Source of the DNA: Bugula neritina
Lineage: Eukaryota > Animalia > Bryozoa
Direction of reading: 5' to 3'
Assembly: GCA_964035545.1 (NCBI GenBank)
Contig: OZ037769.1
Location: 13,918,633 to 13,982,632, forward strand
DNA: 64,000 nucleotides
The notes beneath the pieces were generated by a model that ran no database searches, was not told the origin of the DNA, and saw nothing but the letters and a program-made list of their open reading frames with translations. Of this stretch, positions 1-64,000 are shown piece by piece (position 1 is the first letter of the stretch; every line of letters starts with the position of its first letter). Both the position numbers and the translations under genes were made by a program.

Positions 1-25
1 ACTCTTGCTATACTTTACTTTCCAG

Positions 26-2338
26 GTCCTTATCAAGATGAGAGATGATGATGTGGCGGAGAACGACGACGCTGTCAAGCAGTACATGTTTGTTGCTAAC
101 GACGACCTGCCCTCAGATTTAGACAACACAATGGACACTACAGCCGTCGGGGACAGGACCACAGACAGCCTCGACCAGTCGGCTCTAGACACGAGTTCTC
201 AGGCTACCCCTGCCACCACCACCACTAACCTCGCAGACGTTACCGCGGTTACTGCTGCTGTGACCGAACCTGCTGCTTCAGTGCCTCTTTCTTCAGGTAA
301 GTTGCCAGTATACTTGTCTTCTCATAGCAATTCAAGTGTTTCATCACGCGTCTGGCGGCTGCTAACTGATTGTCACTTTCTACTTTGCAGTGAACAGCAC
401 CAGTGTTGCCCTGTCTACTAGCACGCCTAAGCCATCGCAACCAGTTGTTATCAATGTTGGGGTAAGCTCTACTTCTATTGGTCAAACGTTGCTGAGATAA
501 TTATTTCTGTACTGGTTTGAATGTAAAGTGAGTTCAGTATTTTGTAGTGCATGTAGTAGGTTATGTACTGTACCCTGTGGTCTGTTGTCACCAATTTACA
601 TTGTCGTGCCTGTGGTTATTTTTCTATGCTGTTGCTATGGTGGCATACTGTTGCTATGGTGACACACTGTTTCTATAGTCACATGCTGTTGCTATGGTGA
701 CATGTTCCCGGCATATTTACAGTCTGGTCAAGTGGTGCAGGCCCTGCAAACCACTCAGGGTATCATGTTGGTCACCCAATCAGCCACAATCACGGACAAT
801 GTCAGCAACGCAGCTGCTACTATTCTCACAGACGTTGAGCCGGCTCCCATAGCCGCCATCTCTACCCAGGCCGCTGGCGACAGCGCCGATGTTATTGCCA
901 AGGACCATGTGGCTGCTGAGGCTAGTGTACCTGCTGCTGAAGAGGCCACCCAGGTGTGTACTGCATTAGTTAGCTGCTGAGAGCTGCAGTCTCTTGCTGT
1001 GTGCTGGTGCATCCTTTACCAGAGCATGTTTAGTAGTGGGGGAAATGGTTGTATTGATGAGTTTTTTCAGTTTGTTTTTCATATTTGATCAGAATAAAAG
1101 AAAAAATCATTAAACCAAACAGATGACTATTGCAAGGCTCTATGGCACAATAGCACTGCAGATAGTCGAGGCGCACAAGCTACTTAGTTGTTGGTCCAGG
1201 GGGTGCAAGTGTATCCCCTAGTCTAGCAGGTAGATGTGTAGCAGGTTTATTTCCATAGTCACGGTACCTGCTGTATATATACCTACTTTCACACTCTATA
1301 TATATATATGTCTCTACCTACTTACTTACAGGCTGAGGTGATGACTGCTACAGTCACTCCTGACTTGGTTCAACAAGCTCTCAGTCAGACTGTACCAGAG
1401 GTCACTCAGGTCACTGCTGAGTCAGAGGCCGAGCTGGCAGCCACCACTGAAAAGGTAGGAGTAGAGTGTAACGGGGGGGGGGGACAATGTAGCCCGTCTT
1501 ACTGTTGGTTCAAAGCTACTGAGTTCTATGGCTATCTGTATAGTGTAGTCAATCTCTCCCAGTCTGTAGTAAATATTCTCAACTTTATATCTTAACATAG
1601 CCCCAGAGCAGTTGCACTCTGGTAACTTTCCTGCTATTTTTACTAAAGTCGTATTGAATGTGTTACAGTATTGATAGTATTCCACGTAGAGTGTTTAACA
1701 TATTGTGGATATATTAGAGAGTACTATAATTCTGTATTGAATGTATTATATTATAGTATATGGTATGTTAAGTATTGAATATATTATAGTATATAATGTA
1801 CTAGAGTATATATGTTGTAGTATATAATATACATGTATTGTGCTATAGTATTGCATATGTTACAGGAGACCATGGCCAAGGATACCGTCATAAACACCAC
1901 TTCTGAACTGACTGATAGTCTACCAGCCAGACTCTTGGCTACAGAAGAAGTTGACCAGGTAAATCTATTGAGATAGTATGGGGGGGGGGGCTTGTTTGTA
2001 GCGGGCAGACAATTTCTCACTATCTGAATGAATAGCAACCTTACACATTGGTTTTTACTGTACAGCTGCAAAGCTCCTGTTTTTGAGATAACGAAGCTAT
2101 GAGTTTCTGAACTGATGTGTGCTAACAGAATAAGATGCCCTCTTCATACTGTAATAAAACTACTGCTGTCGTTTTTCTATAGTTAAATGGGAATAATGCT
2201 GTCACAGTGTCGAATGTAGCTGCATACACCATGATAAAAATGTTAAATGTTGCTATCAAGTATTGTGTTTGTTTGCAGACCAACGGGGAAGTTGTGGAAA
2301 CGTATTACATCAAAGACCTGCAAACAAATGGAGAATAA
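26..2338 (+). CDS. 3' part of an unidentified gene encoding a low-complexity Thr/Ala/Ser/acidic protein (5' end outside the window)
   Basis: Exons 26-296, 391-461, 723-953, 1332-1454, 1866-1958 and 2279-2338 all have AG/GT boundaries and compatible phases. The frame ends ...VVETYYIKDLQTNGE-TAA, with AATAAA at about 2701. No recognisable domain. Confidence 0.75.
625..703. repeat. about 19-bp intronic minisatellite (CATGCTGTTGCTATGGTGA-like)
   Basis: About 4 degenerate tandem copies just upstream of the acceptor at 722. Confidence 0.7.
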
Positions 2339-2893
2339 CTCCGCTATCTTCAGGCCTCACTATCTCTACTCTCTATTTACAAGTGTAGAGTGTTGCCTTG
2401 CTTACTTCACTGTATATATTATTTGCCTTGTTACAACAGCACCACACTGTTTGAAGGATGGGTGTCTCCACCTCCCCCCCCTCTCTTAGTTTACCCGCTG
2501 TGTCAGCAGAAGTATTGCTCTTACTCCTGCGCTGTCATGTGGCTGTCTAGGTTGCTGTATTTAATGCATGTTGGGACTGAAGACATACTAGTAACAAAGA
2601 CTTATTTGTATATCATAACCTCATTGTATGTATAAACTTATATTATGCAATTGCTTTACTATGACATATTCATTATACTGTACTTTTTCTAAAATGTTGT
2701 AATAAAATAAAGTGTAATACCAGCCTGTAGCGTTTTGTTTTTAAATGATCTGCATTTTCTTCATGCGTAGAGTCAGTGATGATTACATTTATATGGGTTT
2801 TCCTGTGCACTTCACATTGAAATCTGCTATTAAAATGAGGATGTATTTGAATGATAAATGTCAGATGGTTAGTAATTGTTGTAGAGTGTAAAT

Positions 2894-3109
2894 CAGGGTG
2901 GGCAACTTGTTTTACATGAAGACCAAGTTAAGTCGGCCAAAACGAAGGGCCACATGATTGTACACATATTTACGAAATTAAGTCTTATTATGATGAAGTA
3001 ATTTGTCACCAAACCTATACTGTACTAATCAGAAGGCATACAACACCATTTTCTTATCTCAAGCATTAATAGGACCACTGACAAATGGGCCCCCAGTTGT
3101 CCACCCCTG
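2894..3109. mobile_element. degenerate hAT-like MITE
   Basis: Termini CAGGG-TGGGCAAC ... GTTGTCCACCCCTG are imperfect TIRs of the CAGGGGTG type. The 8-bp flanks GTGTAAAT and CTGTAGGT are only partly similar. Confidence 0.5.
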
Positions 3110-3369
3110 CTGTAGGTAATATGATATAACTGATCAATTTTTAGCTCTGCACATGTAAATACTGTAAATCACAAAACATCATTATTTGCAACTTTATTGA
3201 GAAAAATTTATAAAGTGAGTTTAAGGAATAAGAAATTCTATTCTGTAGGTACATCAATGAAACAGGAAGCCAATTTTGCACCTCAAATTCGTAAAATAAA
3301 TATATGCTCTGAAAAAAAACTTTCCACCAATCATAAACAAAAATATACTTATTTGAGAAGAGAAATTAT

Positions 3370-4227
3370 TTACTTATTGCTGCCAGTCAAATATCCATAA
3401 ACGATGCCCCCTAAATGACAAGCGTGATTAAAAACCCTCCATCCGGCTAGCAGGCCACACGTATCGAATCCAACGACACACCAGAATGCTGTAGTAGCTG
3501 AGAAACTGTGTGGTATGATTTGATCGACAAAAGCTACTGAAAATCTTGCCTCTGGAAATTTAGCAATAGTGTATCCTATAAGGCCAAGTATAGCACCAGA
3601 TGCGCCTAGAGATTTGCCAGCATATTGAGGTTGTAATACTGCCCTAAAATACCCAGCTAGAGACGCCACCAGTCCACCTGTAGTGTACAAGTGTAAGAAT
3701 GAGTAAGGGTCTGAAGTAACTCGGGCTACAGAGAGCAAAACGTACATATTAGCAGCAATATGCAGGACACTCATGTGACTGTATGTTGACCCCAGCATGG
3801 AGAGAACCTTTGATTTACCGTATACGTCTGACAACATGTATCTCTGTAGAACCGTTGCTAGTCTAGGAGCACTGCCAGAATTGGCTAGCTGCCATAACAA
3901 AAATATCGAAGCATTGATGGCAACAATTCCAGTTAGCAAATTCAGATCTGGAAAAGTTGCATGAGTTGACTTTCGAAAATAAGCAAATCTGTTTTGTTTT
4001 TTATATTCTTCAGCCAAATAGTAAGTGCCAGCGCCTACAGATAATGTGAAGATTGTTGGTGTTATCAGCAATGTCATTCGCTGCCCTAAAGAAGACTCTC
4101 TAGATATTTCATAGCTGCGATTTGATTGAAGAGTTTTTTTAGACCTCTGTAATGTTGATCGAAAGTTTATTGATTTTGGAAAGAGTCTCTGACATCTTGT
4201 GATTTGTGAAAGTGTTGATAACATCAT
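3370..4227 (-). CDS. PARL: PARL-type mitochondrial rhomboid intramembrane serine protease, single coding exon, about 285 aa
   Basis: Basic Ser/Arg-rich N-terminus (mitochondrial presequence-like), multiple TM segments, SHMSVLHIAANMYVL, catalytic SLGASGA, DTCGLLAGW and HACHLGG, all PARL-typical motifs. Minus-strand AATAAA at 3193-3198; probable 5'UTR intron acceptor at 4271-4272. Confidence 0.88.
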   Translation of the reverse strand: MMLSTLSQITRCQRLFPKSINFRSTLQRSKKTLQSNRSYEISRESSLGQRMTLLITPTIFTLSVGAGTYYLAEEYKKQNRFAYFRKSTHATFPDLNLLTGIVAINASIFLLWQLANSGSAPRLATVLQRYMLSDVYGKSKVLSMLGSTYSHMSVLHIAANMYVLLSVARVTSDPYSFLHLYTTGGLVASLAGYFRAVLQPQYAGKSLGASGAILGLIGYTIAKFPEARFSVAFVDQIIPHSFSATTAFWCVVGFDTCGLLAGWRVFNHACHLGGIVYGYLTGSNK

Positions 4228-5129
4228 CAAATGGTCTGTTAGTTACTTATTATGAGGAGAAATCAATTCTCTGCAAAAGAAATTCAGTACATTTCTTACT
4301 ATGACAATATCTTTTACCTTGACTTTTATCATCAATTTTACAGTCATTTAGCTTTAAATCTCTACCCGTGTCATTAACATTAGTTACAAGAACAATGATG
4401 CCAATAGAGAAACTTATGCATATGAATTACAAGCTTTATATGTTAAATTATATCGGTACTTATTATACTCGGACACAATACTGCCCCAATTGTAGCAGTA
4501 TTTGCTCATTTTAGATGCATAGCAGTAAACTAACCGCTTTAGTAAAAGTAAAATTGTGGCCAGGCAAAATGCATACACCTCATTCCTACCCTGACAACTT
4601 ATAACTATTATTAAACATAATCAATATAATATAATAATATAAACAATCATATTTTGTCAAAAATAAAGACAGCATAATCTGTAGCATGACGCAATTGCAG
4701 ATTTGGGTAGAAATCATTTTTAATACCTAGCACCTAAAACTCCTTGACTAGAGTTTACTTGCTAAAATCATTGGCTTGACTTAGTTAGCTTAATTTATTT
4801 GATTAATTTATTGCAACTCATTAAAACTAGGAGAGTACAAAATTTTTCGAATTTAATATTCAACCTTCACAGCTATAGCAAATTAAAAACACATCATAAT
4901 CACTTGCAACAATCATGATGATTTATGTAACACTAATCTGACTCTGAGCAATAATTATCAGTAACGACAATTGGTATAATCGAGTCTTTGCAAATCAATT
5001 CAAATACAAATTCAAATTGGCTTGATTTTGCCTGTATCACTATCACTATCAGTGTGTGCATGGAAATTAGCATCCGTACACTTATTCTTAAGGTAAGTTC
5101 ATATTTAGTCTTATTCTAACTCTCAGTCT

Positions 5130-6450
5130 TACATTTATACCATGCAACTTAGAGTCATACTGATACTCATAGTCATAGTGATACTGATAGTCAGTCACAA
5201 TGTCATACTTAAACTTATAGAAATACTAATATTAATAGTGGGTCATATTTATACTTATAGTATTAGTTATACCGATACTCAATATCATACTTATACTAAA
5301 ACAGTAATACTAATACTAATAGTAATAGTTATAGTTATAGTAACACCAACTGCATTGAATTTGATAGGCTACTAACTCTAAGTCTAATCCGTAATCGTCC
5401 TACTGATAGTGATAGTCATAGTGATACTGAGGCTGATAGTGAAACTCACACTGATACTCATACAGTGATACTGGTACGGATACTGAATCTGCTACTTACA
5501 CTTACAGTGATACTGATACTCATACTGATAGTGATACTCATACTCATACTGAGTCTGAGAGTGAGTCTGATGACTGATGCTGAGCCTGGTGGTCATACTG
5601 ATACTGATACTCATCAGTCATCATAGTGACTACTACTACCACTAGCACTACTAGACCTAGTAGTAGTCCTAATCCTAGTACTTGAAATACATTTGAAAAT
5701 AATTTGTCTACGTTCAAATCATGGCTTGACAAGCTCTTAAATTGACTTGCAGTCAACTCGACCCGGCGAGAAGTTACACTATATTATAGACGTAAACTTT
5801 TGTAGCGGAAGCGGTTAAGAATGAATACAATGCTGCACGCTAGAAAATTAGCCTTCTGTCCATTTTAGTACTCGGCATTTAAATGATAACTTGTACCAAA
5901 TAAAGGATCATTTCATACAAAAAACGTGCAACAGCGATCAAACCAGTGATAATTTCTCTTTATTCTAATGAAATCATATTTTATAATTATTAGACGTCAC
6001 TGTCCTGCGTTCATATGCTGCTAACTGCAAGTTGAGTTGGTAGCATCCACTTGCAGAATTACCACAACTACTACTACTACTACTAGTGACTAGTAAAGCT
6101 GCCATAAGGTAAAGGCTATCCTTACAATCTTGTGACTTTCATGTTTACAAAGCTTTCACTTAGTCCAACACTAAGGAGCTACGTTGTTCCGGCACACATA
6201 ACTCATAAGACAGTTATCATAAGTTTAAAATAAAATCGAAATGACAGCATCAGCATGACCATCGGCATAACAAATACAATTGACTTTGAATTTGGATACT
6301 TATACCCATGCTGCATACGCCATACTGATAGTGATAGTGATGGTGCTACTCCGTATGAGTATGATACTGATGGTGATAGTCATAGTGATAGTGATAGTAT
6401 CTTACAGTTACTCATAGTCATAATGATAATCATAATGATCATGATGGTGC
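5130..6450. repeat. degenerate hexamer low-complexity tracts (CATACT/GATAGT/GATACT)
   Basis: Tracts at about 5130-5680 and about 6320-6450; they generate the spurious Ile/Val-rich ORFs. Confidence 0.7.
5760..5830. promoter_or_regulatory. candidate bidirectional promoter core between the divergent PARL and GCSH genes
   Basis: Local CpG-containing patch with an ETS/GABP-like GCGGAAGCGG (about 5805-5814), flanked by hexamer-repeat tracts and candidate outward-facing splice donors. Position inferred; no transcript data. Confidence 0.35.
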
Positions 6451-7651
6451 ATGGCCATGAGCATTTAATTTTCATTTTGTGACCAATTGAAATTCAAATT
6501 CAACTTGATTCAAATTGAAATTTGCTTTTAGTTTTGCTTTTACTCGCAGGTAAAGAAGTTGATCTGTTGCTGCAATCTAGGCGTAAGCCTATGCTTTAGC
6601 ATGTATTTGTAAACATTTTTTTAGTTTTCAGGTAGTAGACTTGCCTAATTTTGATTTAATAATTACTAATAGTTATTATTAGTTATTAGGCCTATTTTAC
6701 GGCCATTAGTAAGGTAGTTTATATGTAAAATTAATAATCTTTGTGCACTTAGAGTTAAAGTGGTACTAATGGTCATAGTTTATAGATATATGGTTCATAC
6801 TTTTCATAGCTATTAGTATTACTTTAAGGCTAAGTAATACTGTTTATAGTAGTACTAATTAATACTCATACTGTTAGTAGACGTGGTAAGTAGCTCTTTC
6901 ATCTACAACAATTAATATTACAGCAACTTTATCAGTATAATGAAGTTACAATTAGTATAATAAATAACTATAATAAATTTCAACTAAGATTAATTGCTAA
7001 TAGTATTAGATTTGGAATTAGGCCTCTTTTGGTATGTTTTATTTTTTAGTCTAGTTATACTTATTATAAATGGGGCTATAGTGTTAGTGCTACTCTATTT
7101 GAAAGGATTGGGCAAACTAACCTTAATATGAGTGATTTCTTTTAAGTGACTTTCATTGTATATAACACAATGCCAGTTACATAAAATGACATTGGAGTCG
7201 ACTAAAACATCTATGAAAATGTCAATTTAATAACCAGTCTGGTTTTAAGCTACTTATAGATGTCTATAGCACATTTATTATCCAGCAATTGTGATGGTAC
7301 TAATCCAAATTAGGAGTAATATTAACATTTTCTTAATAAAATTTAACTTCGTTTTAACTATTTAACAGCATTGGTAATTTTCCATGACACTAAGTTTTTT
7401 TAGATAGTATATCAAATCTACATACCAAATTACAGTGTGATGCAGCCTCACAGCTGCTCAAGTTGCATACCATTGTTGCTCTTACAGTCTTTCCTTTATA
7501 GCTTTGCTGTAAATAGCATGAATTGAAATACAAGAAAAATGCTACTTGAGTTTGCCTGTTTTATATCTACATTTGAAAACATTTTGGTAATTGTTTGCTT
7601 CTGTTTGTAGTTTTGGAACTTTCGGAGACAAGAAAGCCTCCTAAAATAAGT

Positions 7652-12545
<4,894 letters not shown>

Positions 12546-13246
12546 ATATTATAGAGCAATGCGGGGTTGGCAGATCTGATTAACTATCATAGAATCACCT
12601 CTTAGAACTTACAATCTGACTATATTATATTATATACATTATATACACAGACTCCATATTCTCACACTTACAGTGCATAAGAACTTGGGCTAGCCTTTGA
12701 TTCCCCTTTATGGTTCATGGTGCTACGCTATGTCTACAAGGTTTTAATTTTTGAATTGCCTTGGCGTGTTATTATCAGTTTTTTACTTAAAACATATTTT
12801 CTCTTGCCAATAAAATTTTAAACCACCATTATTTTAAAAGAACTCATGCCACACATTTCTAAAACTATTGGCTCTGCTATATTTCCATCATTGAATGTAC
12901 ACATAGCTATCGTCATAGAGTGGATAACTCCTCAAAGGTCTTCACACATGACTGGTCATAGCTTAGGATGTTATGTTGGGGTTGTCTACACACTGCCAAG
13001 TTTTCACTATTATATTGTGAAGTTACTTCAGCCCTAAGCCAAAAGCACTTCCAAAAGCAAAAAATACTGTCATGAAGCACATTATTCCTTCTGCTTCTAC
13101 TGATTATCAGCTGAGTTGGAGCAATTCTTTTGAGCTCTTTCAATCCTCTCAGGTTCTCTCTCCTATTCATGCTTATTAACAGTTGGCTAATTTACAGTTA
13201 GCAAATAATCTTGGAGCAACATTTTGAAAGATGCTCAGTGGGAGGA

Positions 13247-13307
13247 GCAACACAACTGGCAACACAACTGGCAACACAACTGGCAACACAACTGGCAACA
13301 CAACTGG
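13247..13307. repeat. 12-bp tandem repeat GCAACACAACTG x5
   Basis: Perfect tandem copies. Confidence 0.9.
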
Positions 13308-15230
13308 TATAACCAGCAAATACTTGGCCGATGCCATCATTAAGATTTTAGTTCATTAGCAGCTATGCAGTAATCGTGTTTTGTTTGTTTGTGTTTTGGG
13401 TTGATCATACTTTCAATTCACTTAGTTGACTAGAGACACTAGTGAAGATAATTTGATATGCAATTTAAAATATTTAATTGTAATACTAGAAAATAATGTT
13501 TTAATTTATCAGTTTGAACTAACAATGTTATATGCTTCAAGGAGAATTTGGTTTATAGCTAGGATGTTGATCAAAATTGCATAAAGTTGACTGTAATACT
13601 AGATATGATAATTATACTGTTGGTCATTGTGATATAGCTAGCATTTAACTCAGTTTGACTCTATCTGTTGGATCAACTTCACTCAGTTTCTTTGTTTCCA
13701 GAAAGCAAATAAGTGGTTTACCATTCATTGCAGTTTTGAATACCAATATTGCTGATGTGCTATTTTAAGATTCCCTCGCACATTTCAAAACTAGTTTCTT
13801 ACAGATTGCTCATATTATATTAGCAAACATCGAATCATTTTTGTGTCACAAGAAAATTTAATAATTATTGGTGGTGTGAAATGCAGGAATTAATTCACAT
13901 GGCAATTGTTTGAGGTTTGCTCAGGTTTGGTGATTTTACAAGACTTGCCTTGGTTGCGAATTCGAAAAATCCACTGTTCATTTTATACTAAAAATAGAGC
14001 AGAATGCTAGGATGTATTCAATAAGAATTATATTATCAACTATTTGGATATTTGAAGTGGTTGAAGTATCAGTATATATAGACTTGCAGCTTATTAAACG
14101 TGTTCCCTATATTATACTAAAAACTTTTGTCTGTTTCATTAGAATTAGCCTGTATGTAGGGTGTTTACCCCCCCCCCTTCTAAAACCACCAAAGCTCTGC
14201 CACCCTCAGTGTATGCACTGGAACAAACTGACCAATAAAGAGCCTCCAGCAATCTAAGATTTTATTGGCCTTTAAGATAAGATAAAAAAATTGTTGAAGG
14301 AGATACTGTAGGTGGAGCTTCTGTTAATGCTTCTGGCTATCTAGGGGTGTAGAAAAAATTGATGTTTTTCTGGGGGGGTTTGAACTAGACTCTTCCAACA
14401 ATATTTACTATTTTATTGTCTACTGTTTTCTTTCTTTAAAGTTGTATCCACTGCTCCATGTCTTTACACGTAACATTTAATTATAAGTTTTAAACCTTTT
14501 AATTTAGAATGTTTGCTTTCTAACTATACACTCCTTTGTGATGGTTTTAAAGTCTCAAAATTCCAAACTCTATCATAGTTATAATATTTAAGTGGTGGCT
14601 TGTAGTACAGGTAGATAAAGGGAGGTTCACATAACATGTTATTAGCTGTTACAGTGTAGTAGTGTAAAGACTTGCAGAGAGCTGTTATTCCATACTACAC
14701 AAGCTAAATTATTCTGGAGCTCTTTTTCATCTATTCCAAGAGGTATGTTGATACATTTGTGTGAGAAATGTAAACATACTTTAAGAACTATAACTGGTTT
14801 ACTTGAAACTCTATTAAGATTATACTTCTCCTTTTACTTCACTTTTACCTGTCATGCTATTATTAAAACGATTTTTCCCCCAAAAATATCAAAAGTTTCT
14901 ATATTTTTGCTTTTAATATTGCACAAAGTAAATGTTACAGGATTATCATGGTGTAAATTTTTCATAAACCAGTTGCATTTTATTTTTAAATAGAAATTTC
15001 ATAAAATTAAAATTTGTTATTACCATAATTATAAATTAATAGTGTAACTTCGGAAAACAGTCAAACTTAGGGTCAACTTCATCATGTTCCATAAACCTCT
15101 ACAGCATTTCATTGACCACCACAGTATTTCATTGATCTCTTCTGTATTTCATAGACCATCCCTGTGTTTGCTGAAAGTCTAGTACAGAGTAAAAGAATTA
15201 ATCCTGTGATTTTATTACCAAGTGGATACA

Positions 15231-18200
15231 ATGAGTTCTAAAGAAGAAGAAACTAAAGGAGATGTTAAGTTAAAAGAAGACACCCCAGTGAGTGTTTCTA
15301 ATAGATTAATAGCCAACTCATATAATATTATGTGTAATTAATTACTTATACTTATAGCATCTCTTTATTTTCATTCTCCTAATTCTAAGTAAAGGCCTGG
15401 CCTCACGAAATCGTGTGACGGTTTTCGTGAGTTATCCTTTTGTTTTGACCAGCCACACACATAATAAATAGTCAGTGAATGAGTCTTGCACGAGGTACAA
15501 ACAGCAGAAAATTGCCAAATAGAGAAATGTGGTAGAAATGAAATAATTACTGTTGCTAAAATTCTATGAACCAATCAAATGGTACTTATCGTCGATTGTA
15601 ATTTTTTGTTCATCGTCTTCGTTGGGTGTACGTAACAAAGACGATTTCGTTTGAATTCCCTCAAATTTTCTCGTAAGAATGTTTTTTTCGTGTCAAATAG
15701 ACATAGACGAATTCTTGTGATTCTCAGGATTGTGAGGCCAGGCCTTTAGGGATAAAGTAATAAATGTAACCCATGTCCCTCATGGGTCACCAAACTGCTA
15801 TCCTTTTCGTACACAAAATGAATAAGCTAATCCACTGGATAACCACTTGAATAATACTAGTTCTTTATTTATTGCATCTCAGCTGTGTTTTTCCCAACAT
15901 GTTTTTAAAACATGAATTATATGTAAACCAAAAGAGCAGTCCCCCCAACCCCCAACCCCCCCCCCAACGTATCACAATAATAAATAAGCATGCAGTAAAA
16001 TGAAATGTACAAGTTACTAATACTTGTGAGTAGTAGTGTATGACTCATACATGAAATATAAATATAAAAATATGTATTATTTAGTTTATTTATACTGATG
16101 TACATGTACGAAACTACCTACCAGATGTAACGGAAGTGAGTACAAAACGACCTTCACCTGTCCCCCACCAATACCAGTTTTAAGTTTTTAAACAAGTTTT
16201 TTACAAGTTTTACTTGCCAATGCAGCTGGAATTTCTACATCATTAGCATTATATTAGTGACGCTTAGGATGTCTATTAGCGCTTTATTTATCTATTTAAT
16301 TGTTTTTTAGTAATTAGAGCTTTTCTTGCACTTGCTTACTGGCTTTTATACACCTGATACAAGTACATCAAGTAGACCAAGTGCTGTAACACAGGTGGCA
16401 CTCTCTAACAATACTACTTAGTAAATGGACATTGTATACTTATAAAAATAGATAATAATGTAATTATTATAATAACTTATCATAATAATGCTTATTTAGT
16501 AAAATAAGCAGTAATGTACTGTAAATAACATAACTTAAATAAGTATAGTCTGTTATCATGTTCTTTGATTAACAAAAACTATTACCTAATACTAAAAATT
16601 ATCCTAAACTTTATTTCTTTGTTGTTACTTCTAGAATTCAGAAATGTTTAATGTAGACTGCATGTGGACTGTTTTCCTTGAGTAAACCTGTATTTATGTA
16701 GAATAACTTCACAAGCTTATAAGTGCTGTAACCTGCAATCATAATGCATAGGGATACTCAACTAGTAATTTGCCATCTGACAGTATAGAATGTAGTTGAC
16801 ATGATGCTATGGTGGAGTTGACACTATCTGGCAGTTAGAGCAGGTGCCCATCCTCTACAAGCATGCACATCATGAACTGATCCAAAATGTCTACATGGCC
16901 ATTTTTTGACATGAAACACTGTTGACATAATCTGTAGTTTAATGAATAGTTGAAAGAAAAAAGTTAGTCTTAGCTATTAAAATGTTTTCAAAGTTATCAT
17001 AAATGGCAAAGTATGAGTTTATAGTTAGTCTTAATTACTATTTCATTGTTATTCTACTGTCTCCTTTTGAAGATGTTATTACGTCATAAGTGTATTGCTC
17101 TACTTTGAACATAGATGCTAAGATCAACTGTAACTTATTGTTTTAAACTCAGTTCTACACTTCAATGGGCTATATATGCAGTCTATCTGGAATGACACCC
17201 AGTTATTGTGTCTTTCAAAAAGTTGGATGTTCAACCAACACTACAAACTAAGACACATAACGCCAATATAACTAATAGTTATAATATGGGTTTAAATGCT
17301 TTGCATATAAATGTAATTCAAAATGCAACATTATAAGGCATACTATGCATTATTTTAGTTGAACATGGTCAATATTACATAAATTGCATTCAGAAAAAGG
17401 CTGTTTCTTTCTATGACAAAGATTTTAATATTGGTTTTGTAACCAACTTGATGGTAAAACCTATTGCTGGTCATTTCTTTTAAAAATATAAGTATTTCAT
17501 GTATTATTGGCTATCTCTAAGCATTGGCCAGATGGTTAAAATATTGCATAATTTTCAGTTGCATTTAGTAACAAATTGACAAATACTATTCTAGCTGTGA
17601 TAACTGGAGTTGTCTTCCTATCTGGGAAATGCTTTTCAAAAGAACAAGTATATTGTAGGTAAAGTCATTGTCCTCTGAGGACAGCGTATCAACAGAGAAT
17701 GCTGCTGACAGCTCCGGTGTGGGTCTCCAGAGAACCGTCAGTCTGATGGGGGGAGTGGCACTCATTGCTGGCACTATGATAGGTGAGTGAATTAGTACAG
17801 TGTACTGTGCTAGTATGTAGAGGTACAGTAGGTAGAATTTCAATAGCCTAAGCTCTCAAATGTTCTTTACGAGTTTTGGTTTGAGACTATGTTATGCATG
17901 TACTTAGTTTCTAGATTCTTTATAATTATAGACTTGGTTCTTAGATTTTGTTATACATACAACTCATTTGTAGGTTCGGGTATCTTCGTCTCCCCCAAAG
18001 GAGTGCTGGAAGATACCGGCTCTGTAGGCCTCAGTCTAGTTATATGGACAGCCTGTGGTCTCCTCTCAATGCTCGGTGAGATGAGATGCTATCCTATCAA
18101 CCTCAGCCATTTATGTACCTTTTAGTGAAGTTTCATTAAAATACTAATTACTAATACTTATTACTTTTAAAATTAATAACTCAATCAGTGAATAGAGACA

Positions 18201-21200
18201 CAAACATTCGTAGTTAGGAAAGCAAAGCCAAAATCTGATATATTAACACATAATAATTCTAGCAATGAAGTGAAAGTGCCCTTACTTACTTATCCACTCT
18301 ACAACTGCATTGTGTACATTATTTATAGTATCTGGTTAGATTTTCTTTTAAGTTTGTATAGTCTGTATAATATACCTGTTTGGTTTGTATTCTCTGTTTC
18401 TACAGACTGTATAATATGTAGATTGTATAATCTATAGACTGTATAATCTATAGTGTATAGTCTATAGATTGTATAATCTATAGAATTTATAATCTATAAA
18501 CTGTATAATCTATAGACTGTATAATCTATAGACCGTATAATCTATAGACTGTATAATCTATAGACTGTATAATCTGTAGACTGTATGATCTATAGTGTAT
18601 AACCTATAGACTGTATAATCTGTAGACTGCATAATATATAGACAACATATAGCTGATATACTATCTCTACCTGCAGGAGCTCTGGTGTACGCAGAGCTGG
18701 GAGCTTCTATATCTCAGTCCGGGGGAGAGTGGATTTACCTGCACCTGGCCTTCTCCCCTCTCCACCGCGTGCTTGGGCCTATACCTGCATACCTCTACTC
18801 CTGGACTAACGTGGTCGTTATGAAACCATCTAGTGTGGCCATCATTTGTCTGACCTTCTCTCAGTACATCATGACTCCCTTCTTTGATGCCTGCGGGCCA
18901 CCTGAAATAGTGCTCAAACTACTCACAGTTACCACTATCAGTATGTACTCGCAGTTAGTACTATTTGTATGTACTCATAGCACTATTAGTATGTATACTC
19001 ACAGCTAGTACTATCAGTATGTACTCACCGTTAGTACTATAATAATTATGTACTCACAGAGTCACAGTTACCACTATCAGTGTGTACTCACAGTTACTAC
19101 TATTAGTATAGACTCAGTAATTATTACAAGTATGTATTCACAGTTACGACTATAGGTATGCACTCGATCTACTAACAGTTTCGCCATATATATCTATGAC
19201 ATAATTTAACATTGTGAATGCCCTTCTCATCGTATCACTGATATTCTACCAATAAGATAATAGTATTCTAACGTTATATTACAGGGGAGACAACTTTTCT
19301 TACAATTGAATTATGTTGTGTGACATGATTTCGTCTTTTAGTGTTGTTGGCAGCCATCAACATCTACAGTCCGAAGGCAGGAAATAGAGTGCAGATTCTC
19401 TTCTTCCTGGTGAAGGTCGCAGCCCTTCTCGCTATCATTGTGGGCGGAATTTATCGCATGGCCTTAGGTGAGTAACCTTATTTAAAGTTGGTTATGGAGT
19501 AACATGTTGGGCCCAACATGGGTAACAATGTTTTTCCAGTGTGCTCTGAGTTTAGCATGGAAGGTAATCTGGGGGTTGCCTGTGGATAGATAACAGAGTG
19601 ATTTTAGGGGTAGCCAGAAGTTTGGTAATGGGGTAATTCAGTGGTTTTCTGAGGTAGGGTGTAACAGTACACTACACACTACACAGTCTCTGTAACCTGC
19701 AGTTGAATATTTTGCTAATCTCTTCAAAGTCCACACAACTCCTAATTACACTTGTTGGCTGCTAATATATTGTGCAGATAACAGTTACAGGTTTTCCTGC
19801 ACAGCCTCCACTTTTATTGACATGTGTGATTACTTTTATCAGGCAGGAGTTTATCTATTTAATGCTTGTCCAGCAGCTTTTTTGCCAGAATTTTGGAGTT
19901 ATCCACTCAACTTCTTTTTCTGAAAAAATTCCGAAATAGGCTTCAATATTCCAAAAGTTTAAAAGCCCGTAAAATTATTTTGATTAAATAGCTACAATGA
20001 ATTGATCTACCAGGGCAAGTATTTTTAAATGAATTTAGTCTGCATGTAATCTATTATTTTTAGGTGACACTAAACACGTTAGTTCAGGTTTTCAAGGGAC
20101 GGTCTCGTCTCCTGCCAGAATAGCTAAGGCTTTTTACTCAGGATTGTGGGCTTATGATGGTTGGAATAATCTTAACTATGTCACTGAGGAGATTAAAAAC
20201 CCAAAGAGGTTTGTCAGTTGCTAATAGCAACCAGTGTAACTATTGCCAATTGCCAAGACAGAACATTTTAAAAGCTGCTCTGGAAATGTTTTCTTTATTG
20301 TTAAATTCGAAAATAATTTTGTTACCTTGTTAGGAAGAATAAAATGGTGACCACATTAGTTTCTATTCTTTTGGCCTTATATAGCAATAATGCTTAGTTT
20401 GTGGAACTATTTAATTGCAATTTTAACTCAAACCTAAGAATAAAGTCAAGTGTGAGCTATTAAATATGTCAGGGTAATTAGATTAAAAATGCCAGTGATA
20501 AAGTTTATATTTAAATTGAGATAAAATGAACACTACTTGCATCGGCTGTAAAAAAATGAAACATAGCATAGTTATTTATATATTTTGAATTTTTTCTGAA
20601 GTTCTTTTGTAGACGGTGGTTACAGTTGTATTAGAAATTGTATTTTTTCTTCAGGAACATACCTCTGGCCATCATCATATCCATTCCCTTAGTCACTGTA
20701 ATCTACATCATCACAAACCTGGCTTATTTCTCTGTGCTGTCTCCATCAGCCCTCCTGGCCTCCGACGCTGTTGCTGTTGTGAGTTTACCTTTCTTACCTA
20801 TTGTATTGCAAGTTGTACTGCAGGCTGCATTGTGAGTCAGACTACAGGTTGTACTGTGAGTCGTACTATAGATTGTACTGTGAGTCTTACTATAGGTTGT
20901 ACTGTGGTGAGTCATACTACAGCTTTTATTGTGTGTCATAAAGTGAATTGTACTCTGAGTCATATTGATAACATTTATAACATGTCATATGTTGGATGCA
21001 GATATCCCCATATACTGCACACAGCATACTGAATGGGCAGATAACTTCCTATTATAATTATTTTTCTGAGCTGAATTGAATTATTGCTTTTCTATACTAT
21101 TTTTTAAATTCTGCTCTTGTTTCAAAAATAACCAGAGATGTATGCTAAAATGAGTGTAGATAATATTATATCTGTCTATTGTTGATATTTCTTTCAGTAA

Positions 21201-24200
21201 TTACTCTTGTAGCCTACTAGCACTTTTTTAGATTTTGCCATGCAGAAAAAATAACTAATGTGGTGCTACTAAAACAGTAAAACTGTTTTTTTTTAACACT
21301 AAGAACATAATTGGTGATCATTGTAATATTAATTATTTTAAATCAAATCATCAACTAATATGTTTTAAAAGATTTATTTTCTTGCTAAACTACACATATA
21401 CAGTTTAATAAACAAGCTAGAGTGTTTTTAGGACTGGGCTTTACTTGTACTTCCTTCTGCTGCCGTCGTCATAACAGTCTGTGTAGCTTTCTCTACATTT
21501 GGTGCTGCCAATGGAACTCTTCTCGCTGGTTCCAGGTTGGTAGTTGAGATGATCAGTTGAATATTTTGTAGTTTCTACCTGCTGCTTTTATTATAACTGG
21601 GTTTTTGACTTTAGACTTACAGTATAATATAAAAAACTCATGTTTATAGTCGTCATTACTGTGAGAAACTCCTGATGGAAGGGGTTTTTGTTAAAGCTAA
21701 GGACTTATTCATATGTGACATTGGAGTAATTATGACTGGATGCTCTTCCTAACATCACCAATGACCTTTGTCAGTTCGAACCCATGACTTCACGCTCACT
21801 AAGCAAATGCTCTAACCCCTAGACCACGGCTGCTCCCATTACAGTATATTATAACCTGTTGATAATTATAATATATAGCATGTTTTAACATGCATTATTT
21901 CCTCATCTATATAATCAATAATTATGTGGTAAAACAACTAATATTGGGTAAATAGCAAGTATTTTAATACCAGCATACACTGTGGTCACCTAAATGTTAT
22001 ATATTTATTTGCTACTTCTACAAAAGAAGATATTTTTTCAATTTTGTGCTAGGCACAAGACAACTTTAAATTACAACAATTATAAATTGAGTCGTGTAGT
22101 ATGATTGTTTAAAATTATTGTAATGTACTATTCTTACCAGCGGATTTCTACCTTAGGTTAGTGTACGCTGCTGCCAGGGGCGGCCATCTTGTTTCGCTGC
22201 TCTCCATGATTGACATCAACCACAATAGTCCTTCCTCTTCAGTCGTGCTAACGGTATGTCATTAACTCATATGAAGGTTTGTCACGAGTTGCAAACTCTA
22301 AAAATTTTTATTCGCTCAGTTTCGTTTTTATAAAAAAATTAGTCTAATATAGTAAGAGCTGTATTTAGATATTTTCAAAGTTACGTTATGTTTTACATGT
22401 TTGAAATAATTAATATAGTTTGTTTTTCTCACTGTACATAATTTCGTTTTATCAATAAAACTGCTTCATTTTTTTCCTGTATACATGAAAATCAGGCTCA
22501 GCTGCTTTTATCAAAATAACAGGTTTTTATTGAGAACTTTTTATGCAAAACTATTTTCTGAAATGCGAATAAAGTATAGTCTGAGTTAGTTTTCATTGCT
22601 GTCTGTTTCAGGCTACTATTGCCATCATCATGGTCATCCCAGGAGACATTTTCACTCTCATTGATTTCTTCAGCTTCTCAGCTTGGATATTCTATGGCCT
22701 CACAATGGCTTCTCTTCTCATTCTCAGGTGGAGACAGCCTGACCTTCCGCGACCCTTCAGAGTAGGTCTTTTATACAACTTAGTTTTTAAATCTTATACG
22801 TTTTTAAAGACCTAAAGGCTCACATGTCAGTTGATATGATCAAAACATATTGAGGTTTCATGAAACATCAACTAAATAGCTCTGTAAACAAAACCAAAAG
22901 TTGTGTGCCTAAATATTAAAGTTTATTTCTTTTCTCAACTAATGTTCTTCTCTTTGTATAGAAATAGGAAGGTAGAATGAGTTAAATTTTACTGTGATAG
23001 AGGTAACATTGCTAAATTTCTTTCTGAAAAACATAAATGGATGAACTTATTGAATTGAACTGTGCATATATCTTGTGCACCTGTGAGCATATTTTTATAC
23101 ATGTATATTAGTATATATTAGGTTAGCATACACGTTATACATGTTATGCAATTAAAACAATTTGCTAAATTCATTTTGTAAAATAAATTGATAACCATTC
23201 TAGCATGCCTAAAAACCCATTTATTTTTAGGTAATAATAAAATAATATAATAAGTGTTGAATGCTTAGTATGCTATATATGTATATCCTTGTCTGTGCAC
23301 AATATAATGTATATATTTGTAGTGTCCTATAATAATCCCCATCATAGTGTTGCTGTGCTCCATCTACCTGGTCGTAGCTCCCATCATAGACTCACCTGAC
23401 ATCCTCTATCTGATTGCTACTCTCTTTATGCTGGCTGGACTCATTTTCTACTTCCCTCTTGTTGCTCTCAACAAACATATCAAATCCTTTGGTGAGTGAT
23501 TTATATTATTATATTGTTATTATACTATTAGCATATATGCTATGCCTATTAGCATATATGTTATACCTATTAGCATATATGTTATGCCTATTAGCATATA
23601 TGTTATACCTATTACCATATATGGTATACCTATTAACATATATGTTATACCTATTAGCATATGTACTATGCCTATTAGCATATATGTTATACCTATTACC
23701 ATATATGTTATACCTATTAACATATATGTTATACCTATTAGCATATGTACTATGCCTATTAGCATATATGTTATACCTATTAGCATATTTGTCATACCTA
23801 TTAGCATTATAATTCACAGGTAAATGGTAAAACCAAAAATACTCTTTGTAAGCAATTGGAGTTTTACTTCTCTCTCGGCTGCTCTCTCTCAATAAAAACA
23901 AGCTATAATAAGCCTCCACGCAGACATATTTGTGAATACTGGTAAAATTTATCGTCGAAATTTCAAATATGACTAATAGAAGTTAAAGCTATTAGGCTAC
24001 TCACTCTAAGCTGTTATTTTATTGAATCAGTTACTAAAACTTCACTTCCCAAAAAGCTCCACTGTAGGTAATCAATAGTACTATAAGCTTTAGCTTTTTT
24101 GCCAATTTCAAAAGTGTAGCTCTTTCACTCAGACTATTTTACGCCAGCTTTGGAAATAGCATGCATAAAGTTAGTAAAATTACAACAGGATAGAATTGAC

Positions 24201-24400
24201 TAGCATTCACTACACAGCGACTGATTTAAACCCCAAACTTTAACAGTGTTATTCTAGATATCTTTATTTATGGTGCCAGCTTAGTTTTGAATCTAGTAGA
24301 GATGATAATATGAAGTTGTTTCCCTTTTTCAGATCATGTGACTTTATTCCTTCAAAAGCTGATGCAGATTTCCCCTTCAGACACCGAGCCTGATGACTGA
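15231..24400 (+). CDS. SLC7 L-type/b(0,+) amino acid transporter light chain (SLC7A9-like, about 509 aa)
   Basis: Twelve in-phase exons: 15231-15287, 17659-17782, 17974-18075, 18677-18940, 19342-19467, 20064-20208, 20655-20778, 21432-21535, 22157-22253, 22612-22761, 23323-23491, 24333-24400. Motifs: [29 protein letters not shown], extracellular Cys in [56 protein letters not shown]. Confidence 0.93.
15390..15748. mobile_element. non-autonomous DNA transposon (MITE) in SLC7 intron 1
   Basis: Perfect 17-bp inverted termini TAAAGGCCTGGCCTCAC / GTGAGGCCAGGCCTTTA, including the presumptive TA or TWA target site. Superfamily (Harbinger or Tc1-like) unresolved. Confidence 0.8.
18402..18640. repeat. 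16-bp minisatellite (TAGACTGTATAATCTA)
   Basis: Many tandem copies ending just upstream of the SLC7 exon 4 acceptor. Confidence 0.9.
18920..19165. repeat. about 26-bp minisatellite overlapping the SLC7 exon 4 donor
   Basis: Unit ACTCACAGTTACCACTATCAGTATGT starts inside the exon and is reiterated into the intron. Confidence 0.8.
20812..20925. repeat. 24-bp minisatellite (GTTGTACTGTGAGTCNTACTAYAG)
   Basis: About 4-5 copies shortly after the SLC7 exon 7 donor. Confidence 0.75.
21642..21837 (-). mobile_element. tRNA-derived SINE, family 1
   Basis: Minus strand: GGGAGCAGCCGTGGTCTAGGGGTTAGAGC (box A) ... GGGTTCGAAC (box B), body, tail GACTATAAAC. Flanked by an about 16-bp near-perfect direct repeat TTACAGTATA(A/T)TATAA. 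Confidence 0.85.
23525..23810. repeat. 21-bp minisatellite (ACCTATTAGCATATATGTTAT)
   Basis: About 13 tandem copies in SLC7 intron 11; explains the four overlapping periodic ORFs. Confidence 0.92.
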
Positions 24401-27400
24401 AGATAAAGCAACTAAATTATATTATTCTAGACTTTATTCCTTTGTTTATTTACTGTACAGGCACAGTGCAATGTATTTAAGTATATAATTTGTTTTAAAT
24501 GTCAACTTTACCCAACTCAGTCAATCTAACTACCCCAGATGGGATGTAAATCCATAGGCTCTTGCAATATTAACAACTTTTTTACTTATTTACAATGTTT
24601 TATTTTATATTTTACCTTATTAAAAATGTCAGGCCAACAAAATTGATTTTTGGCATTTTCATAGGTCTAGTATTGTTTTTATCTGTTTAATTAATCGTGT
24701 ACCTATGTTTCATGTTTCTAGACTGGTGTCATTCCTAGAAAAGCTGGGAATAGTCTGTAAACTCTATCAAATGGTTTTCAATTATAAATTATGCAAATTC
24801 TGGCCATGATAATGTTGTCATATAAGAAAACAGGAGTGTTATTGTAAAATTACCCAATGGATAGTTTTCATGGGTGTATTATCACTCTATTCTTCCATTG
24901 CTCTTTGTTTAAAATACAAACTAATATGCTTTGAAAAACAGAAATAAAGTTTTGACTTATAAAAAATTATTTTCAAACACGATTATAAATAAAACCTTGA
25001 AAAATAAAATTCAATATAAAAAGCAGCATAGCCGTTATCTAATACTATTTAAGAATGCCAAAAATCAGCTTCTGTTGTATGCTTTTTAAATTTATTACTT
25101 CAAAAACTATAATATTAATAAGTAGTGGCGGATTTAATTATACATAAGATATCGCTGCTACCTAGCCTACCTGTACTAATTTGGAACTTTCTAAAATATT
25201 TAAAGTCATTATTTGCTCCCCGTTGGCAGCAAGTTCATAGTTCAACTGCAGAGTAGAAAGTGGCAGCGATTCAATTTTTGTTAATTTATTTGAACCATCA
25301 ATGATGTGGCTGGAACCAAGATTTATCGGTAAGTTTGATAAGTGTTTTCTCTGCTCTGCATGGCTTGTTTTGTTTGTTTTTACTTCATCAATAAGAAAAA
25401 AGGTCATTCAAAAGGAGGGAATACTAGTGTCCATATATACTCCCTTCAAACAACTTTTTATCCAATTAATGAACTATTGGTCAACTCAACTTTTGTATTC
25501 ATATCTTCAGCCTATTGTATGGAGTGGAAGATTAAACTTGTGATTTAACTAGGTCACGTTATTTAAGCACACAAGTGGGAATTGGTTCCTTGTAGAACAT
25601 ACATTAGTGTCATGCAATGATAAATGCTTATCGATCATAAGACTTTTGTTTTTATATAAAGTTTGCATTTTAATTCCTACAATATAATTTGATACATAAA
25701 ATTTTGTTCAATAATTGCATTAATTTTTTAACATGACTGCAAAGCTAGAATTGCAAAAATTATGAAACTAAAAGGAAAGAAAAGGAGAGAATCTAATGTA
25801 TAGTCAAAGCATGTACTGTATTTACGTTTATCTTCTAGCTATATGCCTATATATAGCAGCTTGTAATATCAGCATTGTAAATATTTAAGTTGCATCTTGG
25901 CAAGGTTTAATATACCTTTAACTTTTGTATATCCTTATTAGGGGTCTACAACTCACCACCCTCAGTATAAATCAACTTCTGCACAGCTGTTTACTGGCTC
26001 AAAATGTAAAGTAAATCACTTCATATCATGCAGAAGTTTTGAATTATACAGCTGGTTAGGCTTTGTACTGCCAACTGTCAAAAGTCAATTAATCAGCTAT
26101 GAAAATATTTGATAGTGAACTTTTCAGCTTCCGTGACCTAAATAAAATTTTCACTTTGTATGCAGTGATTCTAAACTTTTACAATAATTAATAATGTTGC
26201 TAGTTTTGATAATAATTAGCAATATAAAACTGCTAACAACCATAAATGATTTCCAACTCTGCAATTTTTTAATCGTGACACAATATTACGTTGACTACAT
26301 ATTTTGATTATTGTGCAATATCTAACCATATCATTCAAATTAAATCAGGAGTTGTCTTATTTTGATCAATGAGTACTTCAAAGTTTTATTGAAAACTGAA
26401 AGTATTATCACTTCCGGTCACATGCTCATCTCAGCAGCCATACATTACACCACATTAATTTTGAAGCACCACGCTGATCTATCTTAGTACAAATTGTAAA
26501 CCTATATATTTTAGTCTAATCTTGTTTTAATTCTGTGCTGACCCGATTACCAGCAATAACTCAACTACATTCTTTTATTTTCAATAAAGGTATGAAATTT
26601 AAAGTCTCAAATCAGCAATAATGATAACTATTAGTCTAGCATAAGTAATTTAGTGTTTGTATAGTGATAGTCACAGTCATACTGATAGTCATACGTTGAT
26701 CTCGGGATGGATGAAGTCCAAATGGAATTATCAACTTTGAAATTAAGAAATACTTATTCTTAAGTTTGAAAATAAGTTGATGTAAATAATAGATATTAAA
26801 TTATATTCATTTCATTTCAACTCCCCATAAAGCTTGATAGGCATACGAAATAGAATATCAAAATAAAAATTAATTATTGTAACTGTTGCAGAAACTCATC
26901 ATGATGATGATGGTTGCATAAATTTAAATTGATGATTTTAGAGTGATTATCATTATGAATAATGAAATAGACTTATAGAGTTAAAAATACACTACTTCTT
27001 ACTTGAACCCAAATTGAAATTATTCAAAAATTATGCCATCAGACTCAGTTGTTAGATGATTAACAAATACTTAAATAGATAACACTTAAATTATTAATTT
27101 CTATCGAGTCTTTTGCTGCAACAAGCTATCAACTGTAAAGTTTAACAGCAGTACTGGCCCTTTTGATTTTTGCTGCAGAAGCAAAGTAAATATAAAATAA
27201 CAATTACAATACTAACTTTGAGTTAGTTGGCAATTACCATGATGATGATGATAGTCTGTGTTGATATTTGACAGTTTGTAAACTTAGTAACGATCGTCAA
27301 GTTTTTTGCTCAGCTGTAAGGTTATCTTTAAAGGTATCTTCCAAACCAGTTATGTCAATCAACTGACAATCAACTGAATATATGTACAGCTCAGTCATAA

Positions 27401-27805
27401 TATTCGAAATTTTAAACAGTTCTTGAAGTTGATAAAACCTGAATCCTCCTGATGTATAATTGGCTGAATAAGAGAATTTGAATTGTTAATCAAACAACAA
27501 TAAGAATACTCTGCATGGTTCACACTATTTACAATAGATTTGGATGCTGCGTAGTAAAACCACAAACAGCCTGCTAGAAGTCTTCTTATCTCATCCTAGA
27601 GAAAAAATTTAAATGATAGAAGACTACACTAGCTTGAACTATTACACAACCAAAAATAGTAATTAATAATAATAAAAAGAATAATAATAGTTTTGCCAAG
27701 TAGACACATAATTAAAGCCATAGGCCTTGTTGTAATAAATGTTTCAAAGGTTATATTGTACTATATTTTTTAGGCTTTATAATAGTGACTTCCAATTGTG
27801 AAAAT

Positions 27806-30207
27806 ATGGAAGTGTCGCCATCAAATAGTCAGCAATGCTTAGAGCAAGTGTCGGTCTCCCCCACAAGTAGTTCATCTACCTCTAGCTCTTCTTGGCAATC
27901 ACAATCTCAGTATTTACCACCCATAACTTTACAAACAAGTCTCGTACCCTTTGCTGACTTGACCACTTCCACTACGACAGAGAGCAGGTGTATGACAAAT
28001 GTTCCCTTCACCAGATATCAGCAGCTAAGTATGTCTAACACTTGACTGAAGCTACAAAATATAGTCCTTTAAAACAGTACATCTAAGTATATTATACTGC
28101 AGTAAATAATGCTTACTGATAAATTGTCAACCAAACATGTTTTATTCTATTGTGTTTTCTAGTATTCTTCTGCAAAGTATGTTTGACATTTTATATTTTT
28201 CTGCAATATCAATGTGAGAGTAGTGGTAAAAGCTAAAAAAATGAATTATTTTAGCGTAGATACCATTATATAATTATTAAATCATGAATATATAAAATAT
28301 AGTAATTGCATAATGCTTATTTTTGGCTTTTGCATTATCAATTTTTTTTGTAGTGTTTGCTTCTCATACAAATTATAAATGCATTAAATTCCTTTTTTAA
28401 TCAATAATTATATTTTACATTTAGACAGCAACAGACCCGGTATTGAAAGCAGCTACACTCAAAATACAGTGACCAGTGACACTAACAGGAAGTCGGCCAT
28501 GATGGAGACGACAGCACAGTCTGGTACTCACCCGGCTGACCTCATTAATGCCAGCAGCCGGCTGACGCAGACATGCTGGAGCTCTAACAGGTCTAACATG
28601 TACAGCCTGCCAAGCACCTCAAGCACCTGCTCTGTCTCGGGGAACATGACTGAGAATGTCAGAGTTGACAGCTCATTCCATGTGGCGGAAATTGTTGGCA
28701 AACAAGGTACTTGAACTAAGATATATCATTGTTATATACTCATTTTTATTACAACACCTTATTGCATGATCTTTTTTTTATTCAGTCCTATGTTGTGTTG
28801 AAAAATGTTATGTGTTGGTTTTAATTCAAAAATTGATTTTTTTTTTACTAATTATTTACATTTCAATGGTTTTAATATTATTTTTTTAAAATATATACAC
28901 GTTTGATTAATTTAATACAATTTTTCTGCTCAATTCACATACAATTGTCAAACCTCCTTTTATTCCAGGTGTTAAGATAAAGAAGATCCGAGCGAGCACA
29001 AACACCTGGATAAAGACTCCAGCTCGAGGCCAGGATCCTGTGTTTATTATTTCAGGTAAGGATTGTCACCACTACACACACACCCTTTCCTAAGTATTCC
29101 ATGTGACAATAATTCCTTAAATCAGGTGTCCGGTAATATTATGAAATTGCTAGTAAGAGTTGTCTACCCTCTATATATATATACAAGTTCTTTAACCAAC
29201 TATGCTTACTTGTTTAGTTCTTGTGGTGTTAACAGCTTTTATTTTATTTGAGTACAGCTTTCAAAACCTGTCCAATAGATGAATGAAATATAATATGGTT
29301 TCTTGGAGAATCTCAATGTTTTGGGTTTGCAGCTAAGCACAAGAAAATTTTGCTTCTGTGTGCAGGGGAGACTAGTTTGCCATAAGCTGTGATGATAGAT
29401 TATTGAAGCTGGTGCTGGTTTGCAGGTAGAAGAGAAGGGGTTGAACAGGCTAAGCAGGAGATCCTGGCTGCGGCAGCGAGAGTTGCCAAGCTGAAGGAGA
29501 TGAGGAGTCGTCAGCCCTCTTCCTCGATTGGTTACATAAGCAGCGGGCTGGACCAGAGCTCCAGTACAGAGAAATTTGTCACGCAGATCAAGGTTAGCGT
29601 GCCGCCCTCCGTCGTAGGTCTGATCACTAAGGCTATGATAGCGGAGATCTCTCAGACTACGAGCACGTGCATACGGGCACCGGTGAGTCACAAGCTGCCC
29701 ATCTACGAGATACAGGGAAACCAGTTCAGCGTTATGGAGGCACGAGACAAGATTCTCGCTTTAGTCAAACACATCCTAGACGAAGACTGCATACAGAAGC
29801 TGATGACTAAGTTGCCTATACATGACTCAACGTCAGCCGCTGTCAGCACCACGCCCACACAGCACAACTTCACGCGTCTGCGCTCCTTCTCGCCGCAGAT
29901 GTTGGGTACTATTTCCCCTCTGCACATCAACAGCAGCTCCCAGCAGGTCTACTCGGACCTTCTCTCTCCGTATCCTGTGGTGCCGGGTGCTGTCGATTCC
30001 GCGCTCCCATTGGCTAACGTACCTCACTCCTCCCCTTACCACTCTTCTATCAGTCCTCAGTCAGCACTGCCTCAGCTCATGACCTTCGGCAGCATGCCAC
30101 TCACTCAATACCAGTCACATGACTCGCGCAATTCCACTCCTATAATGTTCTCTCCGTCTCACCCACCAGCAACTGCTGATTCCAGCACTGGCTATAGAAA
30201 CTTTTAA
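27806..30207 (+). CDS. MEX3-like KH-domain RNA-binding protein, divergent (about 457 aa)
   Basis: Exons 27806-28028, 28425-28706, 28969-29055 and 29426-30207 are in phase. KH1 [64 protein letters not shown] matches the MEX3 KH1 consensus. A second, degenerate KH follows, then a Ser/Pro-rich tail. The start codon is uncertain because the frame is open back to the acceptor at 27773. Confidence 0.85.
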
Positions 30208-32514
30208 GACTGAATTGCACGACATTTTGTTATTTTTACCAGTTTCTCATATTTTTTTTCTAGTTTCTCAGATTGCCTGGGAAGGCATCTGCTGTTATGA
30301 CTGTTATTTTTTCTTTATGGCTCAAATCAAAGGACTTTGTGATGACGGAGCGAAACATTATGTTTACATGACAATTACTCATCTATATTATATACCAGAC
30401 ACTCACAAGCTGTGAAGTTCTATCATGTTGAAGTATTTTTTCATTGTTTAACATTTAGTGTGTGTATATGCATTGTAATCACTTCATTTTCTACCATTTA
30501 ATATTTACAGAAAAAACGATTGTCTTTTTAGTTTCTTAAATATAGAAAGCAATAATTATGGCTATGGCATTTTTTAACCTTTATATTTTTATAATTTCAT
30601 ATCATACATGTACAAGGAAGATAAGGTTTTTTTTATTCTTTTATTTTACTCGTATAATTTTTGTTTGGTTTTTTATTATGCTATTCGGTTTGTAGCTTAT
30701 AAATAAACTACTCCTGTTGAATTCAGATGCAGCCGGTATCTTCTGGTACTACTTTAACAGGAAATGTATACACTCCTTTTATTCACACCACGAAGTGGTT
30801 TGGCTTTACTCTCTAAAGGGACACTAAGCAAAGCAATAAACTCAAAAATTATAGAAAAGTAAACAAAAATTGCAGCTCTGAAACTATACAAACTCCAGGC
30901 TGCTAATTTTAATTCCAGGCTTTTTACTATTTACTAAAATTGATAACTGTGTATCTAAGTTAGATTACACAAGCTCTCATAGAGTATTCGGTTTAGGGAA
31001 CACTTCCAAGATTTACCATCTTCAATTTCCTCCTTTCTTACCAAGTTACTTCATGGATTTCACTGCTCACCATATTATGTTATGATTGTACGAGTAGTTT
31101 CAACACACTATTGACATTCTATGGGACAAATCGCGCATGGCCGGCACTAAGTTCAACTACGTCATACTCGGTGGTTAGAATGGTATGGCAAATTAACCAC
31201 ATAATGTAAGGCCACTAATCTCTGATTGTAGCAATAAGAGTGATTCCTCCCAGCTACAATTATTATCAGTTGACTGTCATGCTTGAACGTAGCCACTCGG
31301 TGCACTGGCTTGAGGGCATTTATAATCATTAACTTTCATCATAACTGCATTGACCAGCTAGAAACTAGTTATTGTATATTTATATTCATTTCAGTTGACC
31401 CACTCTATTCATCAATCAGGAGTTACGCAGAAATTTACTCTGGGTGCATGTTAAAAGGTGAGTAGGCTATATTTATGCAGCCCACATTTAGAATTTAAAG
31501 CAATTTAATTGGTATTTATAGCCGTCAGAAAAGAAGAAATGTTAAAAGCCTAAGGTCTTTAATTTTCTTAATATTTTTTGGTAAATAACTTCTTGTACCA
31601 CACCAATTCATATTCTCAGTCCCAGAGACTTTGACTACTACTATAAAGTAGTCCCCCATACTATACATATTAATATACACACCTGAATGCAGAGGTTTGT
31701 GCAGTCGGCACTGAAACCTGTGTTCTAGATCATAAATGCTGCAAAAGAAGTTACATTCTGGTGAAAAATTTACCCCATGCCCCAAACCAAAACTCATGGA
31801 GAAAATAGAAGAGCTTGGGCTAATGAAATTTCTCCTTTGCGGCATCTAAATTCACACTATTTACTGAAATATTCTGTTGCATGAAGCATACCTAACTTGT
31901 AATTTGCTGACGTCAACTTTGCTTATTCTAAGATGTTTCATTCCCAAGTTTTTTACTCCTATCTGCTTTTCTAATTTTCCATGAAGCTCATTACATAGTT
32001 CATTATATTTATAAATTATATAACATGAGAGCAGCAAATACAATAAATTGATTATATAATATAATATTGTCATATAGATTCATCATTGTTGTTATAGGCT
32101 TAGAATAAAACTTAACACCTGAGCAAATTGTAAGTGTGTTAGATTTTGTAAAATAGCATTTCATTGAATAATGTTTATACAGCTTGCATTCATTTGTATG
32201 AAGAAATAAATTGATTGGAAATACATGTCTTGAAGCATGTTTTAGTTAATTTAAGTTCAAATATGCTTTGTTTACAGCTTAGATTTTGGATTATGGATTT
32301 GAATTTGAATTCAGCAAATAGTTATACTAAAATCATCTGCTGAAAATAGTTGTTGCATGCTGCCTACTTTGTTTCAACGTCTTTGCATCAGCAGTTTTGT
32401 ACGCTTGAATAAGTTTTGTTTAGAAAGTTATATTCGTTTGGTGTGGTATTATTGTAAAATAACTTTAGTAGTAGTAGATAGGCCACTGGAGTTCAGAGAA
32501 CTGGGTGAGATGTA

Positions 32515-32617
32515 GTGTTGAGTTTACCCAGTAGAATCATGGTGTAATGGTTAGCACACGTGCTTGCAAGCCAGCGATCTTGGGTTCGAATCCCAGTGGG
32601 GGCAAAATTATTTTTCA
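32515..32617 (+). mobile_element. short tRNA-derived repeat, family 2, copy 1
   Basis: TGGTGTAATGGTTAGC (box A), CTTGCAAG loop, GGGTTCGAATCCC (box B), T-run. Acceptor stem is not intact. Confidence 0.7.
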
Positions 32618-33219
32618 GTTATAAATCCCAAACAGCCCTATAGTAATAGCGTAAGGGTTAGCACGCTGCCATACAAGATAGAAGTCTGATGAGGCTTGAT
32701 TCTCAAGGAAAGAAATTAATTTACAGTTGCTACAAAACATTTCTCTTACAACATTCACCCAATATAATAATTCTTGTGGAGAAAAGCCTGTTTGCTATAT
32801 AACAGTACAATGAATAGCTTGACTAATTAATATATTATAGGCTTCACAACTTTAAACCTACCAAATGGTAAAGTAGAATCTCTATTTTAACTTTGACCTT
32901 TAACCTTTGACATTCAGATGAAATCCCATGACAGTTTTGTGTCAAGCAATATGATTGGCCACCTACAGTAAATCTAAATTCTAATTTGCCTAGAAATCAA
33001 CTCTTCTCTATTCTATTTCTAATGACTTAAGGTTTAAGTGCATAGCTTTGGATTTAAGTTGATTATTGGTGCTTACATTCAGAGCATATTCACCCTGTTT
33101 TAATGTCTGAATCTCAGACTAACTACAGTATGTCTCTATAAAGCAGGCATACACGTTTAGACCGTTGAACAACCAGTCTTCATTCCATCACATTTCGTGT
33201 CTTATTTACATTTTGCAGT

Positions 33220-36200
33220 ATGGAAAGTTGCATCATTTCAAATTTTATTCCAAAGGAAGGTGTGAAAGAAAAGGGGATTACTCCCAAATACGAAAATATT
33301 GTTATATGTAGGGTAAGTAAAAACTAAGGAGTATTCACTACTAATAATGGGCGTGAAATAAGTGCCATTTCAATACAGATTTTTAGGTTGTCGCATTTTT
33401 TTTCTATTTTTCATTCAACCTCCACTATATATTATAATGTGTTTTGTAACCCAAACAGGGTAGAGAAGGGCAAGGAATTCAAACACAAGATAAATCTCTG
33501 ACCGAGTCGTCACCTGAGAGTTGTCTTTCCACTCACAACTCTGGTCGCAGAAAACTCGCCTCTAGCAGGTAAGCTATAAATTCGCAAGGCGATTGCCAGT
33601 GATGACATTAAACTGCAACAAGTTTAGCTAGCAGCACAGAGCAACATCTGACAAATATTAAACACTAAATCTTTAGACCCGCAACAAGTTTTGTTTGTTT
33701 TTTAAATAAATATTATTTCCACAAAACAGCAACTATAGTAGCATATTATTTTTCTGTTTTCATGTTTTATCAGGCGAAGGCTGTGGTTGGCCCGCAGACG
33801 GTCACGATCTATTGACTCAGCAGACATGCTTTGTGATTACTCTGCAAGAAAAATGTCCTCCGAAATGTTCAGACTATCAAAAATCATGGATGATTCTGCA
33901 GGAGAAAATGAAGACATCGATGAGGTTAAAAAGGAAAGAAATTACGTCCTTGTTCCAGCAATCAGAGGGTAATTCACTAAGCTATTATTATTTGGATACT
34001 CAAACTTAGCCTAGGTCTCTAGTTATTAGTAGGGTGGTTTAACGCAAGTTATGTTGGTGGCAAATACCTGGACATCAGACTATCTTATATGTTTAGTTTA
34101 AGACATAAATTTTCATGCCTACAGGCCTAAAAGCAGCAGCTTAATAGACGATCATGCTGTGTTAGTTTCAAACGTGAACTGTCATGGTAGGCAAAACTCT
34201 CAATTAATAATTTAGTTTCAAGGATACCAAAAGATGAAGGGTGGGAGATCTACCGTGCTGTGATTAGCGTAGTTACGCAGGTTCACCAAACAGTGGCTAA
34301 AGTTCTAGTCATGGTAAATTTGTAAGTCTAAGAATCACATTGCAAGAAATAACTCTAATATATTGTGAAATTCCATCTCTGTGGTCACTGGTTATAGTAC
34401 ACTTAAGGATTTTCATTTATATAGATTTATGTCAAAGATTCAAATATTCATCTTTGTTTGCCAGCTTTTAAGATAAAAAACAGATCATGATTTCTTCTTT
34501 TTTGCAAATATCTAAAAAGATAATCTATAGGAAATCCACTGCAAACACATTCAGCCATGCTCAAAGTGATAGACTTATACTGAGGTTTAGGTACTTCAGT
34601 AACTATAAAAGTCGTGTAGAATGCAAAGAACTATATAACCCGTGTGTAATAGCTGTGTAAACTGCCTAACTTAAGCCATTATACATAGTATAGAATGTTA
34701 TTATAATTATCTTACTTACTAGGTTTTGCATTTTCCCAGACTTATAAATATATTGGTTTTAAGGTATAACAACACCTACTGTTATTTAAACATAATAAAT
34801 ATAATGATGTTAGTAACTAATTCATGCAAGTAGCAACCTTTTTTATAGTAACTTTATACTGTTGGCAGAGCCTTAGCTAAACTGACATATTCTAATTTAT
34901 CATCTTGTTTAATGAAGCCGAACAAAATATTTTTTAAATACACAATCCAGTGCTTTAAAAACACACAACTACAGATTCAAATATGTCGATACTTGAACTG
35001 CTTATAGCATATAGACTTCTTGTATTGTGAGAAGATTGTTGTTCTCGAATTTTTGGTTGAAAGACAATGAGAAGTTTTTTTTAGCCTTTAGCAGTTCTTT
35101 TTCTATTTTTTAAAACGCAGGCCAAGGAGTTTATTTAATTGTCAAAACAAAAGCCAAGACACTAACCAGGCTCACACTTTATCACATTACTTACTCATTT
35201 CAAAAAACATTTAACTTTCTGTGCATATTTAGTGATAACTAGACACAGCATGTTATGTTTTAACTGATAGTAAAGTACTACTGTAAGTTTACAGGAATTA
35301 CAGGAAATCCTTTTAGATAGTCAAGCTGATTACAGATGTACACACACAGTGTTGTAACATGATATGGCGTCAATCATGAGTTCGCATTCTTGACATTTAT
35401 TTACCACACTTTATCTGAACTGTATTTTTCTCAACAAGTTTTCTATTTTTTATAAAAACATTTTTTTATGTTTTAATGATTACAGTAGCTAACTTTTTAA
35501 ACAAGAAATGATTTTTTTTACTTAGGTATTGCATTATTAAATTTCTAGGTGTAATAACTGAGAAATTTCCAAAAGTGTTAGTTCTTGTTTTTGGGCATGG
35601 GTTGAAATTTTCAAGAGGATGTACTTTTTTATGAAAGGTTTATCACCTATAGCAGTGCACATACTTTGACAAAATTTCTCCATTACAGTACATTCTTTGG
35701 TTATTATTTGATCATTAGGAGATGATACTGTCTTAGCACAATGGCAGACAGATTTCCTAAAAAAAAACCACAATAATTACCCAGTGGAATTAGTCAATTG
35801 CTTCTGACTCACAATGACTAATTGACACCAAAGTATGACTAATTTTGACATGCTCAGAAGGTACCCTTTGCTAATGCTACAAACTGTTCAAATATATAAT
35901 TAATAGCTGGTGTTTAAACTGTCTAGACTCAATATATTGGCTATTATATCAATAAAAGGAGCCCACACAAGTTTATAGTCACTATCCCTGTAAGAAACCC
36001 AGGTGAAAAAGACTTTTAAATCAGGCTAAAGGCTTATTCATATGTGGCAAAGGAGCATTTATGACTAATGCTCTTCCCAATATCACCCATGGCCTTTACT
36101 GGGGCTCCAATTGATGACGTGGGGTTTACTAGACTAGCGCTCAGCGCTCTAACCCCTAAACCAACCTCTATCACTTGACTCAATAGCTAGTTATTAATAG

Positions 36201-39200
36201 TTTGATTTAACCACTTAAGTATAAGTTTTTATAAAAAAAAAAACTTGTTCCATCATCATTTTTTAGTTATATGCCTTAAATTTCCTTATATTAGCAAAAA
36301 CAAGGGACTCGTTTATGAAATTTTCTTACTGTGAAACCTAATCCGCTTAAATATATCATCTAAAAACAGTTTAAGAACACTTTTTATGTTGATTCAAAAT
36401 CTCATTTCCTCCAAGAAGTTACATATTTTACTGATAGTACCTAACAGAAGATATTGTGTGCTGCAGGGCTTCACTGTTGCCAAGACAATGCAAGAAAACA
36501 AACATTACTCTTAGCCAGACCAGAAAGTCTAAGTCTCTCAATGATATTGATTATGAGAATGTGAGGCTTGAGAACCCCTCGGCTGCAGAGGCTCTTGATA
36601 CAGAGGGTAGGAACTTAGTCTATTCATAATATAATTTGCAGTTATATGATGACGTACGTAGTTGTCTGCACTATATTATTTTTTGTATTAGATATTGGGC
36701 TGAAATTTTAGCAGATCTATGGGAATTCATCAAAGCAGCACAAAGTTGGAGGGTCATTGGGTGCAGTGTCTGTATAGACATCGTTTTCCACCCTCCCTTT
36801 CATTGCTGCACTCAGTGACCATCAACTCTGTGCTGCTTCAAGCCATTACCCCAGGTGAATAATCAATGAATGACATTTTTAGCATAATGACAAATATCGT
36901 TGGGGCATATACACATTTTGTGTTGATTAATTAACTACTTGAGGCACGTTTATTGCATAAAATATCTTTCCTACTTTCATAGCCTAAATTTTCATGTATT
37001 GCATGCATGGTTAGAGTTGGAGATGAAAAGGTTACATGTTCAAGTTGTTGAACACATTTTAATAAACTGCTACTACTGTTTTCCAGATTTGCTTTTTACT
37101 TTTAGTTCAATTTAAAACTTTAAAACTATATTATTTTATAATAATATTAGAAATTTGCAGCACAAGCTATTTGCAGCACAGATTCATTAATATACAAAAC
37201 ATAACTTGAATTCTTTATAATTCCATCAAACAGACATATTAAAAGTATAATCTTGGTGTACGGTAACATTCTTTAGGAAAACCAACTCATTTGGTTAGTG
37301 AATCATAACAGAATTATAATTCTTTTCAGAGACAATTTATGATGATCCGTGGAGCTCTAAGGACCTGCTGGAGTTATTCATTAGGAAGCAGAGTTATGGT
37401 TCTATTCCAGAGACTGTGATTGATGGAGGCGCAGTGAGACTGAATGATGAGTCATTGAACAAATATGGCAATCTCAACACAGGTGATCTACTATATTATA
37501 ATGTACTGTATTCAACATAGTATATTGGCAATCCATCATTTTTACTGCACTGTATTATACTCAAAACAATTACTATATGCACCATGGCCTCATAACCATC
37601 TTCAACCCTTCCAACTCTCGCTATAAAAAGCATCATAGATTAGCAGTTAAAGTTTATATATAACTTATAGATACAGTTTTTATTTTGCACTTTACGCACT
37701 TGCTTTTAAAATTTCTAATCAAGATAGTACCTAATTAAATAATAGTTTAGAGGAGTACTGCATAATAAAGCATTAGTTTATACTAAAAGCATTATACTGT
37801 TTGCTAAATAAATATTAAAGCTGATATATCTAGCTCAGCACATAAGAGAAGATGCTAAAAGAAAAACTGCATCTCTCTATGTTCACAGCTTCACAGTTTA
37901 TAACTGTTTTTCTTCGTTAAAATTTGCCATTAAGTACTTTTCTAGCAGTACAGACATAATATAACTTTGCCATTTAGTCTACACTGATGTCTATGTCTTG
38001 TTTGCCTGATTTTACTTGTTGTTTATTCGATAGACAAACCAGGGTTTACTGAAGAGTTCCTTAAGATCAACACAATTGAAAAAGTACTTCGCCCTGCGTT
38101 TGAAGTTGACACTAAACTACCTCTACTTCAGCAAAGGTATTTTTTATTCTGTTACTTCTCCATTTAATTTGGTCATACTTATACTTGTACCATACTAAAA
38201 ATTGTATAAATAAAATATATTCAGTCATTCTATCGTATTTTTAGTTCTTAGCATGCTACTTGGTTGGAGTTACATGAAAGGAACTTTTCAGCGATGAAAT
38301 TTAGAACAAAAAGTTTATATAAAAATTGGTCTAAAACTTTTAAATCTTTTCATGTTTTTATTAACTTTTATAAAAATATGGTAAAAAAAATATTTTTTCT
38401 TTTACAAAAAGCAAGCGTTATTAAGGGTGTCATGGGAGCACAAATCTCATTGCTAGCAATTCCTATTCATGCAAATATAGATTAGTTCCACTGCAACTAC
38501 AAACTGATCAGATACCCTTTAGTTGTGGTTCTTTAAGTACTTGTACAATATATAAGCTAGCATCTTATATATATAAACTAGTAGTAAGTACACTTATACT
38601 GCTTTATTTATATCTTTGACTTTAGCATATCTGGTGTTTGGTTTGAAAAATCTTGAATTTAATCAGTCATTTTTTATTTCTGTGTCAATTTGATTTCAAG
38701 AAGTTATTGACTACCGCTAGTTTTTGCTACATTTTATTAACATTTAGGCTAATAGTTGGGTGTTTGAGACGTAGTGCCAACACTCCTATATCTATACTGA
38801 TACTGCATCTAACATACAGAGTCGTCTTCTCTGCTTATAAGAAAACTGTAGTGCAATGATCACCCTAAAGTCCAGTGGTATAATGGTTAGCACACCTGTT
38901 TGCAATCTAGAGGTCTCTGGTTCGAATCCCAGTAGGGGCAAAGTTTTTTCATAAGAACGCATAAACAGCTTTTATACTCCAAAGCTGTAGAGTGTAGACT
39001 CTCTAAGCATTTATTTTTATTGTGAAAGATTTTCTTCTCTACTCTGCAGCTGGTATCACGACGAAATGTCAAGGTCGGAGGCGGAGGCTATGTTAGAAAG
39101 GCAACCAGTAGGGGCATTTCTAGTTAGGATCAACAGTCTAAGGAGGAAGGATCTCACTCTATCTCTCAGGTGGGCGTGATGTTAATTCAAATCAATATTA

Positions 39201-40037
39201 GATAATGATTTGCGAATCAATAACTAATCAATAGGCACTCAATATCTGATAATTAGCTAGTTACTAATTAAATGAAGTTAGAACACGAAGAACAACAACC
39301 TGAGACATGCGGATGCTACAACGGCTTGTGATAGGCACTGAGAAGGAGTTGATTTGCAGCAAATATCAGCTAGCAGTCTTATCTTTCATATACGTGTAAA
39401 TATTAAACGATATTCAATCAATTTAGCCAATTTGAAAATTATTTGGAGTTGTCTATTTATTCAACCTGATTTTCTTCAAAATTTGTGTCATCTATTGAGA
39501 CACCATATCACAATGTGATACAGTATAAATTACATGTTATAATTTATAGGATATAATGAAAGACAAAATGATATTACAATATATTATTATAATATATTAT
39601 GATAATGTATTATGATAATATATTATAATAATATATTATGACAATATATTATTATAATATATCATGATTGCTATGCTTTAGGAAAATAATATGAAATATG
39701 ATGAAGCATGGAGCACATAAAATATAATATAAGCTGCTAATAAAATATAATATAAAATGATGCAGTATGTAATATATATATTTTAATACAATATATTACA
39801 ATAATACGATATAATACAATATGGTAATTGCTATACTTTAGGACAATGAAGGGAGTGGCACATCTAATAGCAGTGAGACAGGCTGACTTCAGATACATCT
39901 TGGGACAGTTCAGTGAACCCTTTGAGTCAGCGGCTGCCATGATTCAGTTCTACACGGAGAACGAGCTGAAGATCAACGGGGCACCCCACACCTACCTCAC
40001 TCTACCAGTACACTGCACACAGTTTGGTTCATTCTAG
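33220..40037 (+). CDS. SH2-domain adaptor of the SHB/SHD/SHE/SHF family (about 381 aa)
   Basis: Exons 33220-33312, 33459-33568, 33774-33968, 34125-34160 (small, less certain), 36467-36606, 37330-37482, 38034-38136, 39050-39169, 39842-40037. Tyr motifs YENI, DYENV and IYDDPW. C-terminal VDTKLPLLQQSWYH...AEAML...GAFLVR...LTLSLR...YILGQFSEPFES...I.GA.H..L..PV is typical of SHB-family SH2 domains. Confidence 0.85.
35971..36162 (-). mobile_element. tRNA-derived SINE, family 1
   Basis: Homologous to 21642-21837; more diverged. Confidence 0.75.
38870..38954 (+). mobile_element. short tRNA-derived repeat, family 2, copy 2
   Basis: TGGTATAATGGTTAGCACAC...TTGCAA...GGTTCGAATCCCAGT...GGCAAAGTTTTTTCATAA. 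Confidence 0.7.
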
Positions 40038-40086
40038 TCAGGGGATTACACTCCTGACTAATACAATGATATTGTGTATATAATGA

Positions 40087-40290
40087 GTTTATATAGTCAC
40101 TATCCCTGTGAGAAACCCCTGATAGAAAGGGCTTTTTAAAGTGGGCTAAGGACTTATTTAAATGAGGCACAGGAGTAATTATGACTGGATGCTCTTCCTA
40201 TAACATCACAAATCGTTTTTTCTGTGGTTCGAATCCATGACTTTGTGTTCACTAAGCCAACGCTCTAACCCCTAGACCATGGCTGCTCCC
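40087..40290 (-). mobile_element. tRNA-derived SINE, family 1, just downstream of the SH2 gene stop
   Basis: Full-length copy; 12-bp direct repeat TTGTGTATATAA at 40072-40083 and 40291-40302. Confidence 0.85.
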
Positions 40291-41466
40291 TTGTGTATAT
40301 AACATAATATGTATATACTTTATATATTATATTTATTGACATGTTTGTTAATAGATAAACCTATTTCTCATTTTCAAATATTTGATATTATAATTGGTTG
40401 TTTTGATACAATTTTGTAATCTATTGCAGTGTAATTAGTGCATAATATTTTGTGTTAAATTATCATTGCATTTATATCTGATATTAAATATTATAATATT
40501 AATAATTTATTGATTTTATGTTAAAGTAGCATGATATGTGTTATTAAGATATTAAATATTTTCAGAAAGTTTAAATGTTTTTTTAACTTGCAATCACAGA
40601 GTACATATTATACTAGCTGAAAAATGTGTAATATATTTATTTGATTTAGTAACTTAAATACTTTTTTTTCAACAGATTTTTTACGTTTATTTGCTTTAAT
40701 AAAAACAAACTTATAAATTTGGTTCTAAGTTTTGTAATGTAATTTTGGAGAGCAGTTTACCATAATAGATGTAACAGTTCAAATTGTGTGAAAGTTAAAT
40801 CTTTAGGGGTTTGTCTGCTCATTGGCATTGGACAGACCATAATTATTCAATTCTTTACATTAAAAGTTACTAATATTTCTACTATAGTAGAAATATTAGT
40901 AACTTAAAGCAACTTAAAGCAAATTTGAAAGGTGTGTGAATTTAAGCCGGAAGAGCTCAGGTAGCTCTGTAGGAGTTATGAGTCATTGCGTAATACCAAG
41001 CAGCTTGAGTTTATGGCCGTGTTTAGAGTACTCAATTACACAATGTTCGTTGCTGAGCATAAAGTGAGAGCATTATACTTCAATCTGTGAACAGCAGCTG
41101 TTTTAGGATTTGTCCCCTCATCAGCACATAACAATGTCATTGGTCCCATATAGGACGGCGCACACACCACACAGCACACACACTCACATAAAAAATTAAA
41201 TGAATCTGCATTATTAGAAAGAACAACCTTTTATGATCAGCTCCTGATGGTAGGTGGGCAAGTTAGTGTCAAACTATATAAACTTATTTCACAAGTTTAA
41301 GTGCCGTGAAGGTTAATATAGCAGTAATAAGGATGTGGGATTAAACATATCACTGTGCTTTCAACACAACAAGAAAGCGTGCCAGTAGCCATGTGTTGAT
41401 TCTCAGCAGATCTGTTGACCAAGTGGCTCAATAACATCATGTGAAACGTCACTTTTGCTTTTCGTC

Positions 41467-43630
41467 ATGAACAGCCTACTGGTGATCTGCCTTGCCACAC
41501 TCAGTGTCTGCTTTGTTCAGGTGTGTAGCGTCATTTCAAATATGTTGTTTTTTTAAATATTTGCCGTATGTTTGTTTCTATTTCACGGTTGCACTTGGCT
41601 GCATTTTTTATTTAATCGTTTAGGCTAGACTTGGTACCAGATGCTTGGATGACTCTCAATGTGTAGCCGATACGGAGTGTTGTGTTGTCTCCTCCTATGT
41701 TATAAAAAGAGGGAAATGTGCTCCCAGGCTGAGGTACTGTTAATGTCTCTTTTAACTCTTATGTGATCACCTTTAAAGTTACGTAATATTGCAGCCTGCT
41801 TGAGTTTATCATGAAAGTTGCTGTCAATTACTTTTGGCATTTGTTTTGATTTAATTACTATATAATAAGTTACAAAAGTTTTTGGCCTTAAATAGACCAG
41901 TTAATATAGAATTGTAATTTTTGTATCTTTTAAATGTTAAATCAGAATATGGCAACTATTAGTAAATGTTTTTGGGGCAGAAAAAGAGTAAGTTTTAAAA
42001 ACTTGATTATTTAATTTTTAGAAATAAATACTTTTCATACTAGAAACTCAAATATATGAAATTAAATCTGTTCACGATCAGAGCTCTTTAAGCTATCATA
42101 TATCAAATTATATTTATTTTACACTTGATATATTATATGCTTGGGTATTATATATTCATATAATATTTATTAACACTTTGCATATTGTACATGTACTGTA
42201 TACATGGATATTATAATATAGCTTAGGAGTAAAAACTTTAAATGGACACGCAATGTTTACACCAGCACTTTGTCATTTATACTCTTTACAGCTGTACAGA
42301 TATAGGAGCTGCTTTCAATTACAGTTGTAATACCGAAATACAATAAGATACAGTAAAAGCGCTCAACTACATGTAGTTCTAATACGGTTTGTTGTAACTT
42401 TTAGAGAAGGCACCAGATGTAAAATCAACCATGATCGTTCCAGCTCATTCTGGGACCTCCCATATTCATGTGGGTGCGGTTACGGCACCACATGTGTGGA
42501 AGAGACGTGGCAAGATTCAGCTTTTCCTGGTGTGAATTTGAAACGTGACAGGTGAGAAAGATTTCTCTCTGTAACCAATCATAGTGTTGCATTATTTTTG
42601 CTAATAATTGATGTGTTTGATTTTGAGCATATCTCCAAAAACATTTACATGGCATATATCGAGAGTCAATTGAAGAGGCCCTGAGTTCAAAGTTTTCACT
42701 ATTTACTGAGGTTTTAGCTGGTTGGAAACTCTTGGACATTCATTAGTTATGCTGATTTTATTAGTTCGGCGAAAACTTTTTCAGCTGCGCCGACTTTATT
42801 AGTTGTTTACTGAAAACAGAATTACCATTAAACTAGCCAATTTATCTGTGTGTAAATCTATAAAATCAATATTTTAAAATATAATTATAAGCAGCTCTAC
42901 AAATAGATTGGTAAAACAAAAATATTTATTCTAGCATGCAATCTTGCAAAATATTTTACACTGATATTGAAACATTGGTATAACTTTACTGTATTCAGGC
43001 AAATTTTAAAAATTCTATAAAACTTAATATTTAATTTTTTTCATGTATTAATTATTATATTAATTATAATAGAATAATCTTGGATGAACCATGTCTATGA
43101 GTGAAATAGTTATTCAATTATTATAGCCTACCAAATTTTTTAAAATAGTTTACTTAGTGTCAATGTTGGGACATTACAGGAGCTGGGAAAGCTTTTCCGT
43201 AATTCATTATAGCTTTTCATGCATCATCACAGCTATGCCAGCTATATTATGCTTTTTCCACATTCATTACTACACAATAGCTAATCTTTTTTGACTGGTA
43301 TAAACCCCCCATTTCACTTATCCTTACACTTGCAACTTGCAACTACACTTATAACTTATGATGTAATGGTTTTTCATCTTGCTCTTTTCTTTCAGTCTGC
43401 AACAATAAATATTTCTATATATTAAAACACAACAGTCAATATAAATATTTATCTTCTCGTGCAGATGTCGAGCTTCTGCTGGTCCACCTTCTTTACGTCC
43501 AACTCCATCCACCCCTTCTCCCCCTCCCAAAGCCCCAACACCACCTTCTCCTACTCCTAGACCCACCACCAGGACATCAACCCTGCCAGGACCAGTTTCT
43601 AGAGCTCCAGCTACATCAACCAGAGTCTGA
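41467..43630 (+). CDS. secreted prokineticin/astakine/colipase-fold 10-Cys protein with Pro/Thr/Ser-rich C-terminal tail (158 aa)
   Basis: Exons 41467-41520 (signal peptide MNSLLVICLATLSVCFVQ), 41624-41733, 42405-42551 and 43465-43630 are in phase. Cys spacing C-x5-C-x5-CC-x11-C-x9-C-x16-C-x-C-x5-C-x19-C. AATAAA at about 43671. Confidence 0.85.
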
Positions 43631-44993
43631 GTTATTATTATGAAGATTGTTGTTATTTAAAACTTGATTCAATAAAAATTAATCTGTAACCAGGTTTAAT
43701 TTATTATTATAATAATATGTAAAATAGCATAATGATGTAATAATAAAATATACAAATATGCAAGCTAGATATTTCACATATATAGGTGCCACTGCAACTA
43801 TTGCTATACATTTATTACTGAAAAGCCATTGCTTGAAGTTTAGCAGATTTAACCTATAATGATCGATATTAAATGTAAGCAAGAGAAGTATCTAAAATAT
43901 GGCAGTGAGTGGACAACTACCATATTTTTTATGATGTAGCCTTTTATCTTCTGCAGGCCTATAATTACGCTGTAAGGTCTCACACGAAGAATCAGCAACA
44001 TTCTCACTATCAGTGTTATAAAAACACCTTTATGCTATATGTATAAATACTAAGGAAACATTGAAACAAGGTTGTTCCCGAAGCAAGTGCAATTTGGAGA
44101 TTGCTATGGCAATGCAAAACTTTACTAATATTACTCAGAAAACTGTAGAAATTAAACTATATCGTTTTTCAACATCCAGAAATTTTATATCATTGGAAAA
44201 TTTGATGGTTTCTGTAATGTTTCATAAATTAATCATCAATATAATATTATGTAGCTTTATTTACAAAACATTTCATCTTTCATCCTTTACGACAGACCGA
44301 CAGACCACTGAGGAATTATTAGGAAGTGAATTTTTGCATATAAACTAAAGAATGTCAAACTTCCAAATGCATGCTGGAAGACCACAAAACTTAGAGTCTC
44401 AGACAAAGCATACATTAGTGATGAATGCTTTCAATGTTTATCACTTCGCATGCCATGTTTATCCCCATCACGTGCACTGATTTCTGGCAAAAGCGCAATA
44501 CAAAAATAATATGTTCAACACGTGATATCCAAAAGTTAAATAATTGGTTGTATATCCTAGCTAATCAACTCGCTGTAGTACTGCTTAGAGAGTGGGCATG
44601 AAACTTTGAAGAGTTGTAAAATATATGCAGCCCTTTGAAATGTAGTATGAACGCTTTTAAATATGCTAATATACAACTGAGAAATTGCATTAGGCATTAT
44701 AATGGACTTTCATAGCTATAGGAGTGCCCTATAACTATCAATCTGCAATAACTAGGTTAATAGTGCATGACATTAACTTATGTTTACAGCATTGTTTGAC
44801 ATTATCCCCTTAATTGTAATTTAATTTGATCATTAAAAAATGATTAATTTGATTTCTATCCCAGTTCCAAAGTTTTAGTACTTACTTCTTTAATACATTC
44901 AAGTTGATTGTTCCAAAGTTAATTTCTATGATAATAAATTTAAAAAAGAACAATTCTAGAGATTATATATTTGCACTTTAACAGCAAATGCTG

Positions 44994-45120
44994 GGGAGCA
45001 GCTGTGATCTAGGGGTTGGAGCGTTTGCCTAGTAAACACGAAGTCAGGGGTTCAAGCCCTGACAAAGGTCATTGATAAATATAAGTCTTTAGCCCGAATC
45101 AGAGATGGCGACTATAAACT
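44994..45120 (+). mobile_element. tRNA-derived SINE, family 1, internally deleted
   Basis: GGGAGCAGCTGTGATCTAGGGGTTGGAGCG head and GACTATAAAC tail, with the middle missing. Confidence 0.7.
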
Positions 45121-46931
45121 TGCATGAGATTTTTTAATAGCCAATGATGGTGTTCCTGATTATTTGGGAAAAATATGGAGACACAACTCTTTACCGAGAA
45201 AAGATTATTAGATACGTGGAAACAAAGTTAATTAATATTGAAAGAGTCATCATGTTGTTGACTCTTTGTTGTGAGAACAATAATACGCAATGTAACTTTC
45301 CATGGTGGACACAACTTTCAATTGAGAATATATCTATTCATTGAGTATTGGGAGCTATTTAACCCTTTGATGATCAATTGTACTGAATGAAAAATTGACA
45401 TAAATTGGGTAAAACGAGACTGTTATAACCTCTTAAGCACTAATAAAGTCACACAGTGTTACAAAAATTAAAGCTTTTACTGGCCACAGAGGAATCTTTG
45501 GATTTTCTAGTAAATCTTGATTTAAAAGCACGGTTAAAATTCTTGTGAGAGTATGATTTCTTTTGCTACTTTTTTTCTACAACTCAAAGGCTGTTTTAAC
45601 TTACTGTATTACTGCACATCCCTGAAGCTGCAGCTCTGTTGGACCTTAAACCTTGCCGATGATGTCAATTTAATCAAGCACACGTTTTTTTATTTTAAGC
45701 TAAATGTGACAGTAACCTGATGATTGTGATGATAATCAAATAACTATATAGTGACAAGAAACAAGCTGAATTAAAGCTATATTACAGTTCATTGACACCA
45801 TAAGCTGAGCTTACTATATTGTGAAATAGCAAGTGTTGTGCCAGCAACTAACTCATATGTAAACTTTACATTTATGCTAATTGGGTTTTGATTCAATCAG
45901 CATGTTATTTAGTTGAGATTCATTGTTTTTATAAGGATTTGCTGTTGCATGAATTCATTTGTTGATAGTTGAGAAAGTGTTCATTTTCACTGCGTTTCTA
46001 TGAAGGCGAATGAATTTGTACGGATGGCCGTATATAGGAAGGCATAAAGTACTTCATGATCGATAAACTAAAGCTTAGAAGCAATTTAAATTTTCAAAAT
46101 GAAAATAGCTGTCAACTTATTTTTAGCTATATATGCACCTTTCAAACATGCTTTATATGAGCAATATTAGTTACTACTGACATAGGAAGGTGTTGGTCAT
46201 AGTAATTTGTTTTGCTCTAAACCTTTCCATTAAAAACATGTTTTATACTTGCACTCTCAAGTGCTCTATTCAAATGCTAATACACTCTCTAACAATACTG
46301 GTGTTTGCTTTGCTTTGTTATATGTCACTTTAAAAGAATAAGTAGAAAATTGCCTAACTGAAACATAAACAGAACATTGTTGAAAAGGCTTTACGTAAAG
46401 CACAATAACACTGCAACTGGCTGTAGCATGCCAGTTGTTTATACTTTACTGTTTACTATAATTTTTGGAGTAAAACCGTCTGCGTTGCTACATTCATAAA
46501 TGTTAAAAAAGAGATTATTATAATTTTGAACAAATTTGACACTACCAGCTTTAGTTAGTATAGTAGATGTATCTTTATAAGTAGCTTGGGACAACTCCAT
46601 TCACAATTCACAATCACAATGGTCGTGTCTTAATTATTGCTTTAATTTAGAACAGTTAAAAAGTAATGCTGCAATCTTTAGGCAAGCAGGTTCGTAATTG
46701 GTTCCAATTGTGTATATCACTATTGTATACGCCGTATAGCACTTGAGGCTCATTGCATCTCCTGGCATCTGACAAGTGCCTGTAACCTATATCAAGTGCT
46801 AATCACAATTGAATTCATCATTCTACAAGCATCTTCATACAACAGCTAACTTATTTTAATATAGCAGAGATAAAGTTGCAGGTAAGTAAATACTATACTT
46901 TCTTTACACTAGCGGTTAGTAATGAGTGGTC

Positions 46932-47119
46932 AGGTGTAGTTTTAGTAGTGGAAAGTAAAAGGCCGGGAGTACAGGGAAATTTAGATAGCCTATTTTTTAG
47001 TTTTCCTTATAAATTCTGATTTCATGCTCGGGTTGAACTTCTCACTAAAAGATGATTTTTTCCTATATATTTCTAATTTAGAACACAGGCTTTTCTCAAT
47101 TTCTTCATTACTGCACCTA
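46932..47119. mobile_element. MITE, family A, copy 3
   Basis: Ends ...TTTCTAATTTAGAACACAGGCTTTT...TTTCTTCATTACTGCACCTA, the reverse complement of the start of 11233-11392. Confidence 0.6.
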
Positions 47120-47950
47120 TATAAGTATTGTAGTAATAATTTGCTTTACTTATAAAAAACCATAAAACTTTAGAGCTCAAACTGTTCCCATCTGGCAATA
47201 ACTATGAACACAATGAACACAATGGACAAAGCTCTTCAGCAATTAAAAAAAATAGAGATTCAACTCAGATTACTATATATTTTAATCAGATAGTCACACG
47301 GGATAAAATATGTTGATTATGTTCTGCAGAAATATTAATTTACCAGTAGGCCTGAAATATTTGTAAGCTGAAACCTAAGATGTATACAGTTGGTGTCTAG
47401 GAGCTGGCGTTTGGCTGTCAGAATAATAAACATTGTCTTTTATACCAGACGTGGGGAGGATTTGCTGCTTTACCTAAATTAAATAATAAGCTAAGAACTT
47501 TGCAAGTATGATAATATAGCTACAACTATAGTTTGAGATGTATTATATGTTAAACAGTTAGTGATGAGCTAGTGAAAAAGAAAAATTTTCAATTAACGAC
47601 ATTGGTAGCTGTAACCATAAAGTATATTTTGATGACCACAGTCAAGTAGGAAAAAATACATTACTAGTATAGTAAGTTGTTGAATATTTCATTTTTTCTG
47701 TACTTTTAGCCTCCCAAATGCATATTCATTATAATTATATTCGCATGCAGGTTTATCTATGATGTGATGTTGATTTGTGTATACACTGCATTATTCAATG
47801 TCACATGATAATTTCGATAGTATAGAATCATTGCTATACAAAACACATGTAGGTACTCTGTACTAAAACAATGAAACTGTGTGTTTTGCATATAACCTAT
47901 TAAATTCTAATGACAAGTATTTTAACTTCTTACATAACTATAACGAAAGG

Positions 47951-48812
47951 TATAGAATGACACTCTTTGCTATGACTCTTGCTTTAGAGTGACACTCTAG
48001 CTTATACAGCCTGACTAGGAATAGGGAGGGTTTTAGACGTGATCAGAGTTTATTTGAGTCACCAATGTTGATCAAATACTGACCAAACACTGACCAAACA
48101 CTGACCGTAAAAACTAAAATAATAATGATACAACATAAGGCATAAGCAAACAAAATGTACGTAATATAATAAGTATGTATGTAAAAGCACTAGCAATGTA
48201 TATCATAAATTGTAGATAGCAGCATGAAATAATAATTCAACATAGCATGCAACTACAGCCCATATTATTAAAAACTTTATAACATAAAAATGTAATAACT
48301 ATATATAATTGTAAATAGATGTTCATTACCTCTTTTCTCTCTCTCCTAGTCTACTGTTATGTTAATGCTGTGGCTTTGCACAGTCTTTCAAATAATGCTA
48401 CTCTTTAGTAGTCTTACATAAATTTGATGCTGTCCAAACTGACAGCATGACTCTAACAATATTGCAACTAGTAAAAATGGTTTTGTCTTATATACTAATC
48501 CATTTGATAAACATTATTGTGTTGTAAGAGGTATGATTTTACAATTTACTATTTTGGGGTAGGATCTTACTGTTTCAAGAAGTGGGCTGAAGTAAACAAG
48601 CATCGTGTGACATCACAGCTGATGCAAGCATAGCTGCTGACTATGAATCATTCTACATGCGTAGCTACTGTTTTGGGGTAGTAATTAAAGAAGCATTAGG
48701 TAGACTACTAGCAGCTAGTGGTTAGGCTAATTTGAGGTTGATGACATTGTGATTGTGTGTGATTGTACTACAAGTTATAATTTCTGTAAACATCCTATTT
48801 CGTAACATTACA
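47951..48812 (-). repeat. 3' LTR (862 bp, contains a 216-bp GT-AG intron at 48114-48329)
   Basis: Direct repeat of 52596-53233. Minus-strand TATATAA at 48488-48494 and AATAAA at 48049-48054. Confidence 0.93.
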
Positions 48813-48934
48813 CTCCCCCCTTTAATTTCTCTCTATTCACTTAGAGGGAATTAACAATTATATTATTATGCATTTAAAATACTAAGCTAAAATACTAATA
48901 TAGCTATGCATGCAAAGGTTATGGGGTAAATAGG

Positions 48935-49210
48935 TAAATTAATTTGTGGATAGGCCTATCTAAGTATGTGGGTGGAGCTAGTCTCACATCTTTACTGTTC
49001 AACTCTGTAGTTGCTAGTTGTACTTTTACCTTACAAATTAAGTCATCTCAGTTTTATGTGTTTCCATCTTTACTTACACAATTGTCTTTACTTAGCCTGT
49101 AATATTCATCTAAAAATGACTCTTTTTGTACCCACTGCATTATAAGATGTTTAGCATGTGTCAAGTCATTAATTGTGAGTCTGGGAGTTATGCTACCTTT
49201 ATGCTTTACC
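48935..49210 (-). pseudogene. residual pol fragments (RNaseH-integrase linker and integrase C-terminal tail)
   Basis: LTINDLTHAKHLIMQWVQKESFLDEY resembles the BEL linker. DDLICKVKVQLA...YLDRPIHKLIYL resembles the BEL pol C-terminus. The RT core, RNase H and integrase core are missing. Confidence 0.75.
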
Positions 49211-51943
49211 AATCTTTTTCTTTTTGGGGTGATACACGCCAAAGTGGGGGATGTACCACTGATGGTTGCTTGCCTCACAATTTGTAGGTACCAATTCTGC
49301 ATCGCCATTGTTTATTATGTCTGTCATGAATGCCACGTAATCTGTTCCGTATTTCTTGTCTTTAAGCATTTTAGTTTTGAGGATATCAAGTCTGTGCACA
49401 GCTAATTGTCTATTGTCTGGTAATTGTGGCTTAGCATTTTTAGACGGCAGTGGTATGCTGTAATAATTGTCTTCTCTTTGTTTAATATTGTTGTGCCTGT
49501 TTTCTAAAAACTTGGCATCTTCTTGTGACATTTTATGAGTAGCCATGTATTTAGTGTCCGCATAATCTTGCTGTAGGACATTCAAGATATCTGAACTCAA
49601 ATTCTGCTCATGAGCCATAGCCCTATTGCATGTGGGAAATGAGTTTGTTTTATGCTTACCACTATTGCCTACAATACACCATCCTAGAGGTGTTCTCAGA
49701 GCAAAGGGATCATTGATTGCAGGGCCTATTTTAGTTTCAAGTGGCACTAAAGCTCTGGAGTTGTCATACCCTATAAGCATTCCTATCTCTATATCTAAAC
49801 CTTGTGGTATTTCACTTGCAATGCATTTAAGGTGTGGCCATCTATTGGCAATTTCTGGTGTGGGTATGTGCTGCTTGTTAATTGGAATGCTGTCCCTACT
49901 GTAAGTCTTTCCTACTTGTATCTGCTCATGCATGTTCAGTCCTCTAATGGTCAAGTTATTGTACACCTTACACTTCATTTCCAAGTTGTCAGCTGTCATT
50001 GTTGTTAGTTTAAGAGAAACTGGTTTGCTTGTAGCTGTTTGTAGCTTACTAACAACTTGGTTAGTTACAAATGTGGTATCTGACATGCTATCTAAGAGTG
50101 CATAAGTTAGCACTTCCTCATTAGGGTTATCTACAGTTGCTAGGTATATAGGCACAACCATTGAGCACAAGCCATTTGTTTTAGTCACTGTATTGTTGCT
50201 GTTAGCTGTTACTTGCTCTGGGTTGTTGCTACTTGCTACTTCATTTACCTGCACTGTTTCTACTTTGGTATTACTGTTGTTAGCTTGTGTAGCTGGCTGA
50301 TTGCTTCTATGTGTTACAGTAGGATGCCTGTTTTGGCATATTTTACAAGTAGCTCTATTTCTGCATTCTTTTGTCATGTGACCTATTCTCAAGCAACCAA
50401 AGCATAATCTTTTACTAGTAATGAACTGTTGTTTTTGATCAACTGGTATGCTAGCCAGTTTTCTACACTCATGTGTGCTATGATTACTGTAATTGCAGTA
50501 GAGGCATAGTTTAGCTTTGTGGTTTTCTGTACTTTTAACACCAGGAGAATGCTCTTCTATGCTAGTAGCAAAGCTAATGCCCTTATTGTTGTGCTTTTGA
50601 GGCTTATGTGAGTCTATGACCCTTGAACCTAGCAAAGATGAAGTGATTGGATCGTTTAGGATTTCTGCTTCTGTTTGCACAAACTTTACAAACTGACTAA
50701 AACTGGGGTAACTCCTGTGATTTTTCCTATGTGTGGTTACCTCCCGCTTCCATCTGTTTATCATGTTATCTGGCAGCTTGGACATGAGCTCAAGATTCTT
50801 TTCGCAATCATTTAAAATTTCCAACTCTTTAATATCTTTTGCTGCTATTTCACAATGTGTGAGGAAGTCAGAAAATGATTGTATCTGCTTATGTTCATGT
50901 GGTTTCATTTTGGGCCAAGCATTAATTTTCTTTCGAAATTCATTAGCAACTGTGAATTCTGACCCAAATCTTTCTTTCAAAATTATTCTGGCCTTTTGGT
51001 ATGCTGCTAGTGTATGTAAACTGCATAGGCCACTAATTGCTTCTCTAGCAGGTCCATCAACATGCTGTTTCAAGACATGCATTTTACCATCATCACCTAT
51101 CATTTTATCCTTGATGTAACTCTCTATGGCATATTCCCAATCTATAAAGTCTAAGGGATTTCCCCTAAATATTGGTGGCTTTGGCACATTGTTGGCTTGT
51201 ATTGCTTTTGTTAAGCATGTGGCCAGGTATTCATTACTGCATGTAGAATGCTGTGATTCATTGTTTTGCATGCTGCCTATTTGCTGTGGTTGGTTGCTTT
51301 GCAAAACTTCTACTGGCCTACTAAAAATAACTTCACTATTGCTTTCCTGATTCACTATTGGTTGGCAATTATCTAAATACTCTGCTAGCTCATCTCTAAC
51401 ATCTACATCATGTTCCTCTATTATTTCCTGCCTTATTCTCAGTTGTTTCTGTTTTTCTAACAGCTTACTTTTACTTAGTTCCAACTGGACATTGGCTAAC
51501 TGCCTTTCTAGCTCAGCCTGTCTTTGCATGGCTTCCATTTCAATTTCTAATTGTGCAACTTGCAATTTTGTCTTGGCTGAGATGAATGAGCTTGCTTTTG
51601 ATGTGTGTTTACTGCTAGCATGTACTGAATGGCTTTCGCCCTTACATTGTTCATGTATACTGTTAATTTGCTGTGTTAAGTCCTCAAGGTGAGGATGACT
51701 TGGAGCTAATGACTTTAGAATTGCTAAGTCAGCATCTGCATCTAACATAATTCGTTGTATGTCATCCCAAAATTCATTATCATGATTGTCTGTTGCTGCA
51801 TGCCTACTTCTAAACCTTTTAATTGCACTTGTGACAGATTTAAACCTTTTTTCTACCTCTAATTGTTTTCCCTTTGTAGATAGGGTTTTGACTCGGCTGC
51901 TAATCCTAATGCTATTACTACATGTGGATGTGTCATCATTCAT
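49199..51943 (-). CDS. BEL/Pao Gag-protease polyprotein truncated at the start of RT (914 aa)
   Basis: Coiled coil, then PIFRGNPLDFIDW capsid-like region, then three Zn knuckles (CLYCNYSNHSTHEC, CFGCLRIGHMTKEC, CKICQNRHPTVTH), aspartic protease YALLDSMSDTTFV, PFALRTPLGW, and RT start WYIPHFGVYHPKK followed by an abrupt stop. Confidence 0.92.
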   Translation of the reverse strand: MNDDTSTCSNSIRISSRVKTLSTKGKQLEVEKRFKSVTSAIKRFRSRHAATDNHDNEFWDDIQRIMLDADADLAILKSLAPSHPHLEDLTQQINSIHEQCKGESHSVHASSKHTSKASSFISAKTKLQVAQLEIEMEAMQRQAELERQLANVQLELSKSKLLEKQKQLRIRQEIIEEHDVDVRDELAEYLDNCQPIVNQESNSEVIFSRPVEVLQSNQPQQIGSMQNNESQHSTCSNEYLATCLTKAIQANNVPKPPIFRGNPLDFIDWEYAIESYIKDKMIGDDGKMHVLKQHVDGPAREAISGLCSLHTLAAYQKARIILKERFGSEFTVANEFRKKINAWPKMKPHEHKQIQSFSDFLTHCEIAAKDIKELEILNDCEKNLELMSKLPDNMINRWKREVTTHRKNHRSYPSFSQFVKFVQTEAEILNDPITSSLLGSRVIDSHKPQKHNNKGISFATSIEEHSPGVKSTENHKAKLCLYCNYSNHSTHECRKLASIPVDQKQQFITSKRLCFGCLRIGHMTKECRNRATCKICQNRHPTVTHRSNQPATQANNSNTKVETVQVNEVASSNNPEQVTANSNNTVTKTNGLCSMVVPIYLATVDNPNEEVLTYALLDSMSDTTFVTNQVVSKLQTATSKPVSLKLTTMTADNLEMKCKVYNNLTIRGLNMHEQIQVGKTYSRDSIPINKQHIPTPEIANRWPHLKCIASEIPQGLDIEIGMLIGYDNSRALVPLETKIGPAINDPFALRTPLGWCIVGNSGKHKTNSFPTCNRAMAHEQNLSSDILNVLQQDYADTKYMATHKMSQEDAKFLENRHNNIKQREDNYYSIPLPSKNAKPQLPDNRQLAVHRLDILKTKMLKDKKYGTDYVAFMTDIINNGDAELVPTNCEASNHQWYIPHFGVYHPKKKKIGKA

Positions 51944-52464
51944 TGTTGCTGTGTTAGTAATAGAGACAGTTAGTGATAAGCATGCATTTACTTACTACAG
52001 CTATTTTATAACCTAAATTCAGTAGGAAAACTAGTTTGGACTAGTTTGTCAAGATTTATCACTAGCCAACAGCTAATGCAAACAAACAGCTGATGCCAGC
52101 ACAGGGATTGTACCCAACTGCCCAATCAGAAACAGGGAGATCCTAATTAATTTTATGGGGCTTTGACACAATGTTTATCAAATGGAGTTTCTATAATTAC
52201 AATACTTCCAAAAAATAAATCTGCATGCAAGCCTAATTATTCTAATAACTTTCCATTCAACTATTTCCTTTATAATTATGTCACTTATATGTGAAGGTGA
52301 GGGTTATATGGTAATCTCTCACCAATCTGCTGATTCCAGGTCACCTTTGTATGTAGTTGAGAGTAGTTGAGAATAATCCTGATAAATGTTAGTAATGTTT
52401 ATATAGTTGAGGTGGGTAGAAGTGAGGTTCTCTTTGTGGTCGTCTTATGTTTGTCGGCTTCTTT

Positions 52465-52595
52465 TGTTGGACTTGAGATGGAGCTGTTACTCCCGGACTT
52501 GAGAAAGAGTTTTTACTCTCGGACTTGAGAAAGAGTTTTTACTCCCGGACTTTGAGAAAGAGTTTTTACTCCTGGACTTGAGAAAGAGTTTTTAC
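52465..52595 (-). repeat. 26-bp tandem repeat at the primer-binding-site position
   Basis: Four copies at 52491-52595 (minus-strand unit GTAAAAACTCTTTCTCAAGTCCRGGA) plus one degenerate copy, abutting the 5' LTR. Confidence 0.9.
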
Positions 52596-53233
52596 TATAG
52601 AATGACACTCTTTGCTATGACTCTTGCTTTAGAGTGACACTCTAGCTTATACAGCCTGACTAGGAATAGGGAGGGTTTTAGACGTGATCAGAGTTTATTT
52701 GAGTCACCAAATACTGACCAAATGCTGACCAAACACTGACCGTAAAAACTCTTTTCTCTCTCTCTCCTAGTCTACTGTTATGTTAATGCTGTGGCTTTGC
52801 ACAGTCTTTCAAATAATGCTACTCTTTAGTAGTCTTACATAAATTTGATGCTGTCCAAACTGACAGCATGACTCTAACAATATTGCAACTAGTAAAAATG
52901 GTTTTGTCTTATATACTAATCCATTTGATAAACATTATTGTGTTGTAAGAGGTATGATTTTACAATTTACTATTTTGGGGTAGGATCTTACTGTTTCAAG
53001 AAGTGGGCTGAAGTAAACAAGCATCGTGTGACATCACAGCTGATGCAAGCATAGCTGCTGACTATGAATCATTCTACATGCGTAGCTACTGTTTTGGGGT
53101 AGTAATTAAAGAAGCATTAGGTAGACTACTAGCAGCTAGTGGTTAGGCTAATTTGAGGTTGATGACATTGTGATTGTGTGTGATTGTACTACAAGTTATA
53201 ATTTCTGTAAACATCCTATTTCGTAACAATACA
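52596..53233 (-). repeat. 5' LTR (638 bp, intron-less form)
   Basis: By eye it matches the 3' LTR except for the 216-bp block, a 10-bp and a 2-bp repeat-unit indel and a few substitutions. Confidence 0.93.
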
Positions 53234-54618
53234 AAAGGGATAGTATAGGATGTTCATAAAATTAGTTAGGAATTGTTTGATTTGATCACAAAAAATCAAT
53301 ACGAGACTCAGTTTAAAACTATGCAGCATTTTACCTAGGCTATAGTCATTTTATTTTATGACTGGAAGCTTGAATGCCTCTTAAAAAGCTTTTCATATAT
53401 ACTTTCTTATAGTAAGCTTCATTATAAAATTCAGTATGCCGCGTGTTAGTTATATTTTTGGCTGATATTTTTGTAAGGAATACAGTTCTAAGATTAATAT
53501 CTAAAACTTTGAGTTTGATAACAACCTGAACAATAATTGCTACCAAGTTTATCTGATCATCAAATTTCAGAAAAGTTTATTTTTGTTGCTTAGTGAGCAA
53601 TACTCTTGGTTACATAACACTACAATTCCGTTAACTCAGTGAAATAAAAGCACCTGTCTACACACATTTGTTGTAATTCTTATTCACCCCAGCAAGGGAC
53701 TAAAATTTGTCAGCTTGTTTTGAAGGCAGTATTTTACTTTAAGTAAAGGTTTGAGTTACATAAAATTGAGTAGATATAATATAAATATCACACCCGATGT
53801 ACCAATGAGCACCATAATCATAATATCCAGTAAACAACCAAATCCCCTTTCAGGTCTGTGTGACAAAATGTGTTTATCAATTATCGCAATAGTAGAAAAA
53901 CATTTTATTCACATCAGAAGGTGACCAGAACTTGTTGACTTGCTCTGAAAGTCGTGCCTCAGTTCACGTATGAGCAATTGCATTAAAGCTTACATAAACT
54001 TACATAAGAGCTATGAGTAGATGTGATTGATAACACACAGCGCATAACAATGAACAATCATTGTAATATTATCCAATAAACAGCAAAATCCGGTTGAGGC
54101 ACGTGTCTCCAAATAAGTTTATCAGTTATTACAATAGTAGGGAAAGTTATCACGATATGAATTCCGACTGGAAAATCACTTTTGCCTGGGGGCGTGGTGT
54201 AATTTGAGTAGCCAATGGGATATTAGCATACAGTATTTATATATTATTTTGCTTTATGTTTTGTATATTGTTGCTTCAATAATATACAGCTAAACAAGCT
54301 GCTCTGTAAACCATGAAAGTTTATTATGTCGAAGACAAATACTAATTTAAATTTGAAAACAGTAGTTTCGCTTATCAAATAATTATTATCAGGTTTCGTC
54401 TACTGTCAGCTACTTTAAGACAAGCAAAGGAGAGCAACAGGTTAGCTAAAATAATGTTAGACATTAATTTTGTATGACTTGTTTGTGTGTTTTCTAATTG
54501 ATATTAGTTAAAAATATTGCAGCATATTTCAATGCATATAATATAAACATCATCTTGTGCTTTGCTTTAGTTGCCTGCAGCATTGAATCTCGCTTTCACA
54601 CAAATAAATTCAATGGGG

Positions 54619-54775
54619 GTTTATAGTCACCAACCTAATGAAAAAGGTGTTTTTTAAGGGAGCTAAGGGTTTATCTTTATAACTGTGGCATGGGAGGAAA
54701 ATTATAACTGAATATCCTTTCTAACATTACCAATGGCCTTCACTGGGTATCAAAACACTGGCTTACTATTTACTA
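54619..54775 (-). mobile_element. tRNA-derived SINE, family 1, degenerate
   Basis: GTTTATAGTCAC...GCTAAGG...CTAACATTACCAATGGCCTT similarity to the other copies. Confidence 0.55.
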
Positions 54776-54984
54776 AACTTTTTCGAAAAAAATTCTAATT
54801 TTAGTTCATTTTATCACAAAATCTACTGTGTTGGTTGTAAGTAAAGATGCTATATGTTGAATAAAAAAAAATAGCCAGTAATTGTAAATAAAGCTATACC
54901 CATTATCAGTTAGAACGTCATTGTCTCCATAAATTGATACTGGTTTTTAAAAGACTACTGCACCATGATAATTCACCCCCACAA

Positions 54985-55169
54985 TTGATAGTTGTCATCC
55001 CTGTGAGAAAAACACCAATGGAAGGGGCATTTTCAGATATATAGGGCACAGGAGCGATTATGATTGGATGCTCTTCCCAACATCACCGATAGCCTTTACT
55101 GGGTTCGAACCCATGACTTTATGCTTACTAGGCAAACGCTCCAACCCCTAGACCACCACGGCTACTCCC
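54985..55169 (-). mobile_element. tRNA-derived SINE, family 1
   Basis: ATCCCTGTGAGAAA...GGATGCTCTTCCCAACATCAC...GGGTTCGAACCCATGAC...CCCCTAGACCAC. Confidence 0.8.
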
Positions 55170-55611
55170 TACTGAAATGTGATATATAGCGTCTGCATTA
55201 TTTAAAGAAAATCTCATTTCAATTATAAGTATAAATAAACATTTTTTTGCTGGTTGTATGTCAATAATTAAAGCATCTGTAACTTATTATTATGTAGATT
55301 AAGTTTCTTTATTTAAATAAAGCAAAAACTAGCTAATGTCACTGATACAAAAATTACCGACAATTGGCGTGATGCTTAAAACCTAAATGTAAAAATATTT
55401 TTTTAGGAATTTAAGCTATACAGCAGTCTATATTAGCAGACAGGAGAATTTAGTGAGGTAGAGTTACAGGTTTTCATAGCCTTGGTCCTAGTAGAAATTT
55501 TGGCTGCTTGCACAGTCAGCAATAGCACTTCAATCCCAAACTCTAAACAAAGACTTTATACGCTTAGGCTAATAATTTACTAATTATCACTAATCATAAT
55601 TTGCAGGTAAA

Positions 55612-56073
55612 ATGAAGTTTATGGGATATGCCTGCGATATTCTGACTATACTCTCCATAGTGGGTTGCATCTCAGCTAAAACACTGCAGACTAAGCTGGG
55701 AGAAATCGAAGGGCTTAGTGAAAACCTCAATGGAACTACGGTGTACAGTTATTTAGGTGAGTACTTCTATATAATACACCTTTCCTATCAAGGTAGCTGT
55801 ATACAGCATATCTGTACAACTAAAACCTCACTTTATTTATTGTATTAAATTTATTTACATATTTTTGTAAAAGGTTGATTAAAAAAGTAAGTTTTAAAAC
55901 TAGTGTTAAATTTAGGCAGCAGTAGAAAAGTTGGGCACTTCTCATGCTTACAGGGTTTTTTGAATTTAGGTCATAAACAAATTTAATTGGGGGTCGGTTC
56001 AAGGGCTAGGATATTTGTCAGTCACTAGAAAATATAAATAGTGTAGTTGAGCCTCGATAATATGAATATTTTA

Positions 56074-56114
<41 letters not shown>

Positions 56115-59100
56115 TATGTATATATATAATCTTCTAAGTTTTTTAGCACCTTTTTCATCTTGCGTGGTTGGCTGCCCTTTAAAAAAAAATTTAAAATTGT
56201 CTATTATTTTGTTGAAGGAATTCCTTTTGCCAAACCACCTACCGGGGAGAGAAGATTTAATAAGCCTGAGGCCTTCGGATCCTTTGAAGGAGGAAGTTTA
56301 AAGGCTACAGCTCCAGGCTTCGCATGTCCACAGATGATAGCAAATGTTTATAAGCTAGGAGATGAAGATTGTCTGTTTTTGAATATTTACACTCCTAACC
56401 CAACTGGAAATCTAGTGAGTGTCTATGTAAATATTTTATTGAAAAATGTTAGCAACGGTTGTCAGTAAAAAATCTAAAATGATAAAAACTTTATATAGTA
56501 TCAGCAATAATGAAAAAATTTCAGAACAATAATTGAAAATTAATAATTTTATTTCTGTAATTTATTTAAATTTAATTACCCTTAAACTGCACTATCTTTT
56601 GAGTTCTTTAGCACCTCTTTCACCTTGTGCAGTTGTTTGCTTTTTAGGAAAACATTTTAAATGTATTTTTTTCTTCTTTTCAGGCGGTTATGATTTTCAT
56701 CCATGGAGGAGGGTTTTATCAAGGCGCATCACATTTTTACGATCCAAGCGTGATGGTGGCGCAAGGAGAGGTTGTTGTTGTTACATTTAATTATAGAATA
56801 GGAGCTCTTGGCTTTATGTCAACCGGAGACGACAAACTTCCCGGAAACTATGGACTCTGGGATCAGAAGTTGGCCATAGAATGGGTAAAGGAGAACATAG
56901 AAGATTATGGTGGTGACACCAATAATATCACCCTCTTCGGCCAATCATCTGGGGCTATGTCAGCCATGTTTCAAATGCTGTCGCCAGCTAATAATAACTC
57001 TCTTTTTCAAAGAGCGCTACTTCAGAGTGGCTCTGCGTTGCTCTCCGCAAATATTGTCCAAGACCCTAAGCAGGTACACCAACAAGTAATTTTTTCCTTA
57101 GGCTGCGAAATCGATTCAGAGTTGAAAAAATGTCTTCAGAGTAAAAGTATGGAAGAGATTCAAGTTGCGTCGCAATTCAATTTTATACCCATGAACAGCC
57201 TTGTTGTAGTTGACAATGATTTTTTTTATCATGGCGTTTTAGCGATTCTTGATGCATTTACGCAGCATGGCAATTCTTCGCATACGAGAGATTTGGTTGG
57301 TAATTTTGGGACGTATGATTTGTTTAGCGGATGGAATGATCAAGAAGGAATATTTATACTTGGTGTTTTGCCATTAATTGATTCAAGCTTCAATAATGTT
57401 AGTGAAGGATTTTCCGAAGAAATGCTTTTTAAGGCTTTGCAATATTTTCCTTTTACAAATCAAGGATTTGTTTCCACATCCAAATCTGCCTCTTTCATAA
57501 ATGACCTGTTAATGCAGTACTATACCAACAAACAAGATAACCTAACTACAGCAAGTAAAGACCGACTAAGAAGATTCATTGAATTCATAGGTACTCTACC
57601 AGTCTTAAACATTTTAAATCATTGTATTGTTATTTTTGTTGGTCACCCATTGAGCTAAAGTCTTTGAATTTTTGAATATCTGAAAAAAGCTATCAGAGCT
57701 TTCTAATCTAAATTTTTAGTTAAAAAAATACAATTTTTTTATTCATTTATTTGTGGCATGCAGGTGAAGAACAATCTTTACTAGTCATTTTTTACGCTCT
57801 TGATTATGCATAACTTCTTAAAGATAATCATAATTCATAGTTGTATAGTAATTACGTGTTGAAGCAACATTATTTTTAATTGGCCAGATAGTGTAGCCAA
57901 TGAAAGCTCACGTTAAATATTTATAAGATTTTCAGTGCTATTAATGCTACTAACTGTATATTTTATTTTGTCCTAAAAATTTAGGTGTGTTTTTAGGTGA
58001 TGAGTTTTTTGTTATGCCTACAATTCAGCACTTAAAGTTACACAGCGCCATATCTGATAAGAACACGTTTGCATATGAATTCAAGCAACCTATAAGCAGA
58101 CCTGCTGACACTCTGGCATGGCTCAGAACTGGAGCAAATCACGCTGACGAAGGTTTATTCGTGTTTGGTTTCAGAAACAAAGGTAAACTCAAACAAAAAG
58201 CTGTCAACTGTTTAGTTCAGCTCGTTATTTAGAACGTGCTTTTCAACAGAGTCTGTAGCAAAAAGTAAAGAAACCTAGCTTTTGATAATTTTAGGATGTT
58301 TTTGTAAAACTTGCTAATTAACAACAATTTTTAATAGCTAAAAGGCCCAATTATATTTATTAAATTAGGCTAACATTTCTGCTGTTGAAATTTTAGTAAC
58401 TATAACTTTGTTAATGACACTAAAAACTTGAAAATAATATTATAGCATTACAACTTTTAACTTTTTAATCAAAAACTGCTCCAAATACTTTGTTTGACTA
58501 ATCATGTTTTTTTTTAAATTGACTGAAATTTGATGTATTTTTAAATTTTTTATATATAATCACCAGTTGCTAATTTTTTAATAATTTGATGTTATTTCAG
58601 CAAAAAATTTATTGGATATTTGGTGATACAGTAAATTCATAGCATCATGTAAATTATTTAATCAGAGTAGAAATGCCTACAATTAATAATCTTTCTGTAG
58701 TACCTGGGTTTTCCTATACCTATAATGAGGAAGAAAAAGAACTTTCCGATAAGATGATTCTTCACTGGACAAACTTTGCTAAGACAGGGTGAGCTATCTT
58801 CAATATTTGATTAGTAATCAATAAATTAATTAACTGCAGAAGATTGAAATTTACAGCATTTTATCCAAGCAGTTTAACAATTCAAGTCAAATATAATGAT
58901 AGTAATAATGGTGTCTATATAGCACATGGTATGGCTGCAGTTACAAGTGATCCTGTAGTGACATGTAGTGACATGTGGTATGGTTGTGCTTGAAAGTGGC
59001 AGAGTTAATTTGCTAATATTTGATGTGTATGTAGAGAAAATAGTGTGGTATTTATGGTAACATGTAGTTTGATCATGGCAACAAAACTTAATGTTATTTA

Positions 59101-60360
59101 TGAAAAAACTTTGTCGCCACTGGGATTCGAACCCGAGCCCTCCGGCTTGCAAGCTATAGTGGGCTAACCATTACACCACAGGAAACACTGGGTAAACTCA
59201 ACACAATGTTATTATTTTTCTAGTAACCCATCATCCACAGACTACATGAAATTTAGTCACCCTGAAAATCCATCATATACAGAACTCAAGGCTGGCTCGT
59301 TGGAAAAGCGTTCATGCCCATACTGTGAAAAAGAAAAAGCTTTGTCAGCTGTCACTTTTGCATTAGCTCATCACAGAGACCTAATTATTAATCTTACCTT
59401 TGCCACTTCGGACCAAATTGAAAGCGCATACAAAACCGAAGCACCCTGCCCTGGTAAGTTTGAGCAACTAATTTCATGCTAAATGAGAAACCTTTTTAAC
59501 TTGAACATATGGTAAACAATTTCACACCTTTAAATTACCCAACACTGTAAAGTGACTTCTTGTTAAGCCAATACTGGTCACTAGAATAACTAGATGTACT
59601 TTAGAGTGTACAGTATAATTACCAGAGTACAATATATTCGCTATAGTAGTTACACGAGTTACTAAACTCACTGAAGAATTATTAGATTTAGTACTGCACA
59701 CTTTACTCTGCCCAGTGACATAGTACAATATACACTCAAGCCCTGAGCAGACATTATTGAATACAAATATATAATGCTGATTTTTATCTATTTTTCAACA
59801 TAATTGCTTTTTAATATTCTACTCTTTCTCTTATTGTAATAGATTTCATAATATTCTACAACTAAATCTCATTGTTTTTTTTTAAATTGAGATGTTTTTG
59901 CCTTTTTTATTTCATTATATTGCAATAAGCTTACAGCTTTGATAAGCAAGCATTTAATATAAACAACTCTTTTTGAACCTTTATATATATAAAAATTAGG
60001 TTACATATATATTTTTCAAATTTTTTTTCTGTTAATGTTTATTTCCACAGTTATTATACATTTTCATTTCTATATGATACATTATTTGCTAATAGCACCT
60101 ATGATTTCCCACACAGTTAATGTAAAACTGATAAAATGAAAAATTTATTTGTTACAGACTCACTTGCTATTGGGAAACTAAAATTAAGTACGACTCAGGC
60201 AATAAGAACACTTCAAGTACTACTGGCTGTTAGTGTAGTAGTAACAATATTATGTCTGGTATTAATCATAATACTTATACACTCGAGGAGAACTGCAAAC
60301 AGGCCAACTAAACGGGTAGTTGGCGAGTTCCAGCTGGAAGAGAAAGAAAGACTTTCATAG
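55612..60360 (+). CDS. type-B carboxylesterase/cholinesterase-family protein with signal peptide and C-terminal TM helix (about 651 aa)
   Basis: Exons 55612-55756, 56218-56414, 56684-57590, 57997-58182, 58701-58788, 59224-59453 and 60158-60360 are in phase. Motifs: YLGIPFAKPP, EDCLFLNIY, IHGGGF, NYRIG, GNYGLWDQ. Triad GQSSG / NDQEG / NHADE; WTNFAKTGNP. Confidence 0.93.
59098..59204 (-). mobile_element. short tRNA-derived repeat, family 2, copy 3
   Basis: Minus strand GTGTTGAGTTTACCCAGT...TGGTGTAATGGTTAGC...GCTTGCAAGC...GGGTTCGAATCCCAGTGGCGACAAAGTTTTTTCATAA. Confidence 0.7.
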
Positions 60361-61087
60361 GGTTTTGAATAAATTATTGTATTTATTGAGTTGAAATTTG
60401 GATCAAACCCTGTTTTTATTTGATAACTTATAACATTTTGAATAGTTAAGTTAAAGTTTTGAGTTGCGTGCTCAATGTTTTGCACATTTTTGGTGAGCCT
60501 CCAAGATGAATAAGCCAGTATACTGTATATTATTTATTTTTTTATTAAGAATTATTGAAGTATTGTATATCAGAAAAGTGTTACTTATCAGCAAGTGCAA
60601 TCATAAGCGAGCCCATCTTGTGTTTTTTTATACCACTATAATTGTAAATAATAATATTATATATGTATTTTACAAAAACAACTTGTTACAGTACAGAAGT
60701 TTGGGCAAATATTAAATTACATCAGGGAAAGTCTGTACTCACTTTATGCCAATTCTATTTCGACTTTTCTCTAATAACATAATTTTTAGAACAGATAACT
60801 CCTTGCATAAGTGAAACTACAGCTATATGCTATGCAATATTGCAAGTGCTGGCATGGCAGTTCTTTTTGTCATATAGTCAATTTGAATTCAGTCGAATGT
60901 AACAGGCTATAAGTTTATTCAATAGAAACTTACAATTATGAGCAAATAGTTTACAATACATTTTGTAGCAAAAACAAAAGCAAAGTTCACTATTCTAACC
61001 ACAAGAACCTAATTTGTTTAATTTTTTTTAATTATTATTATTTTAGGAGCCTATAGTCTAGAATCACCGATTTATGTAATTTAAGCA

Positions 61088-64000
61088 CTACTTGTTAATT
61101 TTCTTTCTGAAATGGATGATGACGCCAATTAGGATGATACAAATGACAGCAAGTAGTACTGATAACACAAGGGTTGTAGTGATCGCAACGTCAGCTTCCT
61201 GTGCTGTCAGCTGCAGCAGTCCATTCAAATACTCATCTGAAACAGAAAGATAATTGTTTGCTAATAAAAGATATAAAAACTTATTACTTAATTTGAGTTG
61301 TCTTCTCTTGGACTTTTCTCTCATGAAAAGTTTTTTGACCATATTCATTATTCAAATATTATTTAGTGTAAATTGAACTTAAATATTATCTATGGATATA
61401 CTGATAAAAAAATTGAGAGTTGCATTGCATGCATTATAATCTTATTAGCCTCAAAGATTGCAACAAGATGCCATTTAATATGTAAGAAATTGGCTACAAG
61501 AAATATTGATAGTTGTCTTCTCTTGAATTTCTACCTTATGAGAATTTTTTAAGCATGTTAATACTTCCAATATTAAAAAGACAATAATATTAAATATTAC
61601 ATATTACCAATAAATATAATATTAAATATAACAAGTTGATATTTAATATTTCACAAGCTAAAGAATTTCAAGGAATGATCAAAGTTAGCATTTGCAGTTT
61701 AAATGAAATTAATGAAAGCTAAAAGTAGTGCAGCAACAAGAGGTGGGAATTGTCTTACTTTTGGAATTGCCCTCTGTGCTCATAGAAATATCAACTGGAG
61801 TTGTTTCCTCTAAGTCAACTTTGTTCTCAACCTCTTCACTATTCATTGCTGCAGAGTTAATAGCCAAAAGAATTTGCGCCTGACTGCTGTATGGGTAAGA
61901 CAACTTCTCAAATTCCCCAGTTTTCAGTCTGGTGTAGGCCTGAGTGCTGGGATATTCAAACTCTGTGTAGTCAGTGTTTGATGGATCTCTAAAATGGAAG
62001 GTTATAATTTAAACAATACTAGTTATTTATAAAACAAGTAAAAGCAAAGAACTTATAATATATAGAAAGTTTGTAGAGTGAAATAATGAGAAAATTTATA
62101 GCTGTAGATGTCTTACCCAGTTTTAGCAAAACTTGTCCATTGTTGTATCATTCGCTGAGAAAGCTGTTTTTCTACTTCAGTAGCATTGTAATATTCAGCT
62201 CCCGCGACTACAAATATAGATAAGAATTATTAAATATAAAATTTTGCATTCAGCTTTAAATATTTCAGAAAATGATATATGCAGTTTCAAAAAACATTAT
62301 TTTTTCAACTTCAAAAGCCAATATTTACACTCACGCAAGTTTATAGTGGCTTTCCCTGTGAGAAACCCCTGATAGAAAGGGCTTTTGTTAAAGCGGGCTA
62401 AGGACTTATTTAGATGAAGCACAGGAGCAATTATGACTGAATGCTCTTCCTAACATCACTGATGGCCTTTGTCGGGGTTTGAACCCATGACCTTGTGTTT
62501 ACTAAGCAAACGCTTTAACCCCTACAGCAAGGCTGCTTCTCAAAAACAAATATTTAGGCTACAGTTAAATAAACCTCTTCTGTAAAGTTAAAATGAATTG
62601 AATAACATATCCCAACGCACGTGTTTCCTGGAACCCAAACACAAATTTAGCCTCTTCTGTGTGCGAGGCTCCAGTTTTCAGCCAGGTGGGGTACAAGCTG
62701 AACTGCCCGTTGCCTCTGACATTGTGACTAAACTCATAGGCAAAGGTGCTTTTATTTGAGAGGGCGCTGTGCAACTGCAGGTGATGGACTGTGGGAAGAA
62801 TAAACTTTACTTCTCCTGTAAAAGAAGTAAAAAGACAGATTCTTATATACGTTGTGCATGTTGCTACCAGTAGATTTCTTATGATAAAAGTTAAAATATT
62901 GTATTCTATTTTGTGTTTTTACTGTGTTGCAAGTAATGGTAATATAAGAGAAAACATAAAAAATATATTTGTAGAGCTTATAAAAGAAATTATATGCTTA
63001 TATTGTTTGCATAAGTTCTACAAATATCATTCTGTCATTTATGTACTGCCAAGTTTATTAGTTTTTGAATTTTTTATAGAAATAAAGCCAAGATTTTAGT
63101 GTTAATCTATATTACTAAATTTTTTTTCAGCAGCAAAGCTCTTTGATAGCAATAAAAACATGTGAAATTGAATTTATATTTCTATAAGAATGAGCTTTTA
63201 CCAAATATTTCATATATAACATAATTTGATTCACTAATTTGTCGGAATTACTTCATACTGTAAAAAATTCATAAAGTAAACTAGACAATAAAAGCAGCGT
63301 TTTAGTTATACTTCAAAAAATATTTTAAGCCCATATTAACTCACCAAATATTTTAGTGAAAATTTCCAATCTCTTTTCTTCAATCGTTCTATGCTTGCTG
63401 TTGAGCTTTTCATCGTCATTTAAATAAAATTCAGGTAAAATGTTTGCTATTAGTTCAACCAGTTCTTTATTGTTGCCTATTTTGCTAAAGTCTTGAAATA
63501 CAGGCACTTTCAACGCTTCACGTAGCGCCTTCGCAGAAAGACCCGTCTGAATGTTAGAAAAATTAACTTCCTCCACTAAGCGGAGTAAAACTAATAAACC
63601 AAATAGACCTTCTTGGTCCGTCCAACCACTGAACAAGTCAAAACTGCCGAAGTTTGCCAACATTGATTTCGTGGTCTCGGACAAGCCAGTACGAGCAAAG
63701 CTATCCATGATTTCATAGCCGTCATAGTGCAAAAAATCTTTATCAACCACTGGGTAAAATATTAAATTGAATCTTGGACTAGTCGCAGCCATAATTTCAT
63801 CACTAGTTTTACTTGATAAACACTCTTGAGGCTGTGCTGTTGAGGAGCAGTTTAGACGCTGAAGAACTGATTGGGAGAAGAAAGCTGGAGCTTGACTGAT
63901 TGAGGCAGCGGCAAGGGCTGACCCGCTTTGAGCTATGACTCGCTGAAATAGTGTGTTGTTGTTTAATGGAGACAGCATTTGAAATGTTGCTGATATCGAG
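61088..64000 (-). CDS. second membrane-anchored carboxylesterase paralog (5' part outside the window)
   Basis: Exons >64000-63345, 62815-62621, 62207-62117, 61988-61759 and 61236-61088 have the same intron positions and phases as the + copy. Motifs FQMLSP.NN.LFQR.I.QSGSAL, FDLFSGW.DQEG, GASHTEE, WTSFAKTGDP, and a TM helix followed by RKKINK. Confidence 0.9.
62339..62540 (-). mobile_element. tRNA-derived SINE, family 1
   Basis: Near full-length homolog of 40087-40290 within a carboxylesterase intron. Confidence 0.8.

Follow-up and report, generated by a model that had tools for sequence, protein, structure and literature searches.

The question raised by this locus is how reverse transcription is primed in a retrotransposon whose 5′ LTR is not followed by the TGG of a tRNA-type primer-binding site. 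The element lies on the minus strand of a 64,000-nt stretch of the 216-Mb genome of Bugula neritina (GCA_964035545.1, contig OZ037769.1:13,918,633-13,982,632), referred to here as the window; window coordinates were checked by script and are read on the minus (sense) strand. As an earlier note on this DNA had observed, the expected TGG is missing, and positions 52595–52580, directly after the 5′ LTR, read GTAAAAACTCTTTCTC. The note went on to propose that the element builds its own primer by splicing an intron out of its LTR. Here, we find support for that interpretation in covarying relatives, in the lack of a complement encoded by the host, and in genuine loss of the intron from LTR copies; that the junction primes is what we infer from these. 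Judging from sequence, it is likely that the family depends on an element-encoded, splice-assembled self-primer working like that of Tf1, through putative steps of RNA cleavage and priming.

The insertion is a complete LTR retrotransposon, with both LTRs, an interior at 48813–52595, a 5-bp target duplication and a polypurine tract (Table 1). Full-length copies of the same family, here called family A, are present in the same genome; they measure 8.0–8.1 kb and encode a single 1893-aa protein with the Pfam domains DUF1759, Peptidase_A17, integrase zinc domain and DUF5641. The Pao-type peptidase (Peptidase_A17) is recognized in full-length copy L032 with E=6e-47, and a domain search of the 914-aa ORF of the window copy finds none. 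Because this ORF carries DUF1759 only, in contrast to the full-length relatives, the window copy is a non-autonomous deletion derivative of family A. Eight insertions have 5-bp target duplications, all with one identical polypurine tract. By its Pol and gag domains, LTR pair, target duplication and polypurine tract, family A is a BEL/Pao (Belpaoviridae) family, and it resembles canonical members in its DUF1759 gag, peptidase A17, DUF5641 integrase, LTRs of 0.4–1.1 kb, 5-bp duplication and G-rich polypurine tract. At least eight short non-autonomous copies (the window copy, L031 and L039–L044; about 5.2–5.5 kb) carry a gag-like ORF of 914–931 aa. They are mosaics of one another, which suggests trans-mobilization by the 8-kb elements together with frequent recombination.

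Table 1. Coordinates of element features in the window
Feature	Position	Strand	Remarks
5′ LTR, intron-less	52596..53233	(-)	638 bp; starts TGTATTG, ends TCTATA (TGT...ATA); from self-BLAST and alignment with the 3′ LTR
3′ LTR, intron-containing	47951..48812	(-)	862 bp
Target-site duplication CCTTT, upstream copy	53234..53238	(-)	
Target-site duplication CCTTT, downstream copy	47946..47950	(-)	
Polypurine tract AGAGAGAAATTAAAGGGGGGAG, G-rich	48813..48834	(-)	Adjoins the 3′ LTR; same in all copies
Gag-like ORF, 914 aa	49199..51943	(-)	DUF1759 is the sole domain; deleted, non-autonomous copy
TATATAA box	52909..52915	(-)	Upstream of exon 1; putative promoter element, from sequence only
Exon junction GAGAAAAGAG/TTTTTAC, proposed self-primer	52742..52758	(-)	Exon 1 ends at 52749, exon 2 starts at 52748; 3′ end is C 52742, followed by G
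11-nt tandem repeats, start of exon 2b	52706..52741	(-)	Site of greatest difference between 5′ and 3′ LTRs
AATAAA polyadenylation signal	52694..52699	(-)	In exon 2, after the junction and ahead of the LTR end
Candidate primer-binding site GTAAAAACTCTTTCTC	52580..52595	(-)	Adjoins the 5′ LTR end; complementary to 52742-52758
Tandem array, 4.9 units of 26 bp	52469..52595	(-)	From TRF; primer-binding motif opens each unit
LTR intron, 216 nt, GT..AG	48114..48329	(-)	GTAATG...polypyrimidine-TAG; in the window copy, only in the 3′ LTR

Other repeats are also present in the window. A tRNA-Thr(AGT)-like sequence at 55088–55164 (minus strand) lies within a dispersed repeat of 100–200 bp, similar stretches of which occur at 21636–21837, 35964–36097, 40087–40290, 44994–45074 and 62332–62537; this repeat probably represents a SINE family of tRNA origin. 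Long tandem or low-complexity arrays are found at 9463–9952, 18399–18643, 23504–23811 and 56057–56128, and those at 9.5 kb and 56.1 kb have a common repeat unit.

The 16 nt that follow the 5′ LTR have the reverse complement GAGAAAGAGTTTTTAC, and the exon junction pairs with them in just the way the note had described. Thirteen contiguous base pairs form, and 16 when a single A is bulged; the 3′ C of the junction lies opposite the first post-LTR base, 146 nt upstream of the LTR end; and the unspliced sequence offers 9 nt (AG plus TTTTTAC). To gauge chance, every third 30-mer of the element interior, on both strands, was treated as a mock site, and 0 of 4080 showed an anchored complement, contiguous or split by GT..AG, of at least 13 nt. 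Virtual spliced leaders, in which exon 1 was joined to exon 2, were used for the complement counts and for folding; the junction:site helix is part of the minimum-energy structure for two of six families.

The primer-binding site is at the same time the first unit of a tandem array of 26-bp units, a feature absent from the earlier note. Units number from one to five among otherwise near-identical family A copies. In copy L056, from a cichlid, two 23-nt units follow the 5′ LTR, and in L047 a gained 25-nt unit (819–843) matches the copy's own junction better than the older unit does (13 nt versus 11 nt). Repetition of the priming-site motif may have arisen incidentally, as the primer itself was copied in plus-strand synthesis. 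The tandem arrangement, the variable number of units and the better fit of the unit gained by L047 could also be taken to mean that the match is without function, the post-LTR units being stray retro-copies of the junction or the pairing a product of chance. This we find hardly credible: control sites almost never attain the observed lengths, the arrangement is kept from coral to fish with compensatory changes (see below), and units copied from the junction are the expected product of plus-strand copying of a self-primer.

If the junction is to matter, the LTR intron must in fact be spliced, and splicing of this intron is real. The 3′ LTR reads GAGAAAAGAG/GTAATG...TTTTAG/TTTTTAC (slashes mark exon boundaries), and the 216-bp GT-AG intron recognized in the earlier note, present in this LTR, is precisely missing from the 5′ LTR. 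About 35 family A LTRs are found in the genome, and the intron is present in all but three: the window 5′ LTR, the 5′ LTR of the short element L031 (target duplication ACTAT; G000:C4:9437425-9442622) and the solo LTR L002 (target duplication GTTGT). Intron-less LTRs were counted by a genome pattern search with short joined junction patterns of 23–25 nt. Two further families in this genome show the same kind of loss. In the L050 family, the copy L047 lacks the intron, precisely, in both LTRs, and more intron-less LTRs are present; the L051 family has 12 intron-less LTRs, including three elements in which both LTRs are intron-less. Precise loss of a GT..AG intron from DNA copies is the mark of reverse transcription of spliced RNA, here seen in three families.

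Four sequencing runs were available as contigs, and it is our guess that they derive from RNA. In these RNA-like contigs, coverage of the 5′ LTR begins near 52848, and exon 1, exon 2 and U5 are covered far more heavily than the interior. The contigs cover the intron as well. The spliced form appears among them as one 12-nt overhang, AAGAG/TTTTTAC, in one contig of run X6, with the RNA nature of the run again a guess. RNA-like contigs also run from the LTR end into the host element of L034, and loose ends are seen at 52595. L034 itself (G000:C4:11717000-11726700) is a solo LTR of an 87% relative, nested with a GAGGG duplication in both LTRs of another element. As a solo LTR it has no priming site, and it was discarded as a test case.

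If the primer is indeed made at the junction, relatives should show the same arrangement, with junction and site varying together. This comparison yields strong evidence and is central to the case for self-priming. A search with a Pol fragment of family A showed that the Bugula genome contains seven or more further intact BEL/Pao families, with reverse transcriptases 29–57% identical; one copy per family was taken, and its LTRs were located. In five further families, the junction left by the LTR intron is an exact complement of the family's own post-LTR site (Table 2), as expected from the note's proposal. Across the intron, the complement extends by 4–23 nt into exon 1. Sites vary among the families, in each case to fit that family's junction; this amounts to covariation and excludes one shared host primer. 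L047, the intron-less form of the L050 family, has a contiguous complement. L046 is an exception: this young and intact element has an intron and a similar junction, and its pairing is poor (2 + 7 nt with a 2-nt bulge).

Table 2. Junctions and post-LTR sites in BEL/Pao families of the Bugula genome. A slash marks the exon boundary; controls are mock sites that reach the observed match length
Family	Junction	Post-LTR site	Match (nt)	Intron (nt)	Controls
Family A	AAAGAG/TTTTTAC	GTAAAAACTCTTT	13	216	0/4080
L045	ATAAAG/TTTTTAC	GTAAAAACTTTAT	13	171	0/4204
L048	ACAAG/TTTTCAC	GTGAAAACTTGT	12	219	4/4572
L049	TAAAG/ATTTCAC	GTGAAATCTTTA	12	221	1/4374
L050	AAGAG/TTTCAC	GTGAAACTCTT	11	162	9/4576
L051	23 nt of exon 1 + GGTAC (unrelated sequence)		28	129	0/3838

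A host tRNA or tRNA fragment with a good fit to the site would speak against self-priming, as the earlier note had recognized. A pattern search of the genome with the 16-nt complement gave 24 exact matches, 23 of which are sites of the family itself; matches with one mismatch occur genome-wide only at the level of a reversed-pattern control. No host gene with a complement to the primer-binding site was found in the genome-wide pattern search, an Rfam search of the element gave no match, and neither a TGG nor anything tRNA-like lies next to the LTR. A tRNA-type site is missing from each of the 14 families and species that we looked at. The tRNA-Arg or tRNA-Gly site attributed to BEL/Pao elements is likewise not what is seen here: the post-LTR bases read GTAAAAAC..., and their complement contains a run of five T and is without CCA complementarity. 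A run of five T terminates Pol III transcripts. Sequence evidence of this kind makes a host RNA unlikely as the primer. L038, with two mismatches to the LTR end plus site, was rejected: it lies in unrelated DNA and matches by chance. A satellite whose period is about 525 bp (G000:C108:5287-6877 and 51781-53908) contains GAGAAAAAGTTTTTAC, one mismatch from the primer-like 16-mer, and is probably unrelated.

It could still be that the pairing is real and selected, and that it serves packaging or dimerization, translation control or plus-strand transfer while a host RNA primes. Pairing by itself is no proof of priming; the helix lies outside the minimum-energy fold in four of the six families; and L046 is young and intact in spite of its poor pairing. 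We regard this as unlikely nonetheless. The end of the LTR is by definition the point where minus-strand synthesis starts. Of the 14 families and species, 13 have a complement that begins at the first post-LTR base, the place that defines the 3′ end of the primer. Moreover, no tRNA-type site lies nearby and no host gene carries a complement, and since the post-LTR bases vary by family, one shared host primer cannot fit all of them. Self-priming from the junction thus continues to be the reading that we favor.

Proteins 45–54% identical to family A Pol are found in many animals. We examined eight such foreign elements, with LTR pairs 99.3–100% identical, from a bryozoan, a sea urchin, a hemichordate, a starfish, a cichlid, a snail, a coral and a cyprinid. 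All eight LTRs end in ...CA or ...TA and are followed by GT(A/G)A..., and all eight contain, 78–127 nt before the LTR end, a polypyrimidine tract, AG, and 6–7 nt that end in AC and are followed by G. These 6–7 nt are complementary to the element's own first post-LTR bases, with compensatory changes among the variants (TTTTTAC, TTTTCAC, ATCTTAC, ATCTCAC, CTCTTAC, TTTTAC and TTCTCAC). In each foreign element, 0.3–2% of control sites have an anchored complement as long as the observed 8–9 nt or longer. The sequence ...AC/G at the putative cut is kept in 14 of 14 families and species, and a single AATAAA or ATTAAA lies 17–70 nt after the start of exon 2 in all 12 elements checked, so that a usable repeat is left for strand transfer. 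In the coral (Oculina) copy, L058, two MITE-like insertions with terminal inverted repeats (1848–2506 and 2660–3769) break the 5′ LTR; these are not introns, and the 3′ LTR is contiguous.

A donor site chosen by a generic splice-site score alone coincides with the donor that extends the complement in 10 of 12 elements, plus those of the coral and the cyprinid. In seven of the eight foreign elements, the donor picked by score adds 1–2 nt beyond AG (binomial ~4e-4, with 1/4 per base assumed). As exon 1 adds only 1–2 nt outside the Bugula genome, the case for dependence on splicing is genuine yet weak there. These short extensions bear on a simpler scheme, namely ordinary Tf1-like self-priming by a transcript whose 5′ end starts at AG/TTTTTAC, with the intron and exon 1 irrelevant. 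In the eight foreign elements, the contiguous complement is just 8–9 nt and begins at AG, and the 78–127 nt that separate it from the LTR end, with a poly(A) signal near their start, correspond to the usual sizes of R and U5. Several observations make such a start highly unlikely, though: the reach of the complement into exon 1 in the Bugula families, the textbook acceptor (polypyrimidine tract plus AG), which precise intron loss in three families shows to be used, the RNA-like contigs that cover exon 1 (if RNA they are), and the extension of the match by score-picked donors in the foreign elements. Taken at the level of sequence, self-priming of the junction type is probably common to an ancient BEL/Pao lineage.

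How might such a primer work? Transcription would begin upstream of the LTR intron, with an exon 1 of about 95 nt. Splicing would then join ...AAAGAG to TTTTTAC..., creating the primer sequence, and the junction of the spliced leader would fold back onto the site adjoining the 5′ LTR, or that of a second spliced RNA would pair with it in trans. A cut in the RNA after ...AC, always before G, would free a 3′-OH opposite the first post-LTR base, in the manner of Tf1 RNase H. The resulting minus-strand strong-stop DNA would consist of U5 and exon 2b up to the cut, about 139–156 nt in family A. It would jump to the matching 30–90 nt of exon 2 that precede the poly(A) site at the 3′ end of the RNA, and synthesis would go on to copy exon 2a, the intron (unspliced at this 3′ end), exon 1 and the promoter region. 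The intron would thereby be regenerated in both LTRs of the new copy.

In this scheme everything upstream of the cut would act as U3, which can explain the persistence, in both LTRs of nearly all copies, of an intron that undergoes splicing at the 5′ end. A conventional primer copying spliced RNA from its 5′ end would quickly lead to loss of the intron from the family. Were the 3′ copy of the intron also spliced, both LTRs would become intron-less and the complement contiguous, as in L047 and several elements of the L051 family. The scheme requires that the intron be spliced at the 5′ end of the RNA yet retained at the 3′ end, and an RNA primer of about 100 nt would require a stop to its plus-strand copying. 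It also implies a short strong-stop DNA, about 92 nt in the L051 family; in family A, this DNA would stop opposite the G that follows ...TTTTTAC and would carry, at its 5′ end, RNA with the sequence ...AAAGAGUUUUUAC. Short tandem repeats lie directly after the putative cut site: the 11-mer GGTCAGTGTTT is present two to three times in the window LTRs (48069–48106 and 52706–52741), and the L050 LTR has, after its junction, five copies of the 9–10-mer GGTGTAAAAG. The copy number of these repeats differs between copies. Tandem copies of a putative R region have reportedly been described for Bombyx Pao.

At its broadest, this reading would apply to a large and ancient BEL/Pao lineage, extending from cnidarians to teleosts, that is independent of tRNA primers and licenses reverse transcription via the host spliceosome; we put the chance of this at about even. 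The evidence seems to us evenly balanced, too, on the proposition that in this lineage the primer sequence exists only in RNA from which the 5′ LTR intron has been removed, and we lean neither way on a third, that strong-stop DNA ends short of the junction and the intron is rebuilt from the unspliced 3′ end.

The copies that carry a mixed pair of LTRs give some indication of the RNA that was reverse transcribed. The window copy and L031 are independent insertions, both with their target duplications intact, and in each the intron is missing from the 5′ LTR and present in the 3′ LTR. In standard reverse transcription both LTRs are copied from one minus strand, so loss of the intron from the 5′ LTR only needs a second template; on this ground, standard reverse transcription alone was rejected as the source of the mixed pair. 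The 5′ LTRs of both insertions are chimeric. Their U3 and exon 1 are as in the partner 3′ LTR (the window 5′ LTR shares a private exon 1 variant with its own 3′ LTR), their exon 2 is foreign, and within 45 nt of exon 2 several events separate it from the partner LTR. The foreign tract of the window copy extends across the site array and for about 900 nt into the interior, where it and copy L044 are nearly identical. Since the tract reaches so far beyond the priming site, we discounted a switch of the plus strand to a second strong-stop DNA.

The simplest account of the chimeric copies is a template switch during minus-strand synthesis. The minus strand would have switched to the co-packaged RNA of another copy and run on to its spliced 5′ end; pairing with plus-strand strong-stop DNA would then have produced a heteroduplex 5′ LTR, resolved by replication. 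The same outcome would be expected if cDNA made from a spliced RNA had driven gene conversion of a resident copy. By either route, the sequences suggest that the RNA that was reverse transcribed had its 5′ copy of the intron spliced, and that the copy giving rise to the 3′ LTR was unspliced. Intron loss mediated by cDNA and copy-choice recombination can thus account for the three intron-less LTRs and for the mosaics. They are side products that show the state of the RNA, not the mechanism of priming.

Splicing of an LTR-derived leader by the host is also seen in retroviruses of the HTLV/BLV type, which have a splice donor in R; splicing yields subgenomic mRNAs, and the intron is not wholly within the LTR. 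The present elements differ in that both splice sites are inside the LTR and the junction matches the priming site. BHIKHARI, considered as a related case, was rejected: it is classed as ERV1, and the papers on it make no mention of LTR introns. We know of no earlier case in which a splice junction forms a primer of reverse transcription, and the full-text literature searched, which leaves out many subscription papers, contains no description of self-priming in BEL/Pao elements or of a primer made by splicing.

Self-priming itself has been established in the case of Tf1, and there are predictions of it for Tf1/sushi, Tcn1 and TAR/Houba elements; all of these use the first nucleotides of the transcript (PMC6317226). 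The elements described here are like Tf1 and Tf2 of S. pombe in that they lack a tRNA site and in that their own 5′ RNA is complementary to the site adjoining the 5′ LTR. The complement is about 11 nt in Tf1 and 10–28 nt in the present BEL/Pao elements. In both, an RNA cut is needed to provide the 3′-OH, demonstrated for Tf1 and putative for the elements described here. The Tf1 primer is the very 5′ end of the transcript, whereas the one proposed here would lie about 95–100 nt inside the transcript, across an exon junction. Furthermore, Tf1/sushi elements have a Pol of the Ty3/gypsy chromovirus type, while the Pfam domains of family A are those of BEL/Pao. Family A is therefore Tf1-like in its proposed mechanism, and is not a member of the Tf1 group. 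According to the ICTV, BEL/Pao elements are primed by host tRNA-Arg or tRNA-Gly (PMC8742986), unlike the 14 families and species considered here, and the main survey of BEL/Pao makes no mention of primer sites, tRNA or introns (PMC3118150). The tRNA-Arg/Gly site is best taken as one that describes BEL/Pao rather than defines it.

Finally, annotation pipelines that look for tRNA-complementary sites will fail on BEL/Pao elements of this kind. If the proposed mechanism is true, self-priming extends to a third superfamily of LTR retrotransposons, one given as tRNA-primed in reference texts. The persistence of an intron inside an LTR would also be explained, as the intron would effectively be located in U3. 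Lastly, such elements would be insensitive to defenses directed against tRNA-type primer sites (review: PMC7472051) and would escape silencing based on tRNA fragments.
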